From positions 68,601 to 132,600 of the IMG/VR virus record IMGVR_UViG_3300038309_000252: DNA of 64,000 nucleotides. One strand, 5' to 3'. Source of the DNA: a virus. How positions within the stretch are numbered: the stretch's first letter is position 1; every line of letters starts with the position of its first letter. Under the pieces are notes generated by a model. That model had not been told where the DNA came from and ran no database searches. It saw nothing but the letters and a program-made list of their open reading frames with translations. A program made the translations under genes and the position numbers. Positions 1 through 64,000 of the stretch are shown in pieces.

Positions 1-846
1 TTTTTTTGTCATACTGGTCCAACCTCATTATTACATTATACAAATAATCAACCAGTTCATATGATTTTAGCTCATATGATTGATGAAGATATCAATTATA
101 GACAATTTTATTATGATTTAAAGAAATCTAACGAAAATGTTTTTTATCATCTTGATAATTCTACCTATGAGATGTATATTCGTGGATTACCACCAATAAG
201 TATAGATGATTTATTAAAAATTGCTTCATTGATTAATGCAGATTCTGTCATATTACCTGATTTTCCAGGAGAAGACTGGTTTAAAACAGTTGATATTGCC
301 AAAAAATATATTAATAAAGTAAAAGAAAATGGATATTACACCTGTTTTTGTCCTCAATCAGTTTTAGGGGATATATCTGGTTTACTTCAAAGTTATGAAT
401 GGGCAATTAATAATCCTTATATTGATTTTATAGGTGTTTCTATCTTAGCATGTCCAATAGCATATGGATATCAATATTTATTGTCCAAAGATATAGAAAA
501 AATACATGTATATTTGTCAAGATGGGCAATATTTAGATTGCTGGATGAAAGAGGTTTTCTGAATGAAAGTACCATTAAGAAATTTCATTGCTTTGGTTTA
601 TTTAATGGTCCAAGAGAAATTGAGATTTTAAGAGAATATCATAAATATATTTTTTCATGGGATAGTTTCATTCCTATTTGGAATGCAATTCATGGTATTA
701 TTTTTGATGATTCACCTACAGGTTTAAGGTATGGAAAAGACATAGATCAGATTGATTACAATAAACGTATTAAAGAAACAAGTGATATTAGTTTTAATAT
801 AATATCAAATATTAATTATATTTCTAAATTGTGTGAGAAATTATGA
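1..846 (+). CDS. dpdA: DpdA-like / TGT-fold 7-deazaguanine transglycosylase (5' end outside window)
   Basis: Frame is open from base 1 (FFCHTGPTSLLH...). TGT-like motifs LDNSTYE, ILPD, CPQ, HCFG, SWDS. queE/queD/folE are in the same window. Confidence 0.65.
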   Translation, partial: FFCHTGPTSLLHYTNNQPVHMILAHMIDEDINYRQFYYDLKKSNENVFYHLDNSTYEMYIRGLPPISIDDLLKIASLINADSVILPDFPGEDWFKTVDIAKKYINKVKENGYYTCFCPQSVLGDISGLLQSYEWAINNPYIDFIGVSILACPIAYGYQYLLSKDIEKIHVYLSRWAIFRLLDERGFLNESTIKKFHCFGLFNGPREIEILREYHKYIFSWDSFIPIWNAIHGIIFDDSPTGLRYGKDIDQIDYNKRIKETSDISFNIISNINYISKLCEKL

Positions 847-1412
847 CAATGATCATTGCATTAGCTGGTCCAAAAGGTGTTGGCAAAAATCATTTTTTTA
901 ATGAAGCTAAATCTATCTTTAACAGATTTGCATGGAAGCAAATTGCTTTTGCAGATCCAATAAAAAACAATATTATTGATATTTTTAATTTGACAAATGA
1001 AAATGATTATGATATATTCAAAAGATCTTCTATAAGTGTAAATAATAATAATATTGAAGGTAGGGATATTGTCCGTAAAATTGGTATGTTAATGAGAAGC
1101 TATGATGAAAATCAATTTGTAAATTATGTTAAGAATAAAATAGAAAGTGATTCCAATAATTCTGCTTGTCCTCCATGCTGGGTTATAACAGATTTAAGAT
1201 TTCACAATGAGTATGAATTAATTAAAAACCAATTACATGGGAAGATTATCAAAATTAAAAATAATAATATCCAATATGATTTTCATGTATCAGAGCTTGA
1301 GTTTGATGATAATTTGTGTGATTTTGTGTTTGATGTAACAAACCTATCAGAAAAAGAATATAAAAGAAAATTGTTAACCTTACTAACTAAACTATTGTGT
1401 TCATATTTTTAA
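843..1412 (+). CDS. deoxynucleoside monophosphate kinase (T4 gp1-like)
   Basis: P-loop AGPKGVGK, FADPIK, ITDLRFHNE. Confidence 0.85.
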   Translation: MTMIIALAGPKGVGKNHFFNEAKSIFNRFAWKQIAFADPIKNNIIDIFNLTNENDYDIFKRSSISVNNNNIEGRDIVRKIGMLMRSYDENQFVNYVKNKIESDSNNSACPPCWVITDLRFHNEYELIKNQLHGKIIKIKNNNIQYDFHVSELEFDDNLCDFVFDVTNLSEKEYKRKLLTLLTKLLCSYF

Positions 1413-1416
1413 TGGA

Positions 1417-1917
1417 GTGATTATGAAGCATATTATGGGAAATAAGTCTACATCTAATCTTACAAATGTCCAAGAAGGTGATTCACAACCAAATGCAGTA
1501 GATTTAAGACTTGATAAAGTTTATTCAATTAGTAATGAAGTATTTGAAATTTCAAATACCCATAAAAAGCATAGAAAAACTACAGTAGTACAACCAGATG
1601 ATGAAGGATATTATAACTTAGAAGTTGGTCATTATGAAATAACTATGGAAAATATTGTAACAATTGGTGAGAATGAAGCAGGAATGGTAATTACAAGATC
1701 ATCATTGAATCGTAATGGATGTTTTTTAACATACGGATTATTTGATTCAGGGTATAGTGGTTTAATTGCTGGAATGCTCCATGTTAATTGTGGACCAATT
1801 AGAATTCAAAAAGGAACAAGAATTGGTCAATTTCTTTGTTTTGATTCCGAATCACTTCAATTGTACACAGGAGATTATGGTCTAGAAAAATCTTTTGACA
1901 AAGCAAGGTATTCATGA
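1417..1917 (+). CDS. trimeric dUTPase / dCTP deaminase family
   Basis: QPNAVDLRL, RSSLNR, DSGYSG, GTRIGQ motifs. Confidence 0.85.
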   Translation: MIMKHIMGNKSTSNLTNVQEGDSQPNAVDLRLDKVYSISNEVFEISNTHKKHRKTTVVQPDDEGYYNLEVGHYEITMENIVTIGENEAGMVITRSSLNRNGCFLTYGLFDSGYSGLIAGMLHVNCGPIRIQKGTRIGQFLCFDSESLQLYTGDYGLEKSFDKARYS

Positions 1918-1923
1918 TATAAT
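1895..1923 (+). promoter_or_regulatory. sigma70-type promoter upstream of gp45
   Basis: TTGACA-17nt-TATAAT, exact consensus. Confidence 0.8.
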
Positions 1924-1943
1924 AGTGTTTTTAATGTGGAGTT

Positions 1944-2621
1944 ATGATTATGAAATTGAGTAAGGAAACCTTATCTATTTTCAAGAACTTTAGTTCTATC
2001 AATATGAATCTTATGATCAAGGCAGGCAATAAGATTTCTACAATTTCTTCTGGAAAGAATATTATTGCTGAAGCAGAGATTCCTGAATTATTTCATTATG
2101 ATTTTGGTATCTATGATCTTAATGAGTTTCTTGGTATCATGAATATGTTTTCTGATCCAGAAGTTATCTTTGAACCAACTTTTTCATCTATTCAAGAAGG
2201 TGCTAATAAGGTTAAGTTTTTTGCAGCTGCACCAGGTATTCTTACATCTGCACCAACTATTAAAGAGTTTCCAAAGACAGATATTGTATTTACTTTGACA
2301 AATACAATGATTAATCAGATTATGAAAAGTTCATCTGTATTGAAGGTTAATGATTTTATTGTCAGCGGAAAAGATGGTGAACTATCTTTAACTGTTAAAG
2401 ATAAATCTAATCCTACTGGTAATATATTCAGTAGTGTTGTTGGTGAAACAAATAGGGTATTTGATGCTTATTTTCAGGTTGATAACTTGAAGATTATAAC
2501 GGGAAATTATGAAGTATCTATTTCAGATAAGAGAATTAGTAGATTTCAATATCAGTCAAGTAATTCAGATTATGATTTAAAATATTTCATTGCTTTAGAA
2601 ATGGATAGTGTATTTGAATAA
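1944..2621 (+). CDS. 45: sliding clamp gp45
   Basis: MKLSKETLSIFKNFSSIN, FGIYDLNEFL; synteny with gp44/62. Confidence 0.95.
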   Translation: MIMKLSKETLSIFKNFSSINMNLMIKAGNKISTISSGKNIIAEAEIPELFHYDFGIYDLNEFLGIMNMFSDPEVIFEPTFSSIQEGANKVKFFAAAPGILTSAPTIKEFPKTDIVFTLTNTMINQIMKSSSVLKVNDFIVSGKDGELSLTVKDKSNPTGNIFSSVVGETNRVFDAYFQVDNLKIITGNYEVSISDKRISRFQYQSSNSDYDLKYFIALEMDSVFE

Positions 2622-2636
2622 TTAAGGATTTATATT

Positions 2637-3575
2637 ATGAATGAACAATTTCTTTGGGTTGAAAAGTATCGTCCAAAAACAATTGATGAGTGTATCCTTT
2701 CTGATACACTCAAATCAACATTAATGCAATATGTTCATGAAGGTCAGATTCCTAATTTTCTATTTCATGGATCTGCTGGTGTTGGAAAGACAACAGTAGC
2801 AAAAGCAATTTGCAACCAAATTGGAGCAGAATATCTTTTTATTAATGGTTCTGATGAATCAGGAATTGACGTTTTAAGAACAAAAATCAAGAGTTTTGCC
2901 TCAACAATTAGTTTGACCAATGCCAAGAAAATTGTTATTCTTGATGAAGCAGATTATCTAAACCCAAATACAACACAACCAGCATTACGAGCATTTATTG
3001 AGGAATTTGCAAATAATTGCAGATTTATCTTTACTTGTAATTATAAGAATAGAATTATTGAACCTTTACATAGTAGAACAGCAGTAATAGATTTTACATA
3101 TCCATCAGATCAAAAGAATCTTATTGCTGGTCTATTCTACAAAAGGGTTATCAAAATCTTAAAACAAGAAAATATTGAATTTGATCAAAAAGTAGTTGCT
3201 GAATTGATCAAGCAATATTTTCCTGATTATCGTAGAATTATTAACGAACTACAAAGATATAGTATATCTGGAAAGATTGATACAGGTATTTTCGTCAATT
3301 TGTCTAACGAATCATATAAACAACTATTTCAACTTTTGAAATCAAAAAAGTTTAATGATGTTAGAAAGTGGGTTGGTGAAAATTCTGATAAAGATACAAC
3401 AAAAATCTTTAGTCAATTGTATTCCTATTCAGATCAATTTGTGGATCAAAGTTCAGTTCCTTCATTAATAATTATTTTAGCTGATTATCAATATAAGGAT
3501 TCATTTGTCATTGATCATGAATTAAATCTAATGGCATGTTTGACAGAAATTATGAGTGGGTGTAAGTTTCAATGA
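2637..3575 (+). CDS. 44: clamp loader large subunit gp44
   Basis: WVEKYRP, GSAGVGKTT, ILDEAD. Confidence 0.97.
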   Translation: MNEQFLWVEKYRPKTIDECILSDTLKSTLMQYVHEGQIPNFLFHGSAGVGKTTVAKAICNQIGAEYLFINGSDESGIDVLRTKIKSFASTISLTNAKKIVILDEADYLNPNTTQPALRAFIEEFANNCRFIFTCNYKNRIIEPLHSRTAVIDFTYPSDQKNLIAGLFYKRVIKILKQENIEFDQKVVAELIKQYFPDYRRIINELQRYSISGKIDTGIFVNLSNESYKQLFQLLKSKKFNDVRKWVGENSDKDTTKIFSQLYSYSDQFVDQSSVPSLIIILADYQYKDSFVIDHELNLMACLTEIMSGCKFQ

Positions 3576-3958
3576 ATCCATTTGATTTTGTTAATGCAAT
3601 TACAGTTTCAAAAGAAGATTTAATGCAAACACAGCAAGATGAAAAGAGTTATAATTCATTCTTGGTAAATAGAGCATTATCTTATTTTCCAGATACAATC
3701 ATGTATGCAAATGAAATAAATAAATATTATAATATACCTAAGAAATGGCAATTTGATTTCTTAAGATTATCTATTTCTAAAAGGAAACGCTTTAGTAAAT
3801 GGCACAAACCACCAATAAATACTGATGATGTTAAATTATTGCAAGATTATTATAAATATTCACAAGCGCATGCAATTGAAGCGCTTAAATTGCTAAATCC
3901 AGAACAATTGGATTTGATTAAACAATCAGTACATAAAGGTGGTACAAAAAATGAATAA
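3572..3958 (+). CDS. 62: clamp loader small subunit gp62
   Basis: PFDFVNAI, YNSFLVNRALS, RKRFSKW; synteny. Confidence 0.93.
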   Translation: MNPFDFVNAITVSKEDLMQTQQDEKSYNSFLVNRALSYFPDTIMYANEINKYYNIPKKWQFDFLRLSISKRKRFSKWHKPPINTDDVKLLQDYYKYSQAHAIEALKLLNPEQLDLIKQSVHKGGTKNE

Positions 3959-4391
3959 TGCGGTACTATATGATTGGAGTATTGATTCAATGTTAGAAGT
4001 TGAATTATATCTTCCAGATAATTTTCTAAAAATCAAAGAAACCCTTACAAGAATTGGTATTTCTTCAAAAAAAGAAAAGAAGCTATATCAAACTGCACAT
4101 ATCCTTCATAAGCAAGGGAAATATTATATTGTCCATTTTAAGGAATTGTTTCTTTTAGACGGAAAGAATTCTTCATTATCAGTTGAAGATATTGATAGAA
4201 GAAATGCAATTGCAAAAATACTTGAAGATTGGAAACTGTTAAAGATTTCTAAACCTTTTGAAATTGAAGTAAAATCAGTTATTTCCCAATTGAAGATTTT
4301 ACCTTTTAAAGAAAAGGTTGACTGGGAATTGGTTCCAAAGTATAATATTGGTCAACATAAGCAAATTAATAAGGTGGTAAATTATGTCTGA
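3951..4391 (+). CDS. regA: translational repressor RegA
   Basis: FLKIKETLTRIGI, HILHKQGKYYIVHFKELF. ATG 3951 follows SD AAGGTGG. Confidence 0.95.
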   Translation: MNNAVLYDWSIDSMLEVELYLPDNFLKIKETLTRIGISSKKEKKLYQTAHILHKQGKYYIVHFKELFLLDGKNSSLSVEDIDRRNAIAKILEDWKLLKISKPFEIEVKSVISQLKILPFKEKVDWELVPKYNIGQHKQINKVVNYV

Positions 4392-4593
4392 CATTTTACA
4401 GCAAAGATTAAATCTTGAATTAACAGTAGCAGAAATTAATGTTATTCTACGTTCTCTTGGAAAGCATCCATTTGAGGAGATTGCAGGATTAATTCAAAAA
4501 ATTAAAGGTCAAGGTGAACAACAATTATCTAATTTAGAAACCCAATTTATTGATGATAATAATGATGAAAAACTAATTATTACAATGTCTTGA
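4384..4593 (+). CDS. small hypothetical protein
   Basis: ORF overlaps the regA stop; SD AAGGTGG. Confidence 0.7.
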   Translation: MSDILQQRLNLELTVAEINVILRSLGKHPFEEIAGLIQKIKGQGEQQLSNLETQFIDDNNDEKLIITMS

Positions 4594-4605
4594 ATGGATT
4601 AAATT

Positions 4606-4989
4606 ATGGTTATTAACTTTATTTCTCAAGATGAAATGTATGGAACATTGCTTACACAAGCATTAAAAATTGGAAAATCTTATGCTAATGATATTATAGC
4701 TAATATTGATTCACCATTTGAAATTAATGATTTCCCTATAGGAATTCAACAAAATATTATTGAATCTACTTGTTCTAGTTTTCCTGAAAATAGTTATATT
4801 AAACATGCATATAAAATCTTTTCTTTGCATAGGGAGGTGATAAAAGAATTCTTTATTCTCTCATGCTTAGAGCAGCAACAACATATCTATCTAACCAGAT
4901 TTTTCAAGTGTTTATCAAAACTATCAGAAACAGATAACATTGAGAATGTTATCTTAGAATCAATTAATAACATTGACTCCATGACATAA
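4606..4989 (+). CDS. hypothetical protein
   Basis: 127-aa ORF filling the operon gap. Confidence 0.6.
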   Translation: MVINFISQDEMYGTLLTQALKIGKSYANDIIANIDSPFEINDFPIGIQQNIIESTCSSFPENSYIKHAYKIFSLHREVIKEFFILSCLEQQQHIYLTRFFKCLSKLSETDNIENVILESINNIDSMT

Positions 4990-5001
4990 TTGTAGTATAC
5001 T
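4973..5001 (+). promoter_or_regulatory. sigma70-type promoter upstream of gp43
   Basis: TTGACT-17nt-TATACT. Confidence 0.7.
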
Positions 5002-5031
5002 TTTTCTTTTTGAGGAAGTTCATGAGGAAAC

Positions 5032-7545
5032 ATGTATACAAATATATTTTTATATGATAATTTCTTATATGAACGTGGCATTGAAAATGGCAAGAGATAC
5101 ACTAAATCAATTGCTTTTAAACCAACAGCTTGGGTACATTCCAAACTAAATGAAAAATCTGAATTGTGGCATACTTTATTCAATGAACCTGTATATCCTA
5201 TTCAATTTGAAACAATAAATCATTTTTCTCAATTTATTAATAATTATTCATCAAAAGATATACAGGTTTATCAATCTCCTGGGCACATATATCAATATAT
5301 TGCAGAAACATATCAAGAACAATCATTTTTGACAACTAATGATATTAGTACTTTTATTATTGATATTGAAACTTCAACTGAATCTGGGTTTCCAAATCTA
5401 GAAACCGCTAATGAGGAAATACTGCTTATTTCCATAAGATCACTTGAATCAAATACAGTTATTACATGGGCAAGCAAAACAATTAATATAGCAATTGATT
5501 CTGAATATAGAGCATTTTCAACTGAAATTGAAATGCTTAAAGACTTTATTGCTTGGTGGTCAAACAACTATCCTGATGTGGTTACAGGTTGGAATAGTAA
5601 GTTTTTTGACCTACCATATTTGTATAGAAGATTAAATAAATTATTTGATGAATTAGTAGCAAATCAATTAAGTCCATTTGGAATATGTAAATTAGTTGAA
5701 GCATTTCCTATAGGACGTCAAAGCAAATCATCAAAGGTTGTAATTTCCGGAATTGCAGATTTAGATTATCTTGAACTATACAAAAAGTTTACTTATAGTA
5801 TGCAGGAATCCTATAAGCTGGATTATATTGCCAACCAAGAAATTGGTGCAAAGAAATTGGAAAATCCAGGTTCTACTTTTAAAGATTTTTATACTGATTA
5901 TTGGGATACCTTTGTCCAATACAATATTATTGATACTGAACTTGTTTTGAAGATAGATCAAAAGATGAAATTAATTGATCTTGCTTTAACTTTGTCATAC
6001 GCAGCAAAAATCAATTATGAAGATGTTTTCAGTCCAGTGAAAACTTGGGATGTAATTATCTATAACTTCTTGAATAAGAATAAGATTGTTATTCCAATAA
6101 AGACGCATAAGCAAAAAGAAGGACAATACCAAGGTGGATATGTTAAAGAACCATTAATAGGAAAACATCAATGGTGTTGTTCATTTGATGTGAATTCACT
6201 ATATCCAATGATTATGGTTCAATATAATATGAGTCCTGAAACAATAGCTCCGGAGCATTTTGAAATTACAGTTAATGAGTTATTAGATAATCCTCAAAAG
6301 ATAAACAAATACAAACAATTTATTGATAAGAAAAATTATGCATTATCTGCTAATGGCGTTTGTTTTAAGAAAGATCGTAAAGGTATTTTGCCGTCATTAG
6401 TCCAATATTATTATGATATGCGTGTTGTAACTAAGAAAGAAATGCTTAAAATTAAGCAGCAATTAGAGACAACAAATAATGATGAAAGACAAGATTTAGA
6501 ATCAAAAATTGCTTCTTTGAATAATCAGCAAATGGCATATAAAATTCTTCTTAATTCATTATATGGTGCTTGTGGTACTCCATATTTTAGATATTTTGAC
6601 ACCAGAATTGCTGAAGGAATTACTCTATCTGGGCAATTATCAATTAGATGGATTGAGAATAGATTAAATCAATTTTTGAAACAATTAATGAAAGATGATA
6701 AAGATAGAGTAGTTTTGGTAGATACAGATTCAGTTGTTATTACCATGGATGATTTTGTAAAACAAGTTTATAAAGATAAACAACTATCATCAGAACAAAT
6801 AACAAAAAGCATTGAAAAAGTTGCTAATCAAAAACTTCAAAAAGTTATTGAAACTGGATTTATTGATTTATTTAATTTAATGAATGCATATGAACAAAAA
6901 ATGGTCATGAAATTAGAAAATGTTATTGATGTGATGATAACAGTTAGCAAGAAACGTTATGTAATGTCAGTTCACATTAGTGAAGGAATCCAGTATAAAT
7001 CTCCAAAGCTAAAAATTATGGGTTTGCAAGTCATCAAAACAAGTACACCGTATGTTATTAGAAATAAGCTAAAGGATTCATTACCAATAGCTCTTTATCA
7101 AACAGAAAAAGACATTCAAGATTATGTTAGTGCGTTTGAAGATGAGTTTAATTCATTTACAGCAGAGGAAATTGCATTTCCTAGATCAGTATCTGATATT
7201 GATAAGTTTATGAATAAATCAACAATTTATGGAAAAGGAACACCTATTCATGTCAGAGGATCATTGTTGTATAATTGGTATATTAAAAAGTTAAAATTAG
7301 AAAATAAATATCGGTTAATTCAAAGTGGTGATAAAATCAAGTTTTTATATTTGAAAATGCCTAATATAATTCACGAGGATTGCATTGCTTTTATTGATAA
7401 ATTGCCTGTTGAGTTTAAGTTAAAGGAGTATATTGATTATAAAACTATGTTTGAAAAAACTTTCTTTGATCCTGTACAAGATATTATTCAATCATTAAAT
7501 TGGTCTGCTAAGAAACAATCAACATTAGAAAACTTTTTTTCATAA
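5032..7545 (+). CDS. 43: family B DNA polymerase gp43
   Basis: Exonuclease DIET, SFDVNSLYP, KILLNSLYG, DTDS, C-terminal clamp-binding TLENFF. Confidence 0.98.
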   Translation: MYTNIFLYDNFLYERGIENGKRYTKSIAFKPTAWVHSKLNEKSELWHTLFNEPVYPIQFETINHFSQFINNYSSKDIQVYQSPGHIYQYIAETYQEQSFLTTNDISTFIIDIETSTESGFPNLETANEEILLISIRSLESNTVITWASKTINIAIDSEYRAFSTEIEMLKDFIAWWSNNYPDVVTGWNSKFFDLPYLYRRLNKLFDELVANQLSPFGICKLVEAFPIGRQSKSSKVVISGIADLDYLELYKKFTYSMQESYKLDYIANQEIGAKKLENPGSTFKDFYTDYWDTFVQYNIIDTELVLKIDQKMKLIDLALTLSYAAKINYEDVFSPVKTWDVIIYNFLNKNKIVIPIKTHKQKEGQYQGGYVKEPLIGKHQWCCSFDVNSLYPMIMVQYNMSPETIAPEHFEITVNELLDNPQKINKYKQFIDKKNYALSANGVCFKKDRKGILPSLVQYYYDMRVVTKKEMLKIKQQLETTNNDERQDLESKIASLNNQQMAYKILLNSLYGACGTPYFRYFDTRIAEGITLSGQLSIRWIENRLNQFLKQLMKDDKDRVVLVDTDSVVITMDDFVKQVYKDKQLSSEQITKSIEKVANQKLQKVIETGFIDLFNLMNAYEQKMVMKLENVIDVMITVSKKRYVMSVHISEGIQYKSPKLKIMGLQVIKTSTPYVIRNKLKDSLPIALYQTEKDIQDYVSAFEDEFNSFTAEEIAFPRSVSDIDKFMNKSTIYGKGTPIHVRGSLLYNWYIKKLKLENKYRLIQSGDKIKFLYLKMPNIIHEDCIAFIDKLPVEFKLKEYIDYKTMFEKTFFDPVQDIIQSLNWSAKKQSTLENFFS

Positions 7546-7557
7546 TGAGGAATAATC

Positions 7558-7818
7558 ATGAAAATTCTTAAATTTACTTCTTCATGGTGTGGTGCATGTG
7601 TTATTTTTGATAGAGAAGTAATTAGTAAATATCAAGGTAATATTCCAATTGAAACTATCGATATTGATAAAAACCTTGATTTGAGTTCAAAATATAGAAT
7701 TGATTTTGTGCCAACATGTATTTTTGTTGATGATAATAATAAAGAGATCAAAAGAATTGTTGGTTTAATTTCATTTAATGATTTTCTATTATCAATTGCT
7801 AAAGAAGGTGTGGAATGA
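7558..7818 (+). CDS. thioredoxin
   Basis: WCGAC active site, VPT cis-Pro motif. Confidence 0.85.
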   Translation: MKILKFTSSWCGACVIFDREVISKYQGNIPIETIDIDKNLDLSSKYRIDFVPTCIFVDDNNKEIKRIVGLISFNDFLLSIAKEGVE

Positions 7819-8891
7819 GTATTATTCAAAAGATTCGTAAAAATAGTTTAATTAGTCAAACATCTTTATTACCTGAAGCTGATGTTATCCTATCAAAGGA
7901 TACTATTCCAACATCAATCCCTGCATTGAATATTGCTCTTGGTGGTAGTTTAGAAGGTGGTTTACAGTCTGGAATTACTACATGGGCAGGACCATCTAAA
8001 CATTTTAAATCAATGTTTAGTTTAATTATGGCAAAGGGATATCTTGACAAATACTCTGATGGTGCATTGTTGTTCTATGATTCCGAATTTGGAACACCAA
8101 TAGGTTATTTTGATACTTTAGGTATTGATACTTCTAGAGTTATTCATTCACCTATTACAGATGTAGAGCAATTAAAGTTTGATCTTATGAATCAATTATC
8201 TAATTTTGAAAGAACAGACCATGTAATTATTATCATTGATTCAATTGGCAATTTAGCATCAAAAAAAGAAGTTGATGATGCTTTGGATCAAAAGTCTACA
8301 GCAGATATGAGTAGGGCAAAACAATTTAAGTCTTTGTTTAGAATGGTTACTCCGCATCTTATCCTTAAAGATATTCCAATGGTTGTTGTTAATCATACTT
8401 ACAAAACTATGGAACTTTATTCTAGAGATGTTGTTTCTGGAGGAACTGGCAGTTATTATTCTAGTAATATAATTTTTATTTTAGGGAGACAACAAGAAAA
8501 AGAAGGTTCTGATCTTGCTGGATGGAATTTCATTATTAATGTTGAAAAATCAAGGTTAGTTAAAGAAAAGAGCAAGATTCCAATTACTGTCAAATTTAAT
8601 AGTGGATTATCAAAATGGTCTGGTCTAATGGATATTGCCTTAGAAGCTAAGGCAGTAATTCAACCATCTAATAGATCATATTCTAGAGTAAATATGGAAA
8701 CTGGAGAAGTTGAAGCTAAAAAATGGAAATTAGTAGATACAGATTGTGCAGAGTTTTGGGAACCAATTTTACAGCAAAAGGAATTCAAAGAATGGATTGC
8801 AGATAGATATCAAGTTAGTTCTGGTTCTTTAATTAGTGATAAAGATATTGATCAAGAGTTTGAAAAAGATGAGCAGCAAATTGATGTATAA
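7815..8891 (+). CDS. uvsX: RecA-like recombinase UvsX
   Basis: AGPSKHFKS, YDSEFG, DSIGNLAS. Confidence 0.96.
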   Translation: MSIIQKIRKNSLISQTSLLPEADVILSKDTIPTSIPALNIALGGSLEGGLQSGITTWAGPSKHFKSMFSLIMAKGYLDKYSDGALLFYDSEFGTPIGYFDTLGIDTSRVIHSPITDVEQLKFDLMNQLSNFERTDHVIIIIDSIGNLASKKEVDDALDQKSTADMSRAKQFKSLFRMVTPHLILKDIPMVVVNHTYKTMELYSRDVVSGGTGSYYSSNIIFILGRQQEKEGSDLAGWNFIINVEKSRLVKEKSKIPITVKFNSGLSKWSGLMDIALEAKAVIQPSNRSYSRVNMETGEVEAKKWKLVDTDCAEFWEPILQQKEFKEWIADRYQVSSGSLISDKDIDQEFEKDEQQIDV

Positions 8892-9180
8892 TATTCAAGG
8901 TGAATGGATTGAATTAACTAGTGGCAAATATACTGGTGTAATATACAAATATGGAAGAGTCCAATTCTCTATTCTTAATGAAAAAACAAGTAATGAATCT
9001 CTAAAATGTAGCTTCCAATATAATCTTCATCCAAAGTCCAAAGAAGTTAAAGAAACTTCAAACTTTATTTCACATATTGGACAAATATTAATGAAATTAA
9101 TTGATCAAGGTTTAATTGATAATTCAATTATCTATACAGGTGGTAGTGATAATGAGGTTCGAACAGAAATTATTGACTAA
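8869..9180 (+). CDS. gp40-like protein
   Basis: Lies between uvsX and gp41 as in T4; GKYTGVIYKYGRV. Confidence 0.55.
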   Translation: MSSKLMYNIQGEWIELTSGKYTGVIYKYGRVQFSILNEKTSNESLKCSFQYNLHPKSKEVKETSNFISHIGQILMKLIDQGLIDNSIIYTGGSDNEVRTEIID

Positions 9181-10531
9181 TTTGATTCATAATGAAGAGT
9201 TTGCTAGAAAAGTTATTCCATTCTTAGATACAAGTTATTTCCATCAGCAATCAGAAAAGGTGATTGCTGAATCTATCATCAAGTTTTTTACAAAGTATAA
9301 TAAGCAACCAACAACAGATATTATCAATATAGAACTTCAGCAATTAGATACTATTTCTGATAAAGAATTAAATGAATGTATTGAACTTATTAATCAATTT
9401 AAAAAAGATGATTCTGATCTAAGATGGTTAATCCAAAAAACTGAAGAATTTTGTAAAAACAAAGCGATTTACAATGCTATTGTTCGTGGTATTAAGATTA
9501 TCGAGGGAAAAGATACCAAATTATCACAGGATGCTATTCCAAAGATTCTTTCAGATGCTTTGGCAGTTTCATTTGATACTGATATAGGTCATGATTATAT
9601 TGATGATGCTGATTTAAGATTTGATTTCTATAGAAAGGTTGAAGAAAAAATATCTTTTGATTTAGATTTGATGAATACCATTACAAATGGTGGATTGTCA
9701 AGAAAATCTCTTAATGTAATTTTAGCTGGAACTGGTGCTGGAAAATCTTTGTTTATGTGTCATACAGCAGCAAATGCTTTATCACAAGGCAATAATGTTT
9801 TATACATTACTTTAGAAATGGCAGAAGAAAGAATTGCAGAAAGGATAGATGCAAATCTATTTGATATCAATATTGACCAATTGAAATCACTTGATCAAGA
9901 AAAATATCAAAACCGAATTAAGCAAATTGCTAGTAAAACACATGGAAAATTGATTATCAAGGAATACCCAACTGCTGCAGCACATTCTGGTCATTTTAGA
10001 GCATTGATAGAAGAATTAAAAGTAAAGAGACAATTTATTCCAGATTTGCTTATTATAGATTACTTGAATATTTGTTCTAGTGCTAGAATTAAATTAGGTA
10101 CATCAGCAAATACCTATATGTTTGTTAAAGCTATAGCAGAAGAATTACGTGGATTAGCAGTAGAATACAATGTTCCTCTTCTAACAGCAACACAAACAAA
10201 TAGAACTGGATTTGATAATTCAGATGTGAATATAACAGATACAAGTGAAAGTTTTGGATTGCCTGCTACATCTGATTTGATGTTTGCTTTAATTCGAACA
10301 GAACAGTTGGATGTTGTCAATCAGATTTTAATAAAGCAATTAAAAAATAGATATTCAGATCCAGCATCTAATAAAAGATTTGCTATTGGTGTTGATAGAG
10401 AAAAGATGAAATTATATAATCTTGCTAATAATCAACAAGATGAATGGGTAGATTTTGGAAATCAAGAAGCTTTTGAATATCGACCAAAACTAAATAATAG
10501 GAGTAATGATTATAATAGTTTCAATTTCTGA
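9152..10531 (+). CDS. 41: replicative helicase gp41
   Basis: LAGTGAGKSL, TLEMAEE, IDYLNIC, ATQTNR, SESFGLP, QLKNRY. Confidence 0.97.
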   Translation: MRFEQKLLTNLIHNEEFARKVIPFLDTSYFHQQSEKVIAESIIKFFTKYNKQPTTDIINIELQQLDTISDKELNECIELINQFKKDDSDLRWLIQKTEEFCKNKAIYNAIVRGIKIIEGKDTKLSQDAIPKILSDALAVSFDTDIGHDYIDDADLRFDFYRKVEEKISFDLDLMNTITNGGLSRKSLNVILAGTGAGKSLFMCHTAANALSQGNNVLYITLEMAEERIAERIDANLFDINIDQLKSLDQEKYQNRIKQIASKTHGKLIIKEYPTAAAHSGHFRALIEELKVKRQFIPDLLIIDYLNICSSARIKLGTSANTYMFVKAIAEELRGLAVEYNVPLLTATQTNRTGFDNSDVNITDTSESFGLPATSDLMFALIRTEQLDVVNQILIKQLKNRYSDPASNKRFAIGVDREKMKLYNLANNQQDEWVDFGNQEAFEYRPKLNNRSNDYNSFNF

Positions 10532-10539
10532 TAATAAAA

Positions 10540-10668
10540 ATGCAAGACAAAATCAATGTCAAAGACCAAATAAATCTAGTATTAAATGGTCATCCAAATG
10601 TAAATAAGGATCAAAAACCACAGATTAAATTATCAGAATTACCTCCGCTTAAACCTAGAACTTTATGA
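10540..10668 (+). CDS. 42-aa hypothetical protein (not in ORF track)
   Basis: Translated by hand: MQDKINVKDQ...LKPRTL*. Confidence 0.4.
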   Translation: MQDKINVKDQINLVLNGHPNVNKDQKPQIKLSELPPLKPRTL

Positions 10669-10699
10669 ATTTCTTAACAAAAACCACTAGATACTTTTT

Positions 10700-10707
10700 A
10701 CTAAATA
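10700..10707 (+). promoter_or_regulatory. T4-type late promoter (ACTAAATA)
   Basis: Variant of TATAAATA. A second copy (ATTAAATA) is at 10784-10791, before the next ORF. Confidence 0.5.
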
Positions 10708-10755
10708 ATACACTTGGAGATTAGGATCATCTGGGTTACTTTAGTGTAATTCATG

Positions 10756-10776
10756 AAATCCACATGTGGATTTTTT
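10756..10776 (+). terminator. intrinsic terminator
   Basis: Palindrome AAATCCACATGTGGATTT running into a T-tract. Confidence 0.6.
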
Positions 10777-10803
10777 GCTATATATTAAATAATTTGACCA
10801 TTA

Positions 10804-12288
10804 ATGGAACATTCACTTATGCTAAACATATTTTCATTTCGATCATATATTGATAACATCTTAACTGAAGCTACAAAAGCAGAATTAGATTTACAAAAAG
10901 AAAATAATTATAAGTTTATTAATCAAATTATGTCTGAAATTGAGTTTGATGGTAAGTATACAATTGAAGGTTCAACTACTTTAATTTTAAGAATTCAAAC
11001 AAAAGAACCTAATGTTAGATTTTTAGTTAAACAACAATTTGAAAAATGGTTAGCATCACATAGTTATCAACTTGATCCTAATAATGATCTTAAAAATACA
11101 TCATTAATTATTAAACCTGATGGTTCTACTCTAAAACTTGTTTTTAAAGACGAAACTGGTGGTGTATCTGGTGGTAGTAAATTAGCTGGTGATTCTGAAT
11201 CAGCACAATGTTTGTATGCTGCTGTTTTATTAGGTGGATTTGCTTTAGATAAACCAGAAGATTTTTTAGATCATTATAAATCTATATTATCAAATTGTGA
11301 TATTCCATCTAAAGCATTGGATACAGTTCTAAAAACTATTGTTCCAAATCCAGACTGGGCACAATCTTGTATTAAAGTTGCGCATGGTATTAATAATTTT
11401 CTAGTTACCAAAAGAAAAGCATCAGATAAATTAGCAAAATATACTTTTCATAGAGGTTCAACTGTAGTTAAAAAAATTAATGCATTTTTTGAAAAAGCAA
11501 AAACTGAGTATAATTTATTAGCTAAGAATGATGATGATGCTCCAATATGCCCAAATGATGTCAATAAATGGAATCCAGCAGATATTTGGTTGTTAACACC
11601 ACAAGCAATTTCTAAAATTAACGCATTTAATCCAGCATCATTAGCTGATCTTAATGATTTTATTTTACAATTATATAATGACAATGAAGGTTTTGGCATT
11701 TCATTAAAAAAACTTAGTAAAAATAGTACAGTTAGTTTACAAGTTAATAATCATCCTTCTGATCCTGATTCATATAATGTTGACGCTGCTTTTAAAGAAT
11801 TTATGTGTACTTCAGATTCAAATAATGGTTATATTGTAGCTGATCTTCATGGTGAGCAAATATTAATTCAGTTTAGAGTATTTGAAGGATTTAGCTGGAG
11901 GTGTGAAATTAAAGGTAAAGCTGCTTCACATGGAAAAGCAGGATTTGGTGTAATTAATCAATTATTAAAAAGAGTATCAAAAATTACATTATCACCAGAA
12001 AATGAAGTCAAAACAATATTGAAAACTGGAAAAGGAAAAGAAATTATTGAATCAAGATATAATCAACTTGTTAACAGTACTTTTATAAGAAGTAAAGATA
12101 AAGGATTAAAATTAAGCTCTTTAGATAATTATGATATTAGATGGCAGTTTTCAAAGTATATGGTATTAGAATTATTTACAATTTTAATGTCACTAACACC
12201 TCAACAAAGAAATCGATTTACTCATGATATAGTTGCTTATGCTAAATCACAAACAGAGTTTTCTTCAGTATATATAAAGTTTGAGTAA
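10804..12288 (+). CDS. conserved T4-like phage protein, putative PD-(D/E)XK-like nuclease, probably head-packaged
   Basis: ESAQC, NKWNPADIW and GISLKK motifs; N-terminus FSFRSYI..ILTE. Confidence 0.5.
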   Translation: MEHSLMLNIFSFRSYIDNILTEATKAELDLQKENNYKFINQIMSEIEFDGKYTIEGSTTLILRIQTKEPNVRFLVKQQFEKWLASHSYQLDPNNDLKNTSLIIKPDGSTLKLVFKDETGGVSGGSKLAGDSESAQCLYAAVLLGGFALDKPEDFLDHYKSILSNCDIPSKALDTVLKTIVPNPDWAQSCIKVAHGINNFLVTKRKASDKLAKYTFHRGSTVVKKINAFFEKAKTEYNLLAKNDDDAPICPNDVNKWNPADIWLLTPQAISKINAFNPASLADLNDFILQLYNDNEGFGISLKKLSKNSTVSLQVNNHPSDPDSYNVDAAFKEFMCTSDSNNGYIVADLHGEQILIQFRVFEGFSWRCEIKGKAASHGKAGFGVINQLLKRVSKITLSPENEVKTILKTGKGKEIIESRYNQLVNSTFIRSKDKGLKLSSLDNYDIRWQFSKYMVLELFTILMSLTPQQRNRFTHDIVAYAKSQTEFSSVYIKFE

Positions 12289-12290
12289 AC

Positions 12291-13550
12291 ATGTTATCAT
12301 TTCGTCAATATATTTCAAAAATTATTACAGAACAATTTCTTGTTGAAGAACAGAATGTTCACATGACTCATGTTGAAGATTTAGTTCTAATAGACGGTTC
12401 AAAAGGCGCTACTCAAGCAATTGCTTTTTTAAATGATTTGCTAAGCATGTTATCTGGTAATAGTAAATCTAGTGTAACTGCAACTGTAAAATGGGATGGT
12501 GCTCCTGCTATTTTTGCTGGTATTGATCCATCTGATAATAAGTTCTTTGTTGCAAAAAAGGGATTATTTAATAAAACTCCTTTAGTATATAAGACACCAC
12601 AAGATATTGCTGCTGATTCTAAAATGTCACCTGATTTAGCTAATAAGATGAATATAGCTCTAGATGAATTCAAAAAATTAGGAATCAAATCTGGAGTAAT
12701 TCAAGGCGATATTATGTTTACAAATGATACTTTGAAAAAAGAAGATATTAAAGGTGAAACATACATTACATTTCATCCAAATACTATTGTATATGCTATT
12801 CCGTATGATAGCGATTTAGGACAACAAATCAGAAAAGCAAAGATTGGTGTTGTTTGGCATACTAAATATACTGGTTCTTCTTTTGAATCAATGCAAGCGG
12901 AATTTGGTCGACCAATTTCAGAAACCTTAAAGAAAGTACCTTCTGTATGGATGGATGATGCCACATATAAAGATTATTCTGGTGTCGCAACATTTACTGC
13001 TAATGAGTCAAAACAGGTTAAAGCATTATTATCTAAAGCAAATCAATTATTAGCAAAACTTAAAATATTAGATAATATTAGTTCTGATACAGAACTTACA
13101 ACATTAATACAAACTTTCAATAATTCAATTATTAGGGCAGGTGAAAAAGTTGCTGATCCTATAAATCATGTAGCAATGCTTATTCAATGGATTAAGAATA
13201 GGTATGAAGGTATTATTGCTAGTAAAAAACAAGAAGCAACAAAGAAAAAGTTTCAAGATGAATGTGACAAAATAGTAAAGAAACTAGAAGATAATAAACA
13301 GCAAATAATTCTAATGTATCAATTTATAAATAATTTAGTCGATATCAAACAATTGATTATTGCTAAGATGAATCAAGCTAGTCATATTAATACTTTTATA
13401 AAAGATGCCTCAGGGTTTCATGTAACTGGAGTAGAAGGATTTGTTGCTATTGATCATTTAACAGGTAATGCTGTAAAGATTGTTGATAGAATGGAGTTTT
13501 CGAAAAATAATTTTAGCTCAGAAATTATAAAAGGATGGCAAAAAAGTTGA
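12291..13550 (+). CDS. conserved T4-like phage protein with ligase/covalent nucleotidyltransferase-like motifs
   Basis: HMTHVED, TVKWDGAPA (KxDG), QGD, EGFV, VKIVDR. Confidence 0.65.
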   Translation: MLSFRQYISKIITEQFLVEEQNVHMTHVEDLVLIDGSKGATQAIAFLNDLLSMLSGNSKSSVTATVKWDGAPAIFAGIDPSDNKFFVAKKGLFNKTPLVYKTPQDIAADSKMSPDLANKMNIALDEFKKLGIKSGVIQGDIMFTNDTLKKEDIKGETYITFHPNTIVYAIPYDSDLGQQIRKAKIGVVWHTKYTGSSFESMQAEFGRPISETLKKVPSVWMDDATYKDYSGVATFTANESKQVKALLSKANQLLAKLKILDNISSDTELTTLIQTFNNSIIRAGEKVADPINHVAMLIQWIKNRYEGIIASKKQEATKKKFQDECDKIVKKLEDNKQQIILMYQFINNLVDIKQLIIAKMNQASHINTFIKDASGFHVTGVEGFVAIDHLTGNAVKIVDRMEFSKNNFSSEIIKGWQKS

Positions 13551-15721
13551 AAATTGATCAGCAATTGTTGGAATCCGTAAGTAATCAAATTATTATTGGA
13601 TTTGGAAGATTTAATCCACCAACAATTGGGCATCAATTGCTAATAGAATTCATAAAAAGGTATGCCAATCAACAGCATATACCTTATAAGATTTATGTTA
13701 CTGCAACACAGGATAAAAAGAAAAATCCTTTACCACAAAATAGGAAATTATATTATCTTAATATGATGTTTCCTAATACTAATTTTGTAGGCACATCACC
13801 AACTGAAAGGACAATTATTGAAGTTCTTAAAGAATTAAATAAAACTTATTCAAATATTATTCTAGTTGCTGGTTCAGATAGAGTTGCTGAATTTCAAAAA
13901 CTAATTTCCAGTAGAAATGGAAAGGATTATGAATATACTACAATTAATGTAATGTCTGCTGGTGAACGTGATCCAGATAGTGATTCAGCATCAGGAATGT
14001 CTGCAACTAAAATGCGAGAAGCAGCAAAAAATGGTGATTTCGAATCATTCAAAAGTGGTATACCATCATCAATGAAACAAATAGATGCTAAAAAATTGAT
14101 GAATGAGGTTAGAGAAGGATTAGGTGTTGGTCCAGTAAAAGAAAGTATAAATGGGATAACAGATATTAGAGAAAAATATTATCGTGGTAAATTATTTCAT
14201 AATGGTCAATTAATAGAAACTAAAAATGAAGATGTATTTCAAATAATTAAATGTGGTACAAACCATATTATTGTAAAAGATATATTTGGAAATAGGTCTT
14301 CTAGATGGTTATATGAAGTACAACCATTGTCTGAAGCAACATCATTTTCAATTTTAAATGATAAAAATAAATTTGCTGCTATGGTAGCAAACTTATTAGA
14401 AGTTGATGTTGATAAAAATGATAGTCCAGATGATATTATCAATAAAAGCATTAATTCGCTTAAAAATAAAAAATTAACTGATGATTTGGAAAGTATAGCA
14501 AAGCAAATAATTTCTCATTCCAAAAAGATTGGAATTCAAATAGATCGTAAAAATATACCACTAAATCTACAAACAAGTGTAACAGAAGAAATAGATTTAG
14601 ATAGGTTATTTGATCTAATACCTATTATTGATCAATATAAAAATAGAGAAAATAATAGTTATCTAAATAATGAAGTATGTAATTTACCAATCAGTTTAAA
14701 ATCTAAAGCATTGATTCCTATTAATGGACAATTAAGGAGAACTAACTTGAGTTATAATTTAGAAAGTATCAATAGTGCTGAAGAATACCATATGATGAAA
14801 CAATCTCGTGGTATGCAAAAATTAATTGAACATTATATGGATAATGGTCATGAATATTGGAATGCTGTAATTCTAGCTAAAGAATCAGCAGCTGAAGCAT
14901 TGAATGAAGCATGTAAAAGCAAAAAAAGTAAAGTTACTGAACAAGATGATGAAGACATGGAAGATGATGAAGACATGTATTTAGAGTTAGATGATGGTGA
15001 CTTTGAAGACGAGGAAGATGATGAAGACATGGAAGATGATGAAGACATGGAAGATGATGAAGACATGGAAGATGATGAAGACATGGAAGATGATGAAGAC
15101 ATGGAAGATGATGAAGATCTTACTGAGCACTATAATGGTAATGAAAAAACATTAATTGAAACCTATATGGATCAGATTGCAATGTTTAGTGAATTAGATG
15201 AAGTATTGAGCGCTGCTGATCGTATGAAGCGCGCAAAGATTTTTGCCAGATCTGCAGGTAAAAGAATGGCATCAAGACTGCGTAATGCTGGTAAGCTAGC
15301 TTCAAAAGAAAAGTTAATGCAACGAGCACAATCAACCGCCATTCGTAAGCTAAAAACAAAGTTATTGAAAAAAGATCCTTCTGAGGCATCACCTGGTGAA
15401 TTAGCTAAAGTTGAAAAGAAACTTCAATCCCCACAAGCAAAAATGAGTATTAAAAAGTTTGCTCTTAAGCTATATCCAATTCTAAAGAAAAAGGATGCAG
15501 AACGAGTAGCAAAAGCTAAAGAGAAGAAAGAGGAGTATTCTGCTATCAATGAATATTCCTGGAAACCTGGTGATGAAGTAGCTCCACCAAGTAAAGCTGA
15601 AAGAGAAAGAGCAGAAAAAAGGTTTAAAGCAGTATCTGGTATTTCAAGTAGGAAAGCTGGACGTAAAGAGTTCGGTGATAGAATGGATCAAACACGTTTA
15701 GATAAATTACGTGATGAATGA
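13535..15721 (+). CDS. HxGH cytidylyltransferase-like domain with long C-terminal extension
   Basis: FGRFNPPTIGH, KKNPL, GSDRV, SAGERDPD, MSATKMRE. Confidence 0.8.
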   Translation: MAKKLKIDQQLLESVSNQIIIGFGRFNPPTIGHQLLIEFIKRYANQQHIPYKIYVTATQDKKKNPLPQNRKLYYLNMMFPNTNFVGTSPTERTIIEVLKELNKTYSNIILVAGSDRVAEFQKLISSRNGKDYEYTTINVMSAGERDPDSDSASGMSATKMREAAKNGDFESFKSGIPSSMKQIDAKKLMNEVREGLGVGPVKESINGITDIREKYYRGKLFHNGQLIETKNEDVFQIIKCGTNHIIVKDIFGNRSSRWLYEVQPLSEATSFSILNDKNKFAAMVANLLEVDVDKNDSPDDIINKSINSLKNKKLTDDLESIAKQIISHSKKIGIQIDRKNIPLNLQTSVTEEIDLDRLFDLIPIIDQYKNRENNSYLNNEVCNLPISLKSKALIPINGQLRRTNLSYNLESINSAEEYHMMKQSRGMQKLIEHYMDNGHEYWNAVILAKESAAEALNEACKSKKSKVTEQDDEDMEDDEDMYLELDDGDFEDEEDDEDMEDDEDMEDDEDMEDDEDMEDDEDMEDDEDLTEHYNGNEKTLIETYMDQIAMFSELDEVLSAADRMKRAKIFARSAGKRMASRLRNAGKLASKEKLMQRAQSTAIRKLKTKLLKKDPSEASPGELAKVEKKLQSPQAKMSIKKFALKLYPILKKKDAERVAKAKEKKEEYSAINEYSWKPGDEVAPPSKAERERAEKRFKAVSGISSRKAGRKEFGDRMDQTRLDKLRDE
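14946..15117 (+). repeat. 18-bp tandem repeat encoding (DDEDME)n
   Basis: GATGATGAAGACATGGAA repeated, interrupted once. Confidence 0.9.
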
Positions 15722-15801
15722 CAATATATTTTTAATCAATTTACAATTTTTGCAACAGAATCTTCAATAAGGTCTTCAATAAAAGGAAATACGAGGATAA
15801 A

Positions 15802-17316
15802 ATGTCTATAAAAGATATATTAAATCGAAATAAAAATGCAGGTAATAAAGGTAATAAACCTACACCTGTAAAAGATTTCATTCATCAACAAGCAAATAAT
15901 CCAATTAAAGATGCTAGTCCTGTTATAAAGGATTTTATTAAAAATAGACAACACAATGAAGTAAAACATACTCCATTAAAAGATGCAATTTCTTCTGTTA
16001 AAGATAATGAAGTAAAACATACTCCATTAAAAGATGCAATTTCTTCTGTTAAAGATAATGAAGTAAAACATACTCCATGGGGTACTCCATTAAAAGATGC
16101 AATGACTTCTATTAAAGATAATGAACATACTCCATTAAAAGATATTGCTGATAACATTTCCAAAAATGTACATATGCCACATCTTCCAAGAAATAATGAT
16201 CTTACAATTAAAGATACAGCACATAATATAGCTGATACTGTTAAAACTAATATTTCAGATACATTTAATAGCATTAAATCTAGATTTAATGCTAAAGATC
16301 ATGCTCATTTAGATGCTATTAAAGATAATATAACAGAAGTTGTTAATAATGTTAAACATATTCCAAATATTGATGCAGCATCATTTATTGATAAAGTTAA
16401 AACTGGAATTGATAATAAGATTGATGATATTAAATTAGGTTTCCCTGTTTCTGACCATCATATTTTAGATAATATTAAAACACAAGTAACTTCTACAGTT
16501 AATAATATTAAAAACAATGGTTTAGGAAATATTAGAAATAATATTTCAAATACTATTGAGACTGTAAAAGATGACATTCATGATTTTTTCGATGATAAAA
16601 ATATTAATTTAGATACCATAAAAGATACTGCTGATAATATTAAATCAAATATTGGTGAACATCTTTCAGATTTTATGCAAGGTGATCATCCTGTAATAGA
16701 TAATATTGAATCTGAAGTAATGAATATTATTAATAATATTAAAAATAGTATTGGTGGAATCTCTGGTTCAGGAATAGTAATTAATACACTATTATCATCA
16801 TTAAATGGTGTTAAACAATTAATTATGCATTCACCAACTGAAATTACATCTGCTATTACCATGGTGAGCAATCTTATTCATAAATTAAATAACTTTAATG
16901 TGCTTGGTGGTGGTAAGGCATCTTTAATTATTGATTTTATTGATATGTTTTTAAATAATATTACAAAATTACTATCATTAGGAGGTTCTGCTGTTAATAT
17001 AATTGATGATATTATTTCTGTTCTTGAAGAGATTCTTCCTAATAAATCAGAACCACCATCTGTCCCAGCTGTCCCAGAACAACCTAGTATGTCTGATGTA
17101 GTAATACATCAACAAGATGAAGTAAATACAAGCGATATGGCAAGTATTGATGATGACCAATTAGTATCACATGAATCTACAGTATCTATTTCTGATAATA
17201 CTAATAAAGATGATTTATGCTCTAATATTGATCAATTATCTGATCATGGATTTGTCATCGAACATGTAGATACTTTTAATGTATATATACATGATAAAGA
17301 TCATAGTGATAATTAA
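15802..17316 (+). CDS. 504-aa low-complexity repeat protein
   Basis: Long ORF with SD GAGGA; N/D/I/K-rich. Confidence 0.75.
   Translation: MSIKDILNRNKNAGNKGNKPTPVKDFIHQQANNPIKDASPVIKDFIKNRQHNEVKHTPLKDAISSVKDNEVKHTPLKDAISSVKDNEVKHTPWGTPLKDAMTSIKDNEHTPLKDIADNISKNVHMPHLPRNNDLTIKDTAHNIADTVKTNISDTFNSIKSRFNAKDHAHLDAIKDNITEVVNNVKHIPNIDAASFIDKVKTGIDNKIDDIKLGFPVSDHHILDNIKTQVTSTVNNIKNNGLGNIRNNISNTIETVKDDIHDFFDDKNINLDTIKDTADNIKSNIGEHLSDFMQGDHPVIDNIESEVMNIINNIKNSIGGISGSGIVINTLLSSLNGVKQLIMHSPTEITSAITMVSNLIHKLNNFNVLGGGKASLIIDFIDMFLNNITKLLSLGGSAVNIIDDIISVLEEILPNKSEPPSVPAVPEQPSMSDVVIHQQDEVNTSDMASIDDDQLVSHESTVSISDNTNKDDLCSNIDQLSDHGFVIEHVDTFNVYIHDKDHSDN
15955..16145 (+). repeat. 51-bp tandem repeat (KDNEVKHTPLKDAISSV)
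   Basis: Two exact and further degenerate copies. Confidence 0.85.
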
Positions 17317-17354
17317 TAAATCATAGGTATATTAACTATATATTTTTAACCATC

Positions 17355-17633
17355 ATGGTTATTAAACGATTCAGAAATAAAATCCATAAAGACCACAGAA
17401 TTAATTCTGTGGTCTTTAATTATTTCAATATTAGTTTATTAATAGCTAGTAGTTTTATTGGTGGTGGTTTAGGTTTTATTCTTTATGATAGCACATATTC
17501 AGTTACACATCAAACATTAATTATATCAGGACTATTACTTGGATTTATATTTGGATTAATTATAATTTGTTTTATAATTATATCAGAGTTTATTGAGAAA
17601 TTACAAGTTTTTAAATTTTTACATAAAAAGTAA
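17355..17633 (+). CDS. small membrane protein (2 TM helices)
   Basis: Two hydrophobic stretches, basic termini. Confidence 0.6.
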   Translation: MVIKRFRNKIHKDHRINSVVFNYFNISLLIASSFIGGGLGFILYDSTYSVTHQTLIISGLLLGFIFGLIIICFIIISEFIEKLQVFKFLHKK

Positions 17634-17652
17634 GAAAGCATTGAATAATACA

Positions 17653-17916
17653 ATGAATCTATATGTTGATGCATTGAATGATGATACGTATCATGCATTT
17701 TCAAACATAAATGAAAAAATAGCTCATTGGAATGAAATTAAAAAGAAACGTGAGGAAATAGCAAAAGCAATTGAAAGAGAAAATCCTGGTATAAACATGT
17801 CAAAAAAGATGGCTATTTCAACTTCAGCTGCTAAAAAATTCATTAATAAGAAACTTAGAAAAAAGAAAAAAGAATTAACACAATCATACATCAATTATCT
17901 TGACATGATTAGCTAA
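17653..17916 (+). CDS. basic hypothetical protein
   Basis: First in-frame ATG at 17653; KREEIAKAIERENPG..AISTSAAKK. Confidence 0.55.
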   Translation: MNLYVDALNDDTYHAFSNINEKIAHWNEIKKKREEIAKAIERENPGINMSKKMAISTSAAKKFINKKLRKKKKELTQSYINYLDMIS

Positions 17917-17930
17917 TTAAGGAGATATCT

Positions 17931-18185
17931 ATGCCTCTTTGGAGTAAAGAAGAAACTGTAGCTGGTCAACCTAAATGGTTATCTAAAATGCATTTGCCTA
18001 CAGGAACAACTATTGTATTGATTGATAATGATGAAGCTGGATTATCAGAAAATACTAGTATTGGCATTTCAACACCTGGTTGGTGGTTAAAAAAGACTTG
18101 GGTAAATGCCAGTGGTGAAAGTCAATATAGTAATGAATTACTAGTATCTATGGATGATGTTCCACCACCACCAGAATTACCTTAA
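17931..18185 (+). CDS. conserved hypothetical protein (probably structural)
   Basis: SD AAGGAG; MPLW...TPGWW...ELLVSM pattern of T4-like late proteins. Confidence 0.65.
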   Translation: MPLWSKEETVAGQPKWLSKMHLPTGTTIVLIDNDEAGLSENTSIGISTPGWWLKKTWVNASGESQYSNELLVSMDDVPPPPELP

Positions 18186-18199
18186 TAACTTTTTTCGTT

Positions 18200-18580
18200 A
18201 TGTTTGAAGTTCCAATTACAGAAAAGACATTTTTAATTATAGCTATGCATCACTATGATAAAACACAGTGTGAATCTATAGATGAATTTAATGATGATTT
18301 AAAGCGTTTTAGTTATTTAAAAAAGTTATTTGGTCGTTATTTAGACAATAATGAGTTAAAAGAAAGGTTAATTTTGAATCATATTATTGTTCTTTACAAT
18401 ATGTTTGGTCTAATAACAACTGATTTGCTATTTTACAAGATGGATAAGAAATATTGGAACATACTTGCAACATTTCTTATTTTTCTTGATAAAATGCCGG
18501 AATATATTCCAGATTTTCAAATTAATATAAACAACATGAAATTAGATTATAATATTTTATCTATTTTGAGGTCATTGTAA
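18200..18580 (+). CDS. conserved T4-like hypothetical protein
   Basis: EFNDDLKRF, LKERLILNHIIVLYNMFG. Confidence 0.8.
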   Translation: MFEVPITEKTFLIIAMHHYDKTQCESIDEFNDDLKRFSYLKKLFGRYLDNNELKERLILNHIIVLYNMFGLITTDLLFYKMDKKYWNILATFLIFLDKMPEYIPDFQININNMKLDYNILSILRSL

Positions 18581-18583
18581 TAA

Positions 18584-19321
18584 ATGTCTGCTTTTACAGA
18601 TAATTTAATTGCATTTAGATTATTATATTTGCTAATGAAACCATTCAATAAAACTGAAGCATATAAACTTGGTATTATTGATGATACAGGCAAACTTCTT
18701 AAAAAAATGAAAGATTTATCATCTCAAGATGAAAGGAATGCTTATAATTACTTAACAAGATTTGTTTTTAATGTCAAAAGAATCCTTAATAGATTGCCTG
18801 GTGGTGAATCTAAGATAAAAAATCTTGTCGCTTCTGTTTCTTTAATTAAAGAAAATTATCAGAATCCAATCATGGATGAATGGATGATTTTTGAAAGTTT
18901 AATAAAGAACCTTAATATGATTGATAAAGGCATTCTATTTGTTGAAGAAATCATTATGCTTGAACATATGTTTCAAGACTCTTTTCTAACAGAAGATACT
19001 CCTGCTAATTCAACTGGAGCTATGGTTTCAACAGATATCCCAGTAGTTAGAAAAAGACCAAGAGTAATTAGACGTTTTATTGTTAATGATACAGTATATA
19101 ATAAATTCAAAAAAGGAAAAGAAAAATTCAAAAAATGGTCTGAATACCTTAATTTAGATGATGAAGGTGAAAAAATGATTTATGATTTTGCAAGAAAAAA
19201 TCATAGAGGAATTATTATATTACATAATGGCGATCAAGTTAAAGCTATAAGATATAATAGACGTGGTGGTGGAAAATGGGCAAAGATTTCAAGGAATTCA
19301 AGGAAAAAAAATAATGGCTAA
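18584..19321 (+). CDS. conserved T4-like hypothetical protein
   Basis: PFNKTEAYKLGIIDDTG, RFVFNVKR. Confidence 0.8.
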   Translation: MSAFTDNLIAFRLLYLLMKPFNKTEAYKLGIIDDTGKLLKKMKDLSSQDERNAYNYLTRFVFNVKRILNRLPGGESKIKNLVASVSLIKENYQNPIMDEWMIFESLIKNLNMIDKGILFVEEIIMLEHMFQDSFLTEDTPANSTGAMVSTDIPVVRKRPRVIRRFIVNDTVYNKFKKGKEKFKKWSEYLNLDDEGEKMIYDFARKNHRGIIILHNGDQVKAIRYNRRGGGKWAKISRNSRKKNNG

Positions 19322-19937
19322 TATAATTGCTATAATAATTGGTGTATTTAAAAATCCATTATTAAGATCATTTTTACTTGGATTTTTGTTTGTTTCTAGT
19401 TTATTTATTTGTTTTTATGCTGGAAGACATAAAGGTTATAACCAATGCTTTTCCCAAATTAAAATTGATCATAAAAACTGGCAAGAACGTATTTCAACTT
19501 TACAAAAAGAGTACTCTGATAAATTATCAGAAATTACTCAAGAGTATCAAGATAAAGAATTATTATTGCAAACTGCTTTAGATACTGTTGATGAAACAAA
19601 AGAAGAACAAGAAAAAAATAAACCTTCACCAGTAATTACAAAATATGTAAGAATATATCTTCCTGTACAAGTAGATAGACCTGTGCCAAAAGGTATTATT
19701 AAATTACATAATTTGTCTGCAAAAGGATTACCTTTATCAAAAGATAATCAGACTGATGCTGCAGAAGAATCTAAAGTTCCATTATCAACAGTAGCTTCTA
19801 CTGTGGCAAAAAACTATTATCAGTATAACATTCAGCGTGAAAGAATGATAGCATTACAACGAATGGTAAAAGATTTTCAACAAAAACAGCATGATCTTGA
19901 AGTAAAAAGGAAAATTGAAGAAGGTAAATCAAAATGA
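19314..19937 (+). CDS. i-spanin (Rz-like)
   Basis: N-terminal TM segment and coiled coil; followed by an overlapping lipoprotein ORF. Confidence 0.7.
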   Translation: MANIIAIIIGVFKNPLLRSFLLGFLFVSSLFICFYAGRHKGYNQCFSQIKIDHKNWQERISTLQKEYSDKLSEITQEYQDKELLLQTALDTVDETKEEQEKNKPSPVITKYVRIYLPVQVDRPVPKGIIKLHNLSAKGLPLSKDNQTDAAEESKVPLSTVASTVAKNYYQYNIQRERMIALQRMVKDFQQKQHDLEVKRKIEEGKSK

Positions 19938-20104
19938 TAAAAGTAACCTTATTTTTCTTAGTGTTATTTCTATTTGGAATTGCTGGATGTGCTAATCAAC
20001 CAACAATTGTTCATAGAGAGCAATTACAATTAGATATTCCACCATTTCTTCTTAAAGCACCACCACAACTTATTTTGTTACCAGAAGAAAATCATCAAAA
20101 GTGA
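19934..20104 (+). CDS. o-spanin lipoprotein (Rz1-like; not in ORF track)
   Basis: MIKVTLFFLVLFLFGIAG|C lipobox, Pro-rich mature part, ATGA overlap with i-spanin. Confidence 0.75.
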   Translation: MIKVTLFFLVLFLFGIAGCANQPTIVHREQLQLDIPPFLLKAPPQLILLPEENHQK

Positions 20105-20105
20105 A

Positions 20106-20330
20106 TTATTTTTTTGATTTAAGTTTATCTTTAGGGTGTATTTTACCTCTGGAAAGTAATTCAGTATATATACTTTCAAAATAAATCCAATCAGAAAGAT
20201 TTGGTGGACCAACTTTAATCATTGTTGTTACAAACCCAAATTGTAATAAGATAAAAATAAGCAAGTTTACAAACCATTTATTGAATCTAACATATTTGTT
20301 ATTAGCTAAATAAGATTTAAGTTTTTTCAT
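20106..20330 (-). CDS. small membrane protein
   Basis: One hydrophobic segment, basic ends. Confidence 0.4.
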   Translation of the reverse strand: MKKLKSYLANNKYVRFNKWFVNLLIFILLQFGFVTTMIKVGPPNLSDWIYFESIYTELLSRGKIHPKDKLKSKK

Positions 20331-20351
20331 AGAAGTTTAAGGATTATAATC

Positions 20352-20765
20352 ATGTTAATACCTTTTTCCATGGATGACCTCCACATATATTTATTAATGC
20401 TTATTTGTATTTTTATTTATGGTGTCATAATGTATGATGTTGTTTTTAGTAAACATCCAATGTATATTAGTGGTGATTATTCTATGTTATATCCTAGTGT
20501 ATGGTTACAAAAAATAAAAACTTATTTTAATATTAACAATGAATATACTGAAAAGAAATCGATAAAAATTAGACTTAAAACGTATATTAATTATATTAAA
20601 AGATATTTAACAGTAATTAAAGTTAATTTACAATGGAAATTGAGGTTAAAATTGAGGTTAAGTTGGGTACATTATTATATTAATTTATGTTTATGTTGGT
20701 TGATATACTATTATTACAAACTTAAGTTTTTGATCAAGTTTATGATCAAAAAAAAGGCGCAATAA
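20352..20765 (+). CDS. membrane protein (holin candidate, unproven)
   Basis: SD AAGGA, hydrophobic segments, near spanins. Confidence 0.45.
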   Translation: MLIPFSMDDLHIYLLMLICIFIYGVIMYDVVFSKHPMYISGDYSMLYPSVWLQKIKTYFNINNEYTEKKSIKIRLKTYINYIKRYLTVIKVNLQWKLRLKLRLSWVHYYINLCLCWLIYYYYKLKFLIKFMIKKKAQ

Positions 20766-20776
20766 ATGCGCCTTTT
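20751..20776. terminator. bidirectional intrinsic terminator
   Basis: AAAAGGCGCA-ATAAA-TGCGCCTTTT between convergent genes. Confidence 0.85.
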
Positions 20777-20793
20777 ACATTAAAAGTCAGATT

Positions 20794-21711
20794 TCATTCA
20801 TCAGCTAATGATTGAAAATATGCCACCATTTCATCATCATTATCTGATTCCAAAGGTTGCTTTTTAGATTTTCCAACTTCTGGTGTTTCTTTGACCTTAG
20901 CTTCCATTATAGGTTCTTCGATTTCTTTAATATTTACAGAAACTTCTTTTGCTGAAAAGTTTTTGTTAGTAAGACCTAACACAGCATTCAACTTTTGTTT
21001 CAATTGTTCATATGTCTTAAAGTTTGATTCATCAATAAGTTCAGATAATTTATAACACTTATTTGCAATTTGCATAATTTCTTCATCAGAATCAGATATT
21101 GGTGCTGGTGATTCAAACTCAGAAGAATCATAGTTTGGAAATCCATCTGCTTGCTTGATTCGCAGTTTGAAGTTAGCTCCTTCCCAAAAATCAAAAACAT
21201 TCACTGGTTCCTGATCTTCAAATAATGGTTTTGCTTTATCAATAATCTTATCAAAGATTTTCTTGCCATACTTGAATAGAAATACCTTTCCATTATTTTC
21301 TGGATGTTTTGGATCATTAACAACAAGAATATTAGAAATGTAATTCAACTTCCTTTTTTGATCTCTTACTTGTTTTCTAGCAGGAGACTTATCATCATTA
21401 GTAGAATTCCATAGTTCTATATTCAATTCATTAACAGGATCCCCCTTGTTAATAGTTGTCAATGAGTTTTCAATGTACCATTTTCCAGTTGGTCCTTTAA
21501 ATCCATGAGTAAATAACTTAACCCATGGTAGAGCATTCTCAACACTTGGAAGAAAACGAATTGTAGCAGAACCATTACCTGCTTTATCACGTTCTAGCTT
21601 CCAAAAACGATCGTCATTATAATCTTTCCTTTCATTCTGCTCAAACTCTTTAATGATCTTGCTAAAATCATTATTACGTGTTGCGCGCACAGATTTGATA
21701 TCAAACGACAT
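20794..21711 (-). CDS. 32: single-stranded DNA-binding protein gp32
   Basis: DDRFWK, GNGSATIRFLP, WYIENSLTT, acidic tail YFQSLADE. Confidence 0.97.
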   Translation of the reverse strand: MSFDIKSVRATRNNDFSKIIKEFEQNERKDYNDDRFWKLERDKAGNGSATIRFLPSVENALPWVKLFTHGFKGPTGKWYIENSLTTINKGDPVNELNIELWNSTNDDKSPARKQVRDQKRKLNYISNILVVNDPKHPENNGKVFLFKYGKKIFDKIIDKAKPLFEDQEPVNVFDFWEGANFKLRIKQADGFPNYDSSEFESPAPISDSDEEIMQIANKCYKLSELIDESNFKTYEQLKQKLNAVLGLTNKNFSAKEVSVNIKEIEEPIMEAKVKETPEVGKSKKQPLESDNDDEMVAYFQSLADE

Positions 21712-21805
21712 ATTACACCTCTTTTAACGACATATAAACGAAATATTAATTATATTTTTCTGATGCAGGAAATTGATAAAGATCACGTTTATTAGTTTTT
21801 CTTTT

Positions 21806-21834
21806 ATTATACTGCTTCTTTTGCTTTTTGTCAA
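21806..21834 (-). promoter_or_regulatory. sigma70-type promoter for gp32
   Basis: TTGACA-17nt-TATAAT on the minus strand. Confidence 0.8.
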
Positions 21835-21921
21835 GTGATTCCTTTTTATCCTTATTATCCCACATATAATCAAATTTATTCTTATGAAAAGTCTTACTCA
21901 TAAATTAAACCCTAAACCTCC

Positions 21922-22164
21922 TTAAAATGACAACAATAGATTATTTTCCTTTTTAATATTAAGATCATTTTTTAACTTAGCTTTCAATGCAGCATTAACA
22001 TTTTTTGCAATTTGCTCTGGTTCAATATCATATCTATTGCAATATTCAAGGATGACATCTAGACATGTCATCCTATTTTTGATTGCTATTAATTCAATTT
22101 TTTCAGAGAAAATATTTTTGTTAATTTTCTTAGCCATAATTATCCTCTTTTGTTTGATTGTCAA
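21922..22164 (-). CDS. 33: late transcription coactivator gp33
   Basis: FSEKIE, LDVILEYC..YDIEPE..LKAKL; upstream of gp32. Confidence 0.75.
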   Translation of the reverse strand: MTIKQKRIIMAKKINKNIFSEKIELIAIKNRMTCLDVILEYCNRYDIEPEQIAKNVNAALKAKLKNDLNIKKENNLLLSF

Positions 22165-22209
22165 ACATCATAATCAAATAACCATAATTCATCGTTACAT
22201 GTATTAATC

Positions 22210-22965
22210 CTAAAATCCACTGGAAACTTTTTTTCCTGTTCTTGTTCTTTTAATTGGGTATTCGTTAAGAAGTTGCTTGGATCCTTCTTCATTGGATGGA
22301 CAGGTTGTATTTGATTGTGATTGCTGCTCATGTTCATGTTTACATTCATGATTTTCATTTCCTTCAACTTTATTAAGAAACTTTAAACGTTCTTGAAATC
22401 TATTACGAATTTGATCAGCATCAAACCATAATTCAACTCCAGATTTTACACCTTCTAATTCTTCAGAAGTCAAGAAACCATCATAGGTTTCATGAAGCAT
22501 TTTCTCAATCATTTTGACAGTAAATTCTGTGTGTGCCTTTACATTCCTTGCACTTCCTTGCGATTCAAAAAAAGCAGTATGAATCATCATATAAGCACTA
22601 TCAAAGACCACAATTTGATCGCAATACATGGCAATCATAGAAGCAGCAGAAAAACATGGACCAACAAGCATTGCTGTAGTTGTTGCTTGAGTATACTTCA
22701 ATCCTTCAATAATTGCAAATGTGGAATCAAGACTGCCTCCAGAAGAATTAATAAATAAATTAATAGAATCATTTTCATCTGAATTAAATAAAATAGTCAA
22801 AAAATCACGATACTTATCTGGGCAATCAATTTCATTGTCTAAAAATACATCATGATGCTGGTAGATTTTTTGTATAGTCTTAATATACTGATCTACTGGA
22901 GTATCAAAAATCTTTGCAAAGATTTTTGATTGTGATGGATTAATATCATTATTCATAGTTATCAC
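22210..22965 (-). CDS. ClpP-like serine protease
   Basis: INSSGGS, CFSAAS, MMIH, ELWFDA. Confidence 0.85.
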   Translation of the reverse strand: MITMNNDINPSQSKIFAKIFDTPVDQYIKTIQKIYQHHDVFLDNEIDCPDKYRDFLTILFNSDENDSINLFINSSGGSLDSTFAIIEGLKYTQATTTAMLVGPCFSAASMIAMYCDQIVVFDSAYMMIHTAFFESQGSARNVKAHTEFTVKMIEKMLHETYDGFLTSEELEGVKSGVELWFDADQIRNRFQERLKFLNKVEGNENHECKHEHEQQSQSNTTCPSNEEGSKQLLNEYPIKRTRTGKKVSSGF

Positions 22966-22972
22966 CTCTATT

Positions 22973-23620
22973 CTATACTAAAATTTGATATTGCTTTCTG
23001 AAATATGCAAACTTATCAATCCATTTTTCTCTATCTTTACTAACAAATAGTTGGATTCCATAGTCTGGAACAGCAATAATAATTCTAAGTGATGGTATTG
23101 TTATACCAAATAATTCTTCAAACATCAAAGAATATACAGATACTTGCATCCAATAATTTTCAATCCATTCATTTCTTTTTGGTTTGGATGAAGTCTTGAA
23201 ATCAATTACAGACAATTCACCATCAAATTCACCAATACAGTCTACAGTTCCAGCTACTAGTAATGAAGGAGAATACATTCTAGATTCTAGACAATGAATA
23301 TTGTCAATTCTATCTAATACAGGTTCTAATTTATTAAATATTTCTTTTTCAAATATTCCTGGAGATGCCTTCCCTGTAAGAAGAAATTGCTCACATAAAC
23401 TATGTATTTCAGTTCCAAAAGCAGATGATTTTTTTTGTATTCTTTCAGCTTCTTCAATTCCTACCTTTTCAATCCATTTATCAATTGAATCTTTTGTTAC
23501 TAGTTTTAGGACAGAAGTTACAGAAGGCATAATATCACCATTGATACTTGAATATGTCCTTCCTTCATCTGTATTAATTTGATCAAGATGTGGAAAATCA
23601 TGATGTATAAAAGTTTTCAT
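22973..23620 (-). CDS. PD-(D/E)XK exonuclease
   Basis: PSVTSVL, GTEIH, AGTVDCI, IDFKTS, Q..VY. Confidence 0.9.
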   Translation of the reverse strand: MKTFIHHDFPHLDQINTDEGRTYSSINGDIMPSVTSVLKLVTKDSIDKWIEKVGIEEAERIQKKSSAFGTEIHSLCEQFLLTGKASPGIFEKEIFNKLEPVLDRIDNIHCLESRMYSPSLLVAGTVDCIGEFDGELSVIDFKTSSKPKRNEWIENYWMQVSVYSLMFEELFGITIPSLRIIIAVPDYGIQLFVSKDREKWIDKFAYFRKQYQILV

Positions 23621-23632
23621 ACCATACCTAAT

Positions 23633-24679
23633 TTAGATAAGTTCAAAATGAAATGGATCAATCAATGTTGATAATGATGCTTTTTGACTAGAAGAGTATA
23701 AATCCACATTTTTAGCTAAATCTAGGAATCTAATATCACCATATGCCCAGCATGATCCCCATCTTAATGGTATTTGTAATTCTTTTGCCACAGATTGAAC
23801 TGCTGTTGCTAATGACATATATGATGCTTTCAATTTAAGGTCATTCAATTCCTGATGTTGCAACAAAGGTTTAAAATATTCATAAAACCCACGTTTTTTC
23901 TTAGCAATATCTGGTGAATTATACCCTACTTTATTTAGTGCTGCAAGATAATAATCAGGATGTGATTTAGGATCAATATTAGATGGAATATTTTGTTTAA
24001 AAAATAAAACAGTAATATCTGCAGCAATTTGAGGATCATTCATCATATCTGGTCTTTCATCAATTGGAATACCTGAAAGTTTAGCAAACTTTTCGTAATT
24101 ATATCTTCCTGTCAATTGAATGAATCCCCTACCATAATATTTTCCACCATCATCTGCTTTAATATTACCTAAGATTTTTCCTTGTGGAGTTGTTGGTCCA
24201 TATATAAAATTAAAAAACTCTGCTCTAGTACCTTTGTTTTTCGTTTTCCAATTAGCATATTTATTTGCTAAAGATGCATTACCATGAAAAATTGATGGAA
24301 ATATTTTTAACAATCTATTAGATGAGTATTCATAATATTCTTCTTGACATTTCCATTCACATTCACCACCAACAATACCCAATACGGAAGCTTTTTGAAC
24401 TGGTGTAAAAAATTGATATTTATCACATGCTTTAATCAATAACGCAATATTGGTTTTTAATTCAGAATTATAAGGTTTAGGTGGAATTATATCATCATAA
24501 ATTGGAGTTGGCAATAATATGTCAATTGCTGAACCAGATTGATGTGATTGCGTCATTTCTTTCTTATGTTCTTTTGCAGCGCTTCCTAATGTAAACTGTA
24601 CAGGACTTGTAGAATATAATTTATCTATTAGTTTTATAAGTTTAGGATTAATAGATTTGATTAACGGATTTATTGTCAT
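23633..24679 (-). CDS. lysin: peptidase M15-like domain interrupted by a GH19 glycoside hydrolase
   Basis: SHQSGSAIDI...LRWG...DPFHFEL flank a GH19 core (GE, DGGKYYGRGFIQLTGRYNY). Confidence 0.8.
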   Translation of the reverse strand: MTINPLIKSINPKLIKLIDKLYSTSPVQFTLGSAAKEHKKEMTQSHQSGSAIDILLPTPIYDDIIPPKPYNSELKTNIALLIKACDKYQFFTPVQKASVLGIVGGECEWKCQEEYYEYSSNRLLKIFPSIFHGNASLANKYANWKTKNKGTRAEFFNFIYGPTTPQGKILGNIKADDGGKYYGRGFIQLTGRYNYEKFAKLSGIPIDERPDMMNDPQIAADITVLFFKQNIPSNIDPKSHPDYYLAALNKVGYNSPDIAKKKRGFYEYFKPLLQHQELNDLKLKASYMSLATAVQSVAKELQIPLRWGSCWAYGDIRFLDLAKNVDLYSSSQKASLSTLIDPFHFELI

Positions 24680-25500
24680 TGATAATCCTCCTCATTATCA
24701 TCATAATTCATTTTGGCAATAATATATTCTTTAACAATATTGCTTCTTATAATGTCTTCAATTCCGAATTCAATATGAGCAAGTGATCTCATTTTTTTAG
24801 TGACATTCTTAAATCTTAATAACCCAGACATATCATTTTTTTTCTTATTTAAATCAGTTTGTCTATAATCACCACAGAATAAGATTTTTGAATTATAACC
24901 AACTCGAGTCATTATAGAGTCTAATTCTTCCCATGTCAGGTTTTGACATTCATCCACAATGATAATACAATTGTCAAATGTCATTCCTCTAATAAATGAC
25001 GTTGAAACAAACTCAACATGTTTTTGTTCTTCTAATCTATCCCATGCATCTTTTCTATCAAATAAAGTTTCACAAATCTGTTTATAAGGAAGTTGATATA
25101 TATCAAGTTTTTCATCAACTGATCCTGGAAGATGACCAATTTCTCTTCCTTGCACTGCTGATCTGACAACTAATAATTTATTATATTTACCTTTCATTAA
25201 AATTTCTTCAATACTTTTATACAAAGCACAGAAGGTTTTTCCTGTACCAGCTACACCATGAAGCATTATAAAGGAATTATCTTCATTATACAATGAAAAA
25301 AACTTACTTTGATTTTCTGTTAAAGGTTGAAATGTTTTAAGATCATCAATTTTAATTTTTAATTGATTTTTATGAAGTTTTTGTTGTTTATTAGTTGTTA
25401 TTTCTGTGGATTGCAGGATGAAAGAAATGTCATTAATGTCATTAATTGATGAATGACCATTACCATTTAAATGATTAGCTTTCCATGTTTGTTTAGACAT
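24676..25500 (-). CDS. phoH: PhoH-like ATPase
   Basis: GVAGTGKT, FIRGMTF, DECQN, GDYRQTD. Confidence 0.93.
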   Translation of the reverse strand: MSKQTWKANHLNGNGHSSINDINDISFILQSTEITTNKQQKLHKNQLKIKIDDLKTFQPLTENQSKFFSLYNEDNSFIMLHGVAGTGKTFCALYKSIEEILMKGKYNKLLVVRSAVQGREIGHLPGSVDEKLDIYQLPYKQICETLFDRKDAWDRLEEQKHVEFVSTSFIRGMTFDNCIIIVDECQNLTWEELDSIMTRVGYNSKILFCGDYRQTDLNKKKNDMSGLLRFKNVTKKMRSLAHIEFGIEDIIRSNIVKEYIIAKMNYDDNEEDYQ

Positions 25501-25526
25501 GAAGCATTATTACTCCTTAAAGATGT

Positions 25527-25760
25527 TTATTTGATGTTTAATTGACTACCTGGTGTAGTTGAATGAATTTTTTGCATTACCTCCTTAAATCCTTGATCTG
25601 TGCGACGTATTCCCAATCTAACAGGATCGCCAAGATGTGGTGGTGTAATTATCAATTCCAATTCAGGATTATCAAGTAAATACTGATCACGTTTATCATA
25701 AGAAATAATTTCCTCAAATGTTATTCCAGTTATTTTATTACGAAATTCATATAATGCCAT
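25527..25760 (-). CDS. conserved small protein (FmdB-like N-terminus)
   Basis: MALYEFRNKITG..FE, GFKEVMQKI; late-type CATAAATA at 25778-25785. Confidence 0.65.
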   Translation of the reverse strand: MALYEFRNKITGITFEEIISYDKRDQYLLDNPELELIITPPHLGDPVRLGIRRTDQGFKEVMQKIHSTTPGSQLNIK

Positions 25761-25798
25761 CTATTTACCTCATTAATTATTTATGATTTGTTAAAAAC

Positions 25799-25826
25799 AA
25801 AAGGCACCAGGATCCTGGTGCCTTTT
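25799..25826. terminator. bidirectional terminator
   Basis: Perfect palindrome AAAAGGCACCAGGATCCTGGTGCCTTTT. Confidence 0.8.
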
Positions 25827-25851
25827 CAAAATAATTAGATATTACAAAATC

Positions 25852-26208
25852 TTAATCATTATCATCGCTTGAAGAGAAATTGTGGTATTCAATAACGACA
25901 GAAGTTACAGACAAATTTTGAATTGTTTTAATTTGATCAATAATATCAAATGTTTTGTCATAATCAACAACACTGCCAGAAATAACTGCTTTTACAAGAA
26001 TATCATTTTCAGTACTTGGAATTAATTCAACATCCATTCCATAATGCATATTAACTTTTATTTGAGAAGGAATAACAATGTTATTATCTAGCTTCTTAAT
26101 GTCTAAAAGAACATTATTAAAACGTTTCCATGCTTCACTAAAAGCAGAAGAATCTACTTTAAGTTCAATATTGGCAAAAAAATAAATATTTTCCATTTCA
26201 TACCTCAT
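25852..26208 (-). CDS. hypothetical protein
   Basis: ORF in operon; SD GAGGT before the second Met. Confidence 0.6.
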   Translation of the reverse strand: MRYEMENIYFFANIELKVDSSAFSEAWKRFNNVLLDIKKLDNNIVIPSQIKVNMHYGMDVELIPSTENDILVKAVISGSVVDYDKTFDIIDQIKTIQNLSVTSVVIEYHNFSSSDDND

Positions 26209-26238
26209 TTAACATAAACAAAACAATCTTGATTTGAA

Positions 26239-26517
26239 TTAACCTGCAAAAACTGTAGAACTTCCTTGAGCATTTGTAGAACCACAAGCTATTGAATCAC
26301 CAACACGAGCTACTCCTTTTCCGTTTACAATTACTGTACTACTTCCACTACTTTGTGTTGATGTATGTGGTGGAATACCATGTGGACCCCAAGAATCACC
26401 AACTCTATGAACACCTTTACCATCAACAAAAACATCAGTTGATGCACTAGTATTAGCTCTTGGTGGAGCATTTGCATGTCCTGAACACATATCACCAAGT
26501 CTAACAACTGCAGGCAT
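26239..26517 (-). CDS. PAAR spike-tip protein (gp5.4-like)
   Basis: MPAVVRLGD, HRVGD, VARVGD, GSSTVFAG. Confidence 0.92.
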   Translation of the reverse strand: MPAVVRLGDMCSGHANAPPRANTSASTDVFVDGKGVHRVGDSWGPHGIPPHTSTQSSGSSTVIVNGKGVARVGDSIACGSTNAQGSSTVFAG

Positions 26518-26647
26518 TTTTAATCTCTTTATTTAAATTATTTTTTTCTAAACGTCTTAATGCCTTTCTAGTTTTTCCATGTGGACCATGCTTTGGTTGA
26601 TTGTTCCACAAAGCTAACAAATGAAAATTACGAGTTTTGATTTTCAT
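26501..26647 (-). CDS. 48-aa basic protein (not in ORF track)
   Basis: MKIKTRNFHLL...GPHGKTRKALRR; motif shared with 41580..41720. Confidence 0.55.
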   Translation of the reverse strand: MKIKTRNFHLLALWNNQPKHGPHGKTRKALRRLEKNNLNKEIKNACSC

Positions 26648-26661
26648 TTTATTATCCTGTA

Positions 26662-27213
26662 TTAGATGGTATTAGATGCTGCTTTTTCTGCAGCAGCTTT
26701 TTGCTCTAATTCTTGTTGCCTAGCTAATCTTCTCATTTTCAATTTTTGATACCTTGTCAATGGTTTTTCTTCCAATGGAGGAACTTCTGGAGGATTATCA
26801 ACCATTGGGATGAATCCTGCTTCTGCAATTACTTTATATGTTAACTTAGGATATAAATGCGGCAAGGTTTGATCTTTGACAGCAATCAAAATTGCTACTT
26901 CATCAGGATGTAAAACTTCACACATACGAATAAATGCATCTTCACGTTTCATCATTGGTATATCTTTTTTACAAAAGATATCAAACTTTCCAATTTGGGC
27001 AATAAATGGAACACCAGTCAATCCTTGTGGTTCCAATGCTTTTTTAAATGGTGGAATACCTGATGGAAGAATGAATTTTCCATTTGGAACATACGCATGG
27101 AAAAATAGTTTGCCTAATGGACCACCATTACCTTGCTTCTTATATGTTGTTTGAAAAAGACTCAAATCATTATTCAATTCTTTTAAAACGTCTGTGATAT
27201 ATTTTGTAGTCAT
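26662..27213 (-). CDS. conserved T4-like hypothetical protein
   Basis: LPSGIPPF, KREDAFIRMCEVLHPDEVAILIAVKD. Confidence 0.8.
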   Translation of the reverse strand: MTTKYITDVLKELNNDLSLFQTTYKKQGNGGPLGKLFFHAYVPNGKFILPSGIPPFKKALEPQGLTGVPFIAQIGKFDIFCKKDIPMMKREDAFIRMCEVLHPDEVAILIAVKDQTLPHLYPKLTYKVIAEAGFIPMVDNPPEVPPLEEKPLTRYQKLKMRRLARQQELEQKAAAEKAASNTI

Positions 27214-27953
27214 ACTTTAACTCTACGCTTAATGTTTTTTGTTAATTTTGTAACTTTTCTTGTTTTTGGTTTATTATTAACCTGATTACAGTCATTAATA
27301 ATAGACTCAATCATCTTTTGAAATTGTACCAATCGCCTTCTTGGCAGCAATCTATAATTTTCAACAATATCATTATCTGATATATTTATAGCAGAAAGTA
27401 GTTCTTGATTAAGATCATTAAACAACAATCCAACTTTTTTTGCAACTGCACTTGATATATTATTCATAATTAAATATGTTTTCATGGAAAACACTTCATT
27501 TTTCAAAATGAAATCATCTATAGCTTGATCGACATCAGAAGCAACTACTTGCACAAGATTAAGTAGTCTTTGATTTGGGTTTGGTTTATTGTTTAATACA
27601 ATAGTTTGTGGTTTATAGTTAGTGGACAAATTAATAACTTCTTGTGTAAGTTTTTGAATATTATCAATATCAATATATTGAGCTCGTCTAATTAAATGAC
27701 CAATAACTCCAATTTTCCTTATTGATAAAAAGGATGAATTTGATATAAAATCTATAGATGGAAATTTCAATATATTTTTTACAAAGTACTCCGCAGCATC
27801 TCTGTAATTCTTTTCTGACCAATTTTCATTATACCAATTCAATGCATTAATTAAGTCTATTTTGTAATTATCTTCTGAAATAATAGGTTCATTAACAATT
27901 GGTTTCTTTCTGCGTGTTTTTGGTTGGTCTTGAACTAAGGTTTCTGTTTCCAT
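27210..27953 (-). CDS. conserved hypothetical protein
   Basis: 247-aa ORF, ALNWYN motif. Confidence 0.7.
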   Translation of the reverse strand: METETLVQDQPKTRRKKPIVNEPIISEDNYKIDLINALNWYNENWSEKNYRDAAEYFVKNILKFPSIDFISNSSFLSIRKIGVIGHLIRRAQYIDIDNIQKLTQEVINLSTNYKPQTIVLNNKPNPNQRLLNLVQVVASDVDQAIDDFILKNEVFSMKTYLIMNNISSAVAKKVGLLFNDLNQELLSAINISDNDIVENYRLLPRRRLVQFQKMIESIINDCNQVNNKPKTRKVTKLTKNIKRRVKV

Positions 27954-27957
27954 TATT

Positions 27958-28344
27958 TTAACCCATGTATGGATAGCTAGGATTTTTCAATGAATCAATT
28001 GAATCAATATTATTATTGAATTTAAACTTAGTTATAGAATCCCATCTGAAAGATCTCCATGCTTGTTTATCTACATCAAACACACGACATGCTGAATTAT
28101 GTGGACTATTATGCTTTGAATCTTGTGGATCACTAGATTCATTTAATGTCTTAGGACGCATATCTTCTGGAATTAAATCCATGACCATCGTACAGTTCAT
28201 AACTCGTTCTGAACCATCAAGTTTTGTAAATGTAATTTCCATGTTTGATTCTGGATCATGCAGCAAATTGTATATAAAAATACGAGTACTTATTACTTCA
28301 TCTTCTGTAAGAGATGTCTTAAAAGGATTAATAATTTCAATCAT
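27958..28344 (-). CDS. WYL-like SH3 beta-barrel protein
   Basis: FTKLDGSERVMNCT...VFDVDKQAWRSFR. Confidence 0.75.
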   Translation of the reverse strand: MIEIINPFKTSLTEDEVISTRIFIYNLLHDPESNMEITFTKLDGSERVMNCTMVMDLIPEDMRPKTLNESSDPQDSKHNSPHNSACRVFDVDKQAWRSFRWDSITKFKFNNNIDSIDSLKNPSYPYMG

Positions 28345-28382
28345 ATTTTCACTCCAAATTACATTATTTGGAATATTATAAT

Positions 28383-28817
28383 CTAACTTGTGGTTTCTGT
28401 CAATGGATTAATTTCATCAATCAATTTTGATATATGACTATATGATACACGAGCATTAATGATTCTATTGTAATAAAGATCAGGATTTTCTAGAACACGT
28501 CTATCAATTTGTTCACGCATTTCTAGATAATTGGCATGCGATTTCATTTTGCAAAAATGAAGAATTTCTCTTCTGAAGTTTTCTTCACCTAATAATTTCA
28601 CATCAGATTTTAATTGATCTGATGATGACCAGTAATCTTTCCAATCAGATTCAACATTAATTCTTTTCTTTTTTCCTTTAATAACCTTATACTTTGTACA
28701 ATAAAATTGTTTCAATCCAATATATTGTTTGCCTGAAATAAGATTAGTTATTAAATAAACAAATGCCTTATATTGAGGATCAATTGAATCCACTATTTGA
28801 GTTTTGTGATACCACAT
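28383..28817 (-). CDS. GIY-YIG family endonuclease-like protein
   Basis: FVYLITN..GKQYIG, FRREIL, YN. Confidence 0.75.
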   Translation of the reverse strand: MWYHKTQIVDSIDPQYKAFVYLITNLISGKQYIGLKQFYCTKYKVIKGKKKRINVESDWKDYWSSSDQLKSDVKLLGEENFRREILHFCKMKSHANYLEMREQIDRRVLENPDLYYNRIINARVSYSHISKLIDEINPLTETTS

Positions 28818-29289
28818 TCTTCTTGTATTTCTTTAACTGCTTCAAAACTCTAGAATTATCAAATTCAATGATTTTGTCAATGAATAGAATGCCATTTAAA
28901 TGATCAATTTCATGTTGTACACAAATTGCATCTATATCTTTATATATATTCTCTTGACAAATCCCTTCAATATCTTGGTATGAAACATGTATTGTTTTAT
29001 ATCTTTTAACTCTTCCAGATATTCCAGGTATTGATAAACAACCTTCTTCAGAAATGATAAAATCATAATAATCTATAATAACTGGATTGATTAAAACATT
29101 AAAACTATTCCTATCTATTGATGTATCAAAGCAAATAACTCTTGAATTAATTCCAACTTGTGGAGCAGATAATCCAATTCCATTATTTGAGTACATACTG
29201 TCTTTCATTTTTTTAATAAAAGAAACAGGAAAGGCAGCATCGGAAGAATACTGCCTTAATATCTCATTTGGATATGTAATAATTTTCAT
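28780..29289 (-). CDS. def: peptide deformylase
   Basis: GIGLSAPQVG, EGCLS, QHEIDHLNG. Confidence 0.95.
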   Translation of the reverse strand: MKIITYPNEILRQYSSDAAFPVSFIKKMKDSMYSNNGIGLSAPQVGINSRVICFDTSIDRNSFNVLINPVIIDYYDFIISEEGCLSIPGISGRVKRYKTIHVSYQDIEGICQENIYKDIDAICVQHEIDHLNGILFIDKIIEFDNSRVLKQLKKYKKNVVSQNSNSGFN

Positions 29290-29303
29290 GTGTCATGTCC
29301 AAA

Positions 29304-31049
29304 TCATGTCCAAACAGATCCCCATGAACCAGTTAAAGAACCTTTAGAATAGCTGGTTCCCTTTTGCTCAAAAAAGTTTGAATGTTCAGGAGCATTAATA
29401 ATTTCTTCTACCCATGGTAAAGGATTCTTCTTTACCTTGAATATTCCTTTCATTCCTAAAGCAATCAATCTTCTATCTGCAATATATCTAATATACTTCT
29501 TAACTTCTTGCTCTGTTAAACCTTGGACCCCACCAGTTTTAAAAGCAAGATCAATAAACTTATCCTCTAATTCCACCATTTTTTCTGCGATATTATATAG
29601 TTGACCTTTAATGTCATCTGTCCATAGTGCTCTATGTTCTTTAAGAATTTCCTTAAACAACCATGTCATTCCTTCCACGTGACAATTCCCAGTAACAGAT
29701 ATCTTTCCATTTGAGCGAATTAAAAATGCAGAACCAGGAACAGAAACGCAATAAAATTGTGTTGGTTCATGTGTAATATATCTCTTAACTACAGTTGATG
29801 ATTTGATATATCGAAATGTATTTGAACTTTCAATATATTCACCACAAGCTAATAAAGCAATACAATCAATAACTTCTTTAATTTCTTTTTTCATCACATA
29901 ACTTTCATTATTAATTAAATATAATGAAGTTAATTGAATCCAATATTCAATTGCTTCTCTTGCCCATCTACTTGAAACATAATTTAACTGCCAATAAAAC
30001 CAATTTGGATCTAGTAATTCCCAAAAAATACAATTAATCATTTTTAAATCTTCTGTGGTTAGATTATCTCTACCAATACGCAATTCACCAGTTCTAATAT
30101 AATGTGCTCTACCAGATGATGTTGATGCAGTAAATACTCCTTCCTCACACACCATCCTATGATCAGAAGTAACATGCTGATGAAACGAATCGCTTTCAAA
30201 AATATATGATTCTGATCTACTAGAAACAATAATATCTTTTGGTTTTGTGAACGAAAGTTCTTTATTTTTGATATTATATTGCATCAAAATAGTATCCATA
30301 TCTACTTCAGATATTTTTTTCCATCCGGTCAAAGTTAGTACTTCTGTATCGCCATGCAAGCAGGATTCATCTTTAATTGACCATGCAATCATTTGTCCCA
30401 TTCCATTCATTTTATTATATCTTGTAAAGTTTAATAACATGATGAAAGAAGAAAATAGTTGCATTCCTTCTGTAAAAGCAGAAAAAGCAGCAATTTGTTG
30501 GATAATTTGTTTTTCATTTGTATCCATAAATGTTTCAATAAATTCATGTTTTTCACGCATTTCTTCATATTCAACAAATTGCTGATAAGTAGATTCTGGC
30601 ATTCCTAAAGTATCAATTAAATGAGAATATGCTTGAATATGTACTGCTTCTCTTGCAGCAAAAGACATTAACATCATTCTAATTTCAGGTTTAGGAAACA
30701 ATGGAAGATATTTTGTTACATATGCACCAGCTACATCTACATCAGATTGAGTAAACAATCTAAAAATCTGTGTCAAGAAATACTTTTCTGTAGATGATAA
30801 TTTTGTTTTCCAATCCATAACATCTTGATGCAATGATACTTCATCAACTACCCAGTGCATCTTTTCGTGTACATGATAAAACTCAAATGCTTTAGGATAT
30901 TCAAATGGTTTGTAGTGATTTCTTGGAGTAAAAATACTTCTTTTCTTATTAGTTTGTGATTTCTTTTCATCCATGTATTCTTTTAAATCATATTCTGTGG
31001 TATTAACATGAATTACATTGTTATCATTTAATTCTGTCATTGATTTCAT
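29304..31049 (-). CDS. nrdB: ribonucleotide reductase class Ia beta subunit, intein-containing
   Basis: FTQSDVDV, REAVH, TEGMQLFSSF, DES[intein]CH, YIADRRL, NFFE. Confidence 0.95.
   Translation of the reverse strand: MKSMTELNDNNVIHVNTTEYDLKEYMDEKKSQTNKKRSIFTPRNHYKPFEYPKAFEFYHVHEKMHWVVDEVSLHQDVMDWKTKLSSTEKYFLTQIFRLFTQSDVDVAGAYVTKYLPLFPKPEIRMMLMSFAAREAVHIQAYSHLIDTLGMPESTYQQFVEYEEMREKHEFIETFMDTNEKQIIQQIAAFSAFTEGMQLFSSFIMLLNFTRYNKMNGMGQMIAWSIKDESCLHGDTEVLTLTGWKKISEVDMDTILMQYNIKNKELSFTKPKDIIVSSRSESYIFESDSFHQHVTSDHRMVCEEGVFTASTSSGRAHYIRTGELRIGRDNLTTEDLKMINCIFWELLDPNWFYWQLNYVSSRWAREAIEYWIQLTSLYLINNESYVMKKEIKEVIDCIALLACGEYIESSNTFRYIKSSTVVKRYITHEPTQFYCVSVPGSAFLIRSNGKISVTGNCHVEGMTWLFKEILKEHRALWTDDIKGQLYNIAEKMVELEDKFIDLAFKTGGVQGLTEQEVKKYIRYIADRRLIALGMKGIFKVKKNPLPWVEEIINAPEHSNFFEQKGTSYSKGSLTGSWGSVWT
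29685..30362 (-). mobile_element. intein (226 aa) in nrdB
   Basis: Starts CLHGDTEVLT, block B VTSDHRM, ends YCVSVP...SVTGN, followed by Cys+1. Confidence 0.9.
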
Positions 31050-32869
31050 CCTTCACAAGCAATACAAGAAGAATCATCTTTTAACATATCTTTCAAATCT
31101 TCAATCTTTTCTCTTGCAATTTTCTTTCCTACTAAATCCGCTTTCTTGATATTTTCGGAACGACAATAATATAAAGATTTTAACCCTTGTTTCCATGCCA
31201 TTAAATGCACCAAATGAACATATTCAATGTTTGCAGTTGGCACAAAAAATAGATTAATGGATTGTGCTTGACAAACATATGGTTGCCTATCTGCTGCATG
31301 TTGAATAATCCATGCTTGATCGATTTCCATAGCTGTTTTAAATATTTTCTTTTCATATTCATCAAGAAAATTCAATTCAGAAACAGAACCATCATTAGCA
31401 ATGATTTCAGACCATACTTCTTCTATATTTTTTCCTTTTTCATCTAGAAGTTTTTCTAAATATTTGTTTCTATGTACCCTTGTTCCATTAATACCTTTTT
31501 CAAGGTAAACATTTGCTCTTAATGGTTCAACAGATGGTGAAGTATTAAGAATAATAGAAGATGATGCATTTGGAGCAATTGCAAATAAATGACTATTTCT
31601 TACTGGAAAATCACTTAAAATACTATCAGGACATGCACCACGATCTTTACCAAGTTGGGTGGTTTTATCCTTAGCTTGAGTATGAATATTTTTCCAAATA
31701 TTTCTATTAAGACCAGAAGCAATTGCAGATTCAAAAGGAATCTTCTTTTTCATCAATAAATTATGCCATCCAAGCGCTCCAATACCAATAGAGCGCTCTG
31801 AAATCGCAGATACAATTGCTCTTTTTAGTTCAAGAAACTTCTTACCTTTTTGAATAAATACTTCCAGTACATTATCAAGCATTTCTACGATGTCTGGGAT
31901 GAAATCTTTATTATCTTTCCAATCATCATAATATTCAAGATTCACAGATGATAAGCAACAAACAAATGTCCTTTCATTATTGGTAGCTAATGTAATTTCA
32001 CTACATAGATTTGAACCATTGCTTTTTAACCCTAACTTCTGTTGATATTCTGGGAAATATCTATTTACTGTATCAATGAACCAAAGGTAAGGTTCACCAG
32101 TTTCCATTCTGATCGTAATAATTCTTTCCCACAATTCCTTCACAGATGCATAATCCACCACACTTTTATCAAATGGATTAAGTAATGGAAACTTATCTAA
32201 TTCTTCTTTTTCTTGTTGTGATAGATTAGAACCATTCAATGATAATGCTTCAACTCTTCTCATAAAATCATCTGTAATATTTACTCCATGGTGAATATTA
32301 AGACATTTTCTATTTGAATCTCCACCAGTTGGTTTTCTCATTTCTAGAAATTCAATAATTTCTGGATGATTAATATCAAGATAAGCTGCTGTGGCACCAC
32401 GTCTTGTTGTACCTTGCTTAAATGCCAATGTATCAACATCATAAGTCTTTAAATGCGGAATAATACCAGATGATTTCCTGTCACCTGGACGAAGATTTAC
32501 ATGTAAACCAACACCACCACCAACAACTGCTAGCATTCTTGTTTCTGAACTAGTTTCAAGAATACTTTCCATGGAATCATCAAGAAAAGAACCAAAACAT
32601 GAAATTGGCAATGATCGTGATGAATTATTATAGCTTAAAATTGGTGATGCAAAACTTAACCACATCTTAGAACTATAATCATATAATCTTTGTGCATGTT
32701 GTAAATTGCTTCCAAATATTTTTGATATAAAAGCAAATCTATGTTGTGGAGAAGTTTCTCCCTCTTGCATGTAACCTTCTTTTAATCTTTCTAACCCTGA
32801 TTCTGAAAATAGATTATCTCTTGAATAATCTATTTTAATATCATTAATAAAATCTATTGTATTGCTCAT
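31046..32869 (-). CDS. nrdA: ribonucleotide reductase class Ia alpha subunit
   Basis: PISCF, GGGVG, SNLCSEI, APNASSS, LKSLYY, C-terminal CIACEG. Confidence 0.96.
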   Translation of the reverse strand: MSNTIDFINDIKIDYSRDNLFSESGLERLKEGYMQEGETSPQHRFAFISKIFGSNLQHAQRLYDYSSKMWLSFASPILSYNNSSRSLPISCFGSFLDDSMESILETSSETRMLAVVGGGVGLHVNLRPGDRKSSGIIPHLKTYDVDTLAFKQGTTRRGATAAYLDINHPEIIEFLEMRKPTGGDSNRKCLNIHHGVNITDDFMRRVEALSLNGSNLSQQEKEELDKFPLLNPFDKSVVDYASVKELWERIITIRMETGEPYLWFIDTVNRYFPEYQQKLGLKSNGSNLCSEITLATNNERTFVCCLSSVNLEYYDDWKDNKDFIPDIVEMLDNVLEVFIQKGKKFLELKRAIVSAISERSIGIGALGWHNLLMKKKIPFESAIASGLNRNIWKNIHTQAKDKTTQLGKDRGACPDSILSDFPVRNSHLFAIAPNASSSIILNTSPSVEPLRANVYLEKGINGTRVHRNKYLEKLLDEKGKNIEEVWSEIIANDGSVSELNFLDEYEKKIFKTAMEIDQAWIIQHAADRQPYVCQAQSINLFFVPTANIEYVHLVHLMAWKQGLKSLYYCRSENIKKADLVGKKIAREKIEDLKDMLKDDSSCIACEG

Positions 32870-33747
32870 GAGCTTTCTGTTTCCCAAAGTTTCCTAAATT
32901 GATTCCAATTTGATAAATTACCTTGTAAATATGGACTAAATGAATCATGTAATACAGGTGTTGCTTGATGTTCTAAAGGAGAAGCATGAATTGGATTACT
33001 CTTGACCAATCTTTCAAATAGCTTCATGTCATCATCAATTGATGGTGAGGTTTGATCGTGCTTAAGATATGAAACTCTGCAACATCTTGCTGCGCTTATT
33101 TTTGGCAAAAAATAATGATCAGTTTTATATCTTGGATCATTATATAGTGTATCAATTTCACTAGATTTGATATATGGAAGATGCCATTCTCCAGCATGTA
33201 ATTCAACTGGTTTTGAATTATTTAATGCGGATTTCATTTCTTTAGCTAACGTTTGAATCTCTGGTTGAGCATCCGGATGATCTCGTAAATTGAAAAAATT
33301 ATCCCATTCTGTTGAAGTAACAACACCTTCTACATACATGAATGGTTCAAGTAATCTATTTACAATTTGTTTATGTACACCTAAATCATACATGTATTCT
33401 GCTACATCAGCATTGTAATTAGCTGCTGCTATCCATTCTGCCTTTGCTAACTCTAAATCAGGATACTCTAATTCATCATTTGCTTGCATTCCAGGTTTAT
33501 TCCTTCCCCAAAATACAGGAATTGCTGGATTAGTACGTACCTGTTCAATAAGTTTTGATGTTGGAATAGCTCTTGATGAAGAAAAGTTTCTACTGAATAC
33601 TCTATGGGTATTAAACTCTGCAAGAATAAACCTATGAAACTTAACTTGCATTGTTGTAATTCTGAATAATTTATTGTGAAGTAGTGGATCATACTTATCA
33701 ATATTTACTGAATCTGCAATAATCTTTGCCTCAATCATTATGTTCAC
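32866..33747 (-). CDS. thyX: flavin-dependent thymidylate synthase
   Basis: EFNTHRVFSRNFSSSRAIP, NRLLEP, SAARCCRVSY, HASPLEH. Confidence 0.9.
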   Translation of the reverse strand: MNIMIEAKIIADSVNIDKYDPLLHNKLFRITTMQVKFHRFILAEFNTHRVFSRNFSSSRAIPTSKLIEQVRTNPAIPVFWGRNKPGMQANDELEYPDLELAKAEWIAAANYNADVAEYMYDLGVHKQIVNRLLEPFMYVEGVVTSTEWDNFFNLRDHPDAQPEIQTLAKEMKSALNNSKPVELHAGEWHLPYIKSSEIDTLYNDPRYKTDHYFLPKISAARCCRVSYLKHDQTSPSIDDDMKLFERLVKSNPIHASPLEHQATPVLHDSFSPYLQGNLSNWNQFRKLWETESS

Positions 33748-33748
33748 C

Positions 33749-34741
33749 TTAACATTTTTTCCAAAAAGAAAATCTAGCTTTAGCTTCTAATCCTGAATAA
33801 GTATTTTCTTGAATAATATCAACAATATCTTCTGATGAATAACCAGCTAATATCATTTCATTGATATCTTTTTGCTTTATGAATTCAGGAAAAAGACAAA
33901 CCTTAAAATCTTGATTGATAGTCTTTTCGATCAAATGAGATATTGTTTTTGATCTTGGTTCATTATCATATATTATAATAATATTATCTTTATTTCTTTG
34001 CAAGAAATTACCATTAAATGTAGAACCAGATACAGCAATTGCATTTGGAAGAAATAATGAGTCTATTGGTCCTTCAACCACCAAAATAGGTTTATTGATA
34101 TTTATTCTATCCAATCCATAGATTGCATCTTTTGCCTGGTCAATTTTGATGGTGTAATATTTAGGAAAATGATTATCAATACTTCTTCCTTGAAATGCAA
34201 ACCAATGATTGTTTTCTATGTAAGGAATAATTAACCTTGGATGGTCATCATTATATTCAAACTTATTTGGGATAATTGAATTGACAAATTGCATGAACCC
34301 AGGTGTATAATAAAGTATATTAAAATATTTATCTGGAATCTTTCTATTTTTTACATATGAAAAAACTGGATGATCTTCATCCAATTCTGCTATAGACTGC
34401 AATCCAATATTTACATCAACAATATTATTGTCAATTGTTTCTTTTTCTTTAATGCCAATTGAAACAGGATAAGGATTATACTTATCTAGTACATATTCAT
34501 CAAAACTTGTTGGATCAATAGTTCTTAAGAAATATCTAAAAGATGAACTATAACCACAATTATGGCATTTAACAAATAATTGATCTTTATGTTTATAGAT
34601 GTAGCATCTAGCTTTCTTCTTATTTGAAGAACTATCACCACAAATTGGACAAGAAAAGTTCCAAATATAATTACCTTTATACTTGAAGTTTCTTAGTTTA
34701 CAATTTAATTGATTGGCGTAATTTACATCAACAAATAACAT
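33749..34741 (-). CDS. 61: DNA primase gp61
   Basis: Zn finger CPICGDS...CHNC, FQGR, VEGPIDSLF, DNEPR, KDINEM. ATG 34741 lies downstream of a promoter. Confidence 0.95.
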   Translation of the reverse strand: MLFVDVNYANQLNCKLRNFKYKGNYIWNFSCPICGDSSSNKKKARCYIYKHKDQLFVKCHNCGYSSSFRYFLRTIDPTSFDEYVLDKYNPYPVSIGIKEKETIDNNIVDVNIGLQSIAELDEDHPVFSYVKNRKIPDKYFNILYYTPGFMQFVNSIIPNKFEYNDDHPRLIIPYIENNHWFAFQGRSIDNHFPKYYTIKIDQAKDAIYGLDRININKPILVVEGPIDSLFLPNAIAVSGSTFNGNFLQRNKDNIIIIYDNEPRSKTISHLIEKTINQDFKVCLFPEFIKQKDINEMILAGYSSEDIVDIIQENTYSGLEAKARFSFWKKC

Positions 34742-34765
34742 TGTTATGATCCCCAATTTTTGAAT

Positions 34766-34794
34766 ATTATATACCAATTTGATCAATTGGTCAA
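34766..34794 (-). promoter_or_regulatory. sigma70-type promoter for primase operon
   Basis: TTGACC-17nt-TATAAT. Confidence 0.7.
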
Positions 34795-34819
34795 TATTCT
34801 TTTTTTGTTCTAAAAAGAC

Positions 34820-35220
34820 TTGACTTTTGTCCAAAAATATGGTATAATAAATGTGTTCTTTAAGGAACAAAAAAACTTTAACGATCTAGAACATTAAATT
34901 AACCTAGATCAATTAAACAAAAAACATTATACCATAAAAGGTAACCTTAAGGTAACTTTAAACAATAAATGATCTAGAACAACTAAACAATGTAACATTG
35001 CAACAAAAGTGCAACATAAAAATCTATTATTTTGAATTTTTCATGTATAAATATCTCTGAGATGTTTGAAGATACTTAGAAACAAGATTAAACAAGAAAC
35101 ATTGAACAACAAATTAACCCTGGATCAACCTGGTTCAATTAAACAAGAAACATTGAACAACAAATTAACCCTGGATCAACCTGGTTCAATTAAACAATAA
35201 ATAATCTAGAACAAGATAAT
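34820..35220 (+). repeat. promoter + G-poor repeat element, copy 1 (origin-like)
   Basis: TTGACT-17-TATAAT, then GATCTAGAAC / AAACAAGAAACATT units and a 51-bp tandem at 35088-35189; near-identical start at 63731. Confidence 0.85.
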
Positions 35221-35440
35221 ATTAAATCAATCATCCTTTGTTGGTTTGAGGCAGAAATCCATCTTTAAAATTAAATTTTAAGTAACAGAAAACATACATG
35301 ATTAAAGAATCATGTATTCATGGTATGATTAGATTTAGTTAGATCGTTAGGAACTAACGATTATGATTCTGTGGATTAAGACTTTAAGGTAACGTTAATG
35401 TTACCTAAGTTTGATTGATGAAAGATGAAGCATTAGTTGT

Positions 35441-35725
35441 TTAAGCAGCAATGTAGTTCACGTGTAATTCATCATTTGTATTGGCGAATGATTTAATGTT
35501 TAATTTTGTATGAAAAGATCTTTTTGCATAAAATCTTTCATATACTGATTCTATATATTCCTTTGTTTCAATACCAGTAAGATCATGGGCAAATACTGGT
35601 ACTTCTTGATTGTAATGTCCAAATTTAAAATTTTTTGGAAAATTACAATCATGATGTGGAAATTCTATTGTTTTCATTGTCCTTTTCGTCCATTCATACA
35701 TGAATGATGTGTTTATGGAAACCAA
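35441..35725 (-). CDS. hypothetical protein
   Basis: ORF at the end of the leftward early arm; start uncertain. Confidence 0.5.
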   Translation of the reverse strand: MVSINTSFMYEWTKRTMKTIEFPHHDCNFPKNFKFGHYNQEVPVFAHDLTGIETKEYIESVYERFYAKRSFHTKLNIKSFANTNDELHVNYIAA

Positions 35726-35790
35726 TTAGATGCTTAGCAATTGGTTAGTTCATTCTTCACCACTATACCTTCTGAAGGTAAGAAGGCAGG

Positions 35791-36273
35791 TTAACCTGCC
35801 TTCTCCTTACACATATAGAAGTATGTTGATGCCACAGAAGGTTTCATTCCTTCAATGCCATCCACAAATAGCTTGATGATATTGCTTCTGGTCCTATCAG
35901 CATCTGGACACTTTTTATATATATCCAAAGCAATCGCTAGCTTGGATTCGCTTCTGGTCTTCCTTGGACCAGTTGCCTTAGCATTAACTGCCTTTTTAGG
36001 TTTTGCCTTAGAAACTGCATCATTCTTTGGTCTATATAGTTTAGAAATAATTTCTCCAACATTACTATACCTTTTAGGTGTTAAGGTTTCCTTAGCGGTT
36101 TCATGAGCTAAGGATTTGTCTTTAGACCTACCTTTGCAATCATCAATGTAGGATTCAATCCTATCAACCAGGGATTCAACTTCTTGGTCAATATCGTCTT
36201 CCTCCTCTGAGGAATCTATAAGGATTTGGTCCACATCAACAACTGGGCAATGGCATTTAACGTCATCCATCAT
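35791..36273 (-). CDS. early protein with Lys-rich linker and C-terminal helical (HTH-like) domain
   Basis: SD GGAGG; C-terminus paralogous to 38730..39425. Confidence 0.75.
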   Translation of the reverse strand: MMDDVKCHCPVVDVDQILIDSSEEEDDIDQEVESLVDRIESYIDDCKGRSKDKSLAHETAKETLTPKRYSNVGEIISKLYRPKNDAVSKAKPKKAVNAKATGPRKTRSESKLAIALDIYKKCPDADRTRSNIIKLFVDGIEGMKPSVASTYFYMCKEKAG

Positions 36274-36372
36274 TCGTCCTCCAATCACCTACATGATGGT
36301 AATAGCTTAAACTATGTTTGCTAACTTGTCAACTGTGTGAAATTAATACATGCATGTGTGTGGAAATGAAAT

Positions 36373-36402
36373 AGCATCTGGTCTATTGCTAGACCAGATG
36401 CT
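36373..36402 (-). terminator. 13-bp stem, GCAA loop
   Basis: AGCATCTGGTCTA-N4-TAGACCAGATGCT downstream of the 36436..36777 gene. Confidence 0.65.
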
Positions 36403-36435
36403 GTATAATCGCATTGCATTCATGGTATGCCTGGT

Positions 36436-36777
36436 TCAGATCGAAAGGCAATCAATTATTGCTTGATTGAACACACGCTTGTAATTATCGACAAGGTCTT
36501 CCTTGAAATAAATGAATTGGTCATGAATGTAATACATTGGAATAGATGGACGTTTGACCACACAGGCATTATAGGTTTCCTGTTTCAATTCCATTAAATC
36601 ATCCTCAGAAATCCCATTTGGGATTTCAATGGATTTTGTTGAATAGAATTGCTTCTGTGCATTATGCCTTGCAAGCATTTCAACCAAGGTAAACATTACC
36701 TGGTCTGCATGATCAACACCATGTTCCATAATGGAATTATACATGGTTTCATTATTGGCAATGGAATCAAACTTCAT
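36436..36777 (-). CDS. hypothetical early protein
   Basis: Promoter and SD GAGGT upstream of ATG 36777. Confidence 0.7.
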   Translation of the reverse strand: MKFDSIANNETMYNSIMEHGVDHADQVMFTLVEMLARHNAQKQFYSTKSIEIPNGISEDDLMELKQETYNACVVKRPSIPMYYIHDQFIYFKEDLVDNYKRVFNQAIIDCLSI

Positions 36778-36966
36778 GATATACCTCGCAATCACCATTT
36801 TCATTGTGGTTACAATGTAACACAAGCGATAATGGTTGTCAACTATGCACGAATGATTCAGATTCCAGGTCTTTCAGCTAGGCACCATGGTGCCTAGCTC
36901 AGCTAGGCACCACAACTAGGAATAGACGCTAAGCGCGAGCTTAGCGTCTCCACCACTATGCCTTTA

Positions 36967-37152
36967 TTAACGGGTTTCCTTCAGGATTTCGCGCGCATAT
37001 GCCTTTGCTGTTGCTTCCGTATATCCGCGTGTTGAATGCATGAGGTAGACCTTAATTTCATTCCTGATGTCGGACATCGAAAGTGTTGGATTCACCGACA
37101 CCATCATATCCATATAGTTTCTGGCATCTTGCTTAATAGTCTTCTTCATCAC
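36967..37152 (-). CDS. small early protein (family with 43223..43429)
   Basis: Promoter + SD AAGGAG; TAKAYA motif. Confidence 0.7.
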   Translation of the reverse strand: MMKKTIKQDARNYMDMMVSVNPTLSMSDIRNEIKVYLMHSTRGYTEATAKAYAREILKETR

Positions 37153-37216
37153 TACGCTCCTTCACCAAACAATGACTACATCATACCCTAAGCAGTTCAC
37201 ACGTGTCAACTGTTCA

Positions 37217-37681
37217 TTAATTGAGCGCTAACCTGAATGACAACAGGTACACGTCTTCAAACCTGTCTTTGATATTTTGAATCCTTTCCATACATGTATC
37301 CAATGAATGATCACCATAAACCAAACGCTCAATCAACCACCAATCGTCTATTGGCATGCGCTGCAATTGCAAACCATGCATGCCATTAGCAAGAAACAGC
37401 TTGGCAGACTTGGAAGCAACATAAGATGCCACCAGCAGCATTGCTTCATCCTTGGATTCACAAGAATCCTTAAGAACCTCGACATGAGGATCATTAAGCA
37501 GCGATATCCAATGCAGGTCAACAACATCAGGAGCGATATTGTTAAATATCAAGCTACCATCAGTTTCTGTTTTTTCGATCCAAGACTTGAATCGATTAGC
37601 AGCATTGACGTCAAAGGATTCATCCTCACATTTCAAGGATTCAATCATTCCAAAAACAGTCATAGATGTAGATGTAGTCAT
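37217..37681 (-). CDS. hypothetical early protein
   Basis: SD AGGA; orientation matches the arm. Confidence 0.7.
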   Translation of the reverse strand: MTTSTSMTVFGMIESLKCEDESFDVNAANRFKSWIEKTETDGSLIFNNIAPDVVDLHWISLLNDPHVEVLKDSCESKDEAMLLVASYVASKSAKLFLANGMHGLQLQRMPIDDWWLIERLVYGDHSLDTCMERIQNIKDRFEDVYLLSFRLALN

Positions 37682-37749
37682 TTTTGGTTCCTATTGATAC
37701 TGATCGCAAAGAACTTGAACGTATGATTCTACTGGATTAACCAGTATCT

Positions 37750-37920
37750 TCAACTCCTATTCATTGCGAAATGGTAGTTCTCCTCGTCCTCCCTAAGGAT
37801 TTCACGAAGATCATCATCATCTTCTTCATCCAGAAGACAAAGATCGATATCCAATCCCTTCCAGGATTTAAAATCCTCTGAACTAAGAATGTCAAAATCA
37901 TCCGGACCAAAATCGTTCAT
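37750..37920 (-). CDS. 56-aa highly acidic protein (not in ORF track)
   Basis: MNDFGPDDFD...DEEDDDDLREILREDEEN; SD AGGTG, own promoter. Confidence 0.7.
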   Translation of the reverse strand: MNDFGPDDFDILSSEDFKSWKGLDIDLCLLDEEDDDDLREILREDEENYHFAMNRS

Positions 37921-38267
37921 AGTCACCTACCTTGTCACCTACCTTGCGATTCCTGTGGTGCATAGTAGCAAAGGCATTCTAGGATGTCAACTATCCACTA
38001 TTGCTTCATGTGGCATCATGGATCCTAGGTACCTTAGGCACACCATCGTTTTTGATTTTGACCTATCATATAGGCAATGGCATTGGTTGTCAACTATGTA
38101 GTTTTTATACATGGCATTGCATTGCCTTGCCAGGAAGACTAAGGACTATGGATTCAGGGATGCCTCTGTGACGCGCTACGCTGCCCTACGTTGAACGATC
38201 TCGAGCAAGAAGCTACCCTACTAGCTCTCATATCCAAAGTTCATAGGTACCCATGAATGCACCATTT

Positions 38268-38469
38268 CTACATAGTTGACAATGGGTTAACACCATGGCA
38301 AGCTATACCAATGATGGCAACACTGCCATTGAGGAATGAAGGCAATTGCCATGTATAAAACCTACATAGTTGACAATGGGTTAACACCATGGCAAGCTAT
38401 ACCAATGATGGCAACACTGCCATTGAGGAATGAAGGCAATTGCCATGTATAAAACCTACATAGTTGACA
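38268..38469 (+). repeat. 94-bp tandem repeat, each unit carrying a promoter-like TTGACA
   Basis: Exact units at 38268 and 38362; partial third at 38456. Confidence 0.95.
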
Positions 38470-38611
38470 CAGCGAAAGACTGTGATATGCTAGACCTCGA
38501 TTGACAATTGAGGAATGGACCAGGCAGGATGCTATTCAGGTTTGTGTATCATTCGTGCATAGTTGACAATGTAGTTGAGGTGTTGCATAATACACCCATG
38601 ATGAATGAAAT

Positions 38612-38695
38612 GCCCTGGTGGTGGAATGGTAGACACTGGAGACTTAAAATCTCCTGCCAGTAGGCGTGTCGGTTCGAATCCGACCCAGGGTACCA
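38612..38695 (+). tRNA. tRNA-Leu(UAA)
   Basis: Acceptor GCCCTGG/CCAGGGT + ACCA, anticodon stem GGAGA/TCTCC with loop CTTAAAA, long variable arm, GGTTCGAATCC. Confidence 0.95.
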
Positions 38696-38729
38696 TTTTC
38701 TTTTAATATGGTGATGTGAGGTATATATT

Positions 38730-39425
38730 ATGAATGAATATGAATGCGTTACTTTCATTTCAGATACCCTAGTTAAGGCAGCTGCTTCTCAAGCAGTTTC
38801 TGACGCTAATGGTAAGATTGAAAAGTGTGCATATGATATTTTCATTACGGACAAGATGATTGAGAATATCAATGCTATGGCATGTAATAATGATTCATCA
38901 TCTGATGAAGATCATACTGCCATAAACACGCTTCTTTCTGATATCTGGGCATCGAGATTTAGCGTCTTTGATGGTTTGTATAAGTCTGCGTATGAGTTTT
39001 CATATAATAAAGAAGTAGACCGTTTGTCTAAGGCAGGAATTGATCCTGTACCTTATGGTGATGTTATCAAAGGCAATGCTTTTGTGATGCCTTCTCCAAG
39101 GAAGAAGACCAGCAAAAAGAAGAGTCTTGCTGAGACTAGCAAAGCTATAGAACCTGTTGACAATTCAGAAGATCCTATTGATGATGAACCAGAAGTAAAG
39201 ACTCCAAAGACTCCAATTCCTGCAAAAAAGGTTAAGGAAAAGGTAGTTAAGGAAAAGGCACCAAAAGTAAGGAATGGCACATTGCTTGAGAAAGCTCTTG
39301 AAATCTACAAGCAAGAAGTTAATCCGACTAGAAAGGTTATGATGCATATGTTTATTGACAAGCTGGGTATGAAACCCAACAGTGCATCTACATACTTCTA
39401 CTTCTGTAAGGATCGCGCTGGTTAA
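38730..39425 (+). CDS. early protein with Lys-rich linker and C-terminal HTH-like domain
   Basis: SD GAGGT; C-terminus ALEIYK...GMKPNSASTYFYFCKDRAG matches 35791..36273. Confidence 0.8.
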   Translation: MNEYECVTFISDTLVKAAASQAVSDANGKIEKCAYDIFITDKMIENINAMACNNDSSSDEDHTAINTLLSDIWASRFSVFDGLYKSAYEFSYNKEVDRLSKAGIDPVPYGDVIKGNAFVMPSPRKKTSKKKSLAETSKAIEPVDNSEDPIDDEPEVKTPKTPIPAKKVKEKVVKEKAPKVRNGTLLEKALEIYKQEVNPTRKVMMHMFIDKLGMKPNSASTYFYFCKDRAG

Positions 39426-39447
39426 CCAGCGCGATCCATTTGGCAAA

Positions 39448-39732
39448 ATGGAGACCTTTATGGGATGCTGCTTTCATATATCTGTAAACTATTTGAATGC
39501 ATCAATCAAGAATGGAAACCCTAATGGTTTATGGTTTCAGAAATTGGATGATGGACGATACAAAATTATCCATTCTGGTTCATTGTGGGTTTGGCAACAA
39601 TTGTTTGCTCCTGGAAGGATAGTGAACAGGAATCAACTTGAATTCTTCATAACTGAATATGAAGGTGATGCATACATTGTTGACAGGTTCAATGAAATGC
39701 CAGCTTCTGGAAAGAAGCTAGCTTCTGGATGA
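39448..39732 (+). CDS. hypothetical protein
   Basis: In-frame ATGs at 39448 and 39460 (GGAG SD before the second). Confidence 0.55.
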   Translation: METFMGCCFHISVNYLNASIKNGNPNGLWFQKLDDGRYKIIHSGSLWVWQQLFAPGRIVNRNQLEFFITEYEGDAYIVDRFNEMPASGKKLASG

Positions 39733-39976
39733 TGGTGGGAACATGAACAGAAAATCTAATAGTCTTGTAATGAAATGGATCATTTGTGAACACTTGCCAC
39801 AGGAACAGTCTTGTGGCAATGCGTCCAGCAATGAGGCAACACGCAGCGTTAAGTCTAGACCAGCTGTCAAATGTGCTTGGGTGTTGCAAAAGGACATAGT
39901 TGACAAGCAATCCAAAATTGGGTAACATGGTACCCATAGTGAAATAAGGTTTTAGGCAATGACAAGGAGTGAATTA

Positions 39977-40372
39977 ATGGAGCAACCTAGCTTTATAGTT
40001 GAAGTTCGTGATTTGATGCTTAAAGATGATCCCAATTTCCAAACTTTGGTTTCTAATGGCATCATGACTGTGGAAAACGTTATTGAATTGACAGAGACAA
40101 TCGCAACATATACTGCTATGGCAATGTTTGATTCAGATACTCCATATAAAAATATCAATGATATTCCTCCTGAAGATGCAAAGCTGATTTCAAATTATTG
40201 TGGTTCTGCCAACATTCCCAATTGGGAAGTTGTTGATTTTCCAAAGACGGAAACTGGTGCCATCGATAGCATATTTACGCTTGAATATGCTATCAAGCAG
40301 GTATACCTCGAGAAGTTCTTTAAAACCATTAATGAAATGGAAGATCAGATTGCAGAGTTTGGAGGAGCATAA
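39977..40372 (+). CDS. hypothetical early protein, paralog A
   Basis: SD AAGGAG; highly similar to 41088..41462. Confidence 0.8.
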   Translation: MEQPSFIVEVRDLMLKDDPNFQTLVSNGIMTVENVIELTETIATYTAMAMFDSDTPYKNINDIPPEDAKLISNYCGSANIPNWEVVDFPKTETGAIDSIFTLEYAIKQVYLEKFFKTINEMEDQIAEFGGA

Positions 40373-40379
40373 TTTGACC

Positions 40380-40415
40380 AGTGTCAATGGATACCTCGAG
40401 GTATCCATTGACACT
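40380..40415. repeat. 36-bp perfect palindrome
   Basis: AGTGTCAATGGATACCTCGAGGTATCCATTGACACT. Confidence 0.9.
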
Positions 40416-40504
40416 TTTCCTTCAGACTCATTTCTACATAGTTGACAATTAAACCACCATGCGTTATCATGTAACCATGATGAAGGTTGGTTGACAAAGG
40501 AGCT

Positions 40505-40678
40505 ATGATGATCAACGAGACGATCCTGTGGGAAGAAGCTAAGGAAGTTGAATCCTGGTTTGATAACCTTTCTGAGGAGGCAATCCAGGCAATGGAGGAC
40601 GATGTAGAATGGCAAGACTCTTGGGAGACTCTCCTCTTGGAGGATCCCAAGGCAATTGATGCCTATGTGAGCGCATGA
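40505..40678 (+). CDS. 57-aa highly acidic protein
   Basis: SD AAGGAG; 17 D/E versus 2 K, four Trp. Confidence 0.75.
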   Translation: MMINETILWEEAKEVESWFDNLSEEAIQAMEDDVEWQDSWETLLLEDPKAIDAYVSA

Positions 40679-41004
40679 AAACTCTACTTGGCATTAATCC
40701 AATCAGGTTACAAACATACTTTAATGATGACATTTCCAAGCATCCATTGGAGGTCATCATGTACCTTTCTGCAGCATACTCAAAGGTATTAGCGTACTCA
40801 GACATTGATAGCGGCAATCATGAAGGTATGCCAACAAATGCATCTGATCAGCTTCTTGATCTGGTCAAAACACATGCAATGATTTTAATGCCCAGTATAT
40901 CTATTGATAACATAGAGACTGTTATGGATCAGTGTAGAATTAACATTGACCATATATATTGTGGAATGTATCATTCAATTTTACATACATTAAAATCAGT
41001 CTAA
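40675..41004 (+). CDS. hypothetical protein
   Basis: ATGA overlap with the upstream gene. Confidence 0.65.
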   Translation: MKTLLGINPIRLQTYFNDDISKHPLEVIMYLSAAYSKVLAYSDIDSGNHEGMPTNASDQLLDLVKTHAMILMPSISIDNIETVMDQCRINIDHIYCGMYHSILHTLKSV

Positions 41005-41087
41005 ATCATTCTTGCATAGTTGACAATTAAACCACCATGCCTTATCATGTAACCATGATGAAGAAGGCAATGTCAAGGAGTGAATCA

Positions 41088-41462
41088 ATGGCACTAAGTT
41101 TGCCCAGCAATGTTGTTAAAATCCGAGATTTGATGCTCAAGAAGGAACCCAATTTTAAAAGATTGGTATCTAATGGCATCAAAACTATGAATAACGTTAT
41201 TGAATTGACAGAGGTAATTGCTGCATGTACCGCTACAGCAATGTTTACTACAGATACCCCATATAAAAATATCAAGGATATTCCTCGTGAAGATGTAAAG
41301 CTGATTTTGAAATATACCGGTTCGAACTACATTCCCAATTGGGGAGTTGTTGATTTTCCAAAAACGGAAAATGGTACCTATACTAGTATTGCATATGCTA
41401 TCAAGCAGGTATACCTCGAGAAGTTCTTTGAAACCATTAATGAAATGGAAGATCAGATTTAA
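41088..41462 (+). CDS. hypothetical early protein, paralog B
   Basis: SD AAGGAG; paralog of 39977..40372. Confidence 0.8.
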   Translation: MALSLPSNVVKIRDLMLKKEPNFKRLVSNGIKTMNNVIELTEVIAACTATAMFTTDTPYKNIKDIPREDVKLILKYTGSNYIPNWGVVDFPKTENGTYTSIAYAIKQVYLEKFFETINEMEDQI

Positions 41463-41579
41463 ATCTGTTAAAAAATAATATATATAGTATATGCTTGACC
41501 AAGACCAAGAACTACCTGCAGTCTGAATCGTTCTTGCATAGTTGACAATCACACCTTCATGTCCTATAATATAACCATC

Positions 41580-41720
41580 ATGAAGAAGAGCACGACACGG
41601 ATTAAGGTTAGGAACATGGACGCTGTCTATATGTTTAAGCGGAAGTCTGGTCCTCATGGGAAAACCACCAAGGCAAACCGCAGGGAACACAAGGTTAACC
41701 TGGTGAAGAATTGGGATTGA
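41580..41720 (+). CDS. 46-aa basic protein, probably near-leaderless (not in ORF track)
   Basis: ATG 9 nt after TATAAT; MKKSTTRIKVRN...RKSGPHGKTTKANRREHK. Confidence 0.65.
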   Translation: MKKSTTRIKVRNMDAVYMFKRKSGPHGKTTKANRREHKVNLVKNWD

Positions 41721-41761
41721 TCAGGGAATCCCTGATCAATCCTTAAGCATTGTGAGAGAAC

Positions 41762-42031
41762 ATGTACTACGTGATCAATACATTTCAGAAATCTAAACCA
41801 TCATTTGTCTATCGTGAAGACATTTATGTCGATAATCACTCGCTAGCTTACATCCTTCATTACTTTGAAGAACTTTGGCACACCAAGTTCAGGGATGAGA
41901 CGCGTCCATATGATGTCGAGGACAAGCGTCACCGATATGGCGATGCTCAATCACAAATCGAGCTCTGGATTTGGGAGATCAACGAGTCTGAATACCAAAC
42001 GTATAAAAGTCAAGGTGTAATTGAAATCTAG
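41762..42031 (+). CDS. hypothetical protein
   Basis: ORF in the early arm. Confidence 0.65.
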   Translation: MYYVINTFQKSKPSFVYREDIYVDNHSLAYILHYFEELWHTKFRDETRPYDVEDKRHRYGDAQSQIELWIWEINESEYQTYKSQGVIEI

Positions 42032-42070
42032 TCGTAGATTTCAATATTAAAGGATGCACAGGAGTACAAA

Positions 42071-42415
42071 ATGGCAAGTGTTGTCGGTGATTTTTTTGTC
42101 GAGAAGATGGCATTTGATTCTTCTTCTCAGAAGATTGAAATGACAGCTTTCCTGATGGAAAACAGCATGGAAGCGATTGTACTTGCCAGTTTGATTGAAT
42201 CCTTTAAATCTGAATTGATGCTGGCAAATAGAATAACAATGGATGGTGAAATCGTGGATAATCCCGGTGATCCATTTACTGATTATGAAGTACAAATACT
42301 CCAACACCTAGATGGCGCAATCCGGTATTATTCTACCCTGGCACAGTTGGAAGAATGGGATAGGTATTTGACCACAATTCATTCAGTTTTGGACGGGATT
42401 TTGAATTATGCGTGA
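42071..42415 (+). CDS. acidic hypothetical protein
   Basis: SD AGGAG. Confidence 0.7.
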   Translation: MASVVGDFFVEKMAFDSSSQKIEMTAFLMENSMEAIVLASLIESFKSELMLANRITMDGEIVDNPGDPFTDYEVQILQHLDGAIRYYSTLAQLEEWDRYLTTIHSVLDGILNYA

Positions 42416-42452
42416 TTCGTGAACAGTTAACCTTACATGGCATGGAATTTGC

Positions 42453-42773
42453 ATGGAGAATCAGAAAATGGAAACTGTACAAGGTGTAGTTGAACCAGAT
42501 TCAAAAGACGTTAATCAATGTATGAACATGGCAAAGGAATTGGCGCTTATTGCATTGCTAGACGAATTAGTTAATGAAGAGAAGCGTGTAATCGATCAAT
42601 TAAAGAAAATTGTCGAGCAATCGATTAAAGAAAACCACCAGGAAAGACCAATGAATGAGTTTGTGCCAAAGACAGACTTAGGTAGAAAATTGCTTGAACT
42701 ACGTCAAGCGTATATTCACGATGGTGGCGAATTAATCAACGCTGATCAATTAGATATGATGGATTGGAGATAG
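42453..42773 (+). CDS. hypothetical protein
   Basis: ORF in the early arm; C-terminal PKTDLGRKLLELR. Confidence 0.65.
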   Translation: MENQKMETVQGVVEPDSKDVNQCMNMAKELALIALLDELVNEEKRVIDQLKKIVEQSIKENHQERPMNEFVPKTDLGRKLLELRQAYIHDGGELINADQLDMMDWR

Positions 42774-42776
42774 TTA

Positions 42777-43148
42777 ATGGTTACAATGGTTAATCCTGTA
42801 GAATCCTTTGTGCGTGATCACTATGTGATCAGTAATGCAACGATGGAAAAGTTGAAGTTCTTTAATGAACAGTATCAAATTGCGTTAAACGGGATTAGTG
42901 ATCTATGTGAAAGTTGGCGCAACAAGATGTATGAATCGCTTAATGACCTGCTTGGGTATAAAACAGCTTTGCTAAGCACTAGCGAAAGTGAAACATTCAT
43001 TAATGAATACTACATGCGATTCAAATCAGAATACCCTGAAATTGATAACGCAATGGTGCTCATGCTCGAGCAAATTGAACTGATTATTGATGATACACTG
43101 GCATTGATGATGGATTCTGAACCAATTCTGAAATGGACTTTGAATTAA
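42777..43148 (+). CDS. hypothetical protein
   Basis: SD GGAG. Confidence 0.65.
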   Translation: MVTMVNPVESFVRDHYVISNATMEKLKFFNEQYQIALNGISDLCESWRNKMYESLNDLLGYKTALLSTSESETFINEYYMRFKSEYPEIDNAMVLMLEQIELIIDDTLALMMDSEPILKWTLN

Positions 43149-43222
43149 ACTGCATCATTCTTGCATAGTTGACAACATGAAATAACCTTGGTATCATACA
43201 TACCTAGTGAATAAAGGAGTGT

Positions 43223-43429
43223 GTGATGAAATACAACAACTATCGTGCCGCTCAACAATATTGGTCCATGGTTGCCACAAATAATCCAGATTGGTCCATC
43301 AGCACGATTCAACATGAAGTGTATAATTTCATGTTGATTAGTCTGACTAAATCAACTGCCAAGGTATATGCTTCAAAGTTGAAGAAAGAAATGATGTTCA
43401 AGACCTTTGACAAGAAGGATCCTGCTTAA
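43223..43429 (+). CDS. small early protein (family with 36967..37152)
   Basis: Promoter + SD AAGGAG; TAKVYA motif. Confidence 0.7.
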   Translation: MMKYNNYRAAQQYWSMVATNNPDWSISTIQHEVYNFMLISLTKSTAKVYASKLKKEMMFKTFDKKDPA

Positions 43430-43435
43430 TTTCAT

Positions 43436-43461
43436 GCTGGTGTAGCTCAGTTGGTAGAGCA
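43436..43461 (+). pseudogene. 5' fragment of a tRNA gene
   Basis: GCTGGTGTAGCTCAGTTGGTAGAGCA is an acceptor strand plus complete D-arm; no anticodon or T arm follows. Confidence 0.7.
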
Positions 43462-43465
43462 AATC

Positions 43466-43681
43466 ATGAAAATTAATTACTTCAAAACGTTACTTGAGGC
43501 AGCAAATGGAAATCCCAGTTCTCAATTTGAAATGGGTTTAATATATGAACATGGAATTGGAGTTGACAAAAGCACCATTGTTGCTGTAAAATGGTTCAAA
43601 CTAGCTGAAGATCAAGGCAATGTTAATGCCAAAATTAAATTGAATTATTTGTATTTCAATCGTGATATTAAGCACCAATAG
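43466..43681 (+). CDS. Sel1-like repeat protein
   Basis: AANGNPSSQFEMGLIYEHGIGVDKS...AVKWFKLAEDQGNVNA. Confidence 0.85.
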   Translation: MKINYFKTLLEAANGNPSSQFEMGLIYEHGIGVDKSTIVAVKWFKLAEDQGNVNAKIKLNYLYFNRDIKHQ

Positions 43682-43684
43682 GAA

Positions 43685-45901
43685 ATGATAATGAATAGTG
43701 TGAATACCACAGATGTTATTGCCAATCTTCTTTCTAATGAAAAATTAATTATACTGCGTAAAAATACATCTACAGCATCATTTAACATCGAAACCCGTAT
43801 TTTAACTTTGCCTATTTGGCATGATATCCCAGATTATGTCGAACAGCTTTTAATTCTTCATGAAGTTGGTCATGCATTGTATACAACTTCTGAATTATCA
43901 GATGCATTAGGTTCTGTCCTACCATTTCCTGAAGGACAGGTTTATCTAAATGTTGTAGAAGACGCTAGAATTGAAAAATTAATTAAAAGAAGATATCCTG
44001 GTGCTATTAAGGTAATCAATAAAGGTTATGATTATCTTAATAAGTCTAATTTCTTTAATATTGAAGGAAAGGATTTAGATTTATTGCATACTATTGATAA
44101 ACTTAATATCTTTTTTAAGATTGGCATTGAAAGCAGTTTCACTCCTAAAGAACAGAATTTCATTGATCGTATTTCTAACGCAGAAACGGTCCAAGATGCA
44201 ATTGATATATCAATTGATTTATTTAATTACTGTAAGGATCAGAAGGATTCCTTTAGAAAAAAGGATAAAGGAAATGATGAGTCTGAATCTGATAATGTCC
44301 AATCAGATTATACTGATCAATCAGCTGATCAATCAGAAATTCAAATCTCTTCAGCTGAAGATGATTCGATGGATTCTGATTCATCTGATAAGTGTGGCAA
44401 TCAAAATAATAAAGATAATGATTGTCAACCAGATGAATCAAATTGTACTTCTTCTGGATCAGGAGATGAAAATGGTTCAAACCAAATTCAACAACCATTT
44501 ACCCAAGCTTCAGTAGATTCTAATCTTTCAAATATTATAGAAAATAAAGGTTTATTTATTAGCTTTATTCCTCCTCTATATGATTATATTATTCCATACA
44601 AAGAAATATATGAAGAGTCTTTATCAGAAGCTCTAAAATCTAGAAATGATCAAAAGGATTTTAATTTGCAAGAACATATTGAAAATGATCATGCATTTAA
44701 TAAGTTCAAAACTGATTTGAATAATGATATTGCCTTTATGATCAAAGAATTTGAAATGAGAAAAGCTGCAGCTGCGCATAAAAGACAGCAAATTTCTAAA
44801 ACTGGGCAATTGGATTCCAAGAAACTTTGGGGATATAAAATCAAAGAGGATTTATTCAAGGCATATACAACAACAAAAGACGGCAAAAATCATGGGATGG
44901 TGTTTCTTCTTGACTGGTCTTCTTCCATGAGACCAATTAATTCTACAATTGATCAATTGATCAGTTTGGTTGTTTTTTGCCGTAAAATGCAAATACCATT
45001 TAAAGTTCTTGCTTTTAGCAATGAGGAATCATTAGTTAAATCTTTATTTTCATCTCAAGTAGAGCAAATTGCAGATAAAAGATTTGAGCTAAAGCAAAAT
45101 CTAATTGAAAAAGGAATTGATGTAATATCGGATTTAAATGATAAACCATTTTATTTGCTTGAGTTTTTTTCAAGCGATATGTCTCAATATGAATTTAATA
45201 CGGCAATTTATCTTTTGAAAAGAGAAGTTGTTGTTAGAAGGTATAAATTACATAGCACACCATTGAATAATGCATTACTTACCATGTATGATTATATTGC
45301 GACATTTCTTGATAAATCAAAAACTGATATTCTGACATTTGTTGTATTAACAGATGGGCAAGGTGAACCTTTGCCGCAGGAAATTGTTACTTCAAAAAAT
45401 ATATCATTCGGTATGTCGCACCATGATTTTTTCAAGATTGGTGATAAATACTATAGATGGCATAGCTATGCAGCTGAGCAAACAAGAATTATTTTATCTG
45501 CTATCAAAAGCAAATATCATTGTAACGTTATTGGATTTCATTTAATAGCTCCGCATGGTTATGCTATACGAGGAAACATTAGTGTTTTATTTCCAAGTCA
45601 TGAACTACGATGCAAATGGTTAAAAGATAATGCTGAAAGAATATCTTTGCTTGTATATGATAGTATTAAGAAAAAGAATAATTCACAAGGTTATTATTTA
45701 ATTAATGATGTTGGGTATGATAAATTATTTATCATCTCAAAAGATTTCAATATAGACGATTATGAAAAGGAATTAAATATCTTAGAAAAAGAAGCAAGCA
45801 CATCAAGTATTGTTAAAAAGTTTAATACCTATATGTCAGGCAAGAAAACATCAAGAAAATTGCTAACAGCAATTGTTGATAATATTTCAAAGCAATTATA
45901 G
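43685..45901 (+). CDS. CobT-like protein: metallopeptidase-like N-terminus + vWA domain
   Basis: HEVGH, NVVEDARIE, acidic linker, MIDAS DWSSS, TPL, LTDG. Confidence 0.85.
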   Translation: MIMNSVNTTDVIANLLSNEKLIILRKNTSTASFNIETRILTLPIWHDIPDYVEQLLILHEVGHALYTTSELSDALGSVLPFPEGQVYLNVVEDARIEKLIKRRYPGAIKVINKGYDYLNKSNFFNIEGKDLDLLHTIDKLNIFFKIGIESSFTPKEQNFIDRISNAETVQDAIDISIDLFNYCKDQKDSFRKKDKGNDESESDNVQSDYTDQSADQSEIQISSAEDDSMDSDSSDKCGNQNNKDNDCQPDESNCTSSGSGDENGSNQIQQPFTQASVDSNLSNIIENKGLFISFIPPLYDYIIPYKEIYEESLSEALKSRNDQKDFNLQEHIENDHAFNKFKTDLNNDIAFMIKEFEMRKAAAAHKRQQISKTGQLDSKKLWGYKIKEDLFKAYTTTKDGKNHGMVFLLDWSSSMRPINSTIDQLISLVVFCRKMQIPFKVLAFSNEESLVKSLFSSQVEQIADKRFELKQNLIEKGIDVISDLNDKPFYLLEFFSSDMSQYEFNTAIYLLKREVVVRRYKLHSTPLNNALLTMYDYIATFLDKSKTDILTFVVLTDGQGEPLPQEIVTSKNISFGMSHHDFFKIGDKYYRWHSYAAEQTRIILSAIKSKYHCNVIGFHLIAPHGYAIRGNISVLFPSHELRCKWLKDNAERISLLVYDSIKKKNNSQGYYLINDVGYDKLFIISKDFNIDDYEKELNILEKEASTSSIVKKFNTYMSGKKTSRKLLTAIVDNISKQL

Positions 45902-45916
45902 GTACATGGTGATACG

Positions 45917-46396
45917 ATGGAATCCAATCATAAAGAGAATGGGTTTACGTTAATTGAGCTAATGATTGTTGTATCAATTATCGGTATTCTTGCTACGATT
46001 GCAATTCCATCGTATCAAAAGTATGTCATACGTGCTAAATTAGCAACAGCATTTGTGTTTCTTGGATCCTTTAAAACAGATATTGTGGAATATTACACAA
46101 TGTATGGTAGATTTCCACAACAAAATGATCCACAATTAAAAGATATATTTCCCATTAATAATATATCATCAAAATATCTTAAATCACTAGAGTATGTATA
46201 TAAAGATGATGATACTGCATTAATGATAGCAACTATTAATCCAAGTATATTTCCAAGTTATGAACACTTAACAAATCCTCAATTAGTCTTTCAAGCTACA
46301 GGCAACATGTCAAATGTTCAATTCAAATGCTATAGGTATAAAAACTCTATACCTCCTGCTTATTTGCCTTCAATTTGTCGTGAGTCTATTCAATAA
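45917..46396 (+). CDS. pilA: type IVa major pilin-like protein
   Basis: Prepilin leader ...KENG|[27 protein letters not shown]; C-terminal disulfide loop C...YLPSIC. Confidence 0.93.
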
Positions 46397-46454
46397 TTGA
46401 ATATTGACATTCAAGCTGATTTGAGGCATAATATTATCATGCAATGGAGGAAGA

Positions 46455-46658
46455 ATGAAATTTAAATATGCTAATGAAATGTCTGATTTTGAAATTGCCC
46501 AGCATACATGGGAAGTATTTCAACGTGATTATCCATATGATTCCATAGTGTTGCTCCGTGATTTCACGGAGGAAACACTCAAGACCTCATTTAACATGAG
46601 TAGCTCAAAAGCAAAGAGGTATGCAAATGAAGTTTATAAATTGTATTTTGGAAGCTAA
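46455..46658 (+). CDS. small early protein
   Basis: Own promoter, SD GGAGG; KAKRYA motif. Confidence 0.7.
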   Translation: MKFKYANEMSDFEIAQHTWEVFQRDYPYDSIVLLRDFTEETLKTSFNMSSSKAKRYANEVYKLYFGS

Positions 46659-46771
46659 ATAATAGGGTATTGCGTAATTAATATCTAAATAATCTCCACT
46701 TCTATGTGGTTTATGCCTCAATTTATTTCAAATAGATTGAGGCATTTTTTTCTAATAAAAAGAGGTCTGTT

Positions 46772-46978
46772 ATGTTAATTATTGATGATCCTAATAGTGT
46801 TCTGGTTTCTATTATTGTCGACAAAACCCAGCAAGAAGAAAAGTATGCAATTGCATATTCTGGCGCAGATTGGGAGCACGAATTTAAATTTGGTGACATT
46901 GTTTCAGCTAATGAAATTGACCAATTGCTAGCTAAGGAAGGAACTGTGTGGGTTAATTCTCCTATTGTGTATATTTGA
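46772..46978 (+). CDS. hypothetical protein, tandem copy 1
   Basis: SD GAGGT; near-identical to 47049..47285. Confidence 0.7.
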   Translation: MLIIDDPNSVLVSIIVDKTQQEEKYAIAYSGADWEHEFKFGDIVSANEIDQLLAKEGTVWVNSPIVYI

Positions 46979-47048
46979 TTATCTTGCAAGATGTTTACAA
47001 AGATATAGGTTAAGACAGGTGAGGTCTGTTATGAAAAAGAGGTCTGTT

Positions 47049-47285
47049 ATGTTAATTATTGAAGATCCTAATAGTGTTCTTATTTCTATTCTTGTTGACA
47101 AAACCAAGCAAGAAGAAAAGTATGCAATTGCATATTCTGGAGCAGATTGGAAGGATGATTTTAAATTTGGTGATATTATTTCATCTAATGACATTGACCA
47201 ATTGCTTAGCAATTGGTCTGACCAATTGCTAGCTAAGGAAGGAACTGTGTTGGGTAATTCCCCTTCCCCTATTGTATATATTTGA
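47049..47285 (+). CDS. hypothetical protein, tandem copy 2
   Basis: Same RBS context as copy 1; 24-nt internal insertion. Confidence 0.7.
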   Translation: MLIIEDPNSVLISILVDKTKQEEKYAIAYSGADWKDDFKFGDIISSNDIDQLLSNWSDQLLAKEGTVLGNSPSPIVYI

Positions 47286-47348
47286 AGCAATTGACAGTCA
47301 TCTCCATTTGATCTATACTATGTTCACCAATTGAGAAGAGGATTTAAC

Positions 47349-48563
47349 ATGGCAAAGCAAAATATTGTAGCAGTTATCTTTAATAAGGTATGTGAAAAGT
47401 ATCCTGATATTGCTTCAACTAGAACTGCAACTTCTAACCAACTGAAAAGTGTTTGTTCTTATATTCATCAATCTATGAATCAATATAAGGTAAGTAGAGG
47501 TGTATATAGATTCCCAGAAGATTTAATTTATACACCTTCTGTTGAGCACAATGATTCAATTGAACAGGATACCACACATTCACAATGCTCTACAATGGAA
47601 ATGCACAATGCATTGTCTTCAGTAACTTCCATTTCATCTATGAAAACATTTGATGAATCCGCAATGTTAATTCCCAAAATTGATCCAAATTATGTTGCTT
47701 TTGGCAATCACACTATGGTTGAAAAGATTATTAAATCTAATATTTTTTACCCAGTTTATATTACAGGACCAACTGGAAATGGCAAGTCAACAATGGTGGA
47801 ACAAGTTTGTGCTAAACTTAAACGACCATTGATTAGAATTAACCTAAATGCCATGACCGATGAAGATCAATTGATTGGAACCAAAACTCTTGTGGATGGA
47901 AATATCCAAGTAGTTGAAGGACCAATTCTAAAAGCAATGAAAAATGGTTATATATTGCTTCTTGATGAAATTGATGTATCAAATAGCAATACCATTCTTT
48001 GTATCCAAAATATCATGGAAGGAAAACCATATTATTTCAAGTTAAACAATACTATTATCCATCCTGCAAAAGGATTCAATGTCTTTGCAACTGCCAATAC
48101 TAAAGGAAAAGGTTCTGACGATGGAAGGTATATTGGAACAAATATATTGAATGAAGCTTTTCTAGAAAGATTTGGAATTGTTATTGAGCAAGATTATCCA
48201 TCTGCAGCTATTGAAACCCAAATTATAAGGAAGGCAATGGTATTGCATGATTGCTATGATGATAATGAGCAATTACTTGCCCTATTGATTAAATGGGTCT
48301 CTGCAATTCGGAAAACCTATAACAATGGTGGCATAGAAGAAACTATTACGACACGCAGATTGCTTCATATTGTAAAAGCATATTCTATTTTTAAGAATAT
48401 CAAAAAGTCTATTGAATTGTGTTGTAATCGCTTTGATGCCACAACTAAAGCTGGATTTATTGAGTTGTTTAATAATCTATCACCAGAAGATAATGAAGAT
48501 ACTAATCAGAATTCTGAATCCGATACTTCTGAAGTGAAAACTAATTTAGATAATAACGTTTAA
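47349..48563 (+). CDS. MoxR/CobS-like AAA+ ATPase
   Basis: GPTGNGKS, LLLDEID, ATANTKGKG, NEAFLERF, TRRL. Confidence 0.92.
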   Translation: MAKQNIVAVIFNKVCEKYPDIASTRTATSNQLKSVCSYIHQSMNQYKVSRGVYRFPEDLIYTPSVEHNDSIEQDTTHSQCSTMEMHNALSSVTSISSMKTFDESAMLIPKIDPNYVAFGNHTMVEKIIKSNIFYPVYITGPTGNGKSTMVEQVCAKLKRPLIRINLNAMTDEDQLIGTKTLVDGNIQVVEGPILKAMKNGYILLLDEIDVSNSNTILCIQNIMEGKPYYFKLNNTIIHPAKGFNVFATANTKGKGSDDGRYIGTNILNEAFLERFGIVIEQDYPSAAIETQIIRKAMVLHDCYDDNEQLLALLIKWVSAIRKTYNNGGIEETITTRRLLHIVKAYSIFKNIKKSIELCCNRFDATTKAGFIELFNNLSPEDNEDTNQNSESDTSEVKTNLDNNV

Positions 48564-48576
48564 GATTGGAGTAACT

Positions 48577-49422
48577 ATGTTTAAGGTATCTGAAATATTT
48601 TATTCCTTGCAAGGTGAAGGTTTATATACTGGTACTCCTAGTATCTTTCTAAGACTATATGGATGTAATTTTAGGTGTGCTGGATTTGGAATGCCTAAAG
48701 GTCAATTATCTACAGAAGCAGATGAAATTGCCAAGCATGCTTTAGAATATACTGATATTTCACAAGTACCTCTAGTCAAGACTGGTTGTGATTCCTTTGT
48801 TTCTTGGCATCCTGCATTCAAGCATTTGTCATCTAAAATGACAAATGATGAGATTTGTTCTAAGATTCAAACTTTGTTGCCATATCATCAATGGAATTAT
48901 GAACATCTCATATTTACTGGTGGAGAACCATTATTGATTGGTCTTCAAAAGAGACTAGTTGATTTTCTATTACATGAGTTTAATGGTGGTCTTAATTATA
49001 TTACATTTGAAACCAATGGTACTCAAAGACTAACACAAGAGTTTATGGATTTCCTTTATGATTGGTCTGATCTACGTCTATCAGATGCAATTACTTTTAG
49101 CGTATCTCCAAAACTTTCAAATAGTGGTGAGTCTAAAGAGCAATCAATTCAACCAGAAGTTATAGCTTTGTACCAACAAGTTGGTCAAACTTATCTGAAG
49201 TTTGTAATTGGAACAGAAGAAGATATGAATGAATGTTTGGATGTAATTGAATTGTATAGAGACTTTGGTTTTGAAGGAGATGTGTATGTAATGCCAGTTG
49301 GTGGAGAAGAAACTATGTATAATCTAAATAAATGTGGTGTTGCTAAGCTAGCTTTGAAGCATGGTCTAAAATATAGTGATAGACTCCAAATATCATTATT
49401 CAAAAATAATTGGGGAACATAA
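48577..49422 (+). CDS. queE: 7-carboxy-7-deazaguanine synthase (radical SAM)
   Basis: EIFYSLQGEG, FLRLYGCNFRC...GCDS, TGGEPL, ETNG, SPKL. Confidence 0.93.
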   Translation: MFKVSEIFYSLQGEGLYTGTPSIFLRLYGCNFRCAGFGMPKGQLSTEADEIAKHALEYTDISQVPLVKTGCDSFVSWHPAFKHLSSKMTNDEICSKIQTLLPYHQWNYEHLIFTGGEPLLIGLQKRLVDFLLHEFNGGLNYITFETNGTQRLTQEFMDFLYDWSDLRLSDAITFSVSPKLSNSGESKEQSIQPEVIALYQQVGQTYLKFVIGTEEDMNECLDVIELYRDFGFEGDVYVMPVGGEETMYNLNKCGVAKLALKHGLKYSDRLQISLFKNNWGT

Positions 49423-49424
49423 AA

Positions 49425-50033
49425 ATGCAAAAATGGTCAATAGATAAGAAGTTTTCATTCTGCTATGGACACAGGGTTTGGTCTCAAGAATTAAAACATA
49501 CATTATGTGAATCACATGATGCAAGACCAAAATGTAGACATTTACATGGGCATGAAGCACATGTAAATGTTTATCTTGAAAGTGATGTTTTAGAAAACGG
49601 AATGGTAACAGATTTTAATCATTTAGGATGGTTAAAAGACTTCTTCAATCAAACCATTGACCACAAATTCATCTTTGATATTAATGATCCAATTATTGAT
49701 TCATTGTTAATTCCTACTTACAGTATCGTTACAAAATCTCAAAGATTAAGTTATAATACAATATTACCAGACAACTTTAGTGATACATTTATATGCAATA
49801 CTTTAGATTTATCCATTGCAAAAAAGAATAAACAAATTAATAGTCCAGAATATGATGTCCTTGAAGGAATTATATTAGTTGATTTTGTTCCAACATCAGA
49901 AAATCTATCCAAATGGATTTATGATATCGTAAATGATAAAATGAAAAGTATTGGTGTCAAAACAACAAAAGTTGAATGGCAAGAAACACCTAATTCCAGA
50001 GCTTCATATTCACATGAAAATAGTTGTACATAA
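49425..50033 (+). CDS. queD: 6-carboxytetrahydropterin synthase
   Basis: FCYGHR, CRHLHGH, GMVTDF, DHKF, PTSENL, ET. Confidence 0.93.
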   Translation: MQKWSIDKKFSFCYGHRVWSQELKHTLCESHDARPKCRHLHGHEAHVNVYLESDVLENGMVTDFNHLGWLKDFFNQTIDHKFIFDINDPIIDSLLIPTYSIVTKSQRLSYNTILPDNFSDTFICNTLDLSIAKKNKQINSPEYDVLEGIILVDFVPTSENLSKWIYDIVNDKMKSIGVKTTKVEWQETPNSRASYSHENSCT

Positions 50034-50707
50034 TCTTGAAAGAAAAATCTGATCCTAAATTAGGTGAATTAATTCATGAGTTATTATTAAGAAAAAATAT
50101 TGAAAATCCAACTATAAAAAGTGATATATCACCAGAATTAAAAATTAAACAACTAGAAACTAATTTTACAAATATTTTATCTGATCTTGGACTAGATTTA
50201 ACAAATGATTCATTGTCAGATACATCTTTACGTGTTGCAAAAATGTTTGTTAATGAATTATTTTGGGGACTTGATTATACCAAGTTTCCAAAATGCACTA
50301 CTGTAAAAAATACAATAGATTATAAATCATCTTTTGTCATGGAGCGAAATATCGCTGTTAGATCTACTTGTGAACATCATCTGGTGATTATTGATGGTAG
50401 TGCTTCTCTTGCATATAAACCATATAATAAAACAATTGGACTATCTAAATTAAATAGAATTGTTGAGTTTTTTGCAAAAAGACCACAAATTCAAGAAAGA
50501 TTAACAGAACAAATAGCTGAAACATTATCATATGTTACAGATTCACCTGATGTAGCAGTTTTCATAGATGCTGTGCATTATTGTGTAAAAGCTAGAGGCA
50601 TTCAAGATTCACAATCATCAACAATTACTTTTGCAACTAGAGGTGTGTTTAGTGATTTTAATTCTTCACTAAGGAAAGAATTCCTAGATTTTGCCTCATT
50701 AAAATAA
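50024..50707 (+). CDS. folE: GTP cyclohydrolase I (start codon uncertain, TTG)
   Basis: CEHH, GLSKLNR, RPQIQERLT, HYCVKARG. Confidence 0.95.
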   Translation: MYIILKEKSDPKLGELIHELLLRKNIENPTIKSDISPELKIKQLETNFTNILSDLGLDLTNDSLSDTSLRVAKMFVNELFWGLDYTKFPKCTTVKNTIDYKSSFVMERNIAVRSTCEHHLVIIDGSASLAYKPYNKTIGLSKLNRIVEFFAKRPQIQERLTEQIAETLSYVTDSPDVAVFIDAVHYCVKARGIQDSQSSTITFATRGVFSDFNSSLRKEFLDFASLK

Positions 50708-50716
50708 ATGGAAAGT

Positions 50717-53113
50717 TCAGATATATCTTTTTTGTACATATGATTGATAGCTTGATTCTTGATTTCTTGCGTCTTTTGGTACCACAACAGTTTGATTACT
50801 ATTATTTACATTAGTAGTTGGTGCATTAACTACTGTTGGTGCATTAACAACTGCTGTTTGCCTTTTTTCTGCCTCCATGTTTGCTGCTGATTGGTTATAG
50901 ACATTATTTGCACTAGTTAATGGATTTTGTGGTGGAATACTAATATTTACATTAGGTGATGCTGGAGTTGGAATAATTATTTGTGGTACTGGTAATTGTT
51001 TATATTGTGGAACTACTTGTGGTTGAACATTAACAGAAGGTTGTTGAATTAATGGAGCATTAGTTTCAGGTAAAACTTGTTGATTTGTAGTTGCTTCTAC
51101 ATTAAAACTTTTTTGATTACTTGCATTAATTACTGGTGTACTTACTTGAGATGTATTTGTATCAATATTTGTTGTATTTTGTTGTGTATTGTTCTGATTA
51201 AGTTTTACTGGTGTAATTTTAGTTGGTTGTAAAGATACATCCTTTGGATTTACAGGATTAAACTTAACAGGAGTACTCTTTGGAGTTTCTTCCTTGATTT
51301 GAACTTTAGGTTTTAATGATTCAGTTGGTGGTAATACTGGTGTGATTTTTGGTGGTGGAATAATAACAAGTTGTGATTTTTCTGGGTTTTTATTATCCGG
51401 AACTTTATTAATTGGAACTGCTGGTTCTTCTTTTGGTTTTACAAGTTCTTTTGGTGCTGTTTCAGGTGTCAAAGGAACTAATTTGTGATTTTTATCAACA
51501 ACCATTGGTTGTTGCAATTGATCTACAGGTTTCTGATTAGCTGGAACTTCAGTATCTTTACCTTGTATTAATTCTGCTCCTTGTTCTGCTATATATCCTC
51601 CAGCAGCTTTTCCTGCTTTACCTGTAAAATAACCTAATCCAGCTCCAACTAGTCCACCAACAATTGTTCCAACACCTGGAAAAATCATTGTACCAATAGC
51701 TGCTCCAGCAGCACCAGCTGCTAAAGTACCACCAACCATTCCAACACTTTCACCAACAGCTCGTGCTTTTTGTGTATTTGCCTGATGTTCTGTAATTTGC
51801 CCTGCGGCAAGTTGTTGATTAGCTGCGCTTATACCTTGATATCCTTCTAAAACTCCTTCACCAACAAGTAATGCTGTGCCAGCAACTCCTGCTGCTTTTG
51901 CACCAATTCCAAGAACACGAAGAGCTCTTGCTCCTTTTGATGCAGTTGATAATCCTTCTACAGCAGTTCCTGTTGCTCTTCCTAATCCTTTTGATGCACC
52001 AAATCCTTTACCAGCAATTTGTGTTCCAGCTTCTAATGCAGATGCACCATATGAGGATTTTCCAGCAATAGAGGCAGCTCTTGAAAGACCAGTACCAGCT
52101 CTTCCTGTTCCTCCAGGAATTATTTTAGGGGGTATACCTGGTCGACCAGGTATTGGTCTTGGTATGTTTGGTGGAACACTTGGTGGTACTCTTGGTGGAA
52201 CACTTGGTGGTACTCTTGGTGGAACACTTGGTGGTACTCTTGGTGGTACTTTATGAGCTCCAGTTCTAGGTAGTGGAGTCTCTCCTGGGATAGATGTTCT
52301 TGGTTTTTTAAATCTATCAAAAAGCGATCTTCTTGTTTTTGGACCGCCTCTTTTTTGTTGCCTCTGTAGTCTTTTTTGTTGCCTCTGTAGTCTTTTTTGT
52401 TGCCTCTGTTGTCTTCTTTGCTGACGAGTTTGTCTTGGTTTTCTTGGTGTTCTTCTTGGAAGATTAAATGGAGAACTTGTATCATCATTTTCAGTGTCAG
52501 GGGATTTTTTACTAATTAATTTTAATAGATCAATTATGATATCAGTATTTGCATATATTTTTTTAAGAACAACTGTTTGATCATTAACGAGTTTATTCGC
52601 TTCATTCAATAATTCTTCAGAATCAGCTTTTCTAGCTACTACTTTTCTTTTTCCGAATTGATTATATAATGTTAAATCAGTTTTCTTAGCAACTACTAAT
52701 GATTTTTCTGTATTTTGTTGAATATTTGATAATTTGGTTAATACACTTTGTTTAGAAGCTAATGAAGAAACCCTGTTATCAACATTTGATATGCTAGGTT
52801 TATAAGGTATTAATTTATTTGCAATTATTTTTGCAATATTTTCTAAATCATTATATTGTTTTAAAGTATTGGTATTTTCTGGTGGTTGAGTACCAGGTTG
52901 TAAAGACCTTATATATTCTTTAGAATAAGCATCTAATAAAACATTTTTATTATTTCTTATAGGATTGATTCTTTGCCCAGTATCAACAGTATTGAGTATT
53001 GACTGAGTTTTAAATATAGCAATCAATTCCTTAAATAAAGGAACTAATTCATCAAATGCATTTGACAGACTATTTGATTGCTGCTTTAAAAGTACTGGTG
53101 ATAAATATGACAT
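50717..53113 (-). CDS. gp29-like baseplate hub / tape-measure protein
   Basis: Follows gp26/gp51; Gly/Ala-rich hydrophobic segment; C-terminal VVNAPT..NN pattern. Confidence 0.6.
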   Translation of the reverse strand: MSYLSPVLLKQQSNSLSNAFDELVPLFKELIAIFKTQSILNTVDTGQRINPIRNNKNVLLDAYSKEYIRSLQPGTQPPENTNTLKQYNDLENIAKIIANKLIPYKPSISNVDNRVSSLASKQSVLTKLSNIQQNTEKSLVVAKKTDLTLYNQFGKRKVVARKADSEELLNEANKLVNDQTVVLKKIYANTDIIIDLLKLISKKSPDTENDDTSSPFNLPRRTPRKPRQTRQQRRQQRQQKRLQRQQKRLQRQQKRGGPKTRRSLFDRFKKPRTSIPGETPLPRTGAHKVPPRVPPSVPPRVPPSVPPRVPPSVPPNIPRPIPGRPGIPPKIIPGGTGRAGTGLSRAASIAGKSSYGASALEAGTQIAGKGFGASKGLGRATGTAVEGLSTASKGARALRVLGIGAKAAGVAGTALLVGEGVLEGYQGISAANQQLAAGQITEHQANTQKARAVGESVGMVGGTLAAGAAGAAIGTMIFPGVGTIVGGLVGAGLGYFTGKAGKAAGGYIAEQGAELIQGKDTEVPANQKPVDQLQQPMVVDKNHKLVPLTPETAPKELVKPKEEPAVPINKVPDNKNPEKSQLVIIPPPKITPVLPPTESLKPKVQIKEETPKSTPVKFNPVNPKDVSLQPTKITPVKLNQNNTQQNTTNIDTNTSQVSTPVINASNQKSFNVEATTNQQVLPETNAPLIQQPSVNVQPQVVPQYKQLPVPQIIIPTPASPNVNISIPPQNPLTSANNVYNQSAANMEAEKRQTAVVNAPTVVNAPTTNVNNSNQTVVVPKDARNQESSYQSYVQKRYI
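52168..52410 (-). repeat. coding tandem repeats (PPRV/PPSV 12-bp units; QRQQKRL 21-bp units)
   Basis: Visible repeats in DNA and protein. Confidence 0.85.
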
Positions 53114-53114
53114 G

Positions 53115-53297
53115 TTATTTTCTTTGCTGTTGCTTCTCTTTTTCTTCTTCCAAATATCGAATTAACATTGTTATATAAATCTCTCTTTCAAATGGAATCA
53201 TATTTTCTAAATCTGCCAAAGAATATTTGTGGTATTGCATTAGCGCAAAGTTCATCTTGTAATAGTTGAATAAATCATCATGCGCTAATGCAATTAA
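53115..53297 (-). CDS. gp51-like C-terminal ORF (not in ORF track), in the -1 frame of gp26
   Basis: LIALAHDDLFNYYKMNFALMQYHKYSLADLENMIPFEREIY...; first ATG is internal, at 53255. Confidence 0.8.
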   Translation of the reverse strand, partial: LIALAHDDLFNYYKMNFALMQYHKYSLADLENMIPFEREIYITMLIRYLEEEKEKQQQRK

Positions 53298-54016
53298 AAA
53301 AAACTTGATAGTCCTTCAATATATTTGTCATGATGCAAATTACATACAGGGCAATCATAAGAAACATCAATTCTGACAGATGGCAAAGTATTAAAAAATA
53401 CAATAATATGTTGAAACTGTGCACTGGTAAGATTTTCTAAAAATGTAATCAATTCTTCTTTTGAAGTATCTTTTGCCCAATATACTTGTTCATCATCATA
53501 GATATAATCAATACAATCAATGATGATATCTAAAGCTAATTGTTGTTCATTTTCTTTTGAAGCTTCAATTTTTTTAAGTACTTCAAACGATGGGTATTTC
53601 ATACAAATACCAACATTATCAAATAATGTAAACTTACTTTGGTGGTTTTCTTGAAATACTACATGTGCTTCTTCAAGATTAACATTAACTGTTGCTCTTG
53701 CTTTTGGATTATCCTTTCCGTGATCTATATCACAAGCAAATAATAAAGTTACAATTTCACCAATTGATTTTGCCCTAATTTGCAAAAACATATATTCGAT
53801 ATCAAATGATGCTAACGATTCTAAATTAACTTGTGATTTAGCACAAGATGAAATTGTATCTTTAATAGTATCTAAAATTACATTTACATTTTTAGATTGT
53901 TGAGCTAGCATTAATGCCTTTTCTTCCTTAACTAGAAAAGGTCTATATTTAAATTCTTTCTTTGAAGAAGGAATAGTAATAGTATAAATTGGTAAAACAT
54001 TCTGTGGTAATGTCAT
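53294..54016 (-). CDS. 26: baseplate hub assembly protein gp26
   Basis: KYRPFLVKEEKAL, FDIEYMFLQIRAKSIGE, MKYP, CPVC, EGLSSFF. Confidence 0.85.
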   Translation of the reverse strand: MTLPQNVLPIYTITIPSSKKEFKYRPFLVKEEKALMLAQQSKNVNVILDTIKDTISSCAKSQVNLESLASFDIEYMFLQIRAKSIGEIVTLLFACDIDHGKDNPKARATVNVNLEEAHVVFQENHQSKFTLFDNVGICMKYPSFEVLKKIEASKENEQQLALDIIIDCIDYIYDDEQVYWAKDTSKEELITFLENLTSAQFQHIIVFFNTLPSVRIDVSYDCPVCNLHHDKYIEGLSSFF

Positions 54017-54465
54017 TGTATATCCTCATTGTCAGATTGAAGCAAATCATGAATCATTTTATTTAGATTAGAAGTTGGACCAACAAAAATTGCAGTGTTA
54101 GTAACGTTATTTGGTGTTATATTATCTTTAGAATCTTTTGATAATGATTTTACTTTTACAGATAAATCAATCAATTGATGGTTTATATCTGCAATTTGTT
54201 TCATTAGGTTTCCAACTACCTCAAATGCTCTAGGATGTTCTGACTGTTTGGCAATTTCCAAAGCTGCGTCTAGTGCTTCTTGTCCTTGAGCTAGTAATTC
54301 AAAAAGATTTTGTCTTGTTGTGTAATAATCATCATCAATACAATGTTGTAATTCAGGTGATTTACGTAAAGATGGCAATTGCATTGGTTGTTCTTTACTA
54401 GCTTCATTATTTTCAACATTAAATAATTTATCCAATGAATCAATAGTTTTTACTTTGTCTATCAT
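54013..54465 (-). CDS. 16: terminase small subunit gp16
   Basis: DDYYTTRQNL, SEHPRAFEV, TNTAIFVG. Confidence 0.88.
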   Translation of the reverse strand: MIDKVKTIDSLDKLFNVENNEASKEQPMQLPSLRKSPELQHCIDDDYYTTRQNLFELLAQGQEALDAALEIAKQSEHPRAFEVVGNLMKQIADINHQLIDLSVKVKSLSKDSKDNITPNNVTNTAIFVGPTSNLNKMIHDLLQSDNEDIQ

Positions 54466-55049
54466 GGTGTAGTGCCTGAAGTAGTTTGTGATGCTGATGT
54501 ACTTGTTGAACTAGAAGATGATGTTCCAGGAGAAGAAGTCCAATATTTATATTGCCATGCCACATTAAGTGTTAATATTTCATTACTATCACTTGACAAG
54601 TTTAATTCTCCAATAGATTTTGGATATGCTTCATGAATAGTAATAACTTGTTGTATATTTCCATCTACAGATATTATATTAATAACAAAATCTTTGACAT
54701 AATCATCATAAAACCCAATGCTTTTTGTGATTGGATTTATGATTAAATATAACCAATTTTTGAACATTTCAAATATCGTTAATTGAGCATCCAAATAAAA
54801 ATTTGTTTGTATTGGTTCAAATGTCCTATCATAAGGAAATTCTCTATCTTCACCAATTGTTTTATATGGTGCTGTTGATATATTAAGTCCTGGTATAGAA
54901 ACAGAAGAACAAAATAATGTGGTTAAATGACTTGGATCAGATACAGAATACTCTTTAGATCCTGTTGGAAATGTCAATTCAACAGAATATTTATTTGCTC
55001 TTGCAAGATTTCTTGTTTTAATAGCTGCAATAAAATCTATTAATTCCAT
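54462..55049 (-). CDS. tail tube-like protein (gp54/gp19 family)
   Basis: ARANKY, CSSVSIPG, FYDDY, EAYPKSIG, YKYW. Confidence 0.8.
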   Translation of the reverse strand: MELIDFIAAIKTRNLARANKYSVELTFPTGSKEYSVSDPSHLTTLFCSSVSIPGLNISTAPYKTIGEDREFPYDRTFEPIQTNFYLDAQLTIFEMFKNWLYLIINPITKSIGFYDDYVKDFVINIISVDGNIQQVITIHEAYPKSIGELNLSSDSNEILTLNVAWQYKYWTSSPGTSSSSSTSTSASQTTSGTTP

Positions 55050-55056
55050 AATGGTC

Positions 55057-55752
55057 TCAAAATATTGATTTAACTTTTGACAAAGCACGATTAATAATTG
55101 ATTTTGATTTTCTACTTCTTTTTTTAGATTCTGCCCATACTTCTACTGTTTTAGCTCCATAAAACTTTTCAACAGGTAATAACATTGCTGTTGCCCAGTC
55201 TTCAGAATCGATTGCAAGTAATGGTGTTTGTATTTGTGATGTCAAATATCTATGTACACATGGTTTAGCTGTTCTAAATCTAGACATAGAACTAATCATT
55301 GCCCAACTAAACTTCAATCTTGTATATTGATTGTAATCATTATTTGAACGAAAACTATTCAAATTTGTCAAAAGAAAAACACGCTCTTTATATGGTAAAT
55401 AATGCATATTTAATCCAATAAATCCATTATCTGTTTTTCTAAATGGAAATACTAATGGAAATGCATCCCAATATGGAAGATTTTTTGTTTTAGCATGGTA
55501 TCCAAATAAATACAATTTTCCTGGTGTAATTGATATTTTATGTCTACTAGTACTAGATAAAATTAATGGAATAGCACGTACTTTTGAAAGTTTTTGTATT
55601 TGATCTTGATACCATTTTTTTGATTTCCCAACAGCTTGCCTTAATTCATAAGGACTTTTCTTAAAAATATCTTCATATAAAGAAGGATTTTTAGGAGTTA
55701 CTACTTTTTTAGCGGATGTAGTTTTAGGAATATTTGGTTTAGCTGGTTTCAT
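55057..55752 (-). CDS. 2: DNA end protector gp2
   Basis: LPYWDAFPLV, GLNMHYLP, CVHRYL, LPVEKF. Confidence 0.9.
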   Translation of the reverse strand: MKPAKPNIPKTTSAKKVVTPKNPSLYEDIFKKSPYELRQAVGKSKKWYQDQIQKLSKVRAIPLILSSTSRHKISITPGKLYLFGYHAKTKNLPYWDAFPLVFPFRKTDNGFIGLNMHYLPYKERVFLLTNLNSFRSNNDYNQYTRLKFSWAMISSMSRFRTAKPCVHRYLTSQIQTPLLAIDSEDWATAMLLPVEKFYGAKTVEVWAESKKRSRKSKSIINRALSKVKSIF

Positions 55753-56195
55753 GATTTAGACCACAATTGCTTTTCTGTTATGACAAGAAATTGGTAACCT
55801 CTTTGTTGACAATATTGTCTTGCTGCATTCCATTTTGCTTGATTCTTTCCATATGTTAATACTTCATTTATATATCTTTGTGTCTTTCGATGTTGATTTT
55901 CTGGTGGTTGTGTTTGCTTAAATGGTTTAATTTCTACTAAATAAGTATTAATAATGTTATTTTTATCTTTGACTTGAATCTTGAAATCAACAAAATATCT
56001 ATGCATTTTATTATCTGTTGGGCATATATAAGGAATAATTGTTGTTTCAGAACTCCATTTTAAAATAGATGGATTATGATCACACCAAATAGCAAATCTA
56101 GTTTCCCAAGATGATCTCATAATAATATCTGTTGGATCACCTTGATACTTTTCAGGATGAATAGGTTTATATTTTCTTTTGTAGGATTCGCTCAT
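55749..56195 (-). CDS. 4: head completion nuclease gp4
   Basis: PEKYQGD, RSSWE, WSSE, HRYFVDF, EIKP, NQAKW; late-type ACTAAATA at 56203-56210. Confidence 0.93.
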   Translation of the reverse strand: MSESYKRKYKPIHPEKYQGDPTDIIMRSSWETRFAIWCDHNPSILKWSSETTIIPYICPTDNKMHRYFVDFKIQVKDKNNIINTYLVEIKPFKQTQPPENQHRKTQRYINEVLTYGKNQAKWNAARQYCQQRGYQFLVITEKQLWSKS

Positions 56196-56231
56196 TAACC
56201 ATTATTTAGTAGTTTAAACGGATTTAATAAT

Positions 56232-57392
56232 ATGGCAGATTCACCATCATCTCAAAATAGTAATTTAGAAACAGGACAGTCAAAACCAACTAATTCTTCA
56301 CAGCAAGCTCCAACTACTAATAATACTGTTCCATTACCTAAAGATTTTGAAACTAGTTCTGTAGTTTATCCATCTGATTTATTATCTTCTGATTCCAGAT
56401 ATGGTGGAAATTATGTAATGTTTAATATTAGTGTACATCAAGATTCATATTTAATGAAAAATGGTAAGGAACCAACTGTAGCATCTTCTGCTGCTGTGAC
56501 AAGAACAAATTATACAGAACAATATGATCAAAAAGCTATAGGAGCTGCTTCTGGTACTACTGCGTTTTTCGGTGGTGCTGGTGTCAGTTCAATGATATCT
56601 AGTCTTGATAAGAAAAGAGCATTACATGTAACATCTTTGTTATCTGTAGGAGCAGGAGTAGTTACTGCATCGATAGCAGGAGCAAAGTATAAAACATTGC
56701 AGAAAGCAATTTGCTTATATATGCCCAATTCATTAGACGTTAAATATGGGATTGAATGGGGAGAAACAAACCTTAATCCTATGGTTATGCTTGCATTAGG
56801 ATTAAGCAAACTATCAGGTTTTGATACTGTTATTAATAATAATATTGAAATGGCAAATAATCTATGGAATGGTGATAATATTGCTAAAGGTACAGTAGAA
56901 GTTGATCCAAATGTTGCTGGATTGAAAACTATGATGCAAAATCTTGTATTGAAAGTTCCAGGTTCAGGTGATATGACTAGTATTTCATCTGGTCGTGCTG
57001 CCAATCCAATGGCAGAACAAATATTCAAAGATGTTAATTTTAGATCATTTTCCTTTTCCTATAAGTTTTTTCCAAAAAATCAAAATGAATTAAATACTGT
57101 TCTTGATATCATAAAAACTTTTAAATTTCATATGCATCCAGAATATCCAGATCCTAGCGCTTATGTTTACATTTATCCATCTATTTTTGATATTAAATAT
57201 TATCATAATGGTGAAGAAAATACTGCTTTATTCAAACATACAACAGCAGCATTAGATAATATGACAGTAAATTACACACCACAAGATTCTTATACTTCTT
57301 TTGCAAATGGAGCTCCTTCACAAATTAGTATAGAATTATCATTTAGAGAATTAGTAACTCTAACTAAATCTGATATTGAAAGTGGATTCTAA
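56232..57392 (+). CDS. 48: baseplate tail-tube cap gp48
   Basis: YP.D, LYMP, NP..EQIF, RSFSFSYKFFPKN, FRE. Confidence 0.85.
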   Translation: MADSPSSQNSNLETGQSKPTNSSQQAPTTNNTVPLPKDFETSSVVYPSDLLSSDSRYGGNYVMFNISVHQDSYLMKNGKEPTVASSAAVTRTNYTEQYDQKAIGAASGTTAFFGGAGVSSMISSLDKKRALHVTSLLSVGAGVVTASIAGAKYKTLQKAICLYMPNSLDVKYGIEWGETNLNPMVMLALGLSKLSGFDTVINNNIEMANNLWNGDNIAKGTVEVDPNVAGLKTMMQNLVLKVPGSGDMTSISSGRAANPMAEQIFKDVNFRSFSFSYKFFPKNQNELNTVLDIIKTFKFHMHPEYPDPSAYVYIYPSIFDIKYYHNGEENTALFKHTTAALDNMTVNYTPQDSYTSFANGAPSQISIELSFRELVTLTKSDIESGF

Positions 57393-57394
57393 TT

Positions 57395-57886
57395 ATGTAT
57401 TTTGAAAAGTTTCCAATAATTACTTACCCATTTTTAATTGATGGTAAAGAGGTTTATAAACCAATTATTGATATAACATCTAATGCCAGAGTTAGATCAC
57501 AAATATTGAATAACATTACATTATTTGATCCATATGATATAAGAGATGGTGATACTCCAGAATTAATTTCATATAGATTTTACAAAACTACACAGTATCA
57601 TTGGATTATAATGCTGACCAATAATTATTATGATTATCTTAATGATTTTCCAATGCATTCAAATGTTTTAGATGAATATATCAAATCTAAATATTCTATG
57701 GACCAGATTGGTGATCCACACCATTGGGAAAAAGATGGATTAGTTGTTGATCCATATACATTAGATTCTTATCCTGTTTCTAATTTTGATTATGAAGTAC
57801 GTAAAAATGACTTAAAAAGAAGAATACGAGTAATTAAATCAAACCTAATTCAAGCTGTTGTCCATGACTTAATAAAATTAATTTAA
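57395..57886 (+). CDS. 53: baseplate wedge protein gp53
   Basis: YFEKFP, IRDGDTPELIS..Y, HWIIM..N, NFDYE...ND.KRRI. Confidence 0.9.
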   Translation: MYFEKFPIITYPFLIDGKEVYKPIIDITSNARVRSQILNNITLFDPYDIRDGDTPELISYRFYKTTQYHWIIMLTNNYYDYLNDFPMHSNVLDEYIKSKYSMDQIGDPHHWEKDGLVVDPYTLDSYPVSNFDYEVRKNDLKRRIRVIKSNLIQAVVHDLIKLI

Positions 57887-57887
57887 C

Positions 57888-59180
57888 ATGCCAGAAGAAA
57901 ATACTCAATCAAATAGTACTACTAGTAATCCAGAAAATCTAGGTTTTGCTGGTGATGTTAGAGTTAATCAAATAACTTTAATTTCAGCAAATGGTGGTGT
58001 TCAAGATATTACTCTTCAAGTGATGCAAATAGAAATATTCGAAGATATATTTGCGCCATTTTTAACTGGATCACTTATTGTTAAAGATTCTCAAGAAATA
58101 GCTCACCTTCTTCCATTAATAGGTGAAGAATATATATCGATACATATTCATACTCCATCAATGGAGGAAATGTTAGATTTTAAACTCCAATGCCTAATTT
58201 ATAAATTAGATAATAAAGTAAAAACAGCGGAAAGAGAAATTGCTTATAAACTATACTTTATTTCAAAAGAAGCTGTTGTTGATATAAACACAAAAGTATC
58301 TAGAGGTTTCAAAGGTCTAATTCATCAAATTGTGGAAGAAATATTCAAAGAGATACTTTTTGTTGAAAAAGATTATATTATTGAAGAAGCTCAAAACAAT
58401 ATTAGATTTATTTCAAACTATTGGAAACCGACAAAATGTCTGGAATGGTGCGCAGATCACGCTGTGAATCTCCAAGGAAGTCCATCATTCTTATTTTGGG
58501 AAACTGGAGATGGATTTCAATTTAGAACATTATTGAGTCTTTATCAAAATGCACCATTATATCAAAGATTTGTATGGGATAATTATTCTGGTGAAATCTT
58601 TGAAACTGGTGGTTCAACAATGGATATTGGAAAAAATTATCAAAGAATTCAAGAATTATATTATCCAACAACATTTGATTATTTCAAACGTCTTAGATCT
58701 GGTTTATATGGTTCACAAATTATTTATTATGATCTTTTTGCCCATCAATATGTTCATACAGCTTATGTTCCAACTTGGAACGAAAAAGAAGGTCTAAACC
58801 CTAATCCAGTATGGACATCAAATGTAACATTTAATACTAAAGCACTAATTCTCCATGAACATCAATATAGATCAGTTTTTAATGGTTATGATGATGTTTC
58901 CAACACAAAATTCAAACAGCAAAGATTATCACTCCTCGCTCAGGCAGAAGATTATAAGATTAATATTACTGTATTGGGAAGATGTGATTATCATGCTGGG
59001 CAAAAGGTATATGTTGAAATACCTCAAAATAAACAAATAAAGAAAGAAACACAAGAAAAAAATGATCTTTTGGCATCAGGAAATTATATTATAGGTGCTA
59101 TTTGCCACACAATTACCCATGTAAAACATACTTGTACTATGGAATTGATTAAAGACTCATACATTAAAGGTTTAGGTTAA
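57888..59180 (+). CDS. baseplate hub protein (gp27-like)
   Basis: Lies between gp53 and gp5; IFEDI, FLFWET, SGNYII.AI.H, KDS. Confidence 0.7.
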   Translation: MPEENTQSNSTTSNPENLGFAGDVRVNQITLISANGGVQDITLQVMQIEIFEDIFAPFLTGSLIVKDSQEIAHLLPLIGEEYISIHIHTPSMEEMLDFKLQCLIYKLDNKVKTAEREIAYKLYFISKEAVVDINTKVSRGFKGLIHQIVEEIFKEILFVEKDYIIEEAQNNIRFISNYWKPTKCLEWCADHAVNLQGSPSFLFWETGDGFQFRTLLSLYQNAPLYQRFVWDNYSGEIFETGGSTMDIGKNYQRIQELYYPTTFDYFKRLRSGLYGSQIIYYDLFAHQYVHTAYVPTWNEKEGLNPNPVWTSNVTFNTKALILHEHQYRSVFNGYDDVSNTKFKQQRLSLLAQAEDYKINITVLGRCDYHAGQKVYVEIPQNKQIKKETQEKNDLLASGNYIIGAICHTITHVKHTCTMELIKDSYIKGLG

Positions 59181-62100
59181 TGAATAATTCAGGGCAATTT
59201 TTTATTGGAGTAGTAGAAGATAGATTTGATCCTTTACAAGCTGGACGTGTAAGAGTACGTGTTGTTGGATTACATTATCATGAAAAGGAAATTCTTCCAA
59301 CAGAAGATTTACCCTGGGCATTAGTAATGCAACCTATTACTACAGGAACTACAATATCTGCTGTTGGTCCAGCAGAAGGTACAACAGTAATTGTTATTTT
59401 TGAAGATTACCCTGATTGTCAATACCCAATTGTTATTGGTGCAATTGCTGGTGTTCCACAAGGTGATGCTGTAAATATTGATAAGTTTGAAGCACCACCA
59501 GTGTGGAAAGATAATATAACACCACAAGGACGTCCATTACCAAATAATGAAGATACTGCAAGCGGTGGTATTAGCGCTGGTCCAATTCCTGAAGAATCAA
59601 GTTCTTCATCTTCAACACAACAAGAAGCACCAAATACAGATTCATTATATGGAACTTCTGTAACGCAATTACAATCACCATCAGGATCTACAACTTCAAC
59701 AGCGCCAACTGGTGGTGTCAATTCTGCTGGATCAGGTAACACTAATTCTCCTAAAAATACTTCAAGTACTACAACTTCAAATGGAGTAAATAATAATACT
59801 CCTAGTACTAGCTCCAATACATTCAGTAGTATTCCAGCATTATCATCTATTGTTGAGTCTTCCTTTGCCAAGTATCCAGAAACAACACATCAATTAATGT
59901 CTGCAATTATTGAACCTGGAGTACAGGTTAATAAAGCAATTGGTGGTATTGTTGAAGAATTGCAACAACTTGGTTCTGAATTAACACCAGCATTGAATGA
60001 GTTTACAAATTCTGTAGAAGAACTTGGTAATATTGATGATGCTATTAATCAATTCAAACAAACTGCTTCACAGATAAGTGAATTTGGTAATGCAATTTCA
60101 GAAGCATTTAATGGATTTACTTCTTTAGATAAAGTTGCGCAATCATTTGGTCTAGATTTAGGTGCTATTCAAGATTCTGTATCAGAAATTATTTCACCTA
60201 TTTCAAGTATTGGTAATCAAGCATCTTCAGCTTTATCTTCAATTACTGGATCTATTTCAAGTATTGGTAATCAAGCATCTTCAGCTTTATCTTCAATTAC
60301 TGGACCTATTTCAAGTGTTGCTGATCAATTATCATCTTCTACTAGTGCATTGAATGATAGTATATCTTCTATTTCTGACCTTATAGAAAATTCAAGCGAT
60401 TCAATCAATAAAATATCATCTTCACTAGGAAACCTTGGAATCAATGCTGGATTAGGAAGTGTCACCAATGCTTCTACTGCTTTAAGTTCTTTAAGTGCAT
60501 TTGGTATTGATACTTCATCTATTAATAAGATTCAATCACAAATTAATAATGTAACTAATACAGTTAATACAGTATCAAATGCAGTCAATTCATTACCAAC
60601 AGTAATTAATGATCTTCAAGATATTAAAGCATTATCAGATGTTTCAAATGCTCTTGATAATGTTTTTGGTTCTGTTTCATCTGTTTCAAATGTTGTAGAT
60701 TCTCTAGGTAAAATAGGTGGATTGTTTGGAGATTCTTTATCATCATTATCTAAGTCTGTTAATGACGTCATATCAAAACTTAGCGAACCACCAATTGTTG
60801 CAACAACAGTTAATGGATTGTATGCATCATCAATGGCAACACCATCTAATATTGGTAATATCAATGTAACAGTTCAAAAACCACCATCACAATGTGTTAT
60901 AAAAGATTTTCAACAAGTAATTGAAGGCAAAACACCTCCTATTAATGGTGCATTTGGTGGTCCAAACTTTGGTGGTCATCAACCTATTATAGCTAAACCA
61001 AAACCAACACAAGTATTAGATGAAAGAATAGAAAAAGGAACAGATAATAATCACAAACCATTAAACACTTCACCACCACCAAGTTTTGAATCTTCTGCAG
61101 AAAATATTCAATTATTATTATCTGCATGTCAAAAACATGGTTTAACAACAAAAGAGCAACAAGCAGCATTTTTAGGAATTATTGGAGGTGAATCATACTG
61201 GAAATGTGTTGAAGAAGACTGCTATTATTCATCTACCGATCATCTAGTTAAGACTTTTGCTTCAACATTCAAAGGAAAACCAACTCTTGCTAAGAAATAT
61301 ACAGCATGGAAAGGATCAAAAAAAGAATTCTTTGATATTGTTTATGATCCAGCAAATAATGGAAGTTTAGTTGGGAATAAACAACCAGGTGATGGTGGAA
61401 AATATTATGGCAGAGGATTTTTGCAAATTACTGGAAAACGACTATATGAAAGATTTGCTTTATTGACAGGAAAACCATTAGATAAACAACCAGAATTAGC
61501 TTTAGATCCTGAATTATCAGCAGAAATAGCTGTTTTATATTTTATGGAAAACGTCAAAAATGTTAATCCATCAGCACATCCTGGTTATTTTCTAGCAGCT
61601 ATAAGAGCAGTTGGTAATAATTCTGAAGCTAATTTCGAAAAGAAAAAACAATTTTACGAGCATTTCTATAATGGAAAATGTCCTGATTCATATGGTGCGT
61701 CATCAAGAACTGCTGGTAGTCATATAATTCCATCGTCTTATGATGGTTCAATGCAAAGCAATATAAGATTTAATCCAAATTGGGGATTTCAGGATCCTAA
61801 TGGGAAATATCCATTAAATCAAGTAATAAATGAACCTCATATTAATAGAATGGCAAGAAGCTCTGTTAGAAACACTATTGTTCTGGATAAACAAAATAAT
61901 AGAGTTTTAGGTATTCCTACAGCATTTGGTGGAACATGGGATCAACCAGAAGTTCCATATGCTGCGCAATATCCTTATAATCATGTAAGAGAAACAGAAT
62001 CAGGTCATGTTCAAGAGTTTGATGACACACCTGGATATGAAAGAATCCATACAATGCATAGAACTGGAACTTTTGAAGAAATTGATCCAGAAGGTTCAAA

Positions 62101-63718
62101 AGTAACAAGAGTTGTTGGTGACAAATATGAAATCCTTGATAGAAACGGGTTTATTTCTATCCTTGGAGAAGCTAATGTCACAGTTTCTGGTCAAATCAAT
62201 GTTTTATGTCAATCAGATGCACATATAGAAGTTGCTGGTTCATCACATTTAAGATTTGGTGGTAATCTTAATATTGGTGTTGCTGATGATTTGAATATTG
62301 CTGTGCAAGGAAATACTTCTATTTGGTCAAATGGAAATATGAACCTTCAAGCAAAAGGTAAAGGGCATATTAGAACTAATGATAACATGTTCATTTCATC
62401 TAGCGCAGAATTGCATACTTATTCTGAAAAGAATACTTTTATTGCAGCAAATATGGATATCCATTCTTATTCAAAATTAAATACAGTATTCTATGCAGGA
62501 CAGTCATTAACATCATATTCTGTATCAAATACTCTTATTAATTCAAATGCGAATATTGAAACTAAGTCTACTGCTGATACAAAAATGCAAGCTGATGGAA
62601 ATTACCATACCTTAGCAAAAGGAACATTGAATACACAATCACAAGGTGCATTAAGTATTAAATCTGGTGGTGACATTGGTATAGATGGTTCAAAGGTTCA
62701 ATTAAACTCTGGTACCGCTACAGACGCAGAAGAAGCATCTAATGTTGCCTCACAGAATCAAGTAATCGAAAAAGCATCAGAAGAAATTATTGATCAACAA
62801 CAACCTCCACCACCACCAGAATCTAGTAGTGGTGCTTCTGGAGGTTCTGAGAGTTCTGAAGAACCTCCTCCATTTGTTTTGAAAGCATCAAAAGCTATTG
62901 TTTATGGTATGGTTCCACCACCACATGGAATGACATTGAATAGAAAAATGGATCCATTAGTTGCACCACCAAGACATGGTGAAGAAAATTACTTATATGA
63001 AAAACTTGATGATGATGAACCAGAACATCCAGTAGCTAAAAAACATGTTGATAAAAGTAATAGACAAAATAAAAAGTCAAATACTAACGTGGGAGAATCT
63101 GTTGGTCCATCAGGAAGTGGTACAGGAAATATTAAACAATCTCCAAATAAATCTGCAATTGTTTCTGGTACTAATGCTAGCTTTAACCGAAGCTATAGAC
63201 TATCAAAACGGTTTACCCTAGGAATGTTAATTACTAGTTCGAAACATGTTTTAGAAAGTCAACATGGTGTCTCTGTAAGGCAAATTGTTGCTAATTTAGC
63301 AACTATTAGTGAAAATATTCTAGAGGTTTATGGTGAAATATTTCCTGGAGGATTTCAAGGATATGGCAAATCATGGGTAATCACTTCTGGTTATAGATTA
63401 CAAAAAGCGTCAGGAAAGAATTCTGCAAAAAATTCAGATCATTATCTTGGAAGAGCGTGTGATATAGCATTACGTGGTGTTAGTGGTATGACTAAAAATA
63501 AAAAAACGTTTGAATTAATCCAACAAATACCAAAACATATTCCAAGCTGGGATCAATTGATTATTGAATATAATGTAGGTGGTCAATGTTGGATTCATAC
63601 AGGGTTTAGAGGAACTAGTACAGATGATACCTATGGTTCAGGTGTAGATAGAAAACAATGTTTTACATTAAAAAATCATATAACAAAATATGAGAAATGG
63701 TTACTACTATCTTCATAA
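59180..63718 (+). CDS. 5: central spike gp5 with GH19 domain and C-terminal M15 peptidase
   Basis: OB fold GVVEDRFDP..GRVRVR; GH19 YYGRGFLQITG; YPYNHVRETESGH beta-helix; TSGYR, SDH.LGRACDI, WIH. Confidence 0.9.
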   Translation: MNNSGQFFIGVVEDRFDPLQAGRVRVRVVGLHYHEKEILPTEDLPWALVMQPITTGTTISAVGPAEGTTVIVIFEDYPDCQYPIVIGAIAGVPQGDAVNIDKFEAPPVWKDNITPQGRPLPNNEDTASGGISAGPIPEESSSSSSTQQEAPNTDSLYGTSVTQLQSPSGSTTSTAPTGGVNSAGSGNTNSPKNTSSTTTSNGVNNNTPSTSSNTFSSIPALSSIVESSFAKYPETTHQLMSAIIEPGVQVNKAIGGIVEELQQLGSELTPALNEFTNSVEELGNIDDAINQFKQTASQISEFGNAISEAFNGFTSLDKVAQSFGLDLGAIQDSVSEIISPISSIGNQASSALSSITGSISSIGNQASSALSSITGPISSVADQLSSSTSALNDSISSISDLIENSSDSINKISSSLGNLGINAGLGSVTNASTALSSLSAFGIDTSSINKIQSQINNVTNTVNTVSNAVNSLPTVINDLQDIKALSDVSNALDNVFGSVSSVSNVVDSLGKIGGLFGDSLSSLSKSVNDVISKLSEPPIVATTVNGLYASSMATPSNIGNINVTVQKPPSQCVIKDFQQVIEGKTPPINGAFGGPNFGGHQPIIAKPKPTQVLDERIEKGTDNNHKPLNTSPPPSFESSAENIQLLLSACQKHGLTTKEQQAAFLGIIGGESYWKCVEEDCYYSSTDHLVKTFASTFKGKPTLAKKYTAWKGSKKEFFDIVYDPANNGSLVGNKQPGDGGKYYGRGFLQITGKRLYERFALLTGKPLDKQPELALDPELSAEIAVLYFMENVKNVNPSAHPGYFLAAIRAVGNNSEANFEKKKQFYEHFYNGKCPDSYGASSRTAGSHIIPSSYDGSMQSNIRFNPNWGFQDPNGKYPLNQVINEPHINRMARSSVRNTIVLDKQNNRVLGIPTAFGGTWDQPEVPYAAQYPYNHVRETESGHVQEFDDTPGYERIHTMHRTGTFEEIDPEGSKVTRVVGDKYEILDRNGFISILGEANVTVSGQINVLCQSDAHIEVAGSSHLRFGGNLNIGVADDLNIAVQGNTSIWSNGNMNLQAKGKGHIRTNDNMFISSSAELHTYSEKNTFIAANMDIHSYSKLNTVFYAGQSLTSYSVSNTLINSNANIETKSTADTKMQADGNYHTLAKGTLNTQSQGALSIKSGGDIGIDGSKVQLNSGTATDAEEASNVASQNQVIEKASEEIIDQQQPPPPPESSSGASGGSESSEEPPPFVLKASKAIVYGMVPPPHGMTLNRKMDPLVAPPRHGEENYLYEKLDDDEPEHPVAKKHVDKSNRQNKKSNTNVGESVGPSGSGTGNIKQSPNKSAIVSGTNASFNRSYRLSKRFTLGMLITSSKHVLESQHGVSVRQIVANLATISENILEVYGEIFPGGFQGYGKSWVITSGYRLQKASGKNSAKNSDHYLGRACDIALRGVSGMTKNKKTFELIQQIPKHIPSWDQLIIEYNVGGQCWIHTGFRGTSTDDTYGSGVDRKQCFTLKNHITKYEKWLLLSS
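60198..60320 (+). repeat. 54-bp coding tandem repeat in gp5
   Basis: ISSIGNQASSALSSITG twice. Confidence 0.85.
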
Positions 63719-63730
63719 TCCTGTATACAG

Positions 63731-64000
63731 TTGACTTTTGTCCAAAAATATGGTATAATAAATGTGTTCTTTAAGGAACAAAAAAACTTTAACGATCTAG
63801 AACATTAAATTAACATTAAATTAACCTAGATCAATAAAACAAGAAACATTATACCATAAAAGGTAACCTTAAACAGCAAATGATCTAGAACAATAAAACA
63901 AGAAACCTTAAACAACAAATTAACCTGGATCAACCTGGTTCAATAAAACAAGAAACATTAAACAACAAATGATCTAGAACAACAAATTAACCCTGGATCA
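63731..64000 (+). repeat. promoter + G-poor repeat element, copy 2 (runs off the window)
   Basis: Same promoter and leader as 34820, with reshuffled units. Confidence 0.85.

Follow-up and report, generated by a model that had tools for sequence, protein, structure and literature searches.

A complete type IVa major-type prepilin gene in an apparently virulent T4-like phage

Introduction

Type IV pili are major phage receptors, and they also drive attachment, twitching and DNA uptake. Phage-encoded pilins are already known as a kind: they include the P-FimU and P-PilA proteins, the 'pilin' family of PHROGs and the prepilins of cyanophages. In the accessible part of Sztanko et al. (Cell Rep 2026, PMC12952977), FimU minor pilins of prophages (P-FimU) are built into Pseudomonas pili and block phages that bind the pilus tip. 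PilA-like proteins (P-PilA) are listed there too, both for Xylella prophages and for four groups of non-temperate phages; for the non-temperate groups the authors suggest that these proteins act on adsorption in the same way. Some phage PilA forms have just 60 residues; for short forms, inhibition of assembly is raised there as an alternative.

Other viruses touch the same filaments in different ways. The haloarchaeal provirus SNJ2 also encodes type IV pilins that use the host secretion machinery and form surface filaments, but it is archaeal and temperate, and in the available text (PMC12426801) its pili serve as the receptor for another virus, a mutualism and not a block. Aqs1 of phage DMS3 (PMC13436744) and a Pf phage protein (PMC8764522) also change type IV pili and keep superinfecting phages out; as the sections available to us describe them, they are small inhibitors of pilus machine components, not copies of a subunit. 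Among virulent marine phages, the T4-like cyanophages ACG-2014f and S-CAM7 encode a prepilin ('pilin', phrog_3433) that PHROGs files under moron/auxiliary. S-CAM7, whose records carry the prepilin gene, binds pili according to the part of a preprint that we could consult (10.1101/2025.09.20.677514). On phage-encoded pilins, our literature search returned Sztanko et al. (with its preprint) and the SNJ2 paper as the only relevant finds, and no paper joining pelagimyophages with pili.

Here we analyse a pilin gene of a T4-like phage known as the 132.6-kb record IMGVR_UViG_3300038309_000252. The window is a stretch of 64,000 nucleotides from that record (positions 68,601-132,600). A preliminary description, made from the letters of the window, was not aware of any characterised example; prophage FimU and the archaeal provirus that makes its own pili, as far as the accessible parts of PMC12952977 and PMC12426801 go, show otherwise. 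How does the new locus compare? As with P-FimU and P-PilA, the gene lies in a phage genome and its product is homologous to a structural protein of host type IV pili, the subunit depends on the host machine, and receptor replacement against other phages is the proposed role. P-FimU, however, belongs to temperate Pseudomonas phages, is a minor pilin of the pilus tip and has been studied by experiment, whereas the present pilin is a full-length, major-type protein of a T4-like phage and is known from sequence alone; the P-PilA cases are only listed in what we could consult of Sztanko et al. Phages like this one may already figure in Table S3 of that paper. New here are at least 15 IMG/VR contigs of kin phages with pilins at other loci, a head domain of at most 31% identity to its relatives and inverted charges on either side of the membrane helix. 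We suggest that the phage probably re-surfaces or shuts down the pili of its host.

Results

The gene encodes a complete major-type prepilin

The gene encodes a complete type IVa major-type prepilin (Table 1). The preliminary description had called it complete, and the elements it named are all present in an intact frame of 159 residues: a short leader, the G|F site, E5, a hydrophobic helix and a C-terminal Cys pair. As in the superfamily at large, a short hydrophilic leader ending in Gly is followed by a hydrophobic stretch; no alternative in-frame start codon lies upstream of G9. In an alignment of 80 pilins, the columns from G9 to E14, together with G23 and P31 (precursor numbering), are invariant. 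The mature protein has F1, E5, G14, P22, Y24 and Y27; for the roles of F1-E5, G14 and P22 in pilins we follow the accessible part of PMC5059446. Altogether the phage pilin has the majority residue at 35 of the 43 columns conserved at 75% or more, including G-1, F1, E5, G14, P22 and both cysteines. There are exactly two of the latter (C138 and C154), separated by 15 residues as against a median of 16 in homologues (range 13-28); both columns are at least 90% conserved in the alignment, and a C-terminal LPS-x-CR-like motif is kept.

Table 1. Features of the pilin locus, in positions of the window
Feature	Position	Strand	Description and evidence
sigma70-like promoter match TTGACA-17-TATCAT, TG-extended	43169..43197	+	11/12 consensus positions
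Second sigma70-like match TTGACA-18-TAAAAT	43563..43592	+	11/12; inside small Sel1-like ORF 43451-43681, use uncertain
vWA-type 'peptidase' gene (phrog_459), 738 aa	43685..45901	+	Left slot border; PHROGs E 8.2e-143, full length
15-nt spacer with GGTGA Shine-Dalgarno-like stretch	45902..45916	+	Sequence; no sigma70-like (11/12) or sigma54-like site inside
Prepilin gene	45917..46396	+	159 codons + stop; type IVa major-pilin-like; ORF, Pfam, PDB phmmer, AF2, Foldseek
Leader peptide MESNHKENG	45917..45943	+	Class III signal, predicted cleavage after Gly9, before F10; net charge -1
alpha1-N membrane helix, mature residues 1-22 (F1, E5, G14, P22)	45944..46009	+	80-pilin alignment
C-terminal predicted disulfide loop (D-region), C138 to C154 codons	46328..46378	+	Sequence, alignment
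Next sigma70-like promoter match TTGACA-17-CATAAT	46404..46432	+	11/12; 8 nt past pilin stop
Small ORFs sharing the variable slot with the pilin: 67 aa, then a duplicated 68-aa + 106-aa pair	46455..47285	+	ORF list
cobS-like AAA ATPase gene (phrog_249)	47331..48563	+	Right slot border; PHROGs E 2.6e-101; Pfam AAA_5

Profiles and structures point to the same family. The protein scores 38.4 bits with Pfam N_methyl (PF07963; cut-off 21.2) and 35.2 bits with TIGR02532 (cut-off 16.3). With Pfam Pilin (PF00114) it is a near miss, at 21.6 bits against a cut-off of 22 (E 4.5e-4), the match running from residue 39 to residue 155 and covering positions 2-108 of the 108 in the profile. A phmmer search of PDB sequences found Neisseria gonorrhoeae PilE (1ay2; E 1.1e-16, aligned residues 10-104). 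The AlphaFold2 model (pLDDT 89.9) has a helix at 12-63 and four strands; it is the 'lollipop' fold, a long alpha1 helix on a four-stranded antiparallel sheet. All nine Foldseek matches in the PDB at E <= 0.001 are type IVa major pilins (TM 0.53-0.64), and the best fold match of this confident model is Neisseria PilE. We also considered GspG, the major pseudopilin of type II secretion, and rejected it: the TIGR01710 score of 33.6 bits is far below the cut-off (88.85), and the match is confined to residues 9-71 at the N terminus.

The cellular type IVa major pilins that we compared (Neisseria PilE, 1ay2 and 2hi2; Pseudomonas PAK pilin, 1oqw; Dichelobacter FimA, 3sok) share with the phage pilin the class III signal, F1/E5/G14/P22, alpha1 on a four-stranded sheet and the C-terminal Cys loop. 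Unlike them, the phage pilin comes without pil machinery genes or a sigma54-type promoter, has a leader of charge -1 and T35, and falls 0.4 bit under the PF00114 cut-off. The cyanophage prepilin differs from it in having 127 residues, a long, strongly basic leader and an unrelated head, and matches only residues 2-45 of the phage pilin.

What would process and assemble such a protein? Across the entire 132.6-kb record the pilin is the single N_methyl match; profile searches of the phage gave no Peptidase_A24 (prepilin peptidase) or PilX_N match and no T2SSE (pilus ATPase) match above the cut-off. The preliminary description had seen no other pilus genes, and this is true of the canonical ones. 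Because the phage has no pilus machinery, any function of the pilin must run through the host prepilin peptidase and pilus machine.

The charges around the membrane helix are inverted

The review PMC10191384, in its accessible part, attributes prepilin topology to the positive-inside rule. A positive leader is typical of type IV pilins, though not strictly defining, and here it is absent: the leader has a charge of -1, while 118 of 119 homologues have at least 0 and 106 at least +1. The flank that follows the helix has a charge of +3 (at most +2 in 223 of 226 pilins). Subtracting flank from leader gives -4, and the lowest value among the 119 homologues is -2. Two further positions stand out. 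Mature position 35 is T in place of the E found in 199 of the 226 compared pilins, and position 26 is K where D or N is usual. The 20 viral-contig pilins that we listed all have a leader of at least 0, a flank of at most +1 and E35. Since the inversion runs against the positive-inside rule, membrane insertion or processing of the phage prepilin could be poor.

The pilin gene belongs to an apparently virulent phage

The capsid of the phage is nearest to those of Pelagibacter phage HTVC008M and Methylophilales phage Melnitz, and the four sequencing runs that contain its DNA, all from one study, are labelled marine sediment metagenome. The phage was described beforehand as lytic. A T4-like phage with no Phage_integrase match fits that description, and we call this uncultured phage apparently virulent.

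Pilins are typical bacterial genes, and some 'phage' records with pilin matches look bacterial, such as the 240-kb 'Acinetobacter phage MD-2021a' pieces with ppdD and xcpT. An assembly chimera, or bacterial contamination of a viral contig, therefore had to be considered. In each of the four runs, however, one contig of even depth spans 43000 to 46770 or 46859 with 0-1 differences, bridging the vWA gene, the pilin and the next ORF. The pilin also has the composition of the phage: its GC is 30.2% and its GC3 19.4%, compared with 29.7% and 19.6% for the vWA gene and a genome GC of 30.4%; the median GC of 80 bacterial pilin loci is 57.9%. It is thus AT-rich like the phage core, as had been noticed at the outset. 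Conserved phage genes flank it on both sides, and the identical protein occurs on 15 recorded contigs, the longest of 132,889 bases. Chimerism, which the preliminary description had named as grounds for abandoning its reading, is excluded as far as contigs can show. We give an artefact next to no credence and regard the gene as almost certainly a genuine resident of the phage genome.

The pilin occupies a variable slot

Conserved T4-like genes on either side border the variable slot that holds the pilin. The upstream gene ends with a stop codon at 45899-45901, so the gap of 15 nt given in the preliminary description is right. Homologues of this vWA gene, at 27-31% identity, are found on IMG/VR contigs and in cyanophages. 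In all three IMG/VR relatives (L004, L005 and L006) the cobS-like gene follows directly 3' of the vWA gene; both cyanophages inspected have other cargo between the two. Of the three small ORFs, the 106-aa one at 46965-47285 being the last, the two scanned against PHROGs (46455-46655 and 46772-46975) had no match. The assembly graphs break at the duplication of the small ORFs in all four runs. Auxiliary genes surround the pilin: the cobS-like gene, queE, queD and folE.

From the promoter matches we infer that sigma70-type promoters of the phage itself drive a unit in which the pilin comes last. The TG-extended match, about 2.7 kb upstream, is the most likely start of that unit; from there to 46396 the sole terminator-like call on the + strand is a weak stem at 44915, which falls within the vWA coding sequence. 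The candidate promoter just past the pilin would start the next small-gene unit, and the stem-loop that lies between the pilin gene and this promoter match is no better than in shuffled sequence (z -0.08). Such matches are fewer in the region than in shuffled sequence (22 versus 32.2), and they are all that may place the pilin in the early region, as the preliminary description had it. A sigma54-type pilA promoter was not found ahead of the pilin: the sigma54 pattern is at chance level in the window (33 matches, 32.4 expected), with no match between 43632 and 48231. The T4 late motif TATAAATA is absent near the pilin gene, but it is rarer than chance altogether (5 versus 14.5 expected) and is therefore uninformative on the timing of the pilin. 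An Rfam scan of 42500-47500 gave one match only, at chance level.

Relatives of the pilin do not point to a host

The nearest relative of the phage pilin is 44% identical, and its head domain is at most 31% identical to those of the 79 best relatives. Among 1.84 billion representatives there was one marginal head-only match. From these searches the head appears unlike any known one. Viral contigs searched with the pilin's own peptides gave four pattern matches and no relatives; in metagenome contigs, 26 of 84 stretches were relatives, all of them different pilins that match at the N terminus only. The 60 GenBank phage records matching the pilin include none that covers at least 80% of the query, and the BFVD structures none that matches at E <= 0.001. 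No variant of the gene was found in the recorded contigs, the viral and metagenome contigs or the four runs.

The preliminary description had proposed that phylogeny against bacterial pilins would identify the host. It does not: in a tree of 131 pilins the phage pilin falls in no supported clade; some of the nearest rows are 'uncultured Gammaproteobacteria'. Where members of near clusters have names, these are Burkholderia sp. and Neisseria sicca, with 37-38% identity. Of 121 Methylophilaceae genomes, 99 have a match, the best just 35% identical (E 6.7e-17); most of the genomes of about 1.3 Mb have none.

Kin phages carry pilins at other loci

Do other phages of this kind have pilins? Sixteen of 80 retained IMG/VR pilin loci share other genes with this phage, and pilins could be read from 15 of them. 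Those on contigs L129, L136, L137, L142, L153, L155, L171, L172, L181-L183, L187, L194 and L196 are full-length; L192 has a short form of 90 residues. The clamp loader of these kin phages is 56-63% identical to that of the present phage, and in seven of the contigs the pilin lies between the sliding-clamp and clamp-loader genes. The preliminary description suggested looking for pilins at the same locus in other phages. Kin phages do carry them, but at other loci, not in the slot between the vWA and cobS-like genes.

The kin pilins are 30-44% identical to the one studied here, and all keep a neutral or positive leader and E35. For four close pairs of phage pilins the dN/dS values are 0.12, 0.25, 0.27 and 0.73, which points to purifying selection on the kin pilins in three of the four. 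A single origin of the 15 T4-like phage pilins does not emerge from the tree, nor does the AU test reject it (p 0.118); the 90-residue form of L192 was left out of the tree.

Discussion

We think it probable that the pilin acts through the pilus system of the host. In the mechanism we propose, the host would make the phage prepilin early in infection and its prepilin peptidase would cleave it after Gly9, adding the product to the pilin pool of the inner membrane. The host type IVa machine would polymerise phage pilin with, or instead of, its own. The pili of the infected cell would then show a foreign head domain, and pilus-binding phages, both the phage's own progeny and its competitors, would no longer adsorb productively. 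By analogy with P-FimU, superinfection exclusion through receptor replacement is the outcome we favour, though we rate it at somewhat short of an even chance.

Would the phage pilin be built into pili, or would it spoil them? A prepilin that enters the membrane and is a poor building block would leave the infected cell without pili. It might be an assembly poison that jams the prepilin peptidase or the assembly platform, or a signalling decoy that makes a PilS-type sensor register a full pilin pool and so lowers expression of the host pilin; both would also block pilus-dependent superinfection and DNA uptake, without incorporation. In 2016 Kilmury and Burrows reportedly found that a pilin controls its own expression by touching PilS within the membrane, and the conserved N-terminal helix said to make this contact is intact in the phage pilin. 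The charges are inverted (leader -1, flank +3), E35 is lost and K stands at position 26; neither the inversion nor the loss of E35 occurs in the 20 listed viral-contig pilins. If insertion or processing is indeed poor, a poison or decoy would be a better match than an efficient building block. Inhibition of assembly was likewise raised by Sztanko et al. for short phage PilA forms, in the part of PMC12952977 that we could consult. Yet the N-terminal helix by itself would suffice for such a role, as in the 60-residue phage forms described there, whereas our pilin retains a head that is modelled with confidence, both cysteines and the LPS-x-CR-like motif. A decoy, moreover, presupposes PilS-PilR in the host. 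We consider a poison or decoy unlikely, though a serious contender.

A phage-made pilin might instead serve the infected cell, sustaining or boosting its pili while host transcription is shut down. The pili could be used for attachment to particles, for twitching, or for uptake of extracellular DNA as a source of nucleotides in a long latent period. All the hallmarks of an assembled pilin are present, the neighbours (cobS-like, queE, queD and folE) are classic auxiliary genes, and PHROGs places its 'pilin' family in the moron/auxiliary category; the sediment label of the runs and a soluble PAS-MCP chemoreceptor-like gene in the same genome, which hints at an interest in host behaviour, agree with this. 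A maintenance copy, however, should resemble the host pilin, and this head is unlike any known one (the host pilin may be unsampled). Nor is the charge anomaly expected of an efficient subunit, and no DNA-uptake genes came to notice in the phage. An auxiliary role seems to us unlikely, slightly more so than a poison or decoy. Could the gene have no present function at all, as a host-derived passenger that has not yet decayed? The slot carries unrelated cargo in other phages, and no relative is close enough for selection on this particular copy to be measured. Against this, the reading frame is unbroken and the conserved residues are still in place; a fully phage-like GC3 and a nearest relative at only 44% identity argue for long residence without decay, and the kin-phage pilins are apparently under purifying selection in three of four pairs. 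We judge a passenger very improbable.

Should virulent T4-like phages of aquatic bacteria routinely supply the host machine with a major pilin of their own, viruses would help to determine what natural pili are made of. Receptor replacement as a means of superinfection exclusion would in that case no longer be confined to temperate Pseudomonas phages but would reach abundant lytic ones. The head without recognisable relatives and a charge pattern that runs against the positive-inside rule offer handles for experiment, and the kin phages, with pilins at differing loci, are a ready comparative data set.

A bolder version of action through the host pilus, which we think quite improbable, makes the pilin part of a kit for taking over host pili and taxis, together with the PAS-MCP receptor and a 642-residue orphan protein. 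The pilus of an infected cell would then be specified by the phage, with a tip and steering of its own, and could serve to take up DNA, to anchor the cell to particles or to keep rivals out; the inverted charges could be an adaptation, for example one that bypasses pilin-pool sensing or alters the order of assembly, and not a defect. The orphan protein (L002:6535-8463) is encoded 11.5 kb upstream of the window, and its N terminus is PilX/ComZ-like by weak signals only. It has no Pfam or PHROG family, no PilX_N match and no homologue but itself, and its single-sequence AlphaFold model is unusable (pLDDT 34). The signals are an NCBIfam ComGG match at E 0.015 and ESM Atlas matches at 0.92, of which 12 are clusters named ComZ, with PilX_N in 18% of members. 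The PAS-MCP protein is 30% identical to its best outside match.

An intact pilin gene

The phage encodes a prepilin of 159 residues, identified by ORF calling (see table). Its leader, MESNHKENG (residues 1-9), ends in Gly, and its extent is fixed because no in-frame start codon other than the first was found before G9. In mature numbering F1, E5, G14, P22, Y24 and Y27 are present; Kolappan et al. (PMC5059446) discuss the roles of F1-E5, G14 and P22. The only cysteines, C138 and C154, have a spacing of 15 residues. Pfam N_methyl scores 38.4 bits against a cut-off of 21.2, and Pilin (PF00114) scores 21.6 bits, 0.4 below its cut-off, with profile positions 2-108 of 108 covered. TIGR02532, an N-terminal domain model, is the sole NCBIfam model above cut-off; the GspG, ComGC and PpdD models lie far under their cut-offs.

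A sequence search of the PDB returned 15 distinct chains at E <= 0.001, led by Neisseria gonorrhoeae PilE (E 1.1e-16, residues 10-104), with an additional weak stretch at the C-terminal LPS-x-CR motif. The AlphaFold2 model, with 80 homologues as input (pLDDT 89.9, pTM 0.77), contains a helix at 12-63 and four strands. Foldseek gave nine PDB matches at E <= 0.001, every one a type IVa major pilin: PilE from two Neisseria species, PAK pilin and Dichelobacter FimA. Family and structure matches concur, and the preliminary description of an intact type IVa major pilin was correct.

At E <= 0.001 the pilin matches 2993 of 5.8 billion clustered proteins, the best non-self match having 40-41% identity; the identical protein occurs on 15 contigs. 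When the head domain (residues 65-159) was used on its own in a full HMMER scan of 1.84 billion representatives, the sole matches were the protein itself and one marginal hit, P0261 (E 1.1e-4), a 173-aa pilin with 44% identity over 154 residues and the nearest relative found. Median identity to 79 aligned relatives is 60% in the helix and 24% in the head (maximum 31%). In a genome-collection scan 412 of 600 stretches held relatives, the best being from Halomonas (34%). Phylogeny had been expected to identify the host; the trees put the pilin with type IVa pilins of beta- and gammaproteobacteria, in no supported clade, and did not identify the host.

Of 43 alignment columns with at least 75% conservation, the protein has the majority residue in 35 and deviates in eight. 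The most striking deviation is T at mature position 35 (E in 199 and D in 10 of 226 compared pilins); position 26 has K instead of the usual D or N. The leader has a charge of -1 (at least 0 in 118 of 119 homologues) and the post-helix flank +3 (at most +2 in 223 of 226 pilins). Their difference, leader minus flank, is -4; the minimum among the 119 homologues is -2. The acidic leader and the odd flank residues together invert the charge pattern around the membrane helix, an arrangement seen in none of 20 viral-contig pilins inspected. The positive-inside rule is held to set prepilin topology (review, PMC10191384). The inversion could reflect a defect or an adaptation, or be neutral.

Residence in the phage genome

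The parent record, of which the window is bases 68601-132600, is 132.6 kb long with direct terminal repeats and a CheckV completeness estimate of 74%. Its Gp23 capsid gene (Pfam E 1e-141) is nearest to those of Pelagibacter phage HTVC008M (66.9%) and Methylophilales phage Melnitz (66.4%). Upstream of the window, candidates for T4 gp46/gp47 and a gp55-like factor were picked out by eye among the listed ORFs; the phage gave no match to Phage_integrase.

Could the locus be chimeric, as the preliminary description allowed? Four DNA runs, all from one study and labelled marine sediment metagenome, contain the stretch. Each has one contig that reaches from 43000 to 46770 or 46859 at even depth, shows 0-1 differences and carries the pilin together with its upstream gene and the ORF that follows; the assembly graph is not interrupted until a duplicated small ORF to the right of this span. 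Composition is phage-like: GC and GC3 are 30.2% and 19.4% for the pilin and 29.7% and 19.6% for the upstream gene, with a genome GC of 30.4% and a median of 57.9% for 80 bacterial pilin loci. Bridging and composition together therefore exclude chimerism as far as contigs can show.

Genomic slot and expression

A gap of 15 nt separates the pilin from the stop codon of the 738-aa gene upstream, a full-length, vWA-type 'peptidase' of phrog_459 (E 8e-143). The first conserved gene on its 3' side encodes a cobS-like AAA ATPase. All three vWA-gene relatives from IMG/VR, at 27-30% identity, have the AAA gene directly after them, and in the two cyanophages inspected unrelated cargo lies between, one gene in S-RIM32 and five in P-TIM68. 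This gene order argues that the pilin and three small ORFs fill what is, by comparison, a variable cargo slot.

No promoter was seen in the 15-nt spacer, and no sigma54-type site from 43632 to 48231, a span that includes the pilin. Sigma54-type promoters serve many bacterial pilA genes. With the sigma70-like sites in the table, these observations suggest that the pilin closes a phage unit transcribed by the host's main RNA polymerase. Early expression would follow from promoter consensus matches that are not in regional excess (22 observed vs 32.2 in shuffles). In the phage, N_methyl matches only the pilin, and neither a prepilin peptidase nor a pilus ATPase above cut-off was found.

Features of the phage genome (window positions unless marked L002, the stretch of the same record upstream of the window)
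Feature	Position	Strand	Remarks
PAS-MCP protein	L002:1409-2713 (genome 50009-51313)		Pfam E 4e-19 (MCP domain)
HsdS-like, HsdM-like, HsdS-like ORFs	L002:3082-5502		214, 369 and 217 aa; outer two similar
Orphan protein	L002:6535-8463 (genome 55135-57063)		642 aa; ~11.5 kb before window
ORFs with homologues flanking kin pilins	1944-2621; 2637-3575
Higher-GC region	36000-44000		GC 36-41% vs ~29% elsewhere
tRNA-Leu(TAA)	38612-38695
Paralogous ORFs	39959-40372; 41037-41462		long identical stretches in common
Sigma70-like site	43169	+	11/12 positions
tRNA-like 5' fragment	43433-43465		D-arm-like letters; between two small ORFs
Sigma70-like site	43563	+	11/12 positions; within small Sel1-like ORF
Prepilin	45917-46396	+	159 residues
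Sigma70-like site	46404	+	11/12 positions; 8 nt past pilin stop
Duplicated small ORF	46772-47285		68 aa + 106 aa, largely same sequence
Sigma70-like site	47291	+	11/12 positions
cobS-like AAA ATPase	47331-48563		phrog_249
queE, queD, folE homologues	48577-50707		directly after cobS-like gene; PHROGs E 5e-50, 1e-33, 6e-61
798-aa protein	50717-53113	-	basic QQRRQ-rich stretch, VPPRVPPS repeats, long Gly/Ala-rich hydrophobic middle

Pilins in related phages

Six PHROGs families match the pilin N-terminus, one of them named 'pilin' and classed with moron/auxiliary genes. Prepilins are encoded in 49 records of Synechococcus phages (ACG-2014f, S-CAM7), the single one translated having 127 aa, and no GenBank phage record covering at least 80% of our pilin was found. 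An IMG/VR search seeded with P0261, which introduced a generic pilin peptide pattern, showed relatives encoded by 163 of 199 viral-contig stretches; 80 of these loci were retained. The phage pilin matches 79 of the 80, and 25 align over at least 135 residues at no more than 37% identity.

When the phage's 92 other long ORFs were searched against the 80 loci, 16 shared genes with it. At seven (L129, L136, L137, L142, L182, L183, L192) the pilin is flanked by homologues of two ORFs of this phage (see table); in L182 they are sliding clamp (phrog_223) and clamp loader (phrog_168). The clamp-loader homologues at such loci are 57-63% identical to that of this phage, in which clamp and clamp-loader genes adjoin with no pilin between. 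Only the left flank is visible in L181; the pilin lies ~3 kb past the clamp loader in L153 and L172, and at still other positions in L187, L194 and L196. Kin phages do carry pilins, at loci other than this one.

Kin pilins form several clusters, 37-55% identical among themselves and 30-44% to ours. Four close pairs gave dN/dS of 0.12, 0.25, 0.27 and 0.73, the last with few changes, every one in the head. A single origin of all 15 T4-like phage pilins is neither shown nor rejected (AU p 0.118). Pilin carriage is thus recurrent and selected among these T4-like phages, in which the gene occupies no fewer than four different sites. Pilins of L129, L181-L183 and L192 have in common one more pair of cysteines at the C-terminus, with VEVPC-like letters at its end, and that of L192 is a short form of 90 aa; the clamp/clamp-loader pilins with this pair look like a phage-specific subfamily.

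What the pilin may do

Phage-encoded pilins are a known kind, contrary to the initial remark that no such system had been characterised. Sztanko et al. (PMC12952977) show that prophage FimU becomes part of the Pseudomonas pilus and stops phages that bind its tip; they also found PilA-like proteins, both in prophages of Xylella and in four non-temperate phage groups. They propose incorporation or assembly inhibition, and liken this to exclusion by virulent phages such as T4. The archaeal provirus SNJ2 makes its own pili (PMC12426801). According to a preprint (10.1101/2025.09.20.677514), pili increase encounters with phages in marine Synechococcus and are bound strongly by cyanophage S-CAM7; we infer a link between this binding and the prepilin gene in S-CAM7 records. 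Three findings are new: the connection with a set of related T4-like phages whose pilins lie at different loci, the head as a unique domain, and the inversion of the charge pattern.

What does an intact pilin gene do in a phage that lacks pilus machinery and whose kin repeatedly carry pilins under selection? The host would synthesise the prepilin early in infection, its peptidase would cleave it, and the product would join the membrane pilin pool. Replacement of the receptor, leading to exclusion, is the outcome we tentatively rank first. The charge anomaly favours another reading, in which the protein poisons assembly or acts as a PilS-type decoy; we rank this second and think it rather unlikely. 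An auxiliary gene that upholds or boosts pilus function comes third and is unlikely. A mere passenger, to be set beside recurrence and selection in kin, is improbable, and an artefact, with the locus bridged in every run, is scarcely credible.

Other features of the genome

The N-terminus of the 642-aa orphan resembles PilX/ComGG/ComZ-type minor pilins, with Gly and then a hydrophobic helix, and lacks E5. Support is weak (NCBIfam ComGG, E 0.015; ESM Atlas matches, 0.92, including clusters named ComZ); no Pfam or PHROG family and no homologue except itself was found, and a single-sequence AF2 model was unusable. The PAS-MCP protein is a putative soluble chemoreceptor-like protein with PAS domains and an MCP signalling domain, no membrane segment noted, and a best outside relative at 30% identity. 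The 369-aa ORF of the Hsd-like trio, read by eye from the ORF list, resembles a type I restriction-modification methylase.

ARAGORN called no tRNA at the tRNA-like fragment, which unrelated contigs in the runs match alone before diverging from the window. The higher-GC region holds many small ORFs with strong sigma70-like sites. The queE, queD and folE homologues suggest 7-deazaguanine modification of phage DNA. Logan contigs end at the duplicated small ORF in all four runs. In two of them (X3, X4) a 306-nt contig links 46960 to 48656 with 17 positions different from the phage, at depths of 168 and 522 vs 72 and 17 for the phage. This join, its differences and its higher depth suggest a more abundant relative with a small ORF of the duplicated type beside queE and without the cobS-like gene.
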